The notes: a model not told the origin generated them from the sequence alone. Numbered from the stretch's first letter, positions 1 to 64,000 are shown. The stretch: DNA of 64,000 nt from Methanomassiliicoccales archaeon (GCA_029907465.1 JARYLV010000001.1:76923-140922), one strand, 5' to 3'. Numbers and translations are program-made.

Positions 1-566
1 CGAAAGTAATCCACAATGGCGTTTCCCTTGAACTCTTCAAACCCTATGACAAAAGATTGTCGAGAGAGCTGCTTAGTATAGATTGGGATGGCCCACTCGG
101 CGTTTTCGTTGGGAGAGCAGAATACGCGAAGGGGTTCGACATCATCGAATCAATTTCGAAACTCATGCCGTCGATCAAGATACTCTGCGTGACAAATTCG
201 CCAGTGAAGAATAAAGGTCTGATAGTCATTGAAAACCTACCACACAATTTGATGCCTTTCTGTTACTCAGCATCGGACTTTTTCATTTTTCCGTCGCGGT
301 ACGAATCGGCTAGCTATTCAGCTCTTGAGGCAATGGCCTGCGATTTGCCGATCGTGGCTAGCCGTACAGGAATTTTTGAGGACATTCCAGAAGAGAAAGT
401 CGGAAAAATCGTCTTTTCTTTCAAGCCTGAGGATTATTGCCATGCAATCAAGGAGATCTTGAGGGGAGGGAAATACCCTGCGAGAGAATATGTCTCGGAG
501 CATTTCTCCTTTGAACGTTTTTCAGAAAATTACAAGAATCTGGCGAGAGAGCTTATCAAGGGATAA
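1..566 (+). CDS. Glycosyltransferase family 1 (GT4-type), C-terminal part; the 5' end lies outside the window
   Basis: The frame is open from nt 3 (KVIHNGVSLELFKP...), upstream of the ORF-track Met at 57. GT-B C-terminal signature 'PSRYESASYSALEAMACDLPIVASRTG' is present. Confidence 0.8.
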   Translation, partial: KVIHNGVSLELFKPYDKRLSRELLSIDWDGPLGVFVGRAEYAKGFDIIESISKLMPSIKILCVTNSPVKNKGLIVIENLPHNLMPFCYSASDFFIFPSRYESASYSALEAMACDLPIVASRTGIFEDIPEEKVGKIVFSFKPEDYCHAIKEILRGGKYPAREYVSEHFSFERFSENYKNLARELIKG

Positions 567-1053
567 ACGTAGGCTTGTCTCTCAAGAAATAATAATTTGT
601 TGTCGATTAGTGGCGGAAAGATGCCCATTCCATTGATTTAGAAAGAAGGTGATAAGAGTCGATTTCTACAAACAGAGAAAGAGTTTTTTCCCATAAATTT
701 TGGAATTGGGTTCTCTTTTTGGCATATGTAGTATCTAAAATTGTAATCAAAAATGATAACCGAATGCAAAATTTCTTAGGCTATTTTGTTGAAAGAAGAC
801 CGAGAAAAACCATTATCAACTATGATAACAATAGGTGCTCGGGATGCACCGATTAAACGCTTACACAAATCTTGAAAAATGAAAAAGGAATGCGGTCGGC
901 TTGGCTCGGCAAACAATGAGGTTATCTTGCCGGAACATCGAGAAATCACGCGACTGTGATCTTCATTTGAGGCGTAGCCAGGCAACTGAGATTTAAAGCA
1001 AATATCCAGAAGTGTCGAACAATGTCAGACTTCAGGTCTTAACATAGAGCGAT

Positions 1054-4000
1054 GTGGGGAGCGAGATGCAGAAGGGAGTGATTGTAAAAAGGACCTCAAC
1101 GCGTCGTTTGCCACAACTGCAAACCGTTACCAGGCGATCCCATAGAAATGCTGTTTCAATGAATCGTCGAAATCCTGATAACGCTCAAACAATCTCGCCA
1201 TATTTGAAGAAGCTTGTTCATAGCTTGCCCTCAATCCTCCCTAAGATCTGTGCAATTGCTCTCGTTTTGGTAATGACATTGGGCCCTTACGATTTACTTA
1301 TTATGGGCTCGCATGGAAACACAATTTCTGAATCAATAGGCGATACCTCTGCGACAAACTTTGAAAAAATAAATCATGAGGATTTTTCAATCGGTGTAAG
1401 ATCAGCAAATTTGACCATATCAACCGGAGAAAAATTGATCACCGTCTTGACTGAAGAGTACAAACTTGTTGTTGAATACGCTACATATTTCGTCAATTAT
1501 ACGATCCACCCGTATTTCACAACCGATTTCATTTGGTATCGGAGAATGGATCCATATTATCCCGGCAATGGAACAACAGATCACTTGGGCAACCCAATAG
1601 ACAACGTCAAGATGACGATTTCAAAATGGGGAAGAAATGGAAACATTGTCTGGTTTCTTGAGTCTTGTCCAGAATTCAGCCTGAACCAGAGTTTCAATTT
1701 TTTCAGAGACTACTTTGAACTCAATGTCACATATATCCCAGGGACTAAGAAAGTCGTGACGACGTATTTCATCGGTTTGTTTTCAGCATCTCGTACACTC
1801 TACAGCCTCGTGAGCGATTCAACTGGTCGGTACAATAGATACGTTCCTGGAGCACCTGAAAATACACCATCATCGAATGTGATAGGTGGTTGGTATCCGC
1901 GTAACGGGATGTTCGCACCAGCATGCGATATGAGAGCGTACGGAAGCAGTCTGGGGGTTGAGTGGGGATACAATGAGACCGTGGCGTACATCGCCTCCCC
2001 TCAATGGATGCAACCGAAGAATCCCACAAACGGCGGACCTTCTGTTTTCGGACTTAAATTCTCGTCAATCAATAGCGTTGTGCCAAATCCTGCACTCGGC
2101 ACAAGCAAGACATTCCAGATGTTTGTTAGACCCTACCAGTATACCGATGGAAAGCCCAGAGGGTATGATGTCGGATACGCCCAGTGGATAGGAGCTAAAA
2201 TCGCGAACGCATGGGGAAATCATGACACGCCCATCTTTCCCCTCACCATTATGGATTTGGGAAGCTGGACATCGACCTTCAGAAATTGGGTGGAAAACAG
2301 TCAGGTAAAAGTGGCCACCTATTCAAACAACCCTGCACAGATCAATTGGAATTACAAATCGGCGTCAAGAGCGAACTACAAACCAGATGATCCCACACAC
2401 GTTCCGACGGCATGGCAGATATACAAGAGTCCAGGGACGCCATACACCGATTCAAGTGGTAGCGTCATCTGTAGCCCAGTAAGCGGTCCATACAACCAAC
2501 AAGGCACTTTCCGATGGCATCTAATCATGAACGATTCTTCGCCTTCGTGGTGGTGGGGTTCAAAGGGCGTCTTTTGGGATATGATGGACTCAACGGACAG
2601 TCTCAATCAACCACGCAATGATTACCAGCAGAGGCCAGAGTTCGTTTTTCTGGGCTATCTTCATCTCGTTAAGGAATCGTACGCATCTGGTTATTGGGAT
2701 TACGTGATCACAAACTCATACATGCCTGTGATACATCTTGCGATTGCAAGCGACCTTACTGTCATGGAAGGGTATGAACCCTCGAGCGCATTCGGCGTTT
2801 CGATGAAAGCCCAGACAATTTCCACAATGAACTTTGTGAAGAATATACCAAAAGAATACAGGCCAAATATACTTGTATATCAGTATTATGATGCAACCGA
2901 TAATCCAAGTGACCAAGTAGATGTTTACAGTGCCCTATTTGGTGCTGCTAGATACGGTTTTTACATCACTCTGTACTCATATTCCTCATACGACAGCCAA
3001 ATGCACAATCTAGTGATGGCTGAAGAAATGTTCAAAGCGATGGGGACTGGCAGAGATGATGATGAAAGGATTGAAGTAGCGACCCTTGATCTAGGTTCAG
3101 AAGGTTCCTCCATTACGACCAATGCGTCGATGGTAGTAACACTTGGTAGCGGATCCCCAACAGTTACATTCCTCTCGTCATTCGATAAATACACAATTAC
3201 AAATCTCCATTCTGGATCAAACCAGTTCACCTTCGTCCTGCCAACTACCAAATTATACGAAAAAGGAAACGATATTGAAAGCGATGGTCGCATGACCTTT
3301 TTCCCGGATGGGAAAGCAGTTTTTCGAGGAACGATAAGCCCGGAGAAGACTGGACATATTCTTGGAAGAAACGATGTCTTTGTCTATCACCAAGTATCAG
3401 GTAATGTGACTGTTAATCTGGTACAAAAGAACAACAGCTATGCAAAACTCAACGTGAGCGCCACTGGTGGAACAACGATGATAAAGCTCGCAGGCTTTAC
3501 ACCCGGACAGACCTATGACATTGTTATCAATGGGCAAGTTCTCTACAAGGTCTCTGCCGATAACCAAGGCATTGTCCAGTTTACGCACGCGTATGGCATC
3601 GAGAATCAGGTCATCGTCCAGAAAGGTAGCGCCACCGACACTACAGCTCCGACTGTGGTTTCGACAACACCAGCAGATGGGGAAAGAGATGTCGAAGTAA
3701 CAGAAAAGATCACTGTCTTTTTCAGTGAGGCAATGAACACTACTGCAACAGAGATGGCTTTCAGCCTCATGAGAAAGGGTTCAACAGTCTCTGGATCCGT
3801 CCAATGGAACTCCCAGAAAACGACGATGACGTTCACGCCATCAACTCTTCTCGAATACTCAACAACCTATTTCATCAATATTTCTACAGGAGCGAAGGAC
3901 GTTGCGGGAAACAGGCTCATTTCGTCAATTTCGTATTCGTTTACGACAAAGGGAACCGACGAAACGACACCACCGAGAATCACTGATGTATATCCAAAAA

Positions 4001-7000
4001 AAGGTAGCACAGATGTCACGCTCGGCACCATGATCGTATTGACATTCAGTGAGCCTATGAACACCACAATCACATCTCGATCGTTTCACCTCACCTCGCA
4101 ACAGGGAGAGACCTCCGGAAAATTTGAGTGGCTTGACAACAATACAACCCTCATATTCACCCCTGCTGGTGGCCTCCTTCCGTCAACGACCTACATGCTC
4201 CTCGTCGAATCGAGAGCATCGGATATTTTTGGGAATAACTTAACGGAGCCTTTCACGAGCACATTCCGCACGGTGGAAGACAAAACTGACGATATTCCGC
4301 CATCCATTCAATCAACGATCCCAGTGGCGGGGGCTGAAGGAGTCGATGTCACACAGGACATCATCATCGTTTTTAGTGAGCGGATGAATAAGACGTCGGT
4401 CGAAAACGCATTTTCACTGGAATCATCTTCCCAGCAGGTGCACGGGATCTTCTTGTGGGATTCCAATGCTCAAGTCCTCGTATTTACACCACACTCGCAA
4501 CTAGAGTATAATACAACCTACAATTTGACGGTTCAATCGAGCGCAAGAGACATTGCTGGGAATGCTCTTGCTTCAAAATTTGAGTCCGCATTTACGACGG
4601 AAAATGGCCAAACGACGAACGCTCCCACAGTGATCGACATATATCCATTTGACGGGTGCACCGATGTCCAGCTCTCGAGCAATATTATCGTGACTTTTGA
4701 TAAAATCATGGATGTAGCAAAGACTAATGAAGCAATCCATGTCATTAGGTCCGGGGTAGAGCTCACTGGTGAGAAATACTGGATGGCAAAAAATACGACG
4801 TTGGTATTCGTACCCGCGACAATGCTAACTCCAGCTTCAGAGTACACCGTAACCGTTTCGGCGTCCGCTACAGATATCTTCGGAAACCCACTTGGCAGAG
4901 ATTTTTCAAGCAGGTTCACAACGACATCTAGCCAGCAAGATACCGTTCCTCCGATTATTCTGCACCAGCCAACTTCTAACGCCGAGGTCGGAAGGGTTTA
5001 CGAGTTGAGGGCAAACGTGACTGATGTGAATAAACTTTCATTCGTCAAACTTTCGTATATTGATGTGGACGGGATTTATCACGAGGTTGCCATGGGACTT
5101 GGACAGTACTGCTTTGACGCAACGATCCAAGCGCAAACAAAAGAGGGGACGATCCGATATCGCATTCTCGCAGCCGACGAATACGGAAATCTGGCAACGA
5201 CGCAAGAGTACTCTATTCTTGTGCGAGATACGACTTCTCCAGAAATCCAGATCGTGTCCCCGCTTCCAGGTTCTAAAATAATAGAGATCACGAATATTGA
5301 AACAATAGCTCGAGACAATTATGGTATAAGATCTGTAGAGTTTTATGTTGATGATGCCCTGGTAGCAAATGACGGACAGGAACCTTACGTGGCACCATTC
5401 AATCCGAGGGACTTCAAGGAAGGTGCACACAGGTTGCTTGTCAAGGCGATCGACCTAGTTGGCCTCGGAGCTGAGTCATCACTCGACATAATCGTTGAGC
5501 ATGTGGATACTGAGGCACCGAGCATTGTAAACGTTTTTCCTCCCAACGGAATGACTGACGTGCCAGTTAACACGAGCATCACGATTACATTTAGCGAGGC
5601 GATGGATCACCAGAGTACGGAAGCTGCCATAGAGATCGAAGGTGGCGATCAATTCATCGAGTTCTATGTCGATTGGCAAAGCGATTCGTATCTGATCATC
5701 ACACCAGTAAACCCACTTAATTTTTCGACTCTTTATTACATAAATATCAGTGCGACAGCGATGGATTTATTTGGCAATAGATTGATCTCAGCATGGCAGA
5801 CAGTCTTCAAAACATTAGAGATCCCAGACACAAATCCACCATATGTTGTCAGTCACAGTCCAAATAATGGCCAAACGATGATCAACCTTGACGAAAAGGT
5901 CGTTGTAGTATTTAGCGAGAGCATGAACGCTACTTCTGTTGAAAGAGCTTTTCTCATGAGAAGCGGATCAGAAAAGATTGCGGGGCAATTTATATGGTCA
6001 GAGAGCAACATAGTGATGACCTTCGTGCCAGATAACTTCCTAAACATTTCGACAACATATCAGATTACGATATCTAAGAATGCAAAAGATCTTGCAGGTA
6101 ATGGATTGCTGGTTGATCTCTCATTCTCCTTCACCACTTATTCGTCAATGGAGAACGGGAGTATTTCGGGAATCGTCGTCTTCGATTCAAAACCTGTTGA
6201 GGGGGTCATCGTCACCGATGGATCAAGATATGTGGCTACTGGTCCAGATGGAAGATTTTTGATTCTAGATGTACCGCCCGGAAAGTACACGATCACCGTA
6301 GCGAAATTCGGGTATGCATGTAATAAATTGGTATCAGTGACGGTCGAGAGAGGAGTCTCCATTTCCGGGATAATTTTCGACATCGAAGAGTCGCCCGGTA
6401 ACTCTACGATTACTGGTATCGTCGTCAGCAAGAACGGATATCCCATTCCATCCGCCACGATCACACTGAAGGGGTTCACGGAAAAGACGTTTACCGATGA
6501 GAATGGAAGATTCATCATAACTGGCGTTCCACCTGGAAACTATTGGATAAAGGCATCAAAGCTTTTCCACAAGAGTACCACCATTTCGGATATCAACATC
6601 AAGGCGGGAGAGGATTTAGAAATCGTTCTCATCTCTTTGACATCCAATTTTGAATCGACCACACCACAATCTTATGGTGAAAATACAAACCCCGCAGACG
6701 GTGGTGTTATCTTATCAATCGCAATGGGGGCTGGAGCACTCGCTCTGGCAGGAGCCATGATCATGAAAAAGCCATGGCGTTCCGAAAAAACAAGAACAAA
6801 TGCCAGGTATGAATTTGAAAGAGATGCGTCAGACGAATCCTCGAAAGAGATTAGAATAGCCCAAATAAGGCGAATCGACCAACAATTCGAAAACAACACG
6901 TTCTTGCAAGATCAGAAGAAAGAGAACCTGGAAAGAGATGATGGGCAGAAAACAACGGATTTTGTGCGGATCAAGAGCAACATCGATCCAAAAGGAGAGG

Positions 7001-7044
7001 AGGATTTCGAACGGGGATTAAAGGAATTAGAACGACTTGTCTGA
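1054..7044 (+). CDS. Giant surface (S-layer-like) glycoprotein candidate. It has an N-terminal signal-anchor, a ~770-aa unassigned ectodomain, tandem SbsA/Big_5-like Ig modules, two carboxypeptidase-regulatory-like domains, a C-terminal TM helix and a charged ~90-aa tail.
   Basis: 1,996-aa ORF with a GTG start at 1054 (alternative ATG at 1066). Hydrophobic segment 'ICAIALVLVMTLGPYDLLIMG' lies near the N-terminus. Repeated 'D-x-T-x-P-x-(V/I)...P..G..DV....I.(V/I).FSE.MN.T' modules are present. 'GSISGIVV...GPDGRFLILDVPPGKYTITV' and 'STITGIVV...DENGRFIITGVPPGNYWIKA' match the CarboxypepD_reg pattern. TM 'GGVILSIAMGAGALALAGAMIMKK' is encoded at about nt 6700-6770. There are dozens of N-x-S/T sequons. 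Confidence 0.8.
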   Translation: MGSEMQKGVIVKRTSTRRLPQLQTVTRRSHRNAVSMNRRNPDNAQTISPYLKKLVHSLPSILPKICAIALVLVMTLGPYDLLIMGSHGNTISESIGDTSATNFEKINHEDFSIGVRSANLTISTGEKLITVLTEEYKLVVEYATYFVNYTIHPYFTTDFIWYRRMDPYYPGNGTTDHLGNPIDNVKMTISKWGRNGNIVWFLESCPEFSLNQSFNFFRDYFELNVTYIPGTKKVVTTYFIGLFSASRTLYSLVSDSTGRYNRYVPGAPENTPSSNVIGGWYPRNGMFAPACDMRAYGSSLGVEWGYNETVAYIASPQWMQPKNPTNGGPSVFGLKFSSINSVVPNPALGTSKTFQMFVRPYQYTDGKPRGYDVGYAQWIGAKIANAWGNHDTPIFPLTIMDLGSWTSTFRNWVENSQVKVATYSNNPAQINWNYKSASRANYKPDDPTHVPTAWQIYKSPGTPYTDSSGSVICSPVSGPYNQQGTFRWHLIMNDSSPSWWWGSKGVFWDMMDSTDSLNQPRNDYQQRPEFVFLGYLHLVKESYASGYWDYVITNSYMPVIHLAIASDLTVMEGYEPSSAFGVSMKAQTISTMNFVKNIPKEYRPNILVYQYYDATDNPSDQVDVYSALFGAARYGFYITLYSYSSYDSQMHNLVMAEEMFKAMGTGRDDDERIEVATLDLGSEGSSITTNASMVVTLGSGSPTVTFLSSFDKYTITNLHSGSNQFTFVLPTTKLYEKGNDIESDGRMTFFPDGKAVFRGTISPEKTGHILGRNDVFVYHQVSGNVTVNLVQKNNSYAKLNVSATGGTTMIKLAGFTPGQTYDIVINGQVLYKVSADNQGIVQFTHAYGIENQVIVQKGSATDTTAPTVVSTTPADGERDVEVTEKITVFFSEAMNTTATEMAFSLMRKGSTVSGSVQWNSQKTTMTFTPSTLLEYSTTYFINISTGAKDVAGNRLISSISYSFTTKGTDETTPPRITDVYPKKGSTDVTLGTMIVLTFSEPMNTTITSRSFHLTSQQGETSGKFEWLDNNTTLIFTPAGGLLPSTTYMLLVESRASDIFGNNLTEPFTSTFRTVEDKTDDIPPSIQSTIPVAGAEGVDVTQDIIIVFSERMNKTSVENAFSLESSSQQVHGIFLWDSNAQVLVFTPHSQLEYNTTYNLTVQSSARDIAGNALASKFESAFTTENGQTTNAPTVIDIYPFDGCTDVQLSSNIIVTFDKIMDVAKTNEAIHVIRSGVELTGEKYWMAKNTTLVFVPATMLTPASEYTVTVSASATDIFGNPLGRDFSSRFTTTSSQQDTVPPIILHQPTSNAEVGRVYELRANVTDVNKLSFVKLSYIDVDGIYHEVAMGLGQYCFDATIQAQTKEGTIRYRILAADEYGNLATTQEYSILVRDTTSPEIQIVSPLPGSKIIEITNIETIARDNYGIRSVEFYVDDALVANDGQEPYVAPFNPRDFKEGAHRLLVKAIDLVGLGAESSLDIIVEHVDTEAPSIVNVFPPNGMTDVPVNTSITITFSEAMDHQSTEAAIEIEGGDQFIEFYVDWQSDSYLIITPVNPLNFSTLYYINISATAMDLFGNRLISAWQTVFKTLEIPDTNPPYVVSHSPNNGQTMINLDEKVVVVFSESMNATSVERAFLMRSGSEKIAGQFIWSESNIVMTFVPDNFLNISTTYQITISKNAKDLAGNGLLVDLSFSFTTYSSMENGSISGIVVFDSKPVEGVIVTDGSRYVATGPDGRFLILDVPPGKYTITVAKFGYACNKLVSVTVERGVSISGIIFDIEESPGNSTITGIVVSKNGYPIPSATITLKGFTEKTFTDENGRFIITGVPPGNYWIKASKLFHKSTTISDINIKAGEDLEIVLISLTSNFESTTPQSYGENTNPADGGVILSIAMGAGALALAGAMIMKKPWRSEKTRTNARYEFERDASDESSKEIRIAQIRRIDQQFENNTFLQDQKKENLERDDGQKTTDFVRIKSNIDPKGEEDFERGLKELERLV
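3637..4935 (+). repeat. Four tandem protein-level Ig-like (SbsA/Big_5-type) modules of 107-110 aa inside the surface-protein gene
   Basis: Module starts are at nt 3637 (DTTAPTVVSTTPADGERDV), 3958 (DETTPPRITDVYPKKGSTDV), 4288 (DDIPPSIQSTIPVAGAEGVDV) and 4615 (TNAPTVIDIYPFDGCTDV). Each module continues with '..I.V.FSE.MN.T' and ends '...F.T'. Confidence 0.8.
5506..6145 (+). repeat. Two further Ig-like modules of the same type, following two different Ig-like domains at 4939-5500
   Basis: Module starts are at nt 5506 (DTEAPSIVNVFPPNGMTDV...ITFSEAMDHQS) and 5827 (DTNPPYVVSHSPNNGQTMI...VVFSESMNATS). Confidence 0.75.
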
Positions 7045-7122
7045 TACAATCCTCCCTAAGAGGAATTGATGCGGGGACATTGAATATAAGAGATGGGGTC
7101 CTACGGCTACCTCAAGAAGCAG

Positions 7123-7929
7123 TCAAAGGATCATCGCAAGGCCGATAATGAGGCCACATTCCAATGATCTAGAAATGCCATTGAGGACGACACAATGAAA
7201 CTTCGAATAGAGCCACCCCAAAATGATTGCGAAGATAAAAACGACAAGGCAAAACTCAATCAAGCCCCACAGAGCGCTTAGCCCGGTGTCTAGCAAAGCG
7301 GGAATGACGATTGATTGTGTCCTCGAACTAGTCGGTTCCATGTTTTTTTGCAACCCACTTCTGAAAAATACTTCCTCCATATAACCGAAAAAAATTGCTA
7401 TCGGCAACAATGGCAGAAGCAGATCCGTTCGGACAATTCGAGCTATTGTTCCATGAAGCACGGAAAAACTGACGATACCAAAGCCGATGCCAATCACGAT
7501 TGCAACAGCGATCCAATAGCGTTTATACGGCAAGCAATCAACAAATGAAACATTGGACAATAGCAGCGCTAAAAAGAACACAATTGAAAGGACAAGAATA
7601 TCGATATACGCATCCCCAGATGAGGGCAAGGAGACGGAGACAAAAGTAAATGCAGCAAGTATCGATAAGAATTTTCCAGTTTGTATTATTTCGATTTTGA
7701 GCGAGTATGCTGCCAGAGCTGTCGAAAAAATCAAAGCGATTAGCAGAGATCCGAGTGCAAAGACATAAATTACACTGTCATTTAATTTAATTGATACAAA
7801 TAATAAAAGGTCTGCTACAATAATCAATGCAAAAACCAGGTATAGCTTCCAATTCAAGGCTTTATTCTTGACTGCCGACATGTTCCCATTCAATTTCTCC
7901 CCTAATATCTTATTGGTATTCATCATCAT
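7123..7929 (-). CDS. CPBP-family intramembrane glutamic endopeptidase (CAAX-protease-like)
   Basis: 268-aa polytopic protein. It carries CPBP motif 1 'EExxxR' (YMEEVFFRSG) and an 'HxxxN' motif (FHCVVLNG). Confidence 0.7.
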   Translation of the reverse strand: MMMNTNKILGEKLNGNMSAVKNKALNWKLYLVFALIIVADLLLFVSIKLNDSVIYVFALGSLLIALIFSTALAAYSLKIEIIQTGKFLSILAAFTFVSVSLPSSGDAYIDILVLSIVFFLALLLSNVSFVDCLPYKRYWIAVAIVIGIGFGIVSFSVLHGTIARIVRTDLLLPLLPIAIFFGYMEEVFFRSGLQKNMEPTSSRTQSIVIPALLDTGLSALWGLIEFCLVVFIFAIILGWLYSKFHCVVLNGISRSLECGLIIGLAMIL

Positions 7930-7938
7930 TCCACGGAT

Positions 7939-8151
7939 TCAACGCAAGATCATTGTTACTTTGATGAAGATCAATAGGGCAACTGCGAAGGTTATTAGGA
8001 AAATAGATGGTGCCATCATTCTTGCCCTGCGGTCGATCGCCATTGATTTCACACCTTCTCTGATCAACAACAAACAAATAAGAACGAGAATACCGCCGAT
8101 TAGAACCTCGTCAAGATGCGCACCTAATAAACCAACGGGCGGCGGAAACAC
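7939..8151 (-). CDS. Small two-TM membrane protein (hypothetical)
   Basis: 70-aa ORF with two hydrophobic segments. It sits 9 nt upstream of the CPBP gene and 25 nt downstream of the DUF1616 gene on the same strand. No family was recognised. Confidence 0.35.
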   Translation of the reverse strand: MFPPPVGLLGAHLDEVLIGGILVLICLLLIREGVKSMAIDRRARMMAPSIFLITFAVALLIFIKVTMILR

Positions 8152-8176
8152 TAAATATCCCTCCTAGACTCACAAA

Positions 8177-9121
8177 TCATTCTGTTACTGTAACCCATAG
8201 CCATAACTCCTGAACCTTTTCCCCATACATCAGACGAAAAATAATCTTGTATTCTCCGGGTGTATCGATCGAAAATGTAAAGGTATTTTTCTGGCACTGA
8301 TCAGCGGACAAAACGAATTCATCGCAATAGGCAATACCAGATTGCAAGGTTGTTGCGTTATTCCAATCGATTTTATCGTAAGATGTGATAGAAGACAGAT
8401 CACCGATTCCAATTGTTAAATTATAGCTCATTTCGGTGTTCATCTTGTTGGTTATTGCGACTATGAGAGCTGACACGTCCCCAACTCTAACTGAACTTGG
8501 CAATTCATTAAGATCGCCTTCTACACCTTTGAGTTCCATAATCGCATCTCGACCTTCATACGGGCTGTAGCCAGGTCCGATTATAGCCACTGCAAGTGCC
8601 GTTGCAAACGCTAGAATAATGAAAATCAGAATAACCTTTTCCCCCTTTGTGAACTTCATGCGTGGAAGACTGACTTCGATGACAAGTTTCAATTGTTCAT
8701 CAGGTGGTATCTTTGATCGTACATGATAGGCTATAGCTGAACAAGCAAATGTTAATAGAAGGATTTCCGTGGTGACGGTTCGCCAATCTAGTAAATTAGA
8801 CATTGCGAGCGCAGTGCCGATGAGAGAAAGAACTATCAGACTGATAACAACACTGATTGCAAATCTCTCAAGGAAAGATATGCGCATCTTCATTCCTTTG
8901 GAACTTGAAGAAAAAGCACGTGAAATTGGCAAATCGTTGCGAGGGAAGATTATAGCCGTGATTACATACCCTGGGAAAAAGAAGATTGAGAACGTCGCCA
9001 AAAGCCAATTGATAGGGTGACCTGGTACGACCGCTGAAAGACCACATGCTACAACAACGGTAGAACATGCGATGAGGAGATCATACGGCTTACCTGGCGC
9101 TGCAATCGTGATAGTTGGCAC
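8177..9121 (-). CDS. DUF1616-type archaeal membrane protein (N-terminal TM bundle plus C-terminal extracellular beta domain)
   Basis: The N-terminus 'DLLIACSTVVV...LLATFSIFFFPGYVITAIIFPRNDL' matches my memory of the DUF1616 N-terminal pattern. A beta-rich C-terminal ~130 aa follows the last TM helix. Confidence 0.6.
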   Translation of the reverse strand: MPTITIAAPGKPYDLLIACSTVVVACGLSAVVPGHPINWLLATFSIFFFPGYVITAIIFPRNDLPISRAFSSSSKGMKMRISFLERFAISVVISLIVLSLIGTALAMSNLLDWRTVTTEILLLTFACSAIAYHVRSKIPPDEQLKLVIEVSLPRMKFTKGEKVILIFIILAFATALAVAIIGPGYSPYEGRDAIMELKGVEGDLNELPSSVRVGDVSALIVAITNKMNTEMSYNLTIGIGDLSSITSYDKIDWNNATTLQSGIAYCDEFVLSADQCQKNTFTFSIDTPGEYKIIFRLMYGEKVQELWLWVTVTE

Positions 9122-9163
9122 TTTTTCAGCCTGAGTAGAAATCGCGGTATTATTTCAAGTAAT

Positions 9164-10312
9164 CTACTGTCGGGACTTCGCAATCAATGAATCTATGATA
9201 TTGTGCACCCGTTTTCCTACTACCTCCCATGAGTACTTTTCATCAATGAGTCTGCGCCCTTCGGAACCAATCCTCTCTCGAAGTGCGTCGTCGGTGAGTA
9301 ACCTCATGAATTCGTTCAGGAACGAGGATTTGTCTCTTGCGACGAGGCAATTCAATTCGTGCTTCAGCTCTGGCATTCCTACCGTTGCAACTTCTGTGAG
9401 AATTGTCGGCTTTCCTGCTGAAAGCATGTCTACAACCTTTGTGAGAACTCCGACTCCGCGCCAAAGCGGGGCAATGCATATATCAGAAGCGTGAAGCCAT
9501 AGGCAAAGACCTGGGTCAAAGGGAACGAACCCAAGATGTTTGACATTTTCTGGCAGTCTCTCAGGTTTTGCCCCGCCCCCAGCGATGCAAAAAACTACTG
9601 ACGGAAATTCTTTTTCTACTCTTTTTGACAACACTTCGATAATAAAATTGACCGCCTCCATGTTCGGCTCATAGCTGAGAGTTCCAAAAAAGAGGACAAT
9701 CACTGTATCGCGCGGAATGCCAAGAATCTCCCTCACCATTTCTTTCGACTTCGCATTTCTATCCATTATCTCTGTATCGGCGCAGATCGGAATAATGTGA
9801 AACTTATCCATCGAAAAACCCATTCGGGCATATTCGTCAAAGTCTGTTTTTGAAACCACAAAAATTTTCGAAACGACTTTGTGAAGATACTTTTCCATTA
9901 AAATGTTCGCCGTTGAAAAGACTCTTGATTTCCCCATCGCCTCAGAGTACAATTTTACGTTCCCATGGTTGTCCCATACGGAAGGCTTTCCACTAATTTT
10001 AGCAGCAAGCGCTGATGCCAATGCAAAGTATGAGTTCTCAGCGAAAACGAGGTCGATGCCATTCGTTCTGATTGCTTTGATAGTCCCGAGAAAAAGCAGA
10101 AACTCGTCAATTGTGAAGAAAAAATACCTCAGGAATTTATTGTATTTTTGATCGTAGACCAGATGATTTAATTTACTAGGAGAAATGGGATAAATATCAT
10201 AATATTTGGAAAGTGCAAGGAACATTTTTGGAACACGCTCGTTTGTGGTCACGGGCAGGGAAACAGCTGGAACGAATGCGATTCTCTTCCTCTTGGAGTT
10301 GAAGTGCTGCAA
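9164..10312 (-). CDS. Glycosyltransferase family 1 (GT4-type)
   Basis: 382-aa GT-B architecture with a C-terminal 'GVGVLTKVVDMLSAGKPTILTEVATVGMPEL' block. The start is TTG at 10312, immediately after the stop of the upstream gene. Confidence 0.8.
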   Translation of the reverse strand: MQHFNSKRKRIAFVPAVSLPVTTNERVPKMFLALSKYYDIYPISPSKLNHLVYDQKYNKFLRYFFFTIDEFLLFLGTIKAIRTNGIDLVFAENSYFALASALAAKISGKPSVWDNHGNVKLYSEAMGKSRVFSTANILMEKYLHKVVSKIFVVSKTDFDEYARMGFSMDKFHIIPICADTEIMDRNAKSKEMVREILGIPRDTVIVLFFGTLSYEPNMEAVNFIIEVLSKRVEKEFPSVVFCIAGGGAKPERLPENVKHLGFVPFDPGLCLWLHASDICIAPLWRGVGVLTKVVDMLSAGKPTILTEVATVGMPELKHELNCLVARDKSSFLNEFMRLLTDDALRERIGSEGRRLIDEKYSWEVVGKRVHNIIDSLIAKSRQ

Positions 10313-10313
10313 T

Positions 10314-11507
10314 TCAGGCCTCCTTATAGATCTTTAAAAATCTGTCGGCGGAGACTTCAAAGTCGAATTCACGTTCAGCAAGATTCCTCCCGATGCTCGC
10401 CATTTTTCTAATACGGTTACTGTCCGTTACGAGAGTTACGAGTTCTTCTCCCATTCTTGCAGAATCGCCTGACAACATGACGCCAGCACCCTTATCGATA
10501 ATGTCTGTCTTTATTCCTCTTCCAAAGGATGATGCGATCGGCACTCCGCATGAGATCGATTCAATAGCGACAAACGGGAAAAGATCGATTCTGCTTGTAA
10601 TCAGCAAAAGGTCCGCGACATTGTAAAGAAGGGGCATCGTATTGTGTCTAAAAGGTTGAGTGATCAAGCGTATATTCTTCTTCAGATTCAATGAATCGAT
10701 GAGTTCGCGGAGCTTCCCTTCCTCAGGACCAACACCTTGGATAATCAAAATGGAATTTGGGAGTTCTCTCACCACATTAACCATCGCCACTATGAGTTTG
10801 TCAATCCCCTTAATCCAATCAAGTCTCGAGACCGAAAGCAGGACGAAATCCGCATCCTCAATCCCAAGTCTCTTCCTGCATTGGTATTTGTCCATAGGTC
10901 TAAAATTCGTCGTATCTACGCCAGAGTGCACAATCTCTCTCAATTTATCCTGCGGAAACCCACATGCAATAAGATGCGATTTTGCAGAAAGGGAGCGAGG
11001 AATTAAACCGGAGATCCCATCAATCATCGCCCTCTTGCTGAATTTATAAAAAAGGGATTGAACCATCCCAGCTGGTTGCCTCATGAAAACATCGATCTCC
11101 TGCCAGACAAAATGACGAGCTTCAATGGATTTTGCTCCCAGCCATGAAAGTACTGTCCCAATCTGGAACAAATCTGACGCTTGAACGACATCGTAATGCT
11201 CTCTCGCTATTTGCGTAGCAAGCGAAGGCGTGAAGGGCATGAAAGGAGCTGGGATCGCTGATTGCAATCTCGTAGGGAGATAGTGAACTCGCAAATTTTC
11301 ATCAAAGACAACCTGCTCCAACGGACGAAATGCATCGGCGACAAAGATGTCAACCTCGTGTCCCCTTGAAGCAATCCTCTTACCCATTTCAAGAATCTGA
11401 ATGCCAGAGTCAGTCGCAGGTCTTAGGTTATTGGCTTTGAATAGAAGACTGGGATCGGAGAGCACATCCGAACTCTTTGTTATCAGATTGACAAGTCCAA
11501 TTTTCAT
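10314..11507 (-). CDS. Glycosyltransferase family 1 (GT4-type)
   Basis: GT-B motifs 'DLFPFVAIESISCGVPIASS' are present. I place the start at the ATG at 11507 (MKIGLVNL...), which forms an ATGA overlap with the stop of the upstream gene. The ORF-track start at 11537 would overlap that gene by 34 nt. Confidence 0.85.
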   Translation of the reverse strand: MKIGLVNLITKSSDVLSDPSLLFKANNLRPATDSGIQILEMGKRIASRGHEVDIFVADAFRPLEQVVFDENLRVHYLPTRLQSAIPAPFMPFTPSLATQIAREHYDVVQASDLFQIGTVLSWLGAKSIEARHFVWQEIDVFMRQPAGMVQSLFYKFSKRAMIDGISGLIPRSLSAKSHLIACGFPQDKLREIVHSGVDTTNFRPMDKYQCRKRLGIEDADFVLLSVSRLDWIKGIDKLIVAMVNVVRELPNSILIIQGVGPEEGKLRELIDSLNLKKNIRLITQPFRHNTMPLLYNVADLLLITSRIDLFPFVAIESISCGVPIASSFGRGIKTDIIDKGAGVMLSGDSARMGEELVTLVTDSNRIRKMASIGRNLAEREFDFEVSADRFLKIYKEA

Positions 11508-13234
11508 CCTGCCCGCCGACCTTTGTAGATTATCCAATACGCGCCGTTATCAAATACCTTATTGTAATTCCCACTTTCGTTGACATAGTGCTGGTAAATG
11601 AATTCCATACCGTATTGTCTATACCACAACTCAGAAGTTCGATCGAATATGATGGCCCCCGCTGTCCTGTTTGATGTGAAATTCTCAAGTTTCAAGGGAT
11701 AAGCGTTGAAGAGGTAAATGTTGTAAAAATTCTTGGGCGGCAAACCACTCCATACATCGGAAGGGAAGAATCCGCCGATAATGAACGATCCATTAGCAAT
11801 ATTTTGATTGATGTAATCTGATGCTTCAAAAGACTCCTCGCTGACGATATAGAGACCCTCCTGATAAAAGAGGGTACTAGCGCACGACATGGAGATAAAT
11901 ATCAAAAAAATCCCAATGGCTGACCCAATTTTTTTCTTTTCAATCCGAACATAGAATATCGCGACGATAATGGATGCACTCAAGACGAGGAAAAGGAGAC
12001 CGCGATCATAAAGCTGCCCCTTGAACAGCACGATGTCCAAAAGACCTACGGCAATTGGCAAAATAATCAGTGCGATAATCATTGATTTAATACTTGACCG
12101 CCTCTTTTTCGCTGAAAATGCGTAAAGGAGTAACGCAAAAAACGCCTGGAGAAGAAGAATGAGGATGAAAACCAATCGAATCAAAGGCGCGACACTAAAA
12201 ATATTCCCAGCCGTTCTCATAGTGACGGTGCCCGTTGCTGCCATGGGTAAATAGACAAGATACTGGAGCCGATTCACCACTTGATCTAATAGAATTGTTG
12301 AGTAGGTGATCGAACCTGTGAAGAGCCACAGGAACCAAATGAGGAAAAAAACTGGAAAGGGCCATGTTCTTTCAAACTGTTCACCACGTGTTTTCATGAC
12401 GACTCTTTTCATCCTCAAATAGATCTCTCTGATCAGAATCCCGCCAAGCACAAATAGTACTGTGGTCGGATGAGAGATCACAATGAATAAAAAGGCGAAG
12501 ATTGCAATGAGCGTCCATATTACTGTTTGTCTTTCAAGAAAGACGAAAACAAAAAGCCCTACAGCAAAACCGATCGATTGAGGCGAAAAATGCAGTTGAA
12601 TCCAAACATCGCCAAGAATAGCAATAAAAAGGGCGTATCGATACTCGACACTGGGCACATAGGTTCGAATGAAGAAATAAAGGGCCAAGAGAGTAAAGAG
12701 TGCCGAAAAGAGTGGGTAATACTTCAGGAGTATCAAAGAAGGCACAGATGCGAGAATTTCGTAAGACGCAGTAACGACAAACATACCTGGGTAATTATAT
12801 GCGTAAGAATAAATCCCCAAATCTTTTAGCCCTCCACTCATAGCAATTTGCGACACTGGAACAAAATGAGAATAGCTGTCCCAAATCGACGGGTATCGTT
12901 CAAAGAAAACGGGAGCGCACCATAGCGAGAGGAAGAGAAAAGATGTGACAAGAAGAAAGAGATGCTCATTCATGAGGTTCCAGCTGAGAACGACGGAGAA
13001 AACGATAAAGAAGATACCAATCCAATAGTATATCGGCAAAACCTCTAGTAGGCCGAACTGAAGAGTTTCAGGCAACCATTCGTATTCAACCCCAATGGAT
13101 GAGACGACCACAATCGTGAAGCCAGCGAGAGAGAGTAATGCGATTAGGAGCGGCCTAATCTGATGAGTCTGATTGGAAAATGAAGCATTTTCTCTTTGCT
13201 TGCTATCGGACAATCCGAGACCTTCTGTGACCAT
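11504..13234 (-). CDS. Large polytopic membrane protein (~14 TM helices plus ~110-aa C-terminal soluble domain). It may be a GT-C-like glycosyltransferase or a glycan polymerase (DUF2206-like).
   Basis: 576-aa ORF that is hydrophobic throughout, with a soluble C-terminus 'EESFEASDYINQNI...YWIIYKGRRAG'. It is the first gene of the minus-strand GT operon. The family assignment is not secure. Confidence 0.45.
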   Translation of the reverse strand: MVTEGLGLSDSKQRENASFSNQTHQIRPLLIALLSLAGFTIVVVSSIGVEYEWLPETLQFGLLEVLPIYYWIGIFFIVFSVVLSWNLMNEHLFLLVTSFLFLSLWCAPVFFERYPSIWDSYSHFVPVSQIAMSGGLKDLGIYSYAYNYPGMFVVTASYEILASVPSLILLKYYPLFSALFTLLALYFFIRTYVPSVEYRYALFIAILGDVWIQLHFSPQSIGFAVGLFVFVFLERQTVIWTLIAIFAFLFIVISHPTTVLFVLGGILIREIYLRMKRVVMKTRGEQFERTWPFPVFFLIWFLWLFTGSITYSTILLDQVVNRLQYLVYLPMAATGTVTMRTAGNIFSVAPLIRLVFILILLLQAFFALLLYAFSAKKRRSSIKSMIIALIILPIAVGLLDIVLFKGQLYDRGLLFLVLSASIIVAIFYVRIEKKKIGSAIGIFLIFISMSCASTLFYQEGLYIVSEESFEASDYINQNIANGSFIIGGFFPSDVWSGLPPKNFYNIYLFNAYPLKLENFTSNRTAGAIIFDRTSELWYRQYGMEFIYQHYVNESGNYNKVFDNGAYWIIYKGRRAG

Positions 13235-13368
13235 AAGACTGCATCCTTATTGACCCATGCACGACAGTCTTTGTGCAATCAAGAACTTAGCTTTCGGGAT
13301 CATTATAACAGTTTCGCATATCTCCGACTGGTCGAGTAGAAATAGTCCCTCCCCAATACCAACTATCA

Positions 13369-14034
13369 ATGTGGCTCCCCGGCCATTTAGCTCTTTCAGC
13401 TCTTGCGGTTTTACCGGTCATCGAGGCTATAGCCTCCAAGAGAAGTGTGAACCGGATTCAAGTTCTCGCATTTCTCTTCTTCTTCTCCGTCTTTCCAGAT
13501 TTCTTGCACATCGGTGAACTTCGGATTCTGACTCATAGTCTCCTCGGTCTCAGCCTTTCTGTAGCCATTATTACTTTACTAATATGGAAACTGGTAGGAA
13601 TCGATCGGATCCTCTTGTCCATCACAATCGTAGCATCAGGACTTCATCTTTTAGGGGATTGGATCTTTGGACATTTCTACCCCTTATTCCCATTTTCCAC
13701 GCAATATTTCTCAATCAACAATTTCAACACACTGCTGAATATGAGAACAGAGTTATTATTATTCATACTGGTGCTGCCTTTTATCTTTCTCGTCTTAAAA
13801 AAGGCGTATCGAGACACCAACTCCATCAGCTACCCGCCGAAACAACGGCATATTGCACTCGTCATGGTATCAGCATTTATGTTGATGGGCACCGTCCAAA
13901 CGATATTATTTTTCGGAATGAGTGTGCAACATGCTCCTACGCTGACTTCCATATCCCTATTCATTACATATCCAATTATTCTCTTTCTCTCGATTTTGAT
14001 CGCTATCGCGATCAGCAAAAAGGGCTTTTTATGA
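13369..14034 (+). CDS. Membrane-bound metal-dependent hydrolase, YdjM/DUF457 family
   Basis: Motifs are collinear with E. coli YdjM: N-terminal 'PGH', 'FPDFLH', 'ILTHSLLG' and 'GLHLLGD'. About 6 TM segments. Confidence 0.6.
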   Translation: MWLPGHLALSALAVLPVIEAIASKRSVNRIQVLAFLFFFSVFPDFLHIGELRILTHSLLGLSLSVAIITLLIWKLVGIDRILLSITIVASGLHLLGDWIFGHFYPLFPFSTQYFSINNFNTLLNMRTELLLFILVLPFIFLVLKKAYRDTNSISYPPKQRHIALVMVSAFMLMGTVQTILFFGMSVQHAPTLTSISLFITYPIILFLSILIAIAISKKGFL

Positions 14035-14360
14035 GAAATATTGTGGAATTGCAATAGCCCCTTTCATTTTCAATTCCCTAGGAAAAATCCAGTGCGAATG
14101 CTGCGGAAAGGATCGTTCGATGACCCTCTAACTATATTACTTTCAAAAAGATGGGAAAAGTTTATTAATATTGTGTAGCACATAAGTAACTGAAATTTGC
14201 CTCTTGGAAAACTTGGGTTTTTCTGGAGCAAATTGAGAAAGAAAGATCGATTAATTGGATGAAGACTCTTCAGGGGGGACGGATACGAGAAGCGACATAT
14301 TAGTGGATATTCGGAGTAACTCCTCTGGGATCGATCTCAAAACTGGGAGAGGAGTGAAAG

Positions 14361-15188
14361 ATGGAGAAAGTTGTCGTTATTATCCCAACTCTCAATGAAG
14401 AGTGTCGCATAGGCAACGTCATTGATGGACTTTTGGAAATAAGAGATCAACTTACAGACTTGCAGCTTGAGATCATCGTCGTTGACGGCGGATCAACGGA
14501 TAAGACCACCGAGATTGCGAAACGAAAGGGAGCGAGAGTTTTTGTCCAGAACGGCAACGGTAAAGGAAATGGAATGCGACAGATCTTTGCGTTAGGAAAC
14601 CCTCAGGAGGTGGTCATACAAGCCCTTTCGTTGAGTTCCGATGTTGATTCAAAGCTTCACACACTTCTAACACTCCTTGGCTCACGATATATCATGATGA
14701 TGGACGGTGATGGCACTTATCTTGCATCTGATCTTATAAAGGTCCTTGAAGCGCTTCGCAGAGGATATGATGTCGTAATGGGTTCAAGATTTCTCGGAAG
14801 AATTGAGAAGAATGCGATGAGGAGATTGAATTACCTAGGCAATCTCATGCTCAGTTTAATCGCATCGATTATTTATCAGAAAAAAACGACAGATCTCTGC
14901 ACGGGCATGTGGGGTTTTAGCACACAGGCTCTCAGGCAAATGGATCTCGATTCGACCCATTTTGACCTAGAGGCAGAGATGTTCGCTGAATGCTCAAAAA
15001 GAGGATTTAGAATAGGGGAGGTTCCCATAAATTATCTACCCCGGGCGGGCAATTCGAAACTTATCCCTACCGTTGCTGGTTTTGCAATCTTCAAGAAACT
15101 CATTCAAAGACGATTTGCTAGCATGGGAAGCAAAATTGCCAAGACGTCTGAAACAAAGAAAAAAGCTATCACTGTGGAAGTGCGTTGA
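14361..15188 (+). CDS. Glycosyltransferase family 2 (dolichyl-phosphate sugar synthase-like)
   Basis: 'VVIIPTLNEE...IIVVDGGSTDKT' and DxD 'MMDGDGTY' are present. A GGAGAGGAG Shine-Dalgarno sequence lies just upstream of the ATG. Confidence 0.85.
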   Translation: MEKVVVIIPTLNEECRIGNVIDGLLEIRDQLTDLQLEIIVVDGGSTDKTTEIAKRKGARVFVQNGNGKGNGMRQIFALGNPQEVVIQALSLSSDVDSKLHTLLTLLGSRYIMMMDGDGTYLASDLIKVLEALRRGYDVVMGSRFLGRIEKNAMRRLNYLGNLMLSLIASIIYQKKTTDLCTGMWGFSTQALRQMDLDSTHFDLEAEMFAECSKRGFRIGEVPINYLPRAGNSKLIPTVAGFAIFKKLIQRRFASMGSKIAKTSETKKKAITVEVR

Positions 15189-15220
15189 ATACTCAGTAGG
15201 CAATTGCTGAAAGGATAAGT

Positions 15221-16429
15221 ATGAGAGTCGCGATCACTACCCCCGAATTTTTGTCGGATTGGGGAGGCGTTGGCACCTATGCAGCTCTACTTGCAAAGAA
15301 TTTGCCGGAAGAGTTCGAGGTTCATGTCATCACACTTCGGCCTTCGAAAGAAATTGAAAGCTTGAAGCAAAAAGAAGTCTTTGAACGCGCAAAGGTGCAC
15401 ATAATTGGGTCAGCTAGTGACACATTCATTTACAATAGTCAATTCCAATTTAACCTCATGAGAAAATTCAGAATGCTGCAGAAAGAAGGAAAGTTCGACA
15501 TCCTTCACGCGAACCACGCCCAGATGCCCGATCTTCTACTTAAGTTTTTCAAAGTTGGTATACCCTCTGTGACAACCGTTCATACCACTTTAAGATCGCA
15601 GATGATGGGGACATCATCTTCGCATCTCAGTCTAAAAGAGATGGAACGTTCGGAGAAAATGACAGCCCTATTTTCGCCTGCACTCCTTGCCGCGGAACGA
15701 ATGTATATAGGGCGATGCGAAAATCTGATTTTCGTTTCTAATTACATTCAGAAACTGTTTGAGGTTTCATTTGGAAAGCCCAAACGTTTCGAGGTCATTC
15801 ATAACGGTATCGACACGGATCTCTTTAGACCAAGAGATGAAAGAGAGTGTTATAGCTATTTTCCAATGCTGGAGGGCCACGAGAACATCATTCTATTCAT
15901 CGGAAGAATGCTTGCTTTGAAGGGACTCGATGTACTCATTGATTCCTTTGCGAAGATAATTCAGGAAATTGATGCGCACCTGGTACTTGCAGGTGCTGGG
16001 AGTTTTGAACCTTGGAGGAAACGACTCATAAGGAATAACATTCCTGGCTCAAAATATACCTTCCTGGGAAAGGTCCCGCACTATAAGATCCCATTTTTGT
16101 ACCCTCTTGCGTCAGTGTTCACACTACCTAGTTACTCCGAAAGTTTTCCGTTAACGATTTTGGAAGCAATGTCTTGCGGCGTCCCAGTGGTAGCTACCAA
16201 TGTTGGCGGCCTCCCGGAAATGATCGAAGACGGTGTTAATGGTTTCTTAGTCGAACCGGGTGATCCTGCCACGCTAGCCCAAAAAATATTCCAAGTCATC
16301 CATTCGAGGGAAAAAGCCTCGGAACTCGCAAGAAAAGGAAGATATAGGGCCGTCATTGAATTTTCTGCGAAGAGGATGGCGAACGAAACAGCGGAAATGT
16401 ACAAGAGAGTGATCGGGGTGGTGGAGTGA
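15221..16429 (+). CDS. Glycosyltransferase family 1 (GT4-type)
   Basis: 'PSYSESFPLTILEAMSCGVPVVATNVGGLPEMIEDGVNGFLV' (E-x7-E region). 402 aa. Confidence 0.9.
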   Translation: MRVAITTPEFLSDWGGVGTYAALLAKNLPEEFEVHVITLRPSKEIESLKQKEVFERAKVHIIGSASDTFIYNSQFQFNLMRKFRMLQKEGKFDILHANHAQMPDLLLKFFKVGIPSVTTVHTTLRSQMMGTSSSHLSLKEMERSEKMTALFSPALLAAERMYIGRCENLIFVSNYIQKLFEVSFGKPKRFEVIHNGIDTDLFRPRDERECYSYFPMLEGHENIILFIGRMLALKGLDVLIDSFAKIIQEIDAHLVLAGAGSFEPWRKRLIRNNIPGSKYTFLGKVPHYKIPFLYPLASVFTLPSYSESFPLTILEAMSCGVPVVATNVGGLPEMIEDGVNGFLVEPGDPATLAQKIFQVIHSREKASELARKGRYRAVIEFSAKRMANETAEMYKRVIGVVE

Positions 16430-17859
16430 AAGTCCTACTCGTAAATCCACCACGATTTAACGGTGTCCCAGTGATTAGAGAAGAGCGATGTGAGATTACA
16501 GAAAGATACTCCGTCTTAGAACCCTACAGTTTACTTCAAATCGCCGCAGATCTGCTGCAACGGGGGTATCTCGTCTACCTTGCTGATTTGAATGGTTTCA
16601 ATCTTTCCTATGACAGATTTGCTTCAGACCTGAAGAGAATTAGTCCTGACGTAGTCGTATTTCGATTCACGCCGACGACTTTTGATTGGGACATGAAGAC
16701 CGCTGGAATTGCCAAATCCTTCGATGCGCGAATCAAGACTATTGGTATATGCTGGACATTGAGAACAATGCCTGAAACAGTGATGACTAATGCGCCGAAT
16801 CTCGATATATATGTCCGGCACGAGTATGAGGTCACAACACCTGCCGTTCTCGATGCGATTTCCTCCGGAGTGGATCTCGCTGCCGTGAGGGGTATTGCCT
16901 ATCGTAATGATGAGGAGATCAGGGTTACCGACGACGCCTTTCCTCTGCACGATTATGATTCACTTCCACTACCTGCCTATGATCTCTTACCAAGTTTCAA
17001 ACCTTACTATGTCACCGCACCCGCGGGTAAGCCGTTTACAATCATGTACACGAGCAAGGGATGCCCCTTCAAATGCTCGTTCTGTACTGTTGCTGGTACA
17101 GCTTGGAAGCCAAGGTCTGCCGAGAAAATACTGGAAGAACTGAGATTTCTCAAACAAAGGTACAAAATTCGAACTGTCTCCTTCTTCGATGAGACTTTCA
17201 CGCTCGACAGGAAAAGAGTGGAAAAGATCTGCAAGATCCTGATAGAGGAGGATCTCGATTTCCAATGGTATTGCAACACGAGGGCGCATCTCGTTGACCG
17301 CGATCTCCTTTTCCTCATGAGAAAGGCTGGTTGCACTGGGATCTCCTATGGCATTGAATCGGGGAGCCAGAAAATCCTCGATTATTGTGACAAGAATTTG
17401 AAGGTCGAACAAGGAAAGAATGCGATCAGGTGGGCAAAAGAGGCGGGGATTAAGACATTTTGCAGCTTCATATTAGGTCTTCCCGGGGAGGATTGGGAAA
17501 CGATCGGTGAGACATTCAGATTTATCGATGAGACTTTGCCAACGAGTGCACAATTCAATGTCGCCGTACCATATCCAGGGACAAAGTTGTTTGAACAGAT
17601 GAAAAAAGAATACCCTCGCGAATTTGATTTTAGATTGCTTTATCAGGACGATGCTGTTGTCGGCACAGAAAGTCTTTCACCAGCAGATCTCAACAAAGTA
17701 CGGAAGATGGCATACAGAGCCCTCTACTTCAATCCGAATTGGTGGATTTCTAATATACAACATGTCCTAAAGAACCCTAAGGACATGCAGCTCGCCCTTG
17801 CATATGCGTTGAAAATAGCAGATAATTATTTAATTCACGGGATGAAAGATGCTCACTAG
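16426..17859 (+). CDS. Cobalamin-binding-domain radical SAM enzyme (class B type)
   Basis: An N-terminal Rossmann-like B12-binding-type domain (MKVLLVNPP...VVVFRFTPTT) is followed by the radical SAM cluster motif 'CPFKCSFC' (CxxxCxxC). The GTG start overlaps the upstream GT4 stop (GTGA). Confidence 0.8.
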   Translation: MKVLLVNPPRFNGVPVIREERCEITERYSVLEPYSLLQIAADLLQRGYLVYLADLNGFNLSYDRFASDLKRISPDVVVFRFTPTTFDWDMKTAGIAKSFDARIKTIGICWTLRTMPETVMTNAPNLDIYVRHEYEVTTPAVLDAISSGVDLAAVRGIAYRNDEEIRVTDDAFPLHDYDSLPLPAYDLLPSFKPYYVTAPAGKPFTIMYTSKGCPFKCSFCTVAGTAWKPRSAEKILEELRFLKQRYKIRTVSFFDETFTLDRKRVEKICKILIEEDLDFQWYCNTRAHLVDRDLLFLMRKAGCTGISYGIESGSQKILDYCDKNLKVEQGKNAIRWAKEAGIKTFCSFILGLPGEDWETIGETFRFIDETLPTSAQFNVAVPYPGTKLFEQMKKEYPREFDFRLLYQDDAVVGTESLSPADLNKVRKMAYRALYFNPNWWISNIQHVLKNPKDMQLALAYALKIADNYLIHGMKDAH

Positions 17860-17877
17860 AGACGAGGATCGGAGACG

Positions 17878-19083
17878 ATGGAGACAAGAAAAATTCTGAT
17901 GGTTTCAACATTCTATCCGCCCTTTCATATCGGCGGGGATGCCGTCCATGTGAAGTACCTCGCAGAGGAGCTCGCAAAAAGGGGTCACGAGGTGCATGTT
18001 CTTCACAGCATTGATGCGTATGCGTTCAAACAGGGCAGGATTCGCGAGCGACATCAAGGCGATCTTGTCCATCTGCATTCGATCCAAACAAACTATCCAG
18101 TCATCTCAACCGTTGCTACTTATCTCACGGGGAGAAACGGTGCTGTTGAAAGAACGCTCCGTCATATCATGACTGAGATAGATCCAGAGTGGGTACACTT
18201 CCACAACATTTCTCTCCTCGGCTATAAGATCCTGACGATCCCAAATAAGATGAAAATCTACACTGCACACGACCACTGGCTCATATGTCAGAGAAATGAT
18301 TTAATGAATGCTGGGAGATTCATTTGCGAGAAGGCATCGTGCATGAAGTGTTCAGCTAAGTCCTTGAGACCATACCAATTTTGGAGAGATCAGGAATACA
18401 GGAACGCACTCACGAAAATCGATATTATCCTCGCGCCTTCTAGGTACATGGGCGGAGTCTTGAAAAAGCACATGGGGATCGATCCAACCGTTCTTCCCAA
18501 TTTCGCTCCAAGGAATACTTGCAGAACATCAGAGATATCGGACGGAGCCCCTTTTTTCCTATTTGCCTCAGTCCTGGAAAAGCACAAGGGATTACATTTA
18601 TTGCTGGAGTGTTTTTGCGGCGGTGGTCTTGACTCAGACCTTCATGTAGCGGGAAAAGGTCATTTGGAAAAACTTGTGCTTAGAAAAGCGTCTGAAACGA
18701 AAGGCCGTGTGAAATACCTTGGTTACCTTTCGCGATCGGAGCTAATAGAAGAACTCGAGTCCGCGACGTGCTTTGTCTCCCCCTCGATTTGTGTTGAGAA
18801 TTCTCCACTTTCATGCATCGAAGCATTATCTATGGGGAAACCGCTCGTTGTAAGCAACAGAGGTGGATTACCAGAACTAGTTACAGATCCTGAATGTGGT
18901 ATAGTCTGTGAGCCGACTGTTGAAAAGATCAAAGACGCTCTCAGAAGAATTGAAAACGATGAAAAACTGAGATCCCAGATGTCTGCGAATGCGTTAAGAC
19001 GCTACGAACTGTATCATACGCCTGAGCGTTATTTGGAATCGTATTTCAGAGTAATTGAAGAGCTGAGGGAAAATGTCACTTAA
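17878..19083 (+). CDS. Glycosyltransferase family 1 (GT4-type)
   Basis: 'FYPPFHIGGDAVHV' at the N-terminus and 'ENSPLSCIEALSMGKPLVVSNRGGLPELV' at the C-terminus. Confidence 0.9.
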   Translation: METRKILMVSTFYPPFHIGGDAVHVKYLAEELAKRGHEVHVLHSIDAYAFKQGRIRERHQGDLVHLHSIQTNYPVISTVATYLTGRNGAVERTLRHIMTEIDPEWVHFHNISLLGYKILTIPNKMKIYTAHDHWLICQRNDLMNAGRFICEKASCMKCSAKSLRPYQFWRDQEYRNALTKIDIILAPSRYMGGVLKKHMGIDPTVLPNFAPRNTCRTSEISDGAPFFLFASVLEKHKGLHLLLECFCGGGLDSDLHVAGKGHLEKLVLRKASETKGRVKYLGYLSRSELIEELESATCFVSPSICVENSPLSCIEALSMGKPLVVSNRGGLPELVTDPECGIVCEPTVEKIKDALRRIENDEKLRSQMSANALRRYELYHTPERYLESYFRVIEELRENVT

Positions 19084-20458
19084 GATCGCATTAATAAATG
19101 TAGGATTTGGACCAGAAGAGAAGATGGTTGGGATTAGCCCGCCGTTGGGGATTTTGCATATTGGGGCATATTTGCGCGACAACTCTTTCGATGTCAATCT
19201 TTTTGACTGGTGCGGAGAGCCGCTCGACGCAAATCACAGGGCTGCTCTTGACCATTATGGGCCTCAGATTGTTGGTATTACCGTGACAATAAGCTCCTCT
19301 ATCTCAAGGGCCATTACCGTCAGTCGCTGGGCTAAAGAAAGCGGTGCGACTGTTGTATGGGGAGGTCCTGGACCGACATCGCTTCCTGGATTGTGCTTGA
19401 AGGATGCGCCAGTCGATTTTGTTGTCATAGGGGAGGGCGAAGAAACGATGCTCGATTTATGTAGATCGCTGGAAAGGAATGCGGATTTCACGCAGGTAGA
19501 CGGCATTGCTTTTCTTCGCGACGGCAGACTTACTATGACAAGGGCGAGAAAAAGAATTTTGAGACTCGATGACTTGCCTTTACCGATGTGGGAAGGGCTA
19601 GGAGATCTCAGGAAGTACATTGCCCCATTCTATGGCAGAAATTCGATTCCAATGTCAACAAGCAGGGGATGTCCAAATTCATGCACATTCTGTTACACCA
19701 AGGCTATGTGGGGGTACGCGTGGTGCGGAAAAAGTGCTGGGCGAATTGTCGAAGAAATCGAGAAGATCATTCGGATTGAGCCGAGTATTGATGCGTTCAG
19801 TTTCGAGGACGATCTCTTCGTAAAAGACAAGCAGAGGATTTACGAATTTTGCAAAATTGTGAAGAAAAGAGGGCTCGACATCATATGGAATTGTGGAGCC
19901 AGAGCTAAGGATTTGGACCCTGATATTCTGAAGGAAATGAAGGAGGCAGGATGCAGACAGGTACTCATCGGCGTTGAATCAGGTTCGCAGCGCATTCTCG
20001 ATCTCATGAAAAAGGGGGTCACCATCGATAAGATCAGGGAAGCGTTTGAAATGGTACAAAGAGCTGGGATGGATGCTTTTGCATTCATCATGCTTGGACT
20101 ACCATATGAGACGAGAAGTGAGCTAAAGGCGACTGAAAAATTCCTCAAGAAAATCCGAGCGGACGGTGTCGAGTTCAAGGTGTACATGCCATACCCAGGG
20201 ACAGAAATGTTCGAGGTCGCTAAGGAAAAAGGGTTTAAAGAGCCAGATTCCCTACTAGAATGGGATAAACGATCCGATGTACTCGTCCGAGCAATTTATG
20301 AGCGGAACTTTTCGGAAGCGCCCGCAGAAGAGATCGTGAAAATGATTGAAAGAATTCAGAAATTTGTCCGGCTGAGAAGCTACTGGAAAGAATTTTCCAA
20401 GAACCCATTCACCTCCCCCGTTAGAGCGCTTCGATTCATCGCGAAAATTCGATCGTGA
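19073..20458 (+). CDS. Cobalamin-binding-domain radical SAM enzyme (class B type), second copy
   Basis: A B12-binding-like N-domain (IVGITVTISSS...VVWGGPGPT) is followed by 'CPNSCTFC' (CxxxCxxC). The start overlaps the upstream GT4 gene by 11 nt. Confidence 0.8.
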   Translation: MSLKIALINVGFGPEEKMVGISPPLGILHIGAYLRDNSFDVNLFDWCGEPLDANHRAALDHYGPQIVGITVTISSSISRAITVSRWAKESGATVVWGGPGPTSLPGLCLKDAPVDFVVIGEGEETMLDLCRSLERNADFTQVDGIAFLRDGRLTMTRARKRILRLDDLPLPMWEGLGDLRKYIAPFYGRNSIPMSTSRGCPNSCTFCYTKAMWGYAWCGKSAGRIVEEIEKIIRIEPSIDAFSFEDDLFVKDKQRIYEFCKIVKKRGLDIIWNCGARAKDLDPDILKEMKEAGCRQVLIGVESGSQRILDLMKKGVTIDKIREAFEMVQRAGMDAFAFIMLGLPYETRSELKATEKFLKKIRADGVEFKVYMPYPGTEMFEVAKEKGFKEPDSLLEWDKRSDVLVRAIYERNFSEAPAEEIVKMIERIQKFVRLRSYWKEFSKNPFTSPVRALRFIAKIRS

Positions 20459-20472
20459 TAATCGGCCGTTGA

Positions 20473-21618
20473 TTGGCACAATCTTCAAATGTCAAGGTGC
20501 TGGGAATGAAACAAATAGAAACCCTCTCGAGAATCGAAGAAATCATTGATCTCCAGGATGACTGGGAATCTCTCAGAGAGTCTTGTCGCGGTTCAATCTT
20601 CACATCATTTGAATGGTCTATTACTTGGCTTGAATGTTTCAAGCACTTCGCAGCACCTCACATTACCGTGCTAAGAGAGAACGGACAGATCAAGATCATA
20701 CTCCCGTTTGTCGCTTCAAAGATAAGGGTCATGAACATGAGTTTAGACAAACTTTGGTTAATCGGCAACCAAAGATCTGCGATCGAACTCTATGACCTCG
20801 ATGTCCTCAGACGCGTTTCTGATGAGAAGACAGCTATCGAGACAGTCGGAATGATCGATGAATTAGATTGGCACCTTCTCGAGCTTGCCAATATGAGAAA
20901 TACCGTTTTTTCAAGGAGTCTTTGTCAGCTGCTTCCATCAAAATGGAAGACTAACGATATTCTTACAACACCATGTCCATTTACTAGAATCTATCTGGCC
21001 GACGATCCGATTGAGCTTATTGGCAAACGGACGCGGAGAGCGATCAGAAAGATGATGTCAATTCTTAAAAATGAGAACAGAATGCAATTTGAGATAGCAG
21101 AAAGCCCGGATCAAATCAAAGAGTCAATCAATACATACATCAAATTACACAGGAAAAGATGGGAGAAGAAAGGAGGCAGCATTTTCTCCGATGAACACGC
21201 TGCCGACTTTCTTTTGAGAATATCAATGAAAATGGCTGCGGCTGGAAGCGGAGTATGCTATAATTTGATCATCGATGACGAGGTGGCAGCTCAGCTCCTT
21301 TGTTTTGACGATAGGGCCTGTGTGCGTGCATACAGGGTCGGGGTGAATGACGAATATCTCGACTATTCTCCAGGTAATATTGTGACATATCTCGCGATGA
21401 AGGATCTGAAACTCAAGGGAAAGAAGTATTTGGACTTCGCAAAAGGAGCAGAGGAATTCAAGTATCGAATGGGAGCGGAAGACCGCTATCTTCTGAGTGT
21501 TCATGGGATGAGAGGTGGCCTTGCCACGCTCTCGAAACTTGCAAACCTTCCATTGATACGGGCGCTCGTGCAAAAAACGAAAATAAAGGACTCAGTGCTC
21601 AAAGAAATTTATCGATGA
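20473..21618 (+). CDS. CelD/BcsL-like GNAT-fold acyltransferase (FemAB-like, Acetyltransf_6 type)
   Basis: 381 aa. The N-terminal pattern 'DDWESLRESCRGSIFTSFEWSITWLECF...IKIILPF' is typical of CelD-like proteins. TTG start at 20473 (alternative ATG near 20506). Confidence 0.55.
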   Translation: MAQSSNVKVLGMKQIETLSRIEEIIDLQDDWESLRESCRGSIFTSFEWSITWLECFKHFAAPHITVLRENGQIKIILPFVASKIRVMNMSLDKLWLIGNQRSAIELYDLDVLRRVSDEKTAIETVGMIDELDWHLLELANMRNTVFSRSLCQLLPSKWKTNDILTTPCPFTRIYLADDPIELIGKRTRRAIRKMMSILKNENRMQFEIAESPDQIKESINTYIKLHRKRWEKKGGSIFSDEHAADFLLRISMKMAAAGSGVCYNLIIDDEVAAQLLCFDDRACVRAYRVGVNDEYLDYSPGNIVTYLAMKDLKLKGKKYLDFAKGAEEFKYRMGAEDRYLLSVHGMRGGLATLSKLANLPLIRALVQKTKIKDSVLKEIYR

Positions 21619-21622
21619 GGTA

Positions 21623-22327
21623 TCAAAAGACCTCCGCGCCAGCGTGAACCTCGATGCCCCTGTTTGTGATCGAATAGGGCTTCACCCGCCTTGAATGATT
21701 GATCCTCCTCATTTTGAGAACTCTCAGGGTCAGCCTTATTTCGCCCTTATCTGGAGATTCTTCATACTGAAGCGAGATTACACCATCTGCCGTGTATTCT
21801 ATGAGACCGTCCCGCGATGCGAGAGGGTTATTGTCCTTGACTTCTGCTGTCATGACACATGTCGCTCCAGTCTTTTTTATCATCTGGGCGAGGTTAAAGA
21901 GGTTCGTGCGCTTCTCATGCTCCGATTCGAACAGCATATTTAGCAAGGAAATTGAATCGATGACGATCCTTCGCGCACCGAAGGACTTTATGAAGTCAGG
22001 GAGCTCGCTCTTAATCCTCGAGATCGTCGTCTTCGCATCTGTTGGCTCCAGCTTCACAACGACGAGATTCCTTGAGTCAATCGCCGGTTTCAGATCCCAT
22101 CCAAACGATTTTGCATCTTCAATAATCGACTGTTCATCTTCCTCGAGTGTGATATAGATGCCCTTTTCCCCATTTTTCAACCCCTCGTTTAGGAATTGAA
22201 GGCAGAACGTCGTCTTTCCTGTCCCAAACGAACCCATGACGACAATCGTGTGAGCGCGCGGAAATCCGCCGTTGAGCATTTCATCGAGGCCATTTATTCC
22301 AGTCTTCACCCTTTCATCTTGAACCAA
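21623..22327 (-). CDS. Single-domain KaiC/RecA-superfamily ATPase (COG0467-like)
   Basis: 234 aa. 'GINGLDEMLNGGFPRAHTIVVMGSFGTGKTTFCLQF' carries an intact Walker A; Walker B 'RIVIDSIS'. Confidence 0.85.
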   Translation of the reverse strand: MVQDERVKTGINGLDEMLNGGFPRAHTIVVMGSFGTGKTTFCLQFLNEGLKNGEKGIYITLEEDEQSIIEDAKSFGWDLKPAIDSRNLVVVKLEPTDAKTTISRIKSELPDFIKSFGARRIVIDSISLLNMLFESEHEKRTNLFNLAQMIKKTGATCVMTAEVKDNNPLASRDGLIEYTADGVISLQYEESPDKGEIRLTLRVLKMRRINHSRRVKPYSITNRGIEVHAGAEVF

Positions 22328-22331
22328 GTGA

Positions 22332-23171
22332 TCACCCTACCCGCTCCGTATCGATGACAACCAAACCGCTCTGGGCGGTCACGACGGTCGCAAATCGCGC
22401 GATCCTTTCCTTATCCAGGTGAGGAAGAATACTCATGAATTTCTCAACATACAGGTATCGCTGTCTCTTCGAGGAATGACTGAATTTACTCCATTCAAAC
22501 ACGAGCGCCCCATCAACGCTATCCATGATCATCTTTTGTTTGCGCTGATCCAGTATATCCTGAGTGAGAATCAGGTAAATGATCCCTCCCCATTTCTTCG
22601 AGACCCTCTGCATCCCGCGTAGAACTGAGACCAAATCCGCGATCTCAATCTTCGCGTTGACAGCAAGATCGGTGATTGAATCGATTATTACGAGACTATT
22701 TGGCGCGTTTTCATCGAGAAAGTTCACTAACCCCTCAAGCAGATTGTCCTCCACCTGGCTCTTGAACAGGGACGCTTCTTCGCCTGCCCATGTCGCTGGG
22801 ACCAACGTATGCCTGAAATAAGCACCAGAGAAGTCTTTAAAAATGACATGCTTCGCAAATGCGTTGTAGAAGTCCACGTTGAAGGAGACGGCAATTTCTT
22901 GGAGAATTTCCTCGCGCGATCGGGAGAAGGTTACATAACATAATCGGTCCGGCAAATCCCGGGTATCGACGTTTCGGCCGAGGAAAAAATTAGCTGTCTC
23001 AGGGTATTCTTTGACGAGGGCGAGTTTGGCGGCAGAGGTCAATGCAAATTCCTGCTGACCAGCTCCGAGCTCCCCTAACAAAAGGACAACAGAACCGGCA
23101 GGAAAGCCGCCTTTGATGATTGAATCAAAATCAGCTACACCAGTAGGTATTCTCTTAACGAGTGCACCCAT
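22332..23171 (-). CDS. KaiC/RecA-superfamily paralogue with a degenerate P-loop (probable pseudo-ATPase partner)
   Basis: 'GVADFDSIIKGGFPAGSVVLLLGELGAGQQEFALT' has the same fold signature, but the Walker A Lys-Thr/Ser is replaced by Gln-Gln. It ends 4 nt before the start of the intact ATPase gene. Confidence 0.7.
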   Translation of the reverse strand: MGALVKRIPTGVADFDSIIKGGFPAGSVVLLLGELGAGQQEFALTSAAKLALVKEYPETANFFLGRNVDTRDLPDRLCYVTFSRSREEILQEIAVSFNVDFYNAFAKHVIFKDFSGAYFRHTLVPATWAGEEASLFKSQVEDNLLEGLVNFLDENAPNSLVIIDSITDLAVNAKIEIADLVSVLRGMQRVSKKWGGIIYLILTQDILDQRKQKMIMDSVDGALVFEWSKFSHSSKRQRYLYVEKFMSILPHLDKERIARFATVVTAQSGLVVIDTERVG

Positions 23172-24010
23172 TCCCTACACCTGACTGGAAATGTATTCGA
23201 GTGCAGGCTTAAAGAATTTTCTGTCCGTGTTGGTCAAAGGATTGTCGGATTACTCGATTGAAATTCTATAAATAGTCATTAAAATTAGACCCCAGACATA
23301 CTCTCAAAAGTATCTACTCGGAGATCATGGGCCCCTAATCTCCATTTTCATGTCATTTATATCGGTCCTGAGAAATTCAAGATTGATTTTTCCAAAGAAC
23401 CCCCTTAACGCCATCTTAAAATTATCTATTGGCCAGTTGGCGAATATTGAAAACCCCTATTGTGATTGAATGACAAAATTAGGTGCATTCCCGAATGAAA
23501 TCTCAGGGCAGAAATTTTCCCGGCAAGTGGTAGAGAATAAAATCTCCTTTCAAAGATGATGAACATCAGTCCACGACAGCGTTTTTCAGCTACGACTTCA
23601 ATGGCCACCCTTTTATCGCTACCTCCATTACTTCTACGAAAGACATGGGTTAGTTTTCTCGCCATCCATCACATATTCTTTAAAATCAATTCGTGGATGT
23701 TTGCGATCCCCTATGCGAATTGCACAATGCTCCACGATTTTTCGTCGATGGGAATTCTCCGATGGAGGTGATGATATTGATATTGAAGTTGGTCTTTGCA
23801 TCTAGAAAGAGAATTTATCGTTCTAGCTGCCAAACACCTATTGATCCAGTTGCTTAAGTAAACTCATAATGAAATAAATATCACGATGATATTATAATTT
23901 CAAACTGCCATTAATCTCTTCTACAATCATTGGTTCGCGCAATAACTCTCTCATAGCAAGTTCTCAAACGCCACAAGACAAGAACGATCCTCGAGCACCA
24001 GTCTTCCGCA

Positions 24011-24490
24011 TTACCCGATTCTTTCCAAGCATTCAATTACCATGCGGATAAGGAGTTCGGCCGCCCTTCTTTTCACCTCTAATCGATTGCCTTCGATGAT
24101 TGCCTTTCTTACCTCCCCTATATCGTCGCCAAGATCGACAGCACAGTATACAAGACCAACCGGTTTTTTGTCTGTGCCACCGCCTGGCCCTGCGATGCCG
24201 GTGAGCGATGAACCGATACCAGCACCAGTAATTTCTCGGACGCCCTTTGCCATTTCCATCGCGGTTTGTTCGCTAACAGCGCCGAACTTTTCAAGGGTCG
24301 ACGGCTTGACGCCTAGCAGCTTAGTTTTCATCTCGTTGCTATAGGCGACAACGCCACCAACAAAATAATCGGAACTCCCAGGCACATCGGTAATGAGACT
24401 CGCAACGAGTCCCCCTGTCATCGACTCCGCAACGGCAATCGTTTTCCCCTTTTTTCTTAGTCTACATCCAAGCTCTTCCCCGAGCCCCAT
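24011..24490 (-). CDS. pncC: CinA C-terminal domain protein / NMN deamidase (PncC-like)
   Basis: 'TIAVAESMTGGLVASLITDVPGSSDYFVGGVVAYSNEMK...GIAGPGGG'. Confidence 0.85.
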   Translation of the reverse strand: MGLGEELGCRLRKKGKTIAVAESMTGGLVASLITDVPGSSDYFVGGVVAYSNEMKTKLLGVKPSTLEKFGAVSEQTAMEMAKGVREITGAGIGSSLTGIAGPGGGTDKKPVGLVYCAVDLGDDIGEVRKAIIEGNRLEVKRRAAELLIRMVIECLERIG

Positions 24491-24498
24491 AAGAAACC

Positions 24499-25065
<567 letters not shown>

Positions 25066-25107
25066 TCAAATTTTCTAGCAAATCGATATAAAATATATTG
25101 AAAAAAA

Positions 25108-27105
25108 TTACTGGGTCGTAGGTCTTCCAGTGCCAGGCACAGTCGCGCTTTCTACCATTGAAGCGAGCTTCCTCAACAGACCTTCCTTCTTCGTGCCACC
25201 AACAAGCGCGTGGCTTAGCACTTCACTCAGGTTTTCCACTGGCACAATTTCGATTTTGCCGACGTACCTTTCTTCGAGTACAACGTCCTTCATGTTCTCC
25301 TTAGGAATAAGAACCTTCTTTATCCCAGCTTCTGCTGCCGCCTCAATTTTCGCGGTCACCCCGCCAACAGGCAAGACTTTGCCTCTCACGCTGAGACTTC
25401 CAGTCATTGCAACGGACTGATCAACAGGTACGTCCTCGAAGGCTGAAATGACCGCCGTTGCGACGGAAATCGAGGCGCTGTCACCCTCAACACCATCGTA
25501 CGATCCGACGAACTGAACGTGCACGTCATGGTTGCTGATGTCTTCGCCTGTATACTTCTTTATGAGTGCCGAGACATTCTGCACTGCTTCCCTGGCAATT
25601 TCACCAAGCCGGCCAGTTGCGATGATCTTCCCACCGTTTTTGGTCTGTGCTGGAGTCACTTCAGCAACGATTGGGAGTACGACACCAGAATATTCAGCCA
25701 TGCTTGACTCAGTGTTGAGCGCGGCGAGCCCGTTGACAACGCCGACCGCAGACCCTTCCGTCACGAAGGTCTTGTACATCTTTCGGATCTCAATGTAGCG
25801 ATCCGCGACTTGCTGCTCAAGGCTTCTCGCAATTTTCTTTGCCCTTATGACGTGATCGGCCGTTACAATCGGCTTGTTTTCCTCTCGCGCGATGTCACCA
25901 GCGACCCTGATCAACCCCCCTAGCTCTCTCAACCTGAGGGTCAGTTGTCCACGCCTTCCAGCCCGGCGCTGTGCCTCTTTAATAATTTCTGCAACAGCGC
26001 TCTTGTCGAAGTGGGGAATCTTCTTGTCCTTCGCGACCTCCTGTGCCACGAACCTGATGAGCTTTTGTCTGTTCTCGTTTGTGTCGTCCATCGTCGACTT
26101 CATATAGACCTCGTAACCGTACCCACGAATCCTCGACCGCAACGCTGGATGCATTCCTTGGACGGCATCGAGGTTACCAGCACACACAAGAATGAAATCA
26201 CATGGAACAGGCTCGCTCTTCACCATCGCACCAGAACTTCTCTCGCTCTGACCAGTGATCGGGAACTTCCCCTCCTGGAGCGCTGTGAGCAGGCTCTGCT
26301 GGGACTCAATCCTCAGCATGTTGATTTCGTCGATAAAAAGAACGCCCTTGGACGCCTTGTGGATCGCACCGACCTCGAGTCTCTCATGCGCGGGTGTCTC
26401 AAGACCACCGCTCTGGAAGGGGTCGTGTTTGACATCGCCGAGCAACGCGCCAGCATGTGCTCCCGTTGCATCGATAAACGGTGGCATCTCCCCCTCTTCA
26501 TGAGATATGAGGAGTTTCGGCACCATGATATTCTCCTGCCTCGTGCCAGAATACCTCATAGCAAAGAAGATGATGGCAGCTGCCACAATCCCAATGAGAA
26601 TGATACCAGGATCATGCATCCCTGACTGGATATAAAGGATAACTGTGAGGATGATGATCATGAAAACGATTCCAGTCACCATTGATGCCTTCTGCTGCCT
26701 CCGCTGCATCGCTTCCCGCTTCTGCGCTGCGACAATTTCTTTTCCTTTTCCGGCAGGGACAACCCTGATCTTGGGTTCATTTGGATCTTCTGGGTTGTGA
26801 TAGGCGATGACGTCCTGAAGTTCACCCTTTGGGAGGAATTCAGTCATTGACCGGGCCAGCATGCTTTTCCCCGTACCTGGATCACCGATCAGCATGACGT
26901 GGCGCTTCTGCTCGGCTGCTTTCTTGATCACCTCGACGGCCGCATCCTGCCCGATAACCTGATCGGCGAGCTTTTCCGGGATCTTGATGTCGGCTGTCGT
27001 CGTGAAATTCTGCGTCTTGATCCATTCGTCAACATCAGGGAGTTCTTCAACAGGTCTCTCGTCTGTCATATCCACTTGACTCGTTTCACTCATATCTGTT
27101 ACCAC
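25108..27105 (-). CDS. lonB: Archaeal membrane-bound Lon protease (LonB)
   Basis: The AAA+ Walker A 'GDPGTGKS' is interrupted by two TM helices ([14 protein letters not shown]..., [15 protein letters not shown]). A C-terminal Lon proteolytic domain follows ('[17 protein letters not shown]'). Confidence 0.95.
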
Positions 27106-27224
27106 TAATTAAGCATTTCCCCAAGTTTTTGACTTTTGATCGTGATCCAGATATTCAATTTAATGGAAAAGACATTGATGACAGGGGACGTCATTAAGTA
27201 TCCAAAGTCGATTCACCTGACCAA

Positions 27225-28154
27225 ATGATGGGGAAAAAATCAAGTGCCCTTGCCTTACTCGCAGCAGTTCTCATGTGGTCGTCTTCATTCCCGCTGTTAA
27301 AATTATGTATTGGTTATCTCCCGCCCATCACACTCGCCGCGATACGCTACCTGGTCGCGGCATCTTTCATGTTCCTTATCGTTGTCACGATACGTGGGAA
27401 AAAGGAGACTATACAGAAGTTCTCCGATAACTGGAAGAAGCTCACATTACTTGGATTTATTGGCATCGCACTTCCAAATGCCGCACTCAATCTGGGGTTG
27501 CAGTATACGACCGCAAGCCTCTCGTCCATCATTCAGGCATCTGGACCTGCATTTACGATCGTGCTTGCGGTGCTCATACTCGGCGATAAATTAACGCCGC
27601 GCAAAGTCGCTGGTCTTATTTTAGCTCTCATTGGAACGATCCTGTTAGTAAGGGGCGAGGACAATGGTCTCGAGCATGGAGCAATGATCGGGAATTTGCT
27701 CGTGCTTACCTCCGCCGTCTCTTATTCATTCTCCGGCGTTCTCGCAAAGAAAGAATTGGCAACAAATGAACCAGCGATCGTCAACTGTTGGAGCCTCATT
27801 ACAGGTTCCTTGATCCTATCTCTTGCAATTCCATTGGAGGAGAATAATGGTGTGGCGATTCCTCCAGATATCGTTCTCATCATCCTCTTTCTCGCGCTTT
27901 TCCCAGGTTGCATCGCGTTTCTCCTATACTATCAGGTATTAAAGGAACAAAGTCTGAGCTCGATCTCCTATTTCCTTTATCTGATACCCTTGTTCTCGAC
28001 AATGATATCGATTCCGATGCTCGGGGAAACGGTCACTTTGAAAACCGCCCTATTTGCCATACTTATTATAGCGGGTGTGGCCATTTCTCAATATAATCCT
28101 TTAGGTGATGGAGAAAAGAAAAATGACGTTGGAAAAGCTCGGAATTCCCGATGA
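27225..28154 (+). CDS. DMT-superfamily transporter (EamA domains x2)
   Basis: 309 aa with 10 predicted TM segments and duplicated EamA-like halves. Confidence 0.8.
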   Translation: MMGKKSSALALLAAVLMWSSSFPLLKLCIGYLPPITLAAIRYLVAASFMFLIVVTIRGKKETIQKFSDNWKKLTLLGFIGIALPNAALNLGLQYTTASLSSIIQASGPAFTIVLAVLILGDKLTPRKVAGLILALIGTILLVRGEDNGLEHGAMIGNLLVLTSAVSYSFSGVLAKKELATNEPAIVNCWSLITGSLILSLAIPLEENNGVAIPPDIVLIILFLALFPGCIAFLLYYQVLKEQSLSSISYFLYLIPLFSTMISIPMLGETVTLKTALFAILIIAGVAISQYNPLGDGEKKNDVGKARNSR

Positions 28155-30321
28155 TGTCGTCAAAGTCTTGAAAAAGGACGGGATCGTCAATTTATATCCA
28201 CCGCAAGCGGAGGCGCTCCCCTACGCGCTGGCAGGCAAGAGTCTCGTGCTCGCAGTTCCGACTGCCAGTGGAAAATCCCTGGTCGCCTATCTCGCGGCAC
28301 TCAAGCATGTATTGGAGCGTGGCGGAAAAGTCCTTTACATCGTTCCGCTTAGAGCACTCGCAACAGAGAAATACGAAGACCTGAAGAAGTTCGAGGAACT
28401 GGGAATTAGAGTGGAAATGTCCGTGGGCGACTTTGATACGCCTGATCCCGAGCTCGAAAGATTTGATATTATCGTTGCGACATCTGAAAAAGCGGATTCC
28501 TTACTTCGCCATAGAAGTCGATGGCTCGAAAGAATCTCGCTTGTTGTGGCCGATGAAATCCACCTCATCCACGATCCTGAGCGTGGACCGACCCTCGAGA
28601 TCACGCTTGCCCGCTTCCGATTATTCAACCCAAACATACAAATCATTGCCCTCTCCGCGACTATCAAAAACTCGAAGGAACTCGCCGATTGGTTAAACGC
28701 GATTCACATCTCTAGCAATTGGAGACCGGTGCCATTAAAAGAGGGTGTTCTCTGCGGAGGGATCATTAAATTCACCGACAACACAGTGAGGGAGATAAGA
28801 GATCGTGGGGATATCATTTGGAGCCTAATCTCTGACGCGATCCTCACTGGTGGCCAGTGTCTCATTTTCGTCAATACACGGAAGTCCGCAGAATCCCTTG
28901 CTGTCCGATATGCTCCGAAAATGAAAGAGATCATAAAAGATCGTGTGGAAATCGATGGTCTAGATGACCTCATCGACGAAGATGAGCCAACGTCGGTCGG
29001 CAAGCGGCTGAAGAGCTGCATGAAGAAGGGCATCGCCTTTCATCACGCTGGTTTGACGAATGAGCAGAGGAAGCTTGTCGAGAAGAGCTTCAGGAACGGC
29101 ACGATTAAGTGCATCGTCGCGACTCCGACTCTCGCTGCAGGGATCAATCTGCCGGCCAGAATGGTCGTCATCAGGGATGTCTACCGCTACGAATCCGACG
29201 TCGGCAACGTTTCCATACCTGTGTTAGAAATCAAGCAGATGTGTGGGCGTGCTGGAAGACCGAGATTCGATCCGTACGGTGAGGCGGTGCTTATTGCACG
29301 CAATGAAGGCGAAATGAGTTTTCTGATGGAGAATTATCTTCTTGGCGAACCCGAGGAAATCTTTTCAAAACTCGGCAATGAATCCGTTCTGCGCAGTCAT
29401 ATCCTCGCGGCGATCGCGACGGGCGTTGCGAATTCGATGGAGACCCTGATGAGTTTCTTCAGCATGACATTTTTCGCGCATCAGGTGAGCATTGAAGGTT
29501 TGAGCGACGCGGCGGAGAGAATCATTGATTTTCTCGAAAAAGAAGGGATGATAAGGGTAAACGGGGGAATTCTCCCGACCTTTTTTGGGAGGAGGGTCTC
29601 CGATCTTTACATCGACCCATTAACAGCGGTGAGACTAAGAGACGCGTTGAAAGCATATAAGGTGGGGGCGTCTGATTTTGGACTCCTACATGCAATTTGC
29701 TCGACGCCCGATATGAGGCATATGTACCTCAAACGGGGAGAATATGAAGCAATTGAGGAGATCTATTCACTGAGAAAAAATGAACTCTTGATCCCTCCGC
29801 CAGAAGATCTGACCGAGTATGAATTCTATCTATCAGAACTCAAAACTGCGTGCGCCCTTGAGGAGTGGGTCGAGGAGGTTGGCGAGGAGGAAATCCTCGA
29901 GAAATACAATATGGGACCAGGTGACCTCAGGAACAAAGTTGAGATCGCTGAATGGCTCTTATATTCGATGAGGGAACTCGCGAATATCTTTAACAGAGAG
30001 GCGTACCCTGCGCTAAATGATCTTGTCACCAGGGTAAGGTATGGGGTGAGAAAGGAGCTCCTTGATCTCGTGAAGTTGCGGGGTGTCGGGAGGGTGAGGG
30101 CAAGAATGCTTTTCAATAGCGGCTTCAAGACACTCGACGATCTGAGGAATGCAGAGCTTCATGCAATTGCGCGCGTACCACGGATAGGTGAGGCACTCGC
30201 CCGTAGCATCAAAGCACAGGTAGAGCCGGCCGGAAAACCAGGACTGATAGCGCCGTCAAAAGAATTGCGTGTTGAAAGGGAGACGACAATAGAAGGACAA
30301 CGAAAGTTAACGGATTTTTAA
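28123..30321 (+). CDS. hel308: Ski2-like DNA helicase Hel308
   Basis: 'LYPPQAEAL', Walker A 'PTASGKS', 'DEIH', 'TPTLAAGINLPA' and a C-terminal HhH-like tail. I chose the ATG at 28123 (MTLEKLGIP...). The ORF track allows GTG 28105 or ATG 28108, which would overlap the EamA gene further. Confidence 0.9.
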   Translation: MTLEKLGIPDDVVKVLKKDGIVNLYPPQAEALPYALAGKSLVLAVPTASGKSLVAYLAALKHVLERGGKVLYIVPLRALATEKYEDLKKFEELGIRVEMSVGDFDTPDPELERFDIIVATSEKADSLLRHRSRWLERISLVVADEIHLIHDPERGPTLEITLARFRLFNPNIQIIALSATIKNSKELADWLNAIHISSNWRPVPLKEGVLCGGIIKFTDNTVREIRDRGDIIWSLISDAILTGGQCLIFVNTRKSAESLAVRYAPKMKEIIKDRVEIDGLDDLIDEDEPTSVGKRLKSCMKKGIAFHHAGLTNEQRKLVEKSFRNGTIKCIVATPTLAAGINLPARMVVIRDVYRYESDVGNVSIPVLEIKQMCGRAGRPRFDPYGEAVLIARNEGEMSFLMENYLLGEPEEIFSKLGNESVLRSHILAAIATGVANSMETLMSFFSMTFFAHQVSIEGLSDAAERIIDFLEKEGMIRVNGGILPTFFGRRVSDLYIDPLTAVRLRDALKAYKVGASDFGLLHAICSTPDMRHMYLKRGEYEAIEEIYSLRKNELLIPPPEDLTEYEFYLSELKTACALEEWVEEVGEEEILEKYNMGPGDLRNKVEIAEWLLYSMRELANIFNREAYPALNDLVTRVRYGVRKELLDLVKLRGVGRVRARMLFNSGFKTLDDLRNAELHAIARVPRIGEALARSIKAQVEPAGKPGLIAPSKELRVERETTIEGQRKLTDF

Positions 30322-31031
30322 AAATCGATCATCGCACGGGTGACACTAAACTGATCACCCTTCTTAAGAAGCGAAAAGTAGCTTGTCACATGATCGGCTT
30401 CTCTCATTTTAACGCATCTTATCTTCCTCAATACCTCTCCTTCTTTTTCCTCAGTCATCCTGAGATGAATGATCCCGTCGGCCAGGAAATCCGCGTCGTG
30501 CGGCCCGTAACAAGTGAAGTGCCCCACGGGCATTTCAGAAATAATAAGGGTCGTGATATCGAGAGATCTCAGCCATTCAAACAGTCTGAACATATCTTCC
30601 CGGGGTCTCGTAAAATTCGAGATGATCTCGAGAGCGCCAAGGGAATCGATTACCAATAACTCATAATTCATTCTACGCTTTATCTCATTGACAGCAAATC
30701 GAAAAGTATCAAACCAATTAGGCCCTTCTGCCTTTTTCCGTAACTCTCCCATATCAAGAATCTCGACGCAGCCCTTCGTCTCACCTCGCAATCCCATCTT
30801 TTCCATTTGTCGGAGAAGGCTTCTCCTGCTCTGTTCAAGAGAGAGATACAGACCGTTGACGCCTTCGTGCTTTGCGTTCATAAAAAGGATATAATAAGCG
30901 ATGGAAGATTTCATCGTGCCAGTTTCGCCAGCAATAAGAACGATATGCCCCTGTGGAATGCCACCGTCGATATTTTCATCGAAGCCATTTATGTAGGTTT
31001 TAAATTTCATTCGGCGCTCGTTTTCGTTCAT
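30318..31031 (-). CDS. Single-domain KaiC/RecA-superfamily ATPase
   Basis: 'INGFDENIDGGIPQGHIVLIAGETGTMKSSIAYY' (Walker A GxxGxxKS) and 'LLVIDSLG'. 237 aa. Confidence 0.8.
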   Translation of the reverse strand: MNENERRMKFKTYINGFDENIDGGIPQGHIVLIAGETGTMKSSIAYYILFMNAKHEGVNGLYLSLEQSRRSLLRQMEKMGLRGETKGCVEILDMGELRKKAEGPNWFDTFRFAVNEIKRRMNYELLVIDSLGALEIISNFTRPREDMFRLFEWLRSLDITTLIISEMPVGHFTCYGPHDADFLADGIIHLRMTEEKEGEVLRKIRCVKMREADHVTSYFSLLKKGDQFSVTRAMIDF

Positions 31032-31129
31032 TTTGGTCCTGATGAAAATAGGTTTCGTAGCTAAATATCATTTGTCTATGGAAAGTATCAAGAAATCGCT
31101 GGACTAAACCAAAATACTCGAATCCCATT

Positions 31130-32359
31130 TCATAGTGAGTGTGATACCCCTGAAATGATCTTTTTCACGTGATCGACATCTGCTGGTACAGGTTCAATCT
31201 TACCAAAAGATTTCATAATCGTATCAGGATCTTTGAGCACATTGCCTGTACAAATGCAGACCACAATCTCATCTTTTTCGATTTCTTTGAGATGTGCCAT
31301 TTTGAAAAGACCGGCAATCGATGCGGCACTCGCCGGTTCGACGCCTATACCCTCGGCCTTGCCAAGAATTCGCTGCGCGTCCAGTATCTCCTCATCCGTT
31401 ACTTCAATAGCGTAACCATCCGTTTCATAAATCGCTTTCAAGGCCTTTTTCCCGCTGACTGGATTCCCGATCCTGATCGCCGTCGCGATCGTCTCAGGAT
31501 GTTCGACCGCCGTGAAATCCTTCCGCCCCTCGCGAAACGCATTAACAATTGGTTTTGCGCCACTGGCTTGAACGCCAATAAGTTTTGGAAGTCGGTCGAT
31601 CAAACCGATGCTGTGTAATTCATCTAGCGCCTTATAAACCGACCAAATGTTCCCGGCATTTCCAACTGGAAGAATAATCCTATCGGGAACTTGAAAATCG
31701 AGCTGGTCAATGATTTCGAATGCGACAGTTTTTTGTCCTTCTGGTCTGAAAGGATTGATCGAGTTAAGTAAGTAAATATAACCCTCTGCAGCCAGCGTTC
31801 TCGCGATTTGCAATGCGTCATCGAAGCTACCATCAATCGAGATAACTTTTGCTCCGAAGAAAACTGCCTGAGCAAGCTTTCCTGCGGCGACTTTTCCCGC
31901 GGGGAGGATCACGACACAATCGAGACCTGCTTTAGCGGCGTATGCTGCGAGAGAAGCTGATGTGTTGCCAGTTGATGCGCATCCTACGATCCTGGCCCCG
32001 ATTTCCACCGCCCTCGTAACGCCTACAGTCATCCCCCGGTCTTTAAAGGACCCCGTCGGATTAGCGCCTTCATACTTGACATACAGTCGATTGATACCCA
32101 CGATCTGGGCAAGATTCCGACAGTCATAGAGTGGCGTTCCGCCTTCTTTTAGGGTGATTGCTTTCTCCTCCGCGACAGGGAGGAATTCGGCATACCGCCA
32201 AACACCAAATGGTTTCCGCCTAAGTGTGTATGGTTCGATATTTTCTAAAGAAGAAAGATCAACCTTGATGTCGAGAAGACCCCCGCATTTCATGCAACTG
32301 TCAGCATAAGGGTCCTCGATAATGGCGCCGCATTCCCAGCACCTGATCTCGTACACCAT
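31130..32359 (-). CDS. thrC: Threonine synthase with an N-terminal zinc-ribbon
   Basis: PLP-lysine region 'NPTGSFKDRG'. N-terminal 'CWECG...CMKCGG'. Confidence 0.92.
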   Translation of the reverse strand: MVYEIRCWECGAIIEDPYADSCMKCGGLLDIKVDLSSLENIEPYTLRRKPFGVWRYAEFLPVAEEKAITLKEGGTPLYDCRNLAQIVGINRLYVKYEGANPTGSFKDRGMTVGVTRAVEIGARIVGCASTGNTSASLAAYAAKAGLDCVVILPAGKVAAGKLAQAVFFGAKVISIDGSFDDALQIARTLAAEGYIYLLNSINPFRPEGQKTVAFEIIDQLDFQVPDRIILPVGNAGNIWSVYKALDELHSIGLIDRLPKLIGVQASGAKPIVNAFREGRKDFTAVEHPETIATAIRIGNPVSGKKALKAIYETDGYAIEVTDEEILDAQRILGKAEGIGVEPASAASIAGLFKMAHLKEIEKDEIVVCICTGNVLKDPDTIMKSFGKIEPVPADVDHVKKIISGVSHSL

Positions 32360-33298
32360 TTACTCGATCCTCCTGCAACCAGATCCTGGCCTCGTCACCC
32401 ATGTGTCGCACCTGATACCATTGGTCTCATAAACCTTCTTCATCGCGTTGGCAATTGATCCGCCATTGACCTTCTGCACATCAAACATAGCAGCAATAGA
32501 TGGACCCGAACCGCTAAGAAATGCCGCGCATGCACCTGCCTCCTGAGCAGCCGATTCAACCTCGCGGAGATACGGAATAAGATGTGCTCTCGAAGGTTCG
32601 ATGACGCTGTCCCTTACGTTGCGACCTATAAGCCCAATGTCCCCCTTCACCATTCCAAGCACCAGACCTGACGCATGACCGACGTGATAAACGAGCTTCT
32701 TCAGTTCCACTTTCTCTGGTATGACTTTCCTCGCTTCCCTTGTAGAAATGAAGACTTCGGGCATAGCAATTGCAATACCGAGATCGGCTGGTGGATCGAC
32801 CCGCTCTACCTCAAATGGGTCGTATGAAGTGATAATTGTGAATCCGCCTAGGATGGCTGGTGCGACGTTGTCTGCGTGAAATCCGCCTGAAGTCACCTCC
32901 TCGGCTCTCGCCGCACAGATGACAAGTTTCTCCGCAGGCAGGGGTTTTTCCAGGAGAAGATTCGCCGCGAATGCACCTCCAGCGGCAGATGCGCCCGAAG
33001 ACCCGATACCACTACCTGGCCTGATTCCCTTTCTGATCACCAACTCGATACCGAAATCAGCACGCCCAGCCTTCAGAACTTCCATTGCCGCGATACCGGC
33101 TGAGTTTCTCATAGGGTCTGGGGTGATGTGTTTGCTATCGGATCCGCTAATCGAGGTGATCAAAACACCTTTTCTGACCGTACGTTGTGCCTCGATAATA
33201 TCATATGGTTCACCAAGAGCGAGACCAAATATGTCGAAACCCGCCCCAATATTCGAAAGAGTGGCAGGCGCGATTACCGTGACCTTATCGTAACGCAT
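32360..33298 (-). CDS. thrB: Homoserine kinase (GHMP kinase)
   Basis: 'PATLSNIGAGFDIFGLAL' and the GHMP motif 'PGSGIGSSGASAAG'. I set the start at the ATG at 33298 (MRYDKVTV...). The 441-aa ORF-track version adds 129 low-quality residues and overlaps the divergent permease gene. Confidence 0.88.
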   Translation of the reverse strand: MRYDKVTVIAPATLSNIGAGFDIFGLALGEPYDIIEAQRTVRKGVLITSISGSDSKHITPDPMRNSAGIAAMEVLKAGRADFGIELVIRKGIRPGSGIGSSGASAAGGAFAANLLLEKPLPAEKLVICAARAEEVTSGGFHADNVAPAILGGFTIITSYDPFEVERVDPPADLGIAIAMPEVFISTREARKVIPEKVELKKLVYHVGHASGLVLGMVKGDIGLIGRNVRDSVIEPSRAHLIPYLREVESAAQEAGACAAFLSGSGPSIAAMFDVQKVNGGSIANAMKKVYETNGIRCDTWVTRPGSGCRRIE

Positions 33299-33581
33299 CA
33301 AGTACACCTTGATCTTGGAAGACTGAGCTGTGGAGATCAATTTGCGGAAATAAAACTTTCTTACAGTATTTGTTATTTTTTGGCCGATCATATGGAAAAA
33401 GACCCGGCGCCCAATACCAGGAAAATCGGCACGAACGGGACTATCAGCGATATATTGATGCGAATACAGCTTTTTTATAACAACTTCAACTCCTGCAGAA
33501 CAATTTATTAACCCAATCGAATCTATCCGACCGCCCTCCGGTGAGACCCTGAACGCCCCAGACCTGAGCATCTCGGTCATC

Positions 33582-34802
33582 GTGTTATTCGTCGTCTTCA
33601 TCCTCATCGCGATACGCCAGGTCGGGAAATTTCGCCTAAAGATATGGCAGATTATGCTTTTCGGAGCGGTTGCGGTGCTTCTCACAGGCCAGATAAGTCC
33701 GATTGACGCACTCCTTTCAATCGATATCGACGTAATGCTCTTCCTTTTCGGAATGTTTGTTGTCGGTGAGGCCCTCTATGAGAGTGGTTATCTTTTTTAT
33801 CTCGCACACAAAATTTTTAAGAGAGCGAAAAATGTCGATCAACTCATCCTCTTGATCCTTTTCACTATTGGCACACTCTCCGCCTTTCTCATGAACGATA
33901 CCCTTGCGATCATTGGCACGCCACTCGTTCTTCACTTTGCATCACGATTCAATGTGTCCCCAAAGCTTCTCTTGCTTTCGCTCGCTTTCTCCGTTACAAC
34001 AGGTAGCGTCATGAGTCCGATTGGTAACCCACAGAATCTCCTCGTCGCTATCAATGGAGGAATCGAGAGTCCGTTTGTCACTTTCTTTTCTTATCTAGCG
34101 GTTCCCACACTCATCAATTTATTTATTTGCTACATTGTTTTGAAGCTGTTCTATCGAGATGAATTCAAGAAACAGACGTCAAATAACGACGAATCGCCAG
34201 TGACAGACCCACGCCTTGCCCTTGCATGTAAGATTTCGCTGGCATTGATCTTCATTCTCGTCGTCGTCAGAATTGCTCTTTCCTTTGCAGACCTTGGCCG
34301 AGAATTCAGGCTGACCTACATAGCACTCGTGGCGATGTTGCCGATAATTATAATCAGCGACCAACGGATGAAGATTTTGAAGAACATTGACTGGTACACC
34401 CTTATTTTCTTTGCTTCGATGTTCGTGCTGATGGCAAGTGTTTGGCAGTCTGGATTCTTTCAGTCGCTGCTGGTTGGATCGAGCTTCGATATCGCCTCGG
34501 TTCCAGTGATTCTAATGATCAGTGTCGTATTGAGCCAATTTATCTCGAACGTTCCCTATGTCGCCCTATATCTTCCCCTTCTTTCCGAAGTTGGGATATC
34601 CACGCACGGTTTAATGGCACTCGCGGCTGGGAGTACGATTGCTGGAAACCTCCTCATTCTCGGCGCCGCGAGTAATGTGATCATCATACAGAACGCAGAA
34701 AGGAGGGGAGAGACTCTTTCTTTTGTCGAATTTGCGAAAGTGGGATTTCCTTTGACATTGATCAATGTACTCGTTTACTGGTTCTTTCTATCGATACTAT
34801 AG
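33582..34802 (+). CDS. ArsB/NhaD-superfamily anion permease (CitMHS/SLC13-like)
   Basis: 406 aa with about 11-12 TM segments. 'GSVMSPIGNPQNLLVA' and 'AAGSTIAGNLLILGAASNVII' are hairpin-like motifs typical of this superfamily. GTG start. Confidence 0.65.
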   Translation: MLFVVFILIAIRQVGKFRLKIWQIMLFGAVAVLLTGQISPIDALLSIDIDVMLFLFGMFVVGEALYESGYLFYLAHKIFKRAKNVDQLILLILFTIGTLSAFLMNDTLAIIGTPLVLHFASRFNVSPKLLLLSLAFSVTTGSVMSPIGNPQNLLVAINGGIESPFVTFFSYLAVPTLINLFICYIVLKLFYRDEFKKQTSNNDESPVTDPRLALACKISLALIFILVVVRIALSFADLGREFRLTYIALVAMLPIIIISDQRMKILKNIDWYTLIFFASMFVLMASVWQSGFFQSLLVGSSFDIASVPVILMISVVLSQFISNVPYVALYLPLLSEVGISTHGLMALAAGSTIAGNLLILGAASNVIIIQNAERRGETLSFVEFAKVGFPLTLINVLVYWFFLSIL

Positions 34803-34930
34803 GAGTTGATTGCAGACGTTTTCCCTCAATCAAAGTGACAATGCACTAAATTGCAGAAATTAATCTCTTGCCAAAAATGCCTCCTGAGGCGGAGAAGTGT
34901 TTTTAACAGGGTGTTGCATTCGATGCATTT

Positions 34931-35422
34931 GTGACGGAGATCACGATCATAGGCGCGAGGGGTCATGTCGACGACCCAAACAGACTGATTGCTTCCCTCC
35001 AGAACCTAGAGCGGGGGATAGGTATCCCACTGAATGCCGATCTCGTATGCGGTAGGGATCACTTGTTATCCGCCACCCTTCACGCGATCAGGTCATTCGA
35101 GCGTGGAGAGAACATTTCCTCGAATCTTTCAAATGAGATTTTGATTTATGCTTCTGGCGAAAGACAGTTCGCAAAGGCAGTCGAAAAGATGGGGATATCA
35201 AAGGGTTCTCAGAGAATTGCAATCGTTTTTCTAGACTGTCCCCACCCTGAAGAAGTTATCAGAGATTTGGGTTTATCACACGATGATTCAGTGCTTGAAC
35301 CGACAATCGAGAAACTGAGGCGATTCGGAATCGATGAAAGCGAAATTTCAACGCTGAGCGCGACAGAATTCGCAGATGTTGTACTTGAAAGAGTAGCCTT
35401 CGTCGACCTTATCAAGAAATAA
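34931..35422 (+). CDS. cgi121: KEOPS complex subunit Cgi121
   Basis: Collinear with my recollection of archaeal Cgi121 (M. jannaschii-type): 'LNADLVCGRDHLLSATLHA', 'EILIYASGERQFAKAVEKMG' and 'DDSVLE...VVLERVAFVDLIKK'. GTG start. Confidence 0.8.
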   Translation: MTEITIIGARGHVDDPNRLIASLQNLERGIGIPLNADLVCGRDHLLSATLHAIRSFERGENISSNLSNEILIYASGERQFAKAVEKMGISKGSQRIAIVFLDCPHPEEVIRDLGLSHDDSVLEPTIEKLRRFGIDESEISTLSATEFADVVLERVAFVDLIKK

Positions 35423-35611
35423 AAGATTCAGCAGAGTACTCAAGCAATCAAAAATGGAGATTTTAGTGCGGAGGCTATTTGGTAACGAGAAAAGCATTTC
35501 GAATTTTGGATAATCAAGTCAAAAGATTAATGAATTAAAGGGTCAATAAGTTTAGCGATTCGAATCACCCAGAACCTCAGAAGATCGACACGTACGTGGA
35601 GATGAAGGGAT

Positions 35612-38600
35612 TTGCCTGGCGATTACATCAGTCAGCTTCAGCTTGCTAGACAGCTTGAACAGAAAGCAAGAGAAGCTGCGAGGAATCGCGAAGAGGCCGA
35701 GAAAAAAATAGATGAAGCAGAAAAGGCCCTCGCCAGTCTCAGAGAATTCGATACCCAGTCAGCGGATGCTCAGCGATTTTTTTTGGAAGCAAAGGAAGCC
35801 TTTTCCAATCGAGACTTCAAGACGGCTCTCAGTCTGGCAATAAAGAGCATCGAGGCGACTGAGAGGACAAAAGCCGAAAAAGTCGAAGCAGTCATATCGT
35901 CGATTACTGACCTTTTGAGTCTATTTGAGAGGGGGGAAAGGGATTACGAGGAGATCATTAATTTAATACAGAAAACGAGAAATTTTATTGCTGAAAAGAG
36001 ATTAAAAGAGGCGCTCTCAAGCGTGACTTCTGCATGGAATAAGGCTGAACAATATGTCAATAGGAAACTTGCAGACTATTTCGGCAAAGTGCAATCACTA
36101 CTGCTCCTCGCAGAATCAAACGGAATAGGCGTTGATGAAGAGAGGAAGATGCTCGCACATGCGAGGAAATGGCTTGATGAATTGCAGTATGCATCTACGA
36201 TTAAGGAACTCAACGCCTGCTTTGATAGGATCAAAAATCTTATCCACTCACATCTTGAACTGCAGGTTGGGAAGATCCTTGACTTCAGGACGACCTACGA
36301 GGAACTTGGGATCGATTTTTCACCTGTTGACAAAATCATCGCGCAGGCTCGAAAGGAAATCGAAGAAGGAGATTATGATCGTGCTTTCAGAACCATCAAG
36401 ATGGGTGAGATAGAGGTTCAGAATCGTTTGAATTCTGGTATCCGATCAACCTTGGAAAGAATACGGAAAAGGGTGGAATTTCTCGAAACGAACGGTATCG
36501 AGACTGGACGCGCTAAAGAATTGATACAAAACGGGCTCGAATTCGTAAGTACGCAAAGGATTGCCGAGGCAAGAGAAGCCCTAAAGGATTTGAAAAATGT
36601 GATTTCAAAGGGCGAGGAGGCATATCTCGTACGACTTATTTCGAGCCTGCGCACCAAGCTCGTTCTTGCGAAAAGACTAGGTGTTGATTTAGACCAGCCT
36701 TTAGCACTCCTCGAGTCCTCGAAAGGATCATTTAAGAGCGGAGACTTTGAAAGTGCAATCGATTTCGTTCGCAAAGCTGACGGGATTTTAGAAAAGGCGC
36801 TCGAAGGCTACAAAGAAGTGGAGAGAGAACTTTCAAAGACGAGGCAGCTTCTTTTGATCGGTAGTCTCTATCCAGCAGATTTGAGAAGCGCAAAGGAGTT
36901 GATGAATGACTCAAGAGAACTTGTTCTTGCCAGGAATTTCAGCGGGGCTGTAGAGAAACTTAAGGCTGCTCAAAAAGAAGCGAATAGAGCCATTCAGGAG
37001 CATTTCGCTAAGGCCGTCATGGATCTCGAATTGAAGGCCGCGACTGCGGTAAGGATGGGTGCGGACCTTACCGAGGAACATGCTCTCCTTGATAGGATCA
37101 TCAAGACGATCAAAGAGGGAAATTACATCGAAGCTGCTGCGTCGATTAAACGTTGTAATGAAATGATCAATGAAAAAATGAAGCTCACTACGAAAGCGAT
37201 GATCGCAACGGCCCAGAAGTACGTGGAAGATCGTTCGAAGCATGTCGATGTTTCCGCTGCGAGATCAATGATCGCGGATGCGACAGCTGCTCTGGAAAAT
37301 GGAGAATTCGAAAAGGCATACGATCTTGCACAGGCAGCTATTGAGAGCCTCCGGAAGAGCGAAGAAGAATCTCTGTCAAACAAGATCCAAGAAGCGAAGA
37401 AATTGCTCGATCTCGCAGAACGTCTTGGTGCAGTGAGCATCACTCTATCTGAAAAACTGAAGAGCGCAGAGCAACTTCGTGATAATGGTGAGACATCGGA
37501 GTCGTTTAGAATCATTATCGATGTCATCAATTTTGCAAGTTCAATCGTTGCTGATGAATTAACGAGGGAATTGACAAAATTGATCCGCTCGATAGGATCA
37601 GCCCGACGAAATGGCGTTGAGGTCAAACAGATTGATCGCCTAGCCGAGGAGGCGTCGTTGGCGATCAATGCAAAGGACTTCGAGCGAGCATTCAATATTA
37701 TTAAGGAAACGGGAGAATTGCTCAATAAGACAAAAGCGCTTCATACTGAGATTTACGATAGAATTGTAGAAATCTCAAGCTTGTTGAGAGAGGCAAAGGA
37801 GCAAGGCAAGGACACTTCCGAGGCAGTGACACTTCTAACAAAGGGTAAGAGATTGTTTGAGACTGGCAAGTATGAAGAGGCGAAGACTGTCCTCACCAAG
37901 TGCTACTCCGAAACAGAAAAAATCGTCGCTCCATTCATAGCGACGCGCAGGATACCACTTGTCAGAGATCTGATTGCGATTATGAAACGAATCGGCCTCG
38001 AGACATCACCGGTCGAAAAGATGATTGCAGACGCAGAGGCAAACGCAAAAATGGGACGGTACCTTGAGGCCCTCAATGCATCAGGAGAGGCTGAGCGGAT
38101 CGCGACGACCAGCCTCATCAGGGAGATTTCTATGAGAATCGAGAATCTCAAATCGCAGATCGCACGAGCGAAAAAGTCTGGTCGAGACGTCAGAAATATT
38201 GATCAGATTATAAGAAAAGCAGAACAACTCTTATGGGAAAGCAGGTTCAACGACGCACTCAAGGCTCTCGACCTTGCAAAAGCTGAAATTGATCAAAATG
38301 TTGTCATGGAGAGAAGAGCGAACGAGCACATTCAGATTTCTGAGAGAGTCATTGACGAAGTCGCATCGCTCGGCATTGATGTGACCTCAGCACGCAATTC
38401 GCTGGGCCAAGCGATCAACCTTAGGGATATTGGGAAGTTCATCATAGCGTCGGAACTGGCAAGAAAAGCCGCCGAGCAAGCCTCGCAACTTGCTACGACT
38501 AGGATCAAAAATGAACTGGAAGGAGTCGAAGAATTCTGCAGAAAGGAGGGCCTCAAAGGTATCGACCTCGAAGCCGCGAGGTCATCGATCAATGAAGTCG

Positions 38601-39640
38601 ATTATCTAATCGAGAGGTGGCATTTCAGACAGGCTAAAACATTGATCGATCGTTTTTCGAGCGAAATAAGGAGAATTCAGCAGCAGAAACAGATGAGCAC
38701 ACAAACGATCAACGAGGTCAAAGAACAAGCGAAGAGAGCAAAGGAGCTTGGCCTTCGTATCGAGCACGTTGAGAAGCTCATCTCCCAAGCCGATGAAAGA
38801 ATGAGGAATGGCGCTTTCTCCGAGGCTTTCGCGATCGCGATGCGGTGTTCGGAAGATTTGCGATCGATCTTGGAATCATACGAGAAAAGACTAAATGAAA
38901 TTCATAAGACTGAGAAATTGATTGAACTTCTCGAGAAAAATGGCCGGGATATTAGTGAACTCTCCGAGAAGGTTAAATCCGCGAGGGAAGCGCTCCAAGG
39001 GCTTGAATTTGAAAAAGCAGCCCTCCTGATTCAGAGGGCTATGATCAGCGCGACATCAGAACTTAATTCATTAGCAAAAGAAAAAATGAAAAAGCTGCAT
39101 TCTCTTTACCAACTGCTCAGCCAGCTGTCATCCGAAACTGAAGTTCTTCAATTAGGATCGGATATCGGTCAAATGGAAATGGGTGAACGAGGGGCACCGA
39201 ATCTCGAGGTCATTGAGAAGAAAACGGAAGCAATTGAATCCCTGTTATTCCACGAAATAGGAAACAGGATTACGAAGCTGCGAGAGAGAATTGACAAGGA
39301 GAAAAAGGCTGGAAAAGAAGTGTCGCTGAGTGAATTTTTTATCGCAACAGCAAAAGAATCGCTCGACACGAAATCTTATGGAGAAGCAATCGAAGCGTTA
39401 GAGAAGGTCGAAAAGAGTATCGGCATTTCAGTCGAAAAATATAAGGAGTTTGAAAATACAAAGGAAAAACTCACACAACTCATTACTGAAGCTTCGAGGA
39501 GGGGAATACCAGTTGAAGAGGGCAAAGATGTTCTTATTAGAGCCAGTAGATGGAGCCCACAGGAAATTGACATCATGATTGAGGACCTAAAAAATGCTAT
39601 TTCGTCTCTTGAAAATAAAATCGAAATGCTGATCCCAGAA
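35612..39640 (+). repeat. Protein-level tandem array of ~62-codon (186-nt) units inside the giant ORF
   Basis: The aromatic or hydrophobic residue of a recurring 'G-x-(F/Y)-x-x-A' helix-start motif falls at nt 35816, 36002, 36188, 36374, 36560, 36746, 36938, 37124, 37307, 37493, 37679, 37871, 38060, 38246, 38438, 38624, 38816, 39008, one degenerate unit, then 39377. The spacings are 183-192 nt and most are exactly 186. Confidence 0.85.
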
Positions 39641-39958
39641 ATTACGATTGACATGGATCTTCTCGGAGAGCCGATTGCCGGTCAATGGACAGGAGCAAGA
39701 ATACATTTGCGTAACAAGGCAATCGCGATGGTACGAGACATCGCATTGAAATTCCACGGCGATCTTGATGTGAAAGGCCCGCTGACAATTGAATGGATGA
39801 AGGGACAAGAAGAGGTGTCTCTAGACCTGAAGATCATGCCGAAGCGAAGTGGCGTTTTACCGATCGCACTTGAACTTAACTTTAAACCTGCGTTCTCCGA
39901 TGAAAACTACAGATTTGAAAGTACCTTCGAGATCGAAGTGCAAGAGTCGAAATCCTGA
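35612..39958 (+). CDS. Giant all-alpha tandem-repeat protein (~20 x 62 aa) with a C-terminal beta-sandwich-like (CARDB/COG1361-like) module. Function unknown.
   Basis: 1,448-aa uninterrupted ORF with a TTG start at 35612, preceded by GTGGAG. It is E/K/A/L/R-rich, and I saw no signal peptide or TM segment. See the repeat feature and the finding. Confidence 0.75.
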   Translation: MPGDYISQLQLARQLEQKAREAARNREEAEKKIDEAEKALASLREFDTQSADAQRFFLEAKEAFSNRDFKTALSLAIKSIEATERTKAEKVEAVISSITDLLSLFERGERDYEEIINLIQKTRNFIAEKRLKEALSSVTSAWNKAEQYVNRKLADYFGKVQSLLLLAESNGIGVDEERKMLAHARKWLDELQYASTIKELNACFDRIKNLIHSHLELQVGKILDFRTTYEELGIDFSPVDKIIAQARKEIEEGDYDRAFRTIKMGEIEVQNRLNSGIRSTLERIRKRVEFLETNGIETGRAKELIQNGLEFVSTQRIAEAREALKDLKNVISKGEEAYLVRLISSLRTKLVLAKRLGVDLDQPLALLESSKGSFKSGDFESAIDFVRKADGILEKALEGYKEVERELSKTRQLLLIGSLYPADLRSAKELMNDSRELVLARNFSGAVEKLKAAQKEANRAIQEHFAKAVMDLELKAATAVRMGADLTEEHALLDRIIKTIKEGNYIEAAASIKRCNEMINEKMKLTTKAMIATAQKYVEDRSKHVDVSAARSMIADATAALENGEFEKAYDLAQAAIESLRKSEEESLSNKIQEAKKLLDLAERLGAVSITLSEKLKSAEQLRDNGETSESFRIIIDVINFASSIVADELTRELTKLIRSIGSARRNGVEVKQIDRLAEEASLAINAKDFERAFNIIKETGELLNKTKALHTEIYDRIVEISSLLREAKEQGKDTSEAVTLLTKGKRLFETGKYEEAKTVLTKCYSETEKIVAPFIATRRIPLVRDLIAIMKRIGLETSPVEKMIADAEANAKMGRYLEALNASGEAERIATTSLIREISMRIENLKSQIARAKKSGRDVRNIDQIIRKAEQLLWESRFNDALKALDLAKAEIDQNVVMERRANEHIQISERVIDEVASLGIDVTSARNSLGQAINLRDIGKFIIASELARKAAEQASQLATTRIKNELEGVEEFCRKEGLKGIDLEAARSSINEVDYLIERWHFRQAKTLIDRFSSEIRRIQQQKQMSTQTINEVKEQAKRAKELGLRIEHVEKLISQADERMRNGAFSEAFAIAMRCSEDLRSILESYEKRLNEIHKTEKLIELLEKNGRDISELSEKVKSAREALQGLEFEKAALLIQRAMISATSELNSLAKEKMKKLHSLYQLLSQLSSETEVLQLGSDIGQMEMGERGAPNLEVIEKKTEAIESLLFHEIGNRITKLRERIDKEKKAGKEVSLSEFFIATAKESLDTKSYGEAIEALEKVEKSIGISVEKYKEFENTKEKLTQLITEASRRGIPVEEGKDVLIRASRWSPQEIDIMIEDLKNAISSLENKIEMLIPEITIDMDLLGEPIAGQWTGARIHLRNKAIAMVRDIALKFHGDLDVKGPLTIEWMKGQEEVSLDLKIMPKRSGVLPIALELNFKPAFSDENYRFESTFEIEVQESKS

Positions 39959-39968
39959 CCATTCTGCT

Positions 39969-40373
39969 CTACGATTTTATTGGTGCGAACTTGTAGCCGT
40001 AGTGGATAATACCTGCCTCACCGTCTTCTCCGAGTTTTCTGAGGGTGCTTCGTACCCGCATCCCGATTTTCACTTCCGATGGTTCGCAATCGATAATCTG
40101 GCCGGTAACTCTCACCCCTTCGTCCATCTGTACGATCGCGATCACATAGGGCTTCATCTTGTCAAGTTGTGATGGTGCCTCGTAAACGATCGAAAAGGAA
40201 TAGATTTCCCCTTCTCCGCGCAACTTCATCTCTTCAAGCTTGCCCACACTCTTTCTGCGACACACAGGGCAGATTGATCGTGGAGGAAACAGAATCCTCT
40301 TGCAGACACCACATCGAACTGCAGTCATATTATATCGGCTCGGGTTCTCACGCCAAAAACGCGCTGTTGACAA
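39969..40373 (-). CDS. DUF35 Zn-ribbon/OB-fold protein (scaffold subunit of the archaeal thiolase/HMG-CoA synthase complex)
   Basis: 'CGVCKRILFPPRSICPVCRRKS' zinc ribbon followed by an OB-fold region. It lies immediately downstream of the thiolase gene. Confidence 0.85.
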   Translation of the reverse strand: MSTARFWRENPSRYNMTAVRCGVCKRILFPPRSICPVCRRKSVGKLEEMKLRGEGEIYSFSIVYEAPSQLDKMKPYVIAIVQMDEGVRVTGQIIDCEPSEVKIGMRVRSTLRKLGEDGEAGIIHYGYKFAPIKS

Positions 40374-41540
40374 TTACACCACCCCCAAAATGTGCACAAC
40401 TGCCGTTGCTCCAGTCCCACCAATGTTGTGTGCTAACCCAATTTCCGCGCCGTTGACCTGTCGTTTCCCAGCCTCTCCTCTCAATTGCGCAACGATCTCG
40501 ACGACCTGAGCAACACCCGTCGCTCCAATCGGATCTCCCCTTGCCTTCAAGCCTCCCGAGGTGTTGATCGCGATCTTTCCACCGATCGCCGTCTCACCCT
40601 CAATCGTTGCTTTACCTCCTTCCCCCTTTTTGAAAAATCCCAGATCTTCGATTGCCAGTATTTCACTGATTGTATAGTTATCGTGAACTTCCGCGAGATC
40701 AATGTCCTTAGGCTCTATCCCCGCTTGCTTGAATGCCCTCCTAGCCGCGACTTTTGTTGCTTCGAAGCTGCAGATATCCGATCTGTGATGTAAAGCTAAT
40801 GTGTCAGAAGCTTGAGCTGATGCCATGATTCTTATTGGAGTATCCGTATACTTTCTCGCTTTTTCCATCGCACAGAGGACAACAGCCGCTCCCCCATCGG
40901 AAATCGGCGCGCAATCGAAGAGACCAAGCGGTTCAGCAACTGGCGACGCCCTTAGGACAGTATCGAGAGATATCTCCTTCTGGAACTGCGCCTTGGGATT
41001 GAGCGAACCATGTTTGTGGTTCTTGACAGCGACATGTGCAATTTGTTCCCGCGTCGTCCCGTATTCATGCATGTGCCGCCGCGCGATCATCGCATGGAGC
41101 GAGGCAAAGGTCGCTCCGAATGCGCACTCCCACTGCTGATCAGCTGCTGATGACTGGATGTCGATCGCTTTGAGGTCCCCAACATCCGTCATTTTCTCCG
41201 CACCGCCAACCACCACAATATCATGAAGCCCTGATGCAACTGCGAGGTATCCCTGCCGGAGGGCGAGTCCACCTGATGCACCTGCCGCCTCAACCCTTGT
41301 CGCCGGGACATGGTTCCGTGTCATACCAGCGTAATCCGCAATTAACGCACCAACATGTTCCTGCTCAATATAACGACCTGCGGACATATTACCGACATAG
41401 ATCGCATCAATCTCATCGCCCGAGAGATTCGCGTCATAGACCGCTGCAAGTCCCGCCTGGATTCCTATTTCTCTGAACGATAAATCCCAGAGCTCACCAA
41501 ATTTGGTATCACCGATCCCAATAATCGCAACTTCCCTCAT
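40374..41540 (-). CDS. Acetyl-CoA acetyltransferase (archaeal thiolase)
   Basis: 388 aa with thiolase-fold motifs ('VEAAGASGG', '[17 protein letters not shown]', 'GLAHNIGG'). Confidence 0.9.
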
Positions 41541-42595
41541 GACATCCCTCCAGCCAAGCGAATTTTTCCTTTGAATTTTGCGTATGTCGCATAGTCAATG
41601 AATTTCTTGTTCTCGACGAGTTGTCTCACCGTGGGTGCCGCATCCCTTCGGAACCGCTGGATTTCTGGTGTGACGGTTATATCAAAAGCATCACTACCAG
41701 CACCTGATCCATACGCAACCGCAAAGATCCGTTCGTGCGGTTTCGCCACATCAAGGATCGCAGCAATACCCAGCGGTACGGAGCCACTGTACGTATTGCC
41801 GATGAATGGCGTCAGCAGTCCCGTCTCAATCTGGTCCTCTGTGAACCCAAGCTGCTTCGCAACCCTCACCGGGAATTTTCCATTCGGTTGATGAAAAACT
41901 GCATAGTCATAGTCTTCCGGTTTGGAACCCATGAGATTCATGAGTTCCTTACCACAATTGATGATGTGCTTGAAGTACGCCGGCTCACCTGTAAAACGAC
42001 CACCATGACTTGGATAAGGCTGTCCTTCCCGCCTCCAGAAATCAGGCGTATCAGTCGTATAAGAATAGGTGCGGTTGATCTTCGCGATGATCTTCTTTGC
42101 GCCGATGAGGAAAGCCGCACCGCCAGCAGACGCAGCGTATTCGAGCGCATCACCCGGCGCACCTTGTGATGTGTCTACACCTATGGCGACACCATATTTG
42201 ATCATACCAGCTCCAACCATCCCCATGCACGTCTGTATTGCGGCGGTTCCAGCTTTGCATGCAAACTCATAGTCTGCCGCAGTCAGTCCTGGCGAGGCTT
42301 CGATCGCTTCCGCCACAACCGTCCCTGTTGGCTTGACAGCATAGGGATGTGATTCTGAACCGACAAAAATGGCACCGATCTCTTTCGGATTAATCGAAAC
42401 CCGTTTCATCATGTTCCTCGCTGCTTCAACCGCGATCGTGATCGTATCCTCGTCGGGACCAGGAACAGACTTACTAAAGATGAGGAGGTTGCGGCTCATC
42501 ATCTCGCCATCAACACCCCAGACTCTACCGATCTCCTGGGGTGTTATTCTATATCTTGGAACATATGCACCATAGCTTACAATGCCAACATCCAT
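41537..42595 (-). CDS. hmgS: Hydroxymethylglutaryl-CoA synthase (archaeal type)
   Basis: '[17 protein letters not shown]...[12 protein letters not shown]...ACKAGT'. I set the start at the ATG at 42595. The ORF-track start at 42721 would overlap the upstream HTH gene. Confidence 0.9.
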
Positions 42596-42614
42596 TTCAA
42601 ACACCACCTTAAGT

Positions 42615-43298
42615 TTACCTGAGACGCTCGAGTCTCTCGACAAGAACTTGCATCGGCAGATCTGTTCTAATGAGCGGAATACCCTCGAGAGCCGCGAGTC
42701 TGATCGCAAGCTCATCCACATGTTCAGGCTTGTGATAACAGACCATAGCTGGCTTGAGAGGGTGAGCCCTGACAGCGATCATAGGAGATCTTCCGTATTT
42801 AACACCCGTAAAAATAAGCGCCCTCTCGCTACTCCATCCATAAATCTTGAGATAATCGAATGAGCTGAGAGAAATGATCGCCTTCATCGAATCGATGACG
42901 GTATAACCGTGAATATCCCTAACTAAGGGAAGACCTTTGGTCAAATTTTCGCCATCGATGACCTTGATGAAGTTCTCCACTGGCATACTCGTCTCAAATT
43001 CTTTCATGCTGATGATGCAGTCAGTCTTTTCACCGAAAGTGTATTTCTTAATCGTCTTACCACCAGTCTTTTCGTCAAGTTCAATAAGACCGTCGACGAT
43101 CTTTCTGATGATGACGATACCAGGAGACTTCCTCCTTCCAGATTCATAATCGCTAATGACCGATGGGGAGATTCCAAGATGCTTGGCGAGGGCTTGCTGG
43201 GAGATGTTGAACTCCTCCCTCCATTTCCTAATCGTTTTACCCACATCCGATGAAAGGGTGATATCCCCAGCGATCTTTTCCCTTAACTGCTCCTTCAT
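42615..43298 (-). CDS. XRE-type helix-turn-helix regulator with an uncharacterised C-terminal domain
   Basis: '[34 protein letters not shown]' (cro/C1 HTH). 227 aa. It is directly upstream of hmgS on the same strand. Confidence 0.75.
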
Positions 43299-43456
43299 AA
43301 AGGGTTGTAAAGCAATGCAGTATTTAATATTTGTCGAATGACGAATACGACAGATTATAAAATCAACGCATCGGGAATCGGCGTCACCGGTTTCGTGGTA
43401 AAATAGATTATCAATGAAGAGCTCAAGTCACGGTTATCGAGCACAAGGGAAAAAGG

Positions 43457-43468
43457 AATAATATTTAT
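43457..43468 (+). promoter_or_regulatory. Putative archaeal TATA box for tRNA-Pro
   Basis: 'ATAATATTTATC' is centred about 35 nt upstream of the mature tRNA 5' end. This is compatible with a short leader. Confidence 0.4.
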
Positions 43469-43498
43469 CTGAGTTGCATATTCTGACCCGTTTCTCAC

Positions 43499-43572
43499 GG
43501 GGCTGTGGGGTAACTTGGCTATCCTTGTAGCTTCGGGAGCTATAGATTCCGGTTCAAATCCGGGCAGCCCCA
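43499..43572 (+). tRNA. tRNA-Pro (anticodon CGG); CCA not encoded
   Basis: Manual fold: acceptor GGGGCTG/CAGCCCC plus discriminator A; D-arm GGGT/ATCC; anticodon stem GTAGC/GCTAT with loop TTCGGGA (CGG); T-arm TCCGG-TTCAAAT-CCGGG. It closely resembles archaeal tRNA-Pro sequences as I remember them. Confidence 0.88.
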
Positions 43573-44267
43573 CTATTGTAGTATCAAGCAGGCAATGTCT
43601 CTTGGAAGATTGCCTAACGACAAGATGAGTACCCAAAGTACAAGTACCTTTAAATGGCTTTGAGTTTCCCGTGAGTTCTTAATCTAACAGGTTTGAACAA
43701 TCAAGTTTGAAATTTTTAGATTGAATTCTTGGAAAATTCTTTTTTAGTCTGAACAAGGGAGCACACATACCCTATCTAGGCATCCTGCAGTTCCTTTGCC
43801 TTGAAAAGGCCTGTCCATGTAATCAAGAAAAAGTTATTATTGTATAGGTGAATGGATTGTCCAAAAGACGGTGGGATCTTTCCACAGGATTCTCATTTAA
43901 GAGTCATTTATTCATCTGAAAGACGAATTGAATTTGAGATTACTGTTAAACATGGTGTAACGGATTCACCAATCAGCAGTCGGACTTTTTACTCCGGTTT
44001 GGAGAAACTTGGTTGAAATTCAACCCCCGAAAAAAAGATCGGTTGCATATGGTGTAATTTCAAGAATCATTTCAATTCGACGACAAAAGAACGACGAAAA
44101 TAAAGATGATAATTGCGGTGTTTCCAGAGTCTCTTATCGAGAGCTCCAATTTCACCTCGGGTCAACATCGTCGGATTCCCAATTGACAATACAATTCGTT
44201 TTCATCCCGACGACAATAAACGTGGCGAAATCATATAATCAAACTCGAGTGATCCGTCGTCCATTAT

Positions 44268-45323
44268 TTACCTTCCGTTTCTTTCAATCCTGATTCCACC
44301 AATGACAACCCTTGCAACTTTTTCATCAACTGGTGTGAACACTTTTAAAACTCCATTTTTAACATCGATTCCGACAACGACGCCAATGCCGAGTAGTTTT
44401 CCATCAGTTCCTAAGAGTCCGATTAATCGACCCATGCTATTTTGCCAATCTTTTCCGAAAACCACCCTGTCGTTACGAAATACCCTTATGCGTCCCTCTT
44501 TCAGATACTTTGCAAAAATGAGCTCTCTTAGCCTTCTTCTTGTTTCTGGGCTCCGAGGTTTAACATCCAAAGGTGGCTCAACAACAATGAAATCGTTACT
44601 GAAGCTTTGGAGTAAGGGGTTGAGCTCTGCATCCTTTGTTATAACGATAACAAGTGGTGACGGGAGCAGTCCGATTATTGATCTTTTGTAATTTAGTGCC
44701 TCATCATTTCCCACCCATCCATCAGTGTTCATGATAATGATTCTAGCCCTTCTCTCTTTTACCTTTTCCAACAATTTCTCCGCCATCGAAAGGACCTTTT
44801 TCTGAACGGAATAAGGGGATGTAACCCCCAGGAACATTGTCCAATCAGGACTCATCAGTTGGAGATCTGTTGTCTGTTCTCTTAGAATAACAAAACCAAT
44901 GGTGCCAGGAGGACCTATTTCTGATTGTCCTAAATCAGTATCTATGAAACATACGGGATCAAGACCATCTCTAATGCAACGGTTTATGAGATAAAGTCCC
45001 AAACTCGATTTTCCTGAGTCATTACCACCGATTATTGCTACAGAAGGGGGGGTCTTTTTGATAATCGCATCAGCACACTCGATCCATGATCGAGGAATCG
45101 TATTTCCCTCTTTGACTGTATATGTCGAATCGACGCCAAGTCTCATCTTGATTTTGGCTGGAGCAATCGCGTAAAAAGGGAGCCTCCTATTCTCTTTTAC
45201 AATCGTCATTGATTGAGCCCTTTTTTCAGCTCCAAACACTTCAATAATACCGCTTTCTACCCAGACTGACGCGGGGCCATCAACCAATAGGGTACTATCT
45301 GGACATAATTCCAATTCAATCAT
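44268..45323 (-). CDS. Clp1/Grc3-family polynucleotide 5'-hydroxyl kinase
   Basis: P-loop 'IIGGNDSGKSSLGLYL' followed by 'IDTDLGQSEIGPPGTIG', the Clp1 signature. 351 aa. Confidence 0.8.
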   Translation of the reverse strand: MIELELCPDSTLLVDGPASVWVESGIIEVFGAEKRAQSMTIVKENRRLPFYAIAPAKIKMRLGVDSTYTVKEGNTIPRSWIECADAIIKKTPPSVAIIGGNDSGKSSLGLYLINRCIRDGLDPVCFIDTDLGQSEIGPPGTIGFVILREQTTDLQLMSPDWTMFLGVTSPYSVQKKVLSMAEKLLEKVKERRARIIIMNTDGWVGNDEALNYKRSIIGLLPSPLVIVITKDAELNPLLQSFSNDFIVVEPPLDVKPRSPETRRRLRELIFAKYLKEGRIRVFRNDRVVFGKDWQNSMGRLIGLLGTDGKLLGIGVVVGIDVKNGVLKVFTPVDEKVARVVIGGIRIERNGR

Positions 45324-46477
45324 TTCTGACCCTCCTAATGATCGAGTTATCGCGCGTCAACCAGATCCAATGTTAGTTCTTCACAGTCAAGAAGACTTCA
45401 TTTCATTTGAATCTATTGCGGATGTCCTAGTGCATTCTCCAGGAAAGCTCCAGTGATATCCATCAGCAATACCCCGAACTCTTGGTTTCCCGCTGTTCTA
45501 TAAAAATGGGAGGCGTGGCGAAACATTGGAGTCCGATGATATCGTTCATTAAGGTCAAATTCATGGAATTTACAATCAGGGCCAAAGAAATGCGAGGTTT
45601 TTCACAGTTATCTTTGTCAATTCAAATTCCCTTCAATTAAGAACTGCTCTTCCGGGAACAGACCAGGCACAAGAAAGCAGTCGGACGGATCCGAGAATAT
45701 CACTCTGAAGACATTGTTCCAAAAGAAAAACCCGTCTAGAACATTACCTGCCTAGATCTTACACTCTTATCCGCCACCACTTCATTATCCTCACTATATC
45801 GTCGAGTTGAGAGGACATTCGTTGCTTGGAGCCAAAAACACGATCGCGAGCTCAGAACTCTATGCTCAATTGGGTTGTTTTCCTCCCCTTCGGCGATTGA
45901 AGAGCTATTGGATTATATTTAGCCCACATCGTTAAGAGTGTAGAAGGATTGAGGAAGCCCTATTACGCATATCGAGGTCATGCTTTTCCTGCAAACAATC
46001 ATCTCTTAAGTCGTTGGTTTTCTCCCCTTGACTATGGTGCTCCAATGTATTGAGACTTGAAGAATGTAACGGGGCGTCATGGCGAAACAGTGCCTATAAA
46101 CCATAGGCAGAGCAAATTGCCCTGGATTTATGGAAATGGGTTCAAGAGTCCGATGATCTTTCCAACTGGATAAATAAATAGATCAAGGGATGGAGGTCGA
46201 CGAGGTAATATTCAACTGATGCCTAGAAGATTATAAGATGATCCAAAGATTGTATCCATGCTTGCGCACGGTTCGAACACTACATTGCTGAACACAAAGA
46301 TAGAATTAGTTAGTGCGAAATGATCTGGGACATCACCGTTCAAATTCGTCCTCGATCGGCCCTTCAAAAATTCCGGTTCTAAGCGGAGAATTTGAAGCAT
46401 ATATTTATTAACAATTTGGTGGCTAGAATTGTGCGCTCAGGAGGAGAAAATCTCCATTTAACTGGAGAGGAGGTGAT

Positions 46478-46987
46478 TTGCTGGGAGAGCTGTTGTTAGG
46501 GCTTCCCGCTTTATATATTGGCGGGGTGCTCGTAGTAGCTTTGCTCGTTCTTATGGGATACGCTGATCAGAAGGGTGCATCTATCTTCATCTTGTTAGTC
46601 GCCTTTCTAGCGACGGCTGTAGGTTTCTACAACTGGCTAGTCCTAAACAGCCCATTAGCTATGGCGCAAGTGCTGCTTTTCGCATTCACATATTGGATCC
46701 TTGGATATAGCTGGTACACTGGCGCAACTGACAATAGGACGCTTGGATGGTACTGTCTGTTCGTGGCCGTCAACGTAATACCGTTTGCCTACTACGTTTG
46801 GGACGCGGGAATGTACATACTTGGGGTCAACTGGGTGCTATGGGGACTGGCATGGTTCATGTTCTGGGTCGTCATGGGAATTCAGAGAACACAATTCATG
46901 AAGCTCACAATGGTCATAACCTGGATCGCAGCAATCGTCGTATGGATATGCGGGCTTGGATGGTTGCTTGGGTGGTTTGGCTTCTGA
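46478..46987 (+). CDS. AmiS/UreI-family channel (urea/short-chain amide)
   Basis: 169 aa with 6 TM segments. 'LLFAFTYWILGYSWYTG...LGWYCLFVAVNVIPFAYY' aligns with H. pylori UreI 'LLFGFTYLYAAINHTFG...YSWYSLFVAINTIPAAIL' as I recall it. TTG start directly after GGAGAGGAGGTGAT. Confidence 0.75.
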   Translation: MLGELLLGLPALYIGGVLVVALLVLMGYADQKGASIFILLVAFLATAVGFYNWLVLNSPLAMAQVLLFAFTYWILGYSWYTGATDNRTLGWYCLFVAVNVIPFAYYVWDAGMYILGVNWVLWGLAWFMFWVVMGIQRTQFMKLTMVITWIAAIVVWICGLGWLLGWFGF

Positions 46988-47698
46988 ATAGAAAAAGAGT
47001 AGTCCTTGGAATACGTTTCCTTCGAAAAATCATTGAAATTCATATTCGGAAGGAACAAAACATCTGAGCCGGATTCACTGAGTGTCGACTATAGATGGAT
47101 ACATATGGAATCATTTTATTGTGATATCCCATTTAATGAGATTTGACAATAAAATCTATAACAAAGTAGAACACCAGGGCGAGCGCGAATAGTGGCGATG
47201 GTCTTGGGTGGATCGTTCATTTGAGCGGACAGTGACTAGATACTGAGAAAATGGACTGCCCAGGTCACAAAATTCTTGCCAACGTCTTCCCTGATTTGGA
47301 TTCTCGGATTCGCTATAGGAAGATCCGACAGATCGAAAACAGTAGCAATACGACAATATGATGAGGTTCACACGACGCCCCAGATGTCGTTGATCACAAC
47401 AAGGCTCACTGGTCTTGCAATATACAGTCGTTCGAATCAAACGTCTCTAATGCCCTTGATGAGTATCGATAGAGAGGGCAATGAAGGAAGAAATTGTGAG
47501 GATTAAGAAATCCTCAAATGAGATCGGAGAGTATTCCAGTCATTGTTATCAAAGGAAAAGAATTGAAACCGTCTCCCACAGAGAATCGATATACACATTG
47601 CAGAAATCCGCAAGAGTTCCTGCGCTATGATGAAAAGATTGAAAAGATCGCTAGCAAAATAAAAGTGAGGATTAACGAAAGAGTTGCATGGTGAGTGA

Positions 47699-47905
47699 AT
47701 GAAAGATAAAATTTGCAAACAACAGGAGAATATAGAGCACTGTTCGTGCACTTACGAACCGTGCGTTCGAAAAGGGGTTTGCTGCGAATGCATCAGATAT
47801 CACTGGAGGAATCGAGAGCTCCCCGCATGTTTTTTCCCCAAGGATGTGGAGCGAACCTACGATAGATCGCTAGAGCGTTTCATTGAATGCTACAGCAGGA
47901 AATGA
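47699..47905 (+). CDS. Small Cys-rich protein, DUF6485-like
   Basis: 68 aa. 'HCSCTYEPCVRKGVCCECIRYHWRNRELPACFFP' matches my memory of the DUF6485 pattern (C-x-C...C...CC-x-C...H...PAC). GGTGAG lies upstream of the ATG. Confidence 0.6.
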   Translation: MKDKICKQQENIEHCSCTYEPCVRKGVCCECIRYHWRNRELPACFFPKDVERTYDRSLERFIECYSRK

Positions 47906-48386
47906 TCACTCGATTTTGGACCAAACTCATTTTCATCGATAGTTGTGAAGTCGAATTCGGAATAGACGAGAGCAGACTGTCGTTAAATAGGAAAGCAAAT
48001 CGTTCGACTGAGCATTGATTTGTATATCCGTAATGAAGACCCGAAAAAGATAGGGGTCATCGAATCATCGAATATTTACCAGATAAATCATAACGGATTC
48101 TTATCGGAGAGTACATAATTTCTTTGATCTAGTTGAAAAGGAGTTTGATTACTTATTATGAAAAAAACAACTGGCACTTCGATTTGGTATAATGATACTT
48201 AATTGGAGAATTTCTGATTGATGCTGAAAAACCCAATCGTATAAAGAGGGGGTGTAAACTCCCGAAAATTCTTCTTACAAAGCAATCGTTCTTTTTTTCT
48301 CACAGAAAAAATGATTGGCCCCGTCTCAAAGAATCCAAAAAAAGACGATTGGCCAGATTGAATTTCGTCTCTATTCTGAGACAGCT

Positions 48387-49982
48387 CTAGTTTTTTTCTT
48401 TTCCTTCTATAATTGAAAATCTTCGATTTTTCTTGACGCTTCCTCTTTTCAACACTGGATTCAATATATTCCCTTGCGACTCCTCGGTGATATCATGGCC
48501 AGTGCAGACGAGCATTCTTACATTACCTCTCTCATCCAGGATGGGTACTTTGGTTATCGCGATTTTTCGCTTCCCCTTTTTCGTACTGATCCACTCAACA
48601 CCCTTATAAATTCGCTTTTCCTCAAATGCAATCTTGTTGCCCTGGATACATATTTCTGCCGTTTCAGCTGGGATAACCTCCCGTATTTTCTTTCCTTTTA
48701 AATCCTCTTTCGCCATTCCTAGAAACTCTGCTCGGGCCTTATTGACGGGCCCGTAGGTTTCTGGGTCGATTGCACACCAAATCTGTGTATCAATGCTATC
48801 GAGCAGTGTTTCCAGCTCTCTCGTTTTTTCTTTTAACTCTTCTTCCATCAATTTCCGATCAGTGATATCAATAACATTGCCCAAGATAGCAGGTTTCCCT
48901 TCGAAATCGATTATTGCGGGAATGAGTTCGACCCATCTCCCTTCGCCTTTTTTATTGAGTACGATAAATTCAACAGTCAAAGGCAGTCCTTGTACCTCCC
49001 CTCTGAGAGCCTTCTCAGTGAGTGTCTTCATCAACTCTCTGTGTTCAGGATGGATTAGTTCCAGATAATTGATGTTCATCAATTCTTGCTCTGAATAACC
49101 TAAGAATTCAATCATTCTTCGATTTACGAATTTGAATTTACCATCCTGGAAGATGTAGATGCCAGACGGCGACGACTCAGTTACATCCCTATACCTTTTC
49201 TCGCTTTGTTGGAGAGCGTGCATCATTCTCCTTAACTCCGTCACATCTCTGGCTGTGAGAATGAACTCGGTTCTGCCTTTCGGATCAATGCTTCCCTTAC
49301 CAGTGACTTCAAATACTCTCCATCCACCAATCTTATGGCGGAATCTCAAATCGAATTGGTCGATCTTCCCTGGCTTTGTCGACAATCGTTCTACCGATTT
49401 TTCAAATATTTGGACATCATCCATGTGCAGAAATTGTGACAAATTCGTCCCGATCAATTCTTCGGGATCGTATCCAAGTATCTTTTTGACGGACGGGCTA
49501 ATGTATTTGATCGTGTCAATAGGACTCATGATTATGAAGATATCAAATGACTCCTCGATTAGTGATCTAAATCTTCTCGCATTGTACTCTAAGGCTTCTT
49601 CCATATCGCGTTTGATGGCTGCTTGGCGAATCAGATGTACAAGCTCCGCGAATTGCGATGCCAGATCTCCCCCCTTTTTGATATAGAAGTCCGCTCCTTT
49701 ATTTAGGGCATCGATAACTACTTCCTCCCTTCCTTTTCCCGTGAAGAGTATGAACGGAATTCTGCTGTTTCTTTTCCTGACAATTTCAAGAAATTCGATA
49801 CCATCAATCTCGGGCATCTGGTAATCACACACAATTACATCGAATCTACTGTGATCGAGCTCCATGATTGCCTGCCGCGGTGATTCGCAAACAGTCACTG
49901 TGATATCTGCCTCTCTTTCGAGATAAGCCTTGCCTATTTCTAGGAGCGCTGGCTCGTCGTCGACAAGCAGGACCTTCAACAT
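48387..49982 (-). CDS. Response-regulator receiver domain fused to tandem PAS domains (no recognisable output or kinase domain)
   Basis: REC: 'MLKVLLVDDEPALL...VIVCDYQMPEIDG...FILFTGKG...GADFYIKKG'. At least three PAS-like blocks follow ('ARDVTELRR', 'VIDITDRK', 'GHDITEE' endings). I set the start at the ATG at 49982; the ORF-track start at 50105 adds 41 implausible residues. Confidence 0.8.
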   Translation of the reverse strand: MLKVLLVDDEPALLEIGKAYLEREADITVTVCESPRQAIMELDHSRFDVIVCDYQMPEIDGIEFLEIVRKRNSRIPFILFTGKGREEVVIDALNKGADFYIKKGGDLASQFAELVHLIRQAAIKRDMEEALEYNARRFRSLIEESFDIFIIMSPIDTIKYISPSVKKILGYDPEELIGTNLSQFLHMDDVQIFEKSVERLSTKPGKIDQFDLRFRHKIGGWRVFEVTGKGSIDPKGRTEFILTARDVTELRRMMHALQQSEKRYRDVTESSPSGIYIFQDGKFKFVNRRMIEFLGYSEQELMNINYLELIHPEHRELMKTLTEKALRGEVQGLPLTVEFIVLNKKGEGRWVELIPAIIDFEGKPAILGNVIDITDRKLMEEELKEKTRELETLLDSIDTQIWCAIDPETYGPVNKARAEFLGMAKEDLKGKKIREVIPAETAEICIQGNKIAFEEKRIYKGVEWISTKKGKRKIAITKVPILDERGNVRMLVCTGHDITEESQGNILNPVLKRGSVKKNRRFSIIEGKEKN

Positions 49983-50452
49983 AGCATGCCCCTGTATTAT
50001 GAAATCGTAATGGTGAACAAAAAAGGAATAATTAATGAATTTCCGTAAGGTTCTCATTCCTGATAATGAGGGTCGTGAAAATCGTAAAGGAGCGAACGAA
50101 ATCAAGAAAAAGATGATGGATCTCTGGAGTATGTTAAATGATCAGAATTTATATATAATTCGACTCATTTAATAATTTTTTATTATATAAAAAAATAACC
50201 GTGATCCCTTCTCATATCAGGAGACACTGATGCAACCATTACAAATGATGATCCAACTGGGAAGAAGTCTGTTAAGTTCCAAATGAGCTAACTATACTTC
50301 CAAGTATTATACGATAATGAGATCTAACGCCCGCAAGCGCTTCCAAATATGTGTTAATGAGTTATCGAAGTCTGTTTAATGTCCCTGCATATCTGTTTAT
50401 CTCACCCACGATCATTCCGCATTAAAGATACCTGATGCCATCATCGGTCTCA

Positions 50453-51136
50453 TCACATAATTTTTTGGGAATGTCTTACCCGTTCAACCCGCTCACCTGA
50501 TATCATGTAAATGACTCGTTCCCCAATATTACACGCATGATCTGCAATGCGCTCGAGATACCTCGCGATAAGAATGAAACGCATGCCCATCGGCACTTTT
50601 TTTGGGTCTTCCATCATATATGTGAGAACCTCTCTGAATATACTCTCATATAGCGCGTCAACCTCATCGTCTCGCTCAAAAAGGTCGAGCGCTTTATCAG
50701 CGTCCCTTTTAATAAAACTCTCAACGGCATCGTCGACCATTCTAATCACCAGAGAAGCCATATGTGGAATACTGACAAGTCGTTTGAAATACCTCTGCCC
50801 TTCGAGAAAGTCGATCACTTCCGCGATATCTCGTGCATACCTACCAATCCTGTTGAGGTCTGTAATCATTTTGAGGGAGGTAGATACGATTCTCAAATCA
50901 CTAGCGACTGGGGAGTGAAGAGCAATGAGGTCAATACAATGTTTTTCAATTTTCAAATCCCATTGGTAAATCGCATCATCGAGTTTCTTGACCTCATCCT
51001 TGAGAGCGAACTCCTCGTTGACGATCGCTCTAATCGCCTTGTCTATCGCTTCCCTTGCCAATTTTCCCATTTCTGCGACTTCCTCGTTGAGCTTCGCGAG
51101 CTCGTCGCTCAAAACAATCCTTGTCAACTCAACCAA
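50453..51136 (-). CDS. phoU: Phosphate transport system regulator PhoU
   Basis: Two PhoU repeats ('[14 protein letters not shown]', '[12 protein letters not shown]'). It is the last gene of the pst operon and overlaps pstB by 8 nt. Confidence 0.9.
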
Positions 51137-51893
51137 ACCTCCCTGTGATATATTGCTCGGTCAACTTTTTTTCGGGCTTTTCGAAAATTTTTCTTGTTTC
51201 TCCAATTTCAATAAGTTCCCCCACGTAGAAGAATGCGGTCGTGTCCGCCACTCTCGCCGCTTGCTGCATATTATGCGTCACGATCACCACCGTGTAATCC
51301 CTTTTCAGATCGACCAATAGATCTTCAATCTTCGCGGTCGCGATAGGATCGAGGGCGGAACAGGGCTCATCGAAAAGAATGATCTCGGGTTTGACTGCTA
51401 ACGCCCTCGCGATACAGAGTCGCTGTTGCTGCCCTCCTGAGAGGTCGTACGCAGGCGCATTGAGGCGATCTTTGACCTCATCCCATAGCGCCGCTCTTTT
51501 AAGACTCCATTCAACGAGCGCATCTAAATCGCTTTTCCTTTTCACGCCGTGGATGCGCGGTGCGAACGCGATATTTTCGTAGATCGACTTCGGAAAAGGA
51601 TTGGGTTTTTGGAAAACCATTCCAACTTTCTTTCTCACCTCAACAGCATCCGCTTTCGCATGGTAAATATCGAACCCATCAATCCAGACATGCCCCTTCA
51701 CGGTGCACCCTGGGATGAAGTCGTTCATCCTGTTGAGACTTCTTATGAACGTCGTTTTGCCGCATCCAGAAGGGCCGATTATTGCGGTTATTTCATTTTT
51801 CTTAATCTTCATAGAGATATTTTTGATCACGTGGTTATTTCCAAAGAAAACATTTAGATTCTCAACAAAGATTTCCGGTGCCAAGATTACCAC
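51129..51893 (-). CDS. pstB: Phosphate ABC transporter ATP-binding protein
   Basis: 'GPSGCGKTT', '[15 protein letters not shown]', '[12 protein letters not shown]'. Confidence 0.95.
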
Positions 51894-52738
51894 CTATATT
51901 TTTGCCTGTATTTTTTCCTCAGCAATATTGCGATGAGATTCATTCCGATGACTAACATAAGAAGGACAAGTGCTGTACCGTACTGAATCGGCCTCGTCGC
52001 TATAAGATCAGAGGACTGCGTCGCCATCGCATAGAGATGAAAAGGTAATGCCATGAATTGCGAAAAAATAGAGTCGGGGAGACTTCTCATGAAATATGCC
52101 GCTCCAGTCATAAGGATCGGGGCAGTTTCTCCGGCGGCCCTAGAAAGGGAGAGTATAATCCCTGTTAGAATGCCTGACATCGCATACGGGAGCACATGAT
52201 GTCTGATAGTCTGCCATTTGGTGGCGCCCAGTGCAAGAGATGCTTCCCTTACGGATTCTGGAACTGCAAGAATTGCCTCTCTTGCAGCTGCGATGATTAT
52301 AGGAAGTACGAGTAGGCCGACGGTGAGTCCAGCAGCGATGAGACTGAATCCAAAATCCAATGCCATAACGAAAAGCCCAAGACCAAGCAGACCGTACACG
52401 ATCGATGGGACGCCTGCAAGATTATGAACGACGATTCTCCAAATTTTTTTGACCGTCGAATTCTTTTCGTATTCAACAAGATAGATTGCGGAAAGCACCC
52501 CAACTGGAACGGAGAAAGCGAGAACGATCGTACAAAGATAAAATGTTCCTACGATTGCAGGTAAGATTCCTCCTTCACTCATTCCCTGCTTTGGAAATTG
52601 CGTAATGAAATCGATGTTGACACTTCTAATCCCGCCTAAGATGATATACGTTAAAAGGACGAGGAGGGCGAGGACGACGATAGCACCACAGAACCTAAAA
52701 AAGAGGAAATATGTTTTTTCTTTCGTCCGTCTGTTCAA
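51887..52738 (-). CDS. pstA: Phosphate ABC transporter permease PstA
   Basis: 283-aa permease with '[14 protein letters not shown]' (EAA loop). It is second of two permease genes downstream of pstS. Confidence 0.9.
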
Positions 52739-53694
52739 TGATAAACCTCCGTGAATTTTGAAAGGACGAGGTCTGCGACGAAATTAATCGCGAAGGTGAT
52801 AACGAAAAGGACGGCACCAACTGCGAAAAGTGCATGATAATGCAGACTTCCAAAATTGATCTCTCCCATTTCAATCGCAATTGCCGCAGTCATAGTCTCG
52901 ACGGATGAGAGCATATCCCAGGTAATGATCGGAGTGTTACCGCATGCCATGAGGACGGTCATCGTCTCTCCGACCGCCCTTCCAATCGAAAGCATGATCG
53001 CGGCAGTGATGCCAGAAAGTGATGCCGGGATGATGATGCCCTTCAGTGTCTCCCATCTTGTTGCACCTAGCGCATAGGCAGCTTCTCTTAATTCCTTGGG
53101 GACGGAATTCATCGCGTCTTCGGCAAGACTCACCATGATCGGTATCATCATCACCGCAAGCATGATTGCACCGTTGAGTGCGTTAAGGCGATACGTATTG
53201 TGGAAGATCGCATAGATCCAATCCGAGAGAATAACAAGCGCAAAGAATCCGTATACTACCGATGGAATCCCCGCGAGTATTTCTATAGCAGGTTTCAGAA
53301 GAGATCTGATTTTCGGATGCGCGATCTCAGCGAGATAGATCGTACAGCCGATGCCTATTGGTATCGCAATTACCGACGCCCCGAGACTGACAAGAAATGT
53401 ACCACAAAGAAGTGGCAAGATCCCATAAGCGGGATTCGTTGGTGATGTTGGGTTCCACACTGGCCCTGTGATGAATTCGATGACACCGATTTCGTCAAAC
53501 GCCGGAAGTGCTTCAGAGAAAATGAAGAAAAAGACGGCACTGAGGGTGAATATTGTCGTGAGTGTGACAACAAAAAGAATCGCCTTGATCGCGTATTCCT
53601 TCTTATTGTACATTTCACTGCGATGCCTTGAAATCAGCCGCTGTTTCAATCCTTTCAAAGAGCTTCGGATTCCAATTGCGATCTTCATAGTCAT
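52735..53694 (-). CDS. pstC: Phosphate ABC transporter permease PstC
   Basis: 319-aa permease with 'EAAYALGATRWETL' (EAA loop). Confidence 0.9.
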   Translation of the reverse strand: MTMKIAIGIRSSLKGLKQRLISRHRSEMYNKKEYAIKAILFVVTLTTIFTLSAVFFFIFSEALPAFDEIGVIEFITGPVWNPTSPTNPAYGILPLLCGTFLVSLGASVIAIPIGIGCTIYLAEIAHPKIRSLLKPAIEILAGIPSVVYGFFALVILSDWIYAIFHNTYRLNALNGAIMLAVMMIPIMVSLAEDAMNSVPKELREAAYALGATRWETLKGIIIPASLSGITAAIMLSIGRAVGETMTVLMACGNTPIITWDMLSSVETMTAAIAIEMGEINFGSLHYHALFAVGAVLFVITFAINFVADLVLSKFTEVYH

Positions 53695-53751
53695 CCTGTT
53701 TCACCCTCGCTACAAGCCCTAAGAGTCCGAGAAGATCCGATTCCTCCTCGC

Positions 53752-54660
53752 TCAACCTAGCTTAGCTAATTCCTCCGTAACTACCTCAGCGGGTAAAGCG
53801 TAGAATCCAATTTCTTCAGCGATTGGTTGGCCATCAGTGAGAATCCATGAGATATATTCTTTCAACGCGCCAGTCGGTGCACCATTTGTATACAAATACA
53901 GATATCTTGACAGGATATATTCTCCAGAAAGAACCGCATTCTTATTTAGTGGGGAATATGCTTGCGATGATTCATTATTCCTGAGTTCGAGCAATTTGAT
54001 TCCTGAGGCTTTTTCGGCGTAACCGATTCCTACATATCCTATTCCACCCACGTCATTTGACACCGCGGTAACTATCGCTGAGTTGCCCGTCAATTGTTGC
54101 ATATCTGTTCTGTAATCCTCATTCTTAAGCACGTGTTCCTGGAAGAAAGCATAGGTCCCGGAAGTGCTCTGTCTTCCATAAGCCACAATCGCTCGATCAT
54201 GCCCTCCGATCTGTTTCCAGTTCGTGTACGTACCATTGAATATCCCACGCAACTGATCTAAAGTCAAATTCGTTATTGGATTTGACGGGTGGACGATGAT
54301 CGCGATGCCATCGATGGCGACCCTAAATTCAACAGGTGTTACCCCAGCTGCAATTGCCTGATCTATTTCGCTCTGCTTGATTTGCCTTGATGCTTGTGCG
54401 ACATCGATATTTTTCGATATCAATGCCGTGATACCCGTACCACTTCCCCCTCCTGACACGATAACCGAAATACTCTTATGATCTTCATGGAAACGTTCTG
54501 CCCATACCTGGCACAATTCAAGCATTGTATCCGATCCTTTCTGTTTGATCGTTACAGGCTTCTCGCCACCGCCCATGATAAGGACGGCAGCCAATCCGCC
54601 AATGATAACGATCAAAACTATTCCAATTACAATCAATCCTTTCCTAACCATTCGTATCAC
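53752..54660 (-). CDS. pstS: Phosphate-binding protein PstS (membrane-anchored)
   Basis: An N-terminal TM anchor is followed by 'GSDTM...GGGSGTG...ASR...GTY', the PBP-like phosphate-binding pattern. Confidence 0.9.
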   Translation of the reverse strand: MIRMVRKGLIVIGIVLIVIIGGLAAVLIMGGGEKPVTIKQKGSDTMLELCQVWAERFHEDHKSISVIVSGGGSGTGITALISKNIDVAQASRQIKQSEIDQAIAAGVTPVEFRVAIDGIAIIVHPSNPITNLTLDQLRGIFNGTYTNWKQIGGHDRAIVAYGRQSTSGTYAFFQEHVLKNEDYRTDMQQLTGNSAIVTAVSNDVGGIGYVGIGYAEKASGIKLLELRNNESSQAYSPLNKNAVLSGEYILSRYLYLYTNGAPTGALKEYISWILTDGQPIAEEIGFYALPAEVVTEELAKLG

Positions 54661-54845
54661 TTCCTAGTGTTTCATCGTGTGCGGCGTTGTCCATATTACT
54701 AGAAATCCTCAGGGAAAGTTTGTCCGATCCATGCATCAAACAACACGCTTCTTGTTCTATATTGAAGCCGCAACACAGCTCCACGGAATTTCGTAACATT
54801 ATGAGCTTTTATGTATTTTTCAGAATTAGAATATATTCCGGCTCG

Positions 54846-54867
54846 TATAATATATAGATATATATAT
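54846..54867. promoter_or_regulatory. (TA)-rich TATA-like tract in the divergent pstS / AbrB-PhoU intergenic region
   Basis: 'TATAATATATAGATATATATAT' lies about 75-95 nt upstream of the plus-strand regulator start and about 190 nt upstream of pstS. Confidence 0.3.
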
Positions 54868-54942
54868 CGGACATGAAACTCTATTCGATACGTATACCGT
54901 CAAAGAGATTATTTCGCTTTGTAGATCATATCAGCAGGATTG

Positions 54943-55953
54943 ATGAAAATGAACATGAGAAAAATTCAGAAAACCGGTGTCTCCACAATGACAATCTCCC
55001 TTCCAAAGATTTGGGTCTCCGAACATCGTCTAAAACCAGGCGATCCTGTGATCGTTCGCGTGATGAACGACGGTACATTGCATATCTGCCCAGCCACACA
55101 AAGGGAAGAGGAATCCACAAAGAAGATCCTCCAGATTAGTAATGAATCGAGAGAACATCTCACTAGAAAGCTCATCGCGACGTACCTGGCTGGGTACGAT
55201 ATCATCGAAGTGAGAGCGAAGGATCGATTTGATTTAGATCTTAAGAGAGCGGTGAAAGATTTTTCAAAGATGGTCATTGGTCCCGAGGTCATCGAAGAAA
55301 CGAGCAATTCAGTAGTATTGCATGATCTATCCGATCCAATGGAGTTACCTCAGCAAAAATGTGTAAGACGCATGCACCTCATCGCGAAGTCGATGCATGT
55401 CGACGCAATGTTGTCCTTTGAGAGAGGCGATACAGATCTTGCGAGAGACGTTATTGATCGTGATACAGAAATCGATAGGCTATATTGGATGGTCATTAAA
55501 CAGTACAATCTGATCCTTAGAGATCGCTATTTCGCTGAGAAAATGGACATCGATGTATACGACGGATTGGACTATACAATCTCGGCTCGAGGTATCGAAA
55601 GAATAGGGGATCATGCTGAAAAGATCGCAAGAAATGCCCTTCTACTTGCTGAGTCGAACACAACAAATAGAGAGAATTCGGAAATAACGAGGTCAGGCGA
55701 CGCCGCTGTGAAGATTTTCGATAGAGCGATCGAGGCTCTGTTCCTCAAAGATACTGAGAAAGCAAATGATGTAATTGACAGAGGGAATGAACTCGTTGAA
55801 CTCTGTGAAAAAATGCGCGCTAATATTGCTTCATCACAACCGGTTGAGTTAGTCGCAAAAACAACTGTTATAGACAGTATTACAAGGACTATTATGTATT
55901 CTATGGACATCGCTGAGATTGCGATCAATGGTGCGATGAGGAAATCCGGGTAA
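54943..55953 (+). CDS. AbrB/SpoVT-like DNA-binding domain fused to two PhoU domains (archaeal phosphate-uptake regulator)
   Basis: 'MRKIQKTGVSTMTISLPKIWVSEHRLKPGDPVIV' (swapped-hairpin AbrB type) plus 'ERIGDHAEKIARNA'. Candidate starts are TTG 54940 and ATG 54943, 54949 or 54955. Confidence 0.8.
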   Translation: MKMNMRKIQKTGVSTMTISLPKIWVSEHRLKPGDPVIVRVMNDGTLHICPATQREEESTKKILQISNESREHLTRKLIATYLAGYDIIEVRAKDRFDLDLKRAVKDFSKMVIGPEVIEETSNSVVLHDLSDPMELPQQKCVRRMHLIAKSMHVDAMLSFERGDTDLARDVIDRDTEIDRLYWMVIKQYNLILRDRYFAEKMDIDVYDGLDYTISARGIERIGDHAEKIARNALLLAESNTTNRENSEITRSGDAAVKIFDRAIEALFLKDTEKANDVIDRGNELVELCEKMRANIASSQPVELVAKTTVIDSITRTIMYSMDIAEIAINGAMRKSG

Positions 55954-55988
55954 AACGTTCTGAAAACATATAGATGGGTTCAGCTTCT

Positions 55989-56420
55989 TCATATACTCGA
56001 CCCAGCTAAAATGATCTGAAGGCTTATTTTGACGACGCCATCAATAGTGCCGATTTTCTCCAGGACAAGTTTGGCGAGTCCCATTCTGTTTTCAGTCCAA
56101 ATTTTAGCACCTTCGCTTGATCTTCCAACACGGTCGTAGCAGGTTTCGCTTCTCTGACCACATAGAGTTTCTCTGCTACTTCGGGCAATCTCGAAAGATC
56201 GACAACGATGGTGAACTTTTCTATGATCTATCTACTGGACGAATTCATTACTCTTTTCCTGGTTGTTGACTAATTTACGTTCAATTGTCTTACTACCATT
56301 TAATGACAGGCCATTGTCTTCCTCTAGCAATTCATTGATTTTTCCATCCCATCTGTCAACTATATCTGTTTCCCCCCTATTCCCCTTTTTTCTATTTACT
56401 ATCAATTTTTCTCGAATCAT
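55989..56420 (-). pseudogene. Possible frameshifted small gene or cluster of micro-ORFs (unassigned)
   Basis: Three protein-like reading segments run in series on the minus strand in different frames: 56420-56232 (62 aa), 56227-56024 ('EKFTIVVDLSRLPEVAEKLYVVREAKPATTVLEDQAKVLKFGLKTE') and 56084-55989 ('MGLAKLVLEKIGTIDGVVKISLQIILAGSSI'). An AT-rich TATA-like block lies just upstream, at 56421-56480. Confidence 0.25.
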
Positions 56421-56917
56421 TGTAGAAAAAATAAAAAGAAACGTGCTAATGGTATAAATTTTTATAATAAAAATATATATGAAAAATAAAAAAAGAGTGT
56501 CATTTTACGAGAAAAATGATTGAAGAGAGCGCATAACTGTCTTTGCAAAAGAGTCGAGTTTAATGGAATTACACAATATTGGCAAAGATGATAGAAAAAG
56601 AAGGATTATTAAAAAGCAGCGAGGTTGTTTAAAGCGATTAACAGCGGAGCAATAACATTAACATGCCATAAATCATTTCCAAGTACTCGGGCTAATTTGC
56701 AAGGCTGAGGATAGCCTCTAAGCGGATATTAACGGCGAGAACTCCGAAATTAAGGAGATGTAATCCGTTTTAATATAAAGGCAAAATACCAGGAAGAGGA
56801 GGCTCCTCAGAGGAGGGCTCACTAGGCCTTTTCTGCGGAAGAAATACAGTAGCATGTATCAAAATGCAGAACAGCCGATGGAGAGTTGGAAAGATGTGAG
56901 CTCCGGAGCATCTGCAT

Positions 56918-57135
56918 ATGCAGTATTTGCGGATATACAATGGAGGAAGAAGTGCTAGAACGGTGCACATTTGTGGTGCTTTGAATGAGAAGTTCAGGAG
57001 GTTCTATCCCTGATGTGGAAATAAGGTATGCCAGAAATTCACTCATCATCGGATGCAATACGGCAAGTGAAGAAATGCGCACTAAACCGATCGGAAAACG
57101 GCTTATTATCAATCACAAATTGGCTCCGGCCTGAT
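56918..57135 (+). pseudogene. Possible gene remnant with a +1 frameshift (unassigned)
   Basis: 'MQYLRIYNGGRSARTVHICGALNEKFRRFYP*' (stop at 57011) continues plausibly one frame over as 'DVEIRYARNSLIIGCNTASEEMRTKPIGKRLIINHKLAPA*'. No family was recognised. Confidence 0.2.
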
Positions 57136-57364
57136 AGCTTAAATTACCATTAGAAAATGTGTGCTTGAAGAAGTGTCTGTGAAAGAAATTTTAAAGATGT
57201 AAGTCGACAAAAATAAAGTTCCCAATTATCTTAACTGGCCTGTTCTCGAATATTGTGGTTATTGATTGACACCGCAAAATGGTCCTTTATGGTATAATCG
57301 ATGTTAGACTCCCATTAATTAAAAAAATGATGAATGAGAGAATACTGTTGATATTGAGCGGAGG

Positions 57365-58363
57365 TCACCCTAATGCAGCGATGACCGCTTCTGTGAATTG
57401 CTCGGTTGTTGCACTTCCACCCATATCAGGTGTCAACACTTTCCCTTCTCCGAGCACACTATAAACCGCTTTCCTGATCCTTTCAGCCTCACTTTTCATG
57501 CCGATATAATCGAGCATCCAGGCAGCAGACAAGATGATTCCAGTAGGGTTTGCAACACCTTTTCCAGCAAGATCAGGAGCGCTTCCATGAGCGGCTTCAA
57601 ACATGCCTATGTTCTCACCGAAATTGGCACCGGGCATGAGCGCGAGACCGCCGATGAGGCCACCACACAGTTCTGAGAGTATATCCCCATAGAGATTTTG
57701 CGTTACGATTACGTCAAACTGTGAGGGATTCGTAACAAGCTGGAACGCGGCATTATCAACGAGCATGTCCCTGAACTTAATGCCCGGATATCCAGATGCG
57801 ATCTCGCCAACGCATCTCAAGAAAAGACCGTCGCCCTTCTTCAGAATATTTGCTTTGTGCACCGCCACTACTTCTTTTCTATCGTTCGCGAGGGCATATT
57901 CGAAGGCGAACTTGGCAATGCGTTTACTCGCCTCGACAGAGGTGATCTTAACACTCTCTACCGCGCCGTAACTCGATTCCCTCTCCACGCCAGAGTAGAG
58001 ACCTTCTGTGTTCTCCCTCACGATGACGATGTCGACATTATTGTAGAGCGATTTGACGCCAGGGATCGATTTGACGAGCCTCACGTTCGCAAAGAGATTG
58101 AGACGCTGTCGCATTGTCACATTAACGCTCTTGAAGCCAGAGCCGATCGGGGTTGTGACCGGTCCCTTGAGGACAACGCCTGTTTCAATTGCCCATTCAA
58201 AGAATCTCGGTGGTATAGGTCTCCCGATCTCCTGCATAACTTTTGCGCCAGCCTCGATTCTCTCCCATTGGATTTTTGCGCCACTAGCCTCAACGACTTT
58301 GACCGCCGCATCTGTAATCTCTGGGCCGATGCCATCACCTGGAACGAGTACAACTTTTCTCAT
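57365..58363 (-). CDS. Isopropylmalate / homoisocitrate dehydrogenase family (LeuB/AksF-like)
   Basis: 'MRKVVLVPGDGIGPEI...', 'VRENTEGLYSG', 'NLYGDILSE'. I set the start at the ATG at 58363, one nt after the upstream stop. Confidence 0.85.
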   Translation of the reverse strand: MRKVVLVPGDGIGPEITDAAVKVVEASGAKIQWERIEAGAKVMQEIGRPIPPRFFEWAIETGVVLKGPVTTPIGSGFKSVNVTMRQRLNLFANVRLVKSIPGVKSLYNNVDIVIVRENTEGLYSGVERESSYGAVESVKITSVEASKRIAKFAFEYALANDRKEVVAVHKANILKKGDGLFLRCVGEIASGYPGIKFRDMLVDNAAFQLVTNPSQFDVIVTQNLYGDILSELCGGLIGGLALMPGANFGENIGMFEAAHGSAPDLAGKGVANPTGIILSAAWMLDYIGMKSEAERIRKAVYSVLGEGKVLTPDMGGSATTEQFTEAVIAALG

Positions 58364-58364
58364 C

Positions 58365-58877
58365 TTATCCCTCTTCATTGATTTTGAATCCACCATGTTT
58401 CCTGAAATGCTCGACGAGCCCACCATCTTCAAGGATCTTGACCATCACGGCTGGTAGAGGCTTCGCCTTGATGATTGTTCCCTTTGCGACGATTCTGATC
58501 AACCCCTTCCCGAGATCCACCTGGAGCTCGTCACCATCCTCGATGCCCGAGGTGTCACATTCCAATACTGGCAAACCAACATTAATGCAGTTTCGATAGA
58601 AAACTCTTGCGAAAGACTCGGCAATAACAGCTCCGATACCCGCAGCCTGCAAAACGAGTGGTGCTTGTTCTCTGCTTGACCCGCATCCAAAATTCCGCCC
58701 AGCAACGATAAAATCGCCATGTTCGATTTCCTCGTAAAATCCAGGCCTAAGGTCTTCCATCACATGCTTAGCCATTTCGTTTATGTCCAGTGTCTTGAAC
58801 TTGTATTTCCCCGAAATGATATAATCAGTATTAATGTTGTCTCCAAATCGATGGGCTCTTCCCCTCAACAGATTCAT
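58365..58877 (-). CDS. Aconitase-family dehydratase small subunit (LeuD/HacB-like)
   Basis: '[16 protein letters not shown]...[14 protein letters not shown]...SFARVFYRN'. 170 aa. Confidence 0.88.
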
Positions 58878-60136
58878 TGAAACACCTCTCTAGGATCAGA
58901 AATCACACCGTTGATCGCTGAATATGCTGCCGTAGCAGGGCTAACTAGATAGATGGACGCCTTCGAATTGCCCATACGACCCTTGAAATTACGGTTTGCC
59001 GTCGAGAGAACGTTTTCGCCGTCAGCTGGTATACCGCCACCAGTGCCGACACATGGGCCACAACCAGGTGTGAGAATAGCCCCTCCAGCCTTCACTATCT
59101 TTGCGAGAATCCCTTCCTCCAATGCTTTCAAATAAATTTCCCTCGAAGCTGGTGCGACTATCAACCTTGTCCGGTTCGCCACCTTCTTGCCATCGAGAAT
59201 TCCAGCTGCGATGCGCAGGTCTTCGAGCCGTCCATTTGTGCATGTTCCGATGAAGACCTCATCGATTTCTACGCCAAGAACATCATCAACTGGCACAACT
59301 TGATCAACCTGGTGCGGCTTTGCAACCTGCGGTGGAAGTTTAGAAAGGTCCTCTCTGATCACCTTTTCATACTTTGCATCATCAGTCGCATCGACCCCTT
59401 TGATCATCTTTGATGTGCGACCCCTGAGATAATCAATGACCTTTCCATCACAACGCATCAATCCGACCTTTGCGCCTGTCTCAACAGCCATATTAGCGAT
59501 CGTCATCCGCGCTTCGACAGACAAAGCGTCGATGACCTCCCCATAAATTTCCAGTGCCTTGTAGGTCGCACCATCAGCGGTCAGGGATCCGACCATATAT
59601 AATGCGACGTCTTTCGAAAAAACACCTGGCTGCAGAATACCGTCGTAGATGAGCTTGATTGTTGATGGTACTTTCAACCATGTCATTCCACTGATGAGTG
59701 CTGCCGCAACATCTGTTGAGCCCATCCCTGTTGCAAATGCGTTGAGCGCACCATAGGTACAAGTGTGGGAATCAGCTCCGATGACGATGCTGCCTGGTAG
59801 GGCATGACCTTTTTCCGGTATCAACTGATGGCACACGCCCTCGCCCACATCATAGAGAATCGCGCCATACCGCAGGGCAAAGCGCCTCATTTCTTTATGG
59901 ATATTCGATACGCCTTCAACCGGTGATGGCGCATTGTGATCAATGACGATCGCATATCGACCTGGCGCATAAACGGATTTCCCACCCATTTTCTCGAACG
60001 CCTGTATTGTCAACGCAGTGGTTCCATCCTGGCTCATAATAAAATCCACTGGCACCACGACGATATCGCCAGCTTCTACCTGAGCGCCGATATGATTCGA
60101 GATAATATTCTCTGAAATTGTCCCCATCATCCTCAC
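58874..60136 (-). CDS. Aconitase-family dehydratase large subunit (LeuC/HacA-like)
   Basis: 'IGADSHTCTYGALNAFATGMGSTD' and 'CGPCVG' Fe-S ligand regions. 420 aa. Confidence 0.9.
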   Translation of the reverse strand: MRMMGTISENIISNHIGAQVEAGDIVVVPVDFIMSQDGTTALTIQAFEKMGGKSVYAPGRYAIVIDHNAPSPVEGVSNIHKEMRRFALRYGAILYDVGEGVCHQLIPEKGHALPGSIVIGADSHTCTYGALNAFATGMGSTDVAAALISGMTWLKVPSTIKLIYDGILQPGVFSKDVALYMVGSLTADGATYKALEIYGEVIDALSVEARMTIANMAVETGAKVGLMRCDGKVIDYLRGRTSKMIKGVDATDDAKYEKVIREDLSKLPPQVAKPHQVDQVVPVDDVLGVEIDEVFIGTCTNGRLEDLRIAAGILDGKKVANRTRLIVAPASREIYLKALEEGILAKIVKAGGAILTPGCGPCVGTGGGIPADGENVLSTANRNFKGRMGNSKASIYLVSPATAAYSAINGVISDPREVFQ

Positions 60137-60138
60137 CT

Positions 60139-61344
60139 TTATTCTTTTTCGAACATGCCAGCCTTATAATCCTGATAGATATAAACAAGCTCGTTTTCAG
60201 AGAGGCTCCGTTTTAGGGCGATCGACGTCGCCCTAACAAGTTCTAAAAGATCAGTCGCTGTCTTCTCGTCGATCTCAATGCCTTTGGACCTGAGAACTTG
60301 AATAATAGTGTGCCGCCCCGAATGCTTGCCGATGATGATCTTCCTAGTCATTCCAACTTCTTCTGGGGAGTAGGGCTCATAGTTGCTGAGGTACTTCATC
60401 ACACCATCAGTGTGAATTCCCGCTTCGTGTGCGAAGCAGTTCGAACCGACAATTGGTTTCCAATCGGGTATTGTCCTACCAGCAGCTCGCGCCACGTACT
60501 CTGCAATCTCGCGGAACCTTTGCGTCTCGATCCCTGTATCGATCTTAAGCAGATGCTTTGCCGCCATAACGATTTCTTCAAGGGGGGCGTTCCCTGTCCT
60601 TTCTCCGATACCGAGAACCGTTGTACTCACAAACGTCGCACCAGCCTGGACACCGGCGATGGCATTAGCCGTCGCCATACCGAAGTCGTTATGTGTGTGC
60701 ATCTCAATCTCTAAATCGACTTCTTTAATAAGTGATGCAATCGCATCGAAAGTCCCACGTGGCTCCAATATACCCAGGGTATCGCAATAGCGGAGTCTGT
60801 CAGCACCAGCATCCTCGGCCGCCTTGGCAAATTGAATGAGAAACTCTTTATCTGCACGGGAAGCGTCCTCAGCGTTCGCCGAAATGTAGAGGCCATGGGA
60901 TTTTGCATACTCGATTGATTCGACCAATCGCTCGATAACCCACTCTCTAGTTTTCCTCAATTTGTGTTCAATATGAATATCGGAAGAGGACATGGAGACC
61001 GCAACTGCATCGACATCACAGTCAATGCTGTGCGAAATATCTTCGATATTTGCCCGATTCCAACCCAGCACAGACGCGTTGAGGCCAAGTTGCGCGATTT
61101 TCTTCACACATTTCTTCTCATCACCACCCATTGCTGGGATTCCAGCTTCAATTTGCTGGACACCAATTTCATCAAGCAGCTTTGCAATTCTGATCTTCTC
61201 GATGTTCGCAAAGACTATGCCCGCTGCCTGTTCTCCATCCCTCAGGGTGGTGTCGCAAATATTGATCGGGCTCTTGCTCAATTTGGCAATGACTAGTTGC
61301 TTATCCTTCATCATTTCACATGCCTCTTTGATTTCGTTTCTCAT
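60139..61344 (-). CDS. Short LeuA-family synthase lacking the C-terminal regulatory domain (homocitrate / 2-isopropylmalate / citramalate synthase type; AksA/NifV-like length)
   Basis: 'ICDTTLRDGEQ', 'HTHNDFGMATANA' (DRE-TIM metallolyase). It is only 401 aa, with no LeuA-dimer domain. Confidence 0.85.
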   Translation of the reverse strand: MRNEIKEACEMMKDKQLVIAKLSKSPINICDTTLRDGEQAAGIVFANIEKIRIAKLLDEIGVQQIEAGIPAMGGDEKKCVKKIAQLGLNASVLGWNRANIEDISHSIDCDVDAVAVSMSSSDIHIEHKLRKTREWVIERLVESIEYAKSHGLYISANAEDASRADKEFLIQFAKAAEDAGADRLRYCDTLGILEPRGTFDAIASLIKEVDLEIEMHTHNDFGMATANAIAGVQAGATFVSTTVLGIGERTGNAPLEEIVMAAKHLLKIDTGIETQRFREIAEYVARAAGRTIPDWKPIVGSNCFAHEAGIHTDGVMKYLSNYEPYSPEEVGMTRKIIIGKHSGRHTIIQVLRSKGIEIDEKTATDLLELVRATSIALKRSLSENELVYIYQDYKAGMFEKE

Positions 61345-61656
61345 AATTTATAGCCAGGGAGCAAATGGAAGGGTCATTGAACAACATATAGATAATTCTT
61401 TCCGCACCATTGTTCAAATATTTACCCAATGTGATAGTTATTCGACATATATTCAAGCAAATAGTCCATTTGTGGACAAGACGCTGCACCGCAACCTGAT
61501 TGCCCTGAAATCAGGGCGATCGCAACTCTAGTAGGAAATGCTATTCACTTCCAAATCGATAGAATGGAAAAATCATATAATAATGTTGCCCCCGATGATC
61601 AAATGGATTCGAAAATAATATCCTAAAATGGAGGCGCTGTTTATTGAAACAAAGAA

Positions 61657-62694
61657 TTATTCGATCTTGAATCTTAGGAGAGCTGCGATTCCGCCAAGTC
61701 CCTTAAGTTTTTTGCCTGCCTCGTGATGTTCGCTGACGATCGTTACAGTGCCCCGCGCCTCCTCGACTTTTTTAATGATATCCTCTATGTAATTCTCCCT
61801 CAATAGTGAGTCGACGATCAAAAGGGTCCGGACGGCACCGGCGGTAACGGCTCTTTCGACATTACCAGGGCCATAGGTTACTAGACCGTCCTTTGCAATT
61901 TCCGTTAGAACGTCCTCAACGAGCTTCGTTTCTGCAGCAACCCTTGAATCTTTCAAGACCTCGGCGCCTAACCCTTTCTTCATTATCTCATGAATGCCAG
62001 CTATTCCAGCCTGGCCGGTATGGAAAACAAAGGATTTCGTGAATATCTCAGGTGCACGCCGCTTCCCTTCGGCAAGAAGAGCCTCCTTCGCGAAACCAGG
62101 ACCGAGTATGATAACTGGCATATCGTCAATGTGAACTTGCTTGAGTTTGTCGATCACGTCACCATAGAAATCTTCCTTATCGCTTTGCTCATACATCTTT
62201 CCTACAGATTGACGTGTTATCCGGGCAATCTCCTTGATACCGAACTGAGTGAGCATTGCGATAAGCGCTTCATCGTATTCGATTGCCACAAAAATCAAAC
62301 GTGGTTGCTGGGAATCTTCGACGGCCCTCTGCAATCTCTCAAGTGCAGATCGAGGCCAATTATCCTTTGTGATCGTAATAGTTTCACCTTCTTGCAGATT
62401 AAATGTATGATAGGAACCGAGGTCTTGAGGACCTTCAACGATGGTACCAAGAATTCTCAACCTCGAATCGCTTTCCTGGAATTCGAGTTTCTCGACAGCA
62501 ATGGTCAGCGTCATTCTCTTTTTCTCTCCTCGTTCAGATCTCAGCTTGTCAGTCTTGATTTCCTCCCTCCTAAAGGTTGAGCCAGTAATCCGATCGCCTG
62601 GACGGATGATGTTATAGAGGTGCCAGAGGTCGTCAAGAGAGTCGATCTGAACCTTGATTTTCCCGCTTTTTCTGTCTTGATGGAGTATTTTCAT
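61657..62694 (-). CDS. pelA: mRNA surveillance protein Pelota
   Basis: 'MKILHQDRKSGKIKVQIDSLDDLWHLYNIIRPGDRI' and an eRF1-like C-terminal domain. I set the start at the ATG at 62694; the ORF-track start at 62766 adds 24 residues. Confidence 0.9.
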   Translation of the reverse strand: MKILHQDRKSGKIKVQIDSLDDLWHLYNIIRPGDRITGSTFRREEIKTDKLRSERGEKKRMTLTIAVEKLEFQESDSRLRILGTIVEGPQDLGSYHTFNLQEGETITITKDNWPRSALERLQRAVEDSQQPRLIFVAIEYDEALIAMLTQFGIKEIARITRQSVGKMYEQSDKEDFYGDVIDKLKQVHIDDMPVIILGPGFAKEALLAEGKRRAPEIFTKSFVFHTGQAGIAGIHEIMKKGLGAEVLKDSRVAAETKLVEDVLTEIAKDGLVTYGPGNVERAVTAGAVRTLLIVDSLLRENYIEDIIKKVEEARGTVTIVSEHHEAGKKLKGLGGIAALLRFKIE

Positions 62695-63006
62695 GGTTAG
62701 AACATGATATCGGAATTCATAGTCATATCTTGTTCCACTACACTGCTCTTTTATCACTGAGTTCATACCTTTAGCTTAATGTTTCGAATGATGGAACGAG
62801 GTTGAAAGCATGATGTTGGAGACCTGAATTGACTTACTATATGTGACTAATAAGGGAGCAGGGAGAATGGCACAGCCTGAATTCCCAATTGCGTTGGCAA
62901 ATTCCCCCGTCTTTTTTATATGTCCCAGTTCAGACAATTCCATTGAATATTGTCCAATCGCCGGGGATAAAGGTTAAGTACCGCATATCTATACCTTCAC
63001 CCTCTG

Positions 63007-64000
63007 ATGGATTCGTGCCGCCTCATCCTCGAAGATGGAAGTGTTGTCGAGGGTGTTGGCTTTGGTTTTAAGAAAACGGTTTTTGGCGAAGTCGTTTTCA
63101 ACACCGGGATGACGGGTTACCAAGAGAGTCTTACAGACCCCTCATATAGAGGACAAATTCTCATCATGTCCTTTCCCTTGATCGGGAATTACGGGGTCAA
63201 CGCACAAGACTTTGAGTCGGAAAGAGTACAGGTTACTGGTTTCGTTGTCAGGGAAGTCTGTAGTGATCCTTCCCCGATGTACGGGGGAAAGACACTTGAC
63301 GAATTTCTTAGGGAGTTCGAAGTACCAGGCATTTGTGGTGTCGATACGAGAGCGTTAATCATCAAGATCCGGGAACATGGAACCCTTCGCGGAGCAATCT
63401 CATACGATGAAGATGTGGAATCTGTTTTGGAAAAAGTCAAGAAAATGCCATTTCCCGCAGCATATAATCTCGTTGGAGAGGCAACTGCGAAAAAGATCGT
63501 CAAACACGAAAAGAAAAATGCGAAAACGATCGCCCTCTTTGACTGCGGATGCAAAGGCAGTATTTTGAAAGAGCTGAAGAAAAGATTTACTGTTATTCAA
63601 GTCCCGTACGATACGCCTGTAGAATTTTTCAGAAATAACGATATTGATGGTATCGTCATTTCAAACGGTCCAGGCGATCCTGCACATCCTGCACTCAGGG
63701 AAACAATTATCAAAACGATCCAGAAGATCAAGGAAGACTATCCAATTATGGGGATATGTCTCGGTAATCAAATCCTCGCACTTGCCTTTGGCGGACGAAC
63801 CTACAAAATGAAATTCGGTCACAGAGGTGCGAATCAGCCCGTCAAGTTTAGGAACAAAGTTTTCATCACATCGCAAAATCACGGGTACGCGGTAGACAAG
63901 GACAGTCTGATCAACGAGGGATTTCAGGCAGACCAGATTAATGTCAACGATGGTACTGTCGAAGGAATGAGGCACTGCGAGCTCCCAATATTCTCTGTTC
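63007..64000 (+). CDS. carA: Carbamoyl-phosphate synthase small (glutaminase) subunit; 3' end outside the window
   Basis: This gene is absent from the ORF track because no stop codon falls inside the window. My translation from the ATG at 63007 reads 'MDSCRLILEDGSVVEGVGFG...FNTGMTGYQESLTDPSYRGQIL...GICGVDTRAL...GICLGNQILALAFGG...FGHRGANQPV...SQNHGYAV'. Confidence 0.92.
   Translation, partial: MDSCRLILEDGSVVEGVGFGFKKTVFGEVVFNTGMTGYQESLTDPSYRGQILIMSFPLIGNYGVNAQDFESERVQVTGFVVREVCSDPSPMYGGKTLDEFLREFEVPGICGVDTRALIIKIREHGTLRGAISYDEDVESVLEKVKKMPFPAAYNLVGEATAKKIVKHEKKNAKTIALFDCGCKGSILKELKKRFTVIQVPYDTPVEFFRNNDIDGIVISNGPGDPAHPALRETIIKTIQKIKEDYPIMGICLGNQILALAFGGRTYKMKFGHRGANQPVKFRNKVFITSQNHGYAVDKDSLINEGFQADQINVNDGTVEGMRHCELPIFSV

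Follow-up and report, generated by a model that had tools for sequence, protein, structure and literature searches.

The window analyzed here is a 64,000-nucleotide stretch of a Methanomassiliicoccales archaeon genome (GCA_029907465.1, JARYLV010000001.1:76923-140922). Its plus strand carries a giant open reading frame (ORF) of 1,996 codons uninterrupted by a stop (positions 1054 to 7044). The length of 1,996 residues given in a preliminary description applies to this open frame; the likely start is instead the ATG at 1066 (product, 1,992 aa), which is preceded by GGGGAG at 1056 to 1061 and lines up with the ATG of an orthologue (L002) in DNA and protein alignments with L002 and L001. The gene is flanked upstream by a conserved GT4 glycosyltransferase (57 to 566, plus strand) and downstream, on the minus strand, by an Rce1-like (CPBP) intramembrane protease (7123 to 7929; convergent with the giant gene and recurrent in the cluster), a conserved DUF1616 membrane protein (8177 to 9121), two conserved GT4 glycosyltransferases (9164 to 11537), and an orphan GT-C-fold membrane glycosyltransferase of 575 aa (11504 to 13234). 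The rest of the glycan cluster follows on the plus strand (13369 to 21618; YdjM-like, GT2, GT4, B12-radical SAM, GT4, B12-radical SAM, and FemAB-type GNAT).

Only two hydrophobic segments were found in the whole protein (aa 65 to 83 and aa 1885 to 1903). The second lies in a predicted C-terminal transmembrane (TM) helix of 22 apolar residues (aa 1883 to 1904, GGVILSIAMGAGALALAGAMIM; 6700 to 6765, plus strand), as described earlier. Flank charges are clearly asymmetric, with six Lys/Arg in the 15 residues after the helix and none in the 15 before, so the tail is predicted to be cytoplasmic by the positive-inside rule. No PGF motif precedes the helix, where the sequence reads NPADGG.

The N-terminal segment was read differently. 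From the probable start, a basic, presumably cytoplasmic n-region of 60 aa (1066 to 1245, plus strand; 13 K/R, 1 D/E) leads into a hydrophobic h/c-region (aa 65 to 85, ICAIALVLVMTLG-PYDLLIMG; 1246 to 1308, plus strand; Kyte-Doolittle peak, 2.18). The apolar run, ICAIALVLVMTLG, is just 13 residues long and is followed by Pro-Tyr-Asp, and several orthologues have sites of the AxA type here (VFA↓T, LMA↓S, and DVA↓S). Judged by eye from the 13-residue h-region, the G-P, and these sites, the stretch is probably a cleavable Sec signal peptide and possibly a signal anchor. Were it an uncleaved anchor, both termini would be cytoplasmic, the head would sit at the membrane beside the GT-C enzyme, and the stalk would loop out and back. 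Such an arch, which we consider possible but doubtful, would account for an n-region of a length and charge unusual in a plain signal peptide and for its partial conservation between genera (it shares the weakly conserved motif (D/N/E)P(D/E/S)(K/N)A..L(F/L)K.G(V/I).L with P0047, P0049, L004, L007, and L028), and it is in keeping with the 19-residue hydropathy window of 2.18; head-only homologues without a C-terminal TM helix would also need this segment to remain cell bound. It fits poorly with the short unbroken apolar run, broken by G-P-Y-D, and with canonical small-x-small sites 18 to 25 residues past the h-region start in orthologues and paralogues. Long n-regions also occur on cleaved signal peptides, such as the extended signal peptide region (ESPR) of autotransporters, giant bacterial surface proteins. 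Of the double anchoring proposed in the preliminary description, the C-terminal anchor therefore stands and the N-terminal one is doubtful.

The tail, earlier put at about 90 aa and highly charged, is 91 to 93 aa long (K+R, 22%; D+E, 24%), against 6 to 29 residues in other homologues with a C-terminal TM helix and 70 in one lineage. Its proximal part and variable linker (aa 1905 to 1967; 6766 to 6954, plus strand) are 59 to 68% (proximal) and 27 to 36% (middle) identical to close orthologues, whereas the last 29 aa (aa 1968 to 1996, VRIKSNIDPKGEEDFERGLKELERLV; 6955 to 7041, plus strand) are 79 to 86% identical. In the distant orthologue P0047, these 29 residues retain 66% identity, against 21% for the remaining tail and 45% for the stalk. 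The terminal motif, "EDFERGLKELERL," is thus conserved on a par with the head and is predicted to form an amphipathic helix (hydrophobic moment, 0.74; attained by 0 of 2,000 shuffles). A regular expression for it matched solely family C termini in six-frame translations of the window and 33 loci, and another variant occurs at L036. Such conservation would fit a cytoplasmic contact motif, in line with the cytoplasmic link suggested earlier. No tail partner was found; a tail search of a 5.8-billion-protein set came back empty, yet it also missed known orthologues.

Between head and helix lies a stalk whose modules were all recovered as first described, with Big_5, CarboxypepD_reg, and Big_7 matches above curated Pfam thresholds. 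Six Big_5 (SbsA-type Ig-like) modules (Pfam E value, 2.9e-113; 372 bits over 6 stretches; 30 to 44% identical pairwise) were delimited with our own HMM. Modules 1 to 4 (aa 862 to 965, 970 to 1073, 1079 to 1182, and 1187 to 1290; 3637 to 4923, plus strand) are followed by two other Ig-like domains (aa about 1293 to 1480; 4930 to 5493, plus strand), one of which is Big_7 (aa 1396 to 1461; 43 bits), then by modules 5 and 6 (aa 1485 to 1587 and 1592 to 1695; 5506 to 6138, plus strand) and two CarboxypepD_reg (transthyretin-like) domains (aa about 1700 to 1857; 6151 to 6624, plus strand; 86 bits over 2 stretches).

The protein holds 30 N-glycosylation sequons, a modest excess over the 22 ± 4 expected from shuffles of its own composition (z about 2), and the density of 1.50 per 100 aa is four times the 0.36 per 100 aa measured over 36 other ORFs from the same window, in line with the sequon richness noted at the outset. 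In two close orthologues 22 of the 30 are kept, and 12 are also kept in a distant one. A sequon of the form FSE.MN.T had been proposed for every Ig module; it is present in four of the six Big_5 modules (1 to 3 and 6), while modules 4 and 5 read FDKIMDVA and FSEAMDHQ at that site. In the Big_5 FSExMD loop, the usual D is swapped for a lineage-specific N-x-T that is kept across orthologues. Together, these features support a predicted surface-exposed, C-terminally anchored, modular, and sequon-rich protein.

They would also suit a structural envelope glycoprotein, a major building block of an S-layer-like coat or glycocalyx, with a noncatalytic scaffold or lectin as its head; the neighboring GT/GT-C cluster would then glycosylate the protein, making it a substrate instead of an enzyme. 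In favor of this account are the density and retention of the sequons and the likeness of the Ig-like stalk and C-terminal TM helix to archaeal surface glycoproteins. Related Thermoplasmatales bear an unordered glycoprotein layer and no S-layer (PMC12448462), and AglB targets in Haloferax include DUF1616 proteins and giant glycoproteins (PMC8241124). We regard this account as rather unlikely in view of the head, as set out below, and neither an S-layer domain family nor a PGF-CTERM signal was detected with Pfam and NCBIfam.

The ectodomain of about 770 aa is rich in W, Y, and N, as first reported (2.3%, 6.7%, and 6.9% of residues 81 to 860). Its description as unassignable holds for sequence searches: residues 81 to 860 matched nothing in Pfam, NCBIfam, or PDB sequences, Pfam and NCBIfam returned nothing for the head even at E values up to 10, phmmer and hmmsearch against PDB gave noise only, a head profile run over 1.84 billion proteins picked up members of its own family alone and no known glycoside hydrolase (GH) family, and hhalign against Escherichia coli YicI gave a probability of 0.5%. 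It does not hold for structure. An AlphaFold2 model of the head (m84862fcec3f9; pLDDT, 92.7; pTM, 0.90) matched GH36, GH31, GH97, and GH129 structures in Foldseek PDB searches (E values down to 3e-10; probability, 1.0; TM-scores modest, 0.3 to 0.5), and these four families, with identical domain order, made up nearly all of the top 50 matches, along with GH30. The model comprises an N-terminal beta-supersandwich (aa 115 to 362; 1396 to 2139, plus strand), a (beta/alpha)8 barrel (aa 373 to 662; 2170 to 3039, plus strand), and two C-terminal beta-sandwich domains (aa 675 to 857; 3076 to 3624, plus strand), the architecture of GH27/31/36-type and GH97/GH129 enzymes. We believe that this predicted glycosidase-like fold was previously unrecognized. 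A featureless S-layer-type ectodomain was rejected, given the GH36/GH31-like fold and the best conservation in the protein.

The family has 38 matches in 1.84 billion proteins, all in Methanomassiliicoccales, and its members span 712 to 2,232 aa with the head as sole common part. Head identity is 91 to 95% in close orthologues, against 74 to 75% for the stalk, and 66% in P0047, against 45%. Stalks of other members consist of FN3 or PKD repeats or are absent; many members are head only (712 to 880 aa), and some genomes hold two or three paralogues. Compared in this way, the head, and neither the stalk nor the tail, appears to be the constant, selected part of the family. Universal retention of the head, head-only members, and paralogues all speak against a purely structural glycoprotein, as do polar residues fixed at the ends of barrel strands.

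When model secondary structure was overlaid on family conservation, near-invariant polar residues fell at the C-terminal ends of these strands. In a barrel that also contains WWW (499 to 501), D509 (2578 to 2580; at least 90% conserved) closes GVFWD at the end of beta4, N554 ends beta5, E572 (2767 to 2769) ends beta6 with D567 immediately before the strand, and Q610 and Y612 lie on beta7. D509 and E572, assigned by strand position and conservation only, are retained even in the members that diverge most (P0042, P0050, and P0053). The pattern formed by D509, E572, N554, Q610, and Y612 in the model is active-site-like. The host is a methanogen with no obvious need for a glycosidase, which counts against an enzyme, and the data would look no different if the head were a pseudo-enzyme or a lectin.

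The GT-C-fold neighbor has at least 10 TM helices and a C-terminal soluble domain. It had no Pfam match; its AlphaFold2 model (pTM, 0.77) matched AftA, STT3, DPY19, ALG12/9, and EmbB in Foldseek (E value about 1e-4; probability, 1.0). STT3 and DPY19 are protein glycosyltransferases among the GT-C enzymes, a point for the structural glycoprotein. At least 17 loci/genomes have the gene order GT4 > head gene > < DUF1616 < GT4 < GT4 < GT-C > YdjM > GT2 > GT4, at 27 to 57% protein identity. The preliminary description linked the protein to the glycosylation operons as their likely substrate; gene order upholds the link, and given the fold and conservation of the head, the tie may be as a glycan enzyme or binder, rather than or besides as a substrate.

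Gut methanogens commonly have adhesin-like proteins (PMC11532034, PMC10804542), and a giant, modular, Ig-rich surface protein could likewise be an adhesin or an enzyme scavenging foreign glycans from host, plants, or biofilm matrix. We consider this very improbable. The gene's fixed place among biosynthetic genes, kept in 17 or more genomes, favors an endogenous glycan, and family matches stem from fen, mine, digester, and sediment metagenome-assembled genomes rather than from a single host niche. Methanomassiliicoccales, moreover, make methane by methyl reduction and are not known to ferment sugars.

The reading we prefer, and hold to be moderately likely, is that of an envelope enzyme, N-glycosylated and anchored at its C terminus, which would process or bind the glycan of its cluster and bear a cytoplasmic contact motif. 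The product of about 1,992 aa would be exported via Sec, its signal peptide probably cleaved, and kept in the membrane by the single C-terminal helix (type I topology). About 750 residues at the start of the mature protein would form the three-domain glycosidase-fold head, which may cleave, transglycosylate, or at least specifically bind an envelope glycan assembled by the surrounding cluster (cytoplasmic GT4/GT2, extracytoplasmic GT-C-fold transferase, and DUF1616). Ten Ig-like or transthyretin-like domains, putatively N-glycosylated at conserved sequons, would serve as a lineage-specific stalk holding the head tens of nanometers off the membrane, and the tail, as a poorly conserved charged spacer, would offer the amphipathic helix EDFERGLKELERL either to the inner membrane face or to a partner in the cytoplasm. 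The Methanomassiliicoccus wall, with a thin dense layer and a thick transparent one, is uncharacterized (PMC5628862); the protein and its sugar-polymer cluster offer a lead to the cell wall of Methanomassiliicoccales.

Clan GH-D and its relatives (Thermotoga maritima GalA, 1ZY9; YicI, 1WE5; GH97 SusB; GH129 NagBb) have the same three-domain order as the head and likewise end strand 4 in an acidic residue, which in clan GH-D is the catalytic Asp nucleophile and here is D509 by strand position, in an aromatic-rich VFWDxM that we take to resemble GH36 KWDMN and GH31 WxDMNE. In contrast, the head has Glu (E572) where clan GH-D has its acid/base Asp on beta6, is about 8% identical without HMM or profile-profile signal, reaches TM-scores of only 0.3 to 0.5, and has been seen only in Methanomassiliicoccales; here it is fused to an Ig stalk, TM helix, and cytoplasmic tail. 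Animal brush-border GH31 enzymes (sucrase-isomaltase; 3LPO among the Foldseek matches) combine, as predicted for the giant protein, a GH31-type head, a glycosylated stalk, one anchor, and a cytoplasmic segment (short there), but their anchor is N terminal (type II), they are eukaryotic and act on dietary glycans, and homology is limited to the fold. Archaeal S-layer glycoproteins (Halobacterium/Haloferax Csg and SlaB-type stalks) share a Sec signal (probable here), many sequons, beta-sandwich repeats, and C-terminal TM helix; unlike the giant protein, with its 91-aa tail and conserved terminal helix, they have few residues or PGF-CTERM after the helix and lack a head of enzyme-like build. Six bona fide Big_5 modules, Big_7, and CarboxypepD_reg recall SbsA-type surface proteins and methanogen adhesin-like proteins, although here the repeats are merely a variable stalk. 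PelA, PslG, BcsZ, and Sph3/Ega3 are glycoside hydrolases within exopolysaccharide clusters. Their fold families differ, they are small and periplasmic or secreted, and activity and polymer are only proposed here; nonetheless, they likewise place an extracytoplasmic barrel-type glycosidase fold among polymer transferases, and hydrolases encoded within bacterial and fungal exopolysaccharide clusters, which act in the way suggested for the head, provide our working analogy.

The gene for the giant protein is a real, uninterrupted open reading frame at 1054..7044 (+) of the window, and the preliminary description of its product was confirmed overall with small corrections. Pfam detected six Big_5 modules (E value, 2.9e-113) and two CarboxypepD_reg domains, both already recognized by eye, as well as a Big_7 domain (aa 1396-1461). 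With an HMM built from module 1, the Big_5 modules (+) were placed at aa 862-965, 970-1073, 1079-1182, 1187-1290, 1485-1587, and 1592-1695; their pairwise identity is only 30-44%, which argues for old duplications and against an assembly artifact. The mechanical start is GTG 1054; a GGGGAG element at 1056-1061 overlaps that start site and lies upstream of ATG 1066, and ATG 1066 with the same GGGGAG arrangement also occurs in the 90%-identical orthologue L002 (ORF, 1992 aa). A scan for bacterial-type promoters and terminators, with bacterial models ill-suited to archaea, gave a site count not above that of shuffles.

The head (aa 81-860), previously left as an unassignable ectodomain, indeed has no match in Pfam (E values up to 10), NCBIfam, or the PDB (phmmer), yet its predicted fold is GH36/GH31/GH97/GH129-like. 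The AlphaFold2 model (pLDDT, 92.7; pTM, 0.90) was built from an alignment of 40 homologues and comprises a beta-supersandwich (35-282), an alpha/beta barrel (293-582), and two beta-sandwiches (595-777), all in domain numbering, to which 80 is added for ORF numbering. Foldseek matched it in the PDB mainly to GH36 alpha-galactosidases, GH31 enzymes (YicI, sucrase-isomaltase, and others), GH97, and GH129 (best E value, 3e-10; probability, 1.0), with identity of ~8% and TM-scores of 0.3-0.5. Against PDB sequences, the head profile gave only chance matches to OspA and fibronectin in the beta-sandwich part, and hhalign of the family profile with Escherichia coli YicI (GH31) returned a meaningless probability of 0.5% and no residue mapping to known catalytic sites. 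When conservation was laid over the predicted strands, near-invariant polar residues fell at C-terminal barrel-strand ends, namely, D509 ('GVFWD', beta4), N554 (beta5), E572 (beta6), and Q610/Y612 (beta7), with W499-501, R487, and D523 nearby; D509 and E572 are kept even in P0042, P0050, and P0053, the members that diverge most. Because D509 lies in barrel strand 4, the string quoted in the preliminary description, 'SPSWWWGSKGVFWDMMDS', is the strand-4 region. Enzymes of clan GH-D carry their nucleophile at strand 4. On strand position and conservation, D509 (strand 4) and E572 (strand 6) are proposed as putative catalytic residues.

Searching 5.8 billion proteins with the head returned 46 homologues, nearly all annotated as "hypothetical protein," and the named ones were all Methanomassiliicoccales or broader archaeal bins. 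A HMMER profile of the head core found 38 proteins among 1.84 billion representative proteins, all of them family members or fragments and none linking the family to a known GH family. In a scan with one genome per GTDB species, 32 loci were recovered, all but three titled Methanomassiliicoccales, Methanomassiliicoccaceae, or Methanomassiliicoccus (exceptions: a Thermoplasmata bin, two Methanobacteriota bins, and a "Methanomicrobia archaeon"). As modeled, the head is notable as a probable glycosidase-like family recognizable by structure alone and seen in one methanogen order only. Lengths within the family run from 712 to 2232 aa; many members are head-only and have no more than an N-terminal hydrophobic segment besides, and others join the head to PKD repeats, to FN3 repeats, or to Big_5 plus CarboxypepD_reg, with a C-terminal transmembrane (TM) helix after these.

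Identity between the giant protein and its orthologues (L002, L001, and the distant P0047, respectively) is 95%, 91%, and 66% in the head core; 75%, 74%, and 45% in the Ig stalk; 80%, 80%, and 35% in the TM helix; and 79%, 86%, and 66% in the last 29 aa of the tail. The proximal tail is 59% and the middle tail 27% identical to L002 (68% and 36% to L001), and identity to P0047 is 21% over all of the tail that precedes its last 29 aa. On these figures, the parts under selection are the head and the extreme C-terminus. In L001 (JGI metagenome 3300038743, a syntenic orthologue), an in-frame TAA at 13226-13228 replaces the Gln codon equivalent to aa 1084 of the window protein (PPSI-Q-STIP), so gene callers give two proteins of 1075 and 886 aa. 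This stop could be a real nonsense mutation/pseudogene or a sequencing error; it is not an amber/pyrrolysine codon.

The giant protein has only two hydrophobic segments (aa 65-83 and 1885-1903), and the preliminary description took both as anchors. The C-terminal one is a TM helix of 22 apolar residues, flanked by 6 K/R after it and 0 before; this asymmetry places the tail in the cytoplasm. The N-terminal one has an unbroken apolar run of 13 residues (ICAIALVLVMTLG) followed by P-Y-D, and in orthologues and paralogues small-x-small sites occur where cleavage would be expected (L001, VFA|T; P0049, LMA|S; L004, DVA|S; P0005-P0007, ALA|A, SQA|S, and VSA|S). Retention of this segment as an uncleaved second anchor would agree with its hydrophobicity but is the less likely alternative given so short a run and such sites, for which reasons we favor a signal peptide that is cleavable and whose n-region, partly conserved, is unusually long. 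From ATG 1066, the n-region of this putative signal peptide is 60 aa long, with 13 K/R and 1 D/E, and could serve to extend the signal peptide of so large an exported protein. A motif common to several genera, 'AL.RGA.LL....PEKA.LF.RG(I/V)RL', precedes the signal sequence in P0047, P0049, L004, L007, and L028 and is degenerate in the giant protein ('NPDNAQTISPYLKKLV'; window, 1066-1245). A Tat signal was rejected, since 'STRRL' lies ~45 residues ahead of the h-region and is too distant, and no PGF-CTERM/archaeosortase signal was found in the giant protein.

Sequons number 30, a modest excess over the 22 +/- 4 expected from shuffles of the protein's own composition; their density (1.50 per 100 aa versus 0.36 in 36 other window ORFs) bears out the earlier impression of a sequon-rich protein. 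Both close orthologues keep 22 of the 30, and 12 of those also occur in P0047. The sequon 'FSE.MN.T', thought to be present in each Ig module, was found in four of the six Big_5 modules (FSExMNxT in modules 1, 2, 3, and 6) and not in the other two; three of these four are common to all four orthologues. More distant relatives have FSEPMD or FSEGMD in this loop. A lineage-specific N-x-T loop kept across orthologues points to selection for stalk N-glycosylation.

The tail is 91-93 aa long (22% K+R, 24% D+E). Among family members with a C-terminal TM helix, most tails measure 6-29 aa, that of the FN3-stalk lineage (L007/P0049) 70 aa, and those of the giant protein, L001, L002, and P0047 91-95 aa. 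All large forms end in a related C-terminal motif, which reads EDFERGLKELERLV in the giant protein, EDFERGLKELQKLL in P0047, KEDFERGLKELEKLE in L036, SFERTLRDLETANRIL in L007, KFDDALDTLETML in L004, and KFSEAVDALESLIK in L028; when the window and 33 loci were translated in all six frames, its regular expression matched only those C-termini. If the last 16 residues are modeled as a helix, their hydrophobic moment is 0.74, reached in 0/2000 shuffles. Judged from its residues, the tail is a variable charged spacer bearing a predicted conserved terminal amphipathic helix. A conserved amphipathic terminus on the cytoplasmic side supports the suggestion that the ~90-aa tail makes cytoplasmic contacts, as do the positive-inside flanks; no partner was found. 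The tail has no paralogue in the window, and exact tail peptides retrieved nothing from the metagenomes; the tail alignment retrieved two metagenome loci only, each belonging to this family and sharing its synteny. A tail search of the 5.8-billion-protein set gave no candidate, a weak negative because orthologues later found were missed there.

Upstream of the giant gene lies a GT4 gene (57-566), and downstream follow an Rce1-like protease (7123-7929 [-], convergent to the giant gene), DUF1616, two GT4, a 575-aa protein, YdjM-like, GT2, GT4, two B12-radical SAM, another GT4, and a FemAB-type GNAT. By tblastn of the window proteins against related loci, the same order surrounds the head gene in at least 17 genomes (27-57% identity), which upholds the proposed functional link to the glycosylation genes. 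The window corresponds to a Methanomassiliicoccales MAG, in which QHH00_00415 has 100% identity to a neighbor of the giant gene. The 575-aa protein (11504-13234 [-]; at least 10 TM segments) has no Pfam or NCBIfam match, and every homologue is a "hypothetical protein" of Methanomassiliicoccales; its AlphaFold model (pTM, 0.77) matched AftA, STT3, DPY19, ALG12/ALG9, and EmbB in Foldseek (E value, ~1e-4; probability, 1.0), which suggests a GT-C family that has gone unannotated. With this neighbor and its other content, the cluster looks like a lipid-carrier-based pathway finishing a glycan outside the membrane, with the glycosidase-fold protein as a fixed member. The giant protein may be the cluster's substrate, its processing enzyme, or both.

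The B12-binding radical SAM genes (16426-17859 and 19073-20458 [+]) are interleaved with glycosyltransferases, among which the FemAB-type GNAT (Acetyltransf_6; 20473-21618 [+]) also lies; this suggests that the glycan may be methylated or aminoacylated. A PIG-L deacetylase is encoded upstream in L001. The Rce1-like (CPBP) protease has an EExxxR motif (EEVFFR) and same-position copies, 21-67% identical, in giant and head-only loci (window, L001, L002, L013, L017, L022, L023, L030, L035, and L036). In each of the five long-tail loci whose downstream DNA is visible (window, L001, L002, L035, and L036), it adjoins the giant gene; specificity for long-tailed variants was rejected, as divergent copies also occur in the head-only loci L017, L022, L023, and L030. 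Between the protease gene and DUF1616 is a 70-aa hydrophobic small ORF (7939-8151 [-]), and L001 has a called 70-aa gene at the equivalent place (16858-17070). A KaiC-like ATPase gene pair (21623-23171 [-]) directly follows the glycan cluster, and a second very large ORF (35612-39958 [+]; 1448 aa) matches nothing in Pfam, lacks any hydrophobic segment, and is sequon-poor (0.28 per 100 aa). A literature search on the family or on DUF1616 function turned up nothing specific.

The best-supported reading is a C-terminally anchored, probably glycosylated envelope protein whose glycosidase-fold head would bind or act on the glycan made by the cluster, whose stalk would be a lineage-specific spacer, and whose tail would present a conserved helix to the cytoplasm; of this, we infer catalysis, substrate, glycan occupancy, signal cleavage, and a tail partner. 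The initial interpretation was partly supported: it stood as to the glycosylation genes and cytoplasmic contact, the unassigned ectodomain was revised, and the double anchor is doubtful. Also notable are the family's constant position in a conserved cluster that includes an orphan GT-C-fold enzyme and the conserved cytoplasmic helix of giant forms. Methanomassiliicoccales are a methanogen order of guts, digesters, and wetlands whose envelope is chemically undefined, and the wall of Methanomassiliicoccus luminyensis has a thin dense layer and a thick transparent layer of undefined composition (PMC5628862); related Thermoplasmatales have an unordered glycoprotein layer (PMC12448462). These descriptions make enzyme and structural readings both biologically plausible. 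Methanomethylophilaceae are reported to lack a wall.

The locus offers concrete candidate envelope machinery: cytoplasmic GT4/GT2 enzymes, DUF1616, an orphan transferase of GT-C fold, and a surface protein of glycosidase fold that escapes every annotation system. Head-only homologues of ~726 aa, such as P0025 or NLT37978.1, are of a size suited to expression and assay, which makes the idea directly testable. An active head would define a new GH family detectable by structure only, and the conserved cytoplasmic helix on a 2,000-aa protein would make it a rare archaeal surface enzyme wired to the cell interior; an inactive one would still show how a catalytic fold came to serve as the invariant head of archaeal surface proteins that otherwise vary greatly. 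More speculatively, and with long odds in our estimation, the head family could be a new GH or transglycosylase family building or remodeling the Methanomassiliicoccaceae wall polymer, with the giant form also an envelope-to-cytoplasm connector. As such a connector, its C-terminal amphipathic helix, beyond a variable-length spacer, would dock a cytoplasmic partner (for example, a cytoskeletal, division, or regulatory protein) and couple wall processing outside to events inside. To our knowledge, such a receptor- or integrin-like arrangement has not been described for archaeal surface proteins. The hydrolase encoded in exopolysaccharide clusters serves here as a working analogy, with no claim of membership.
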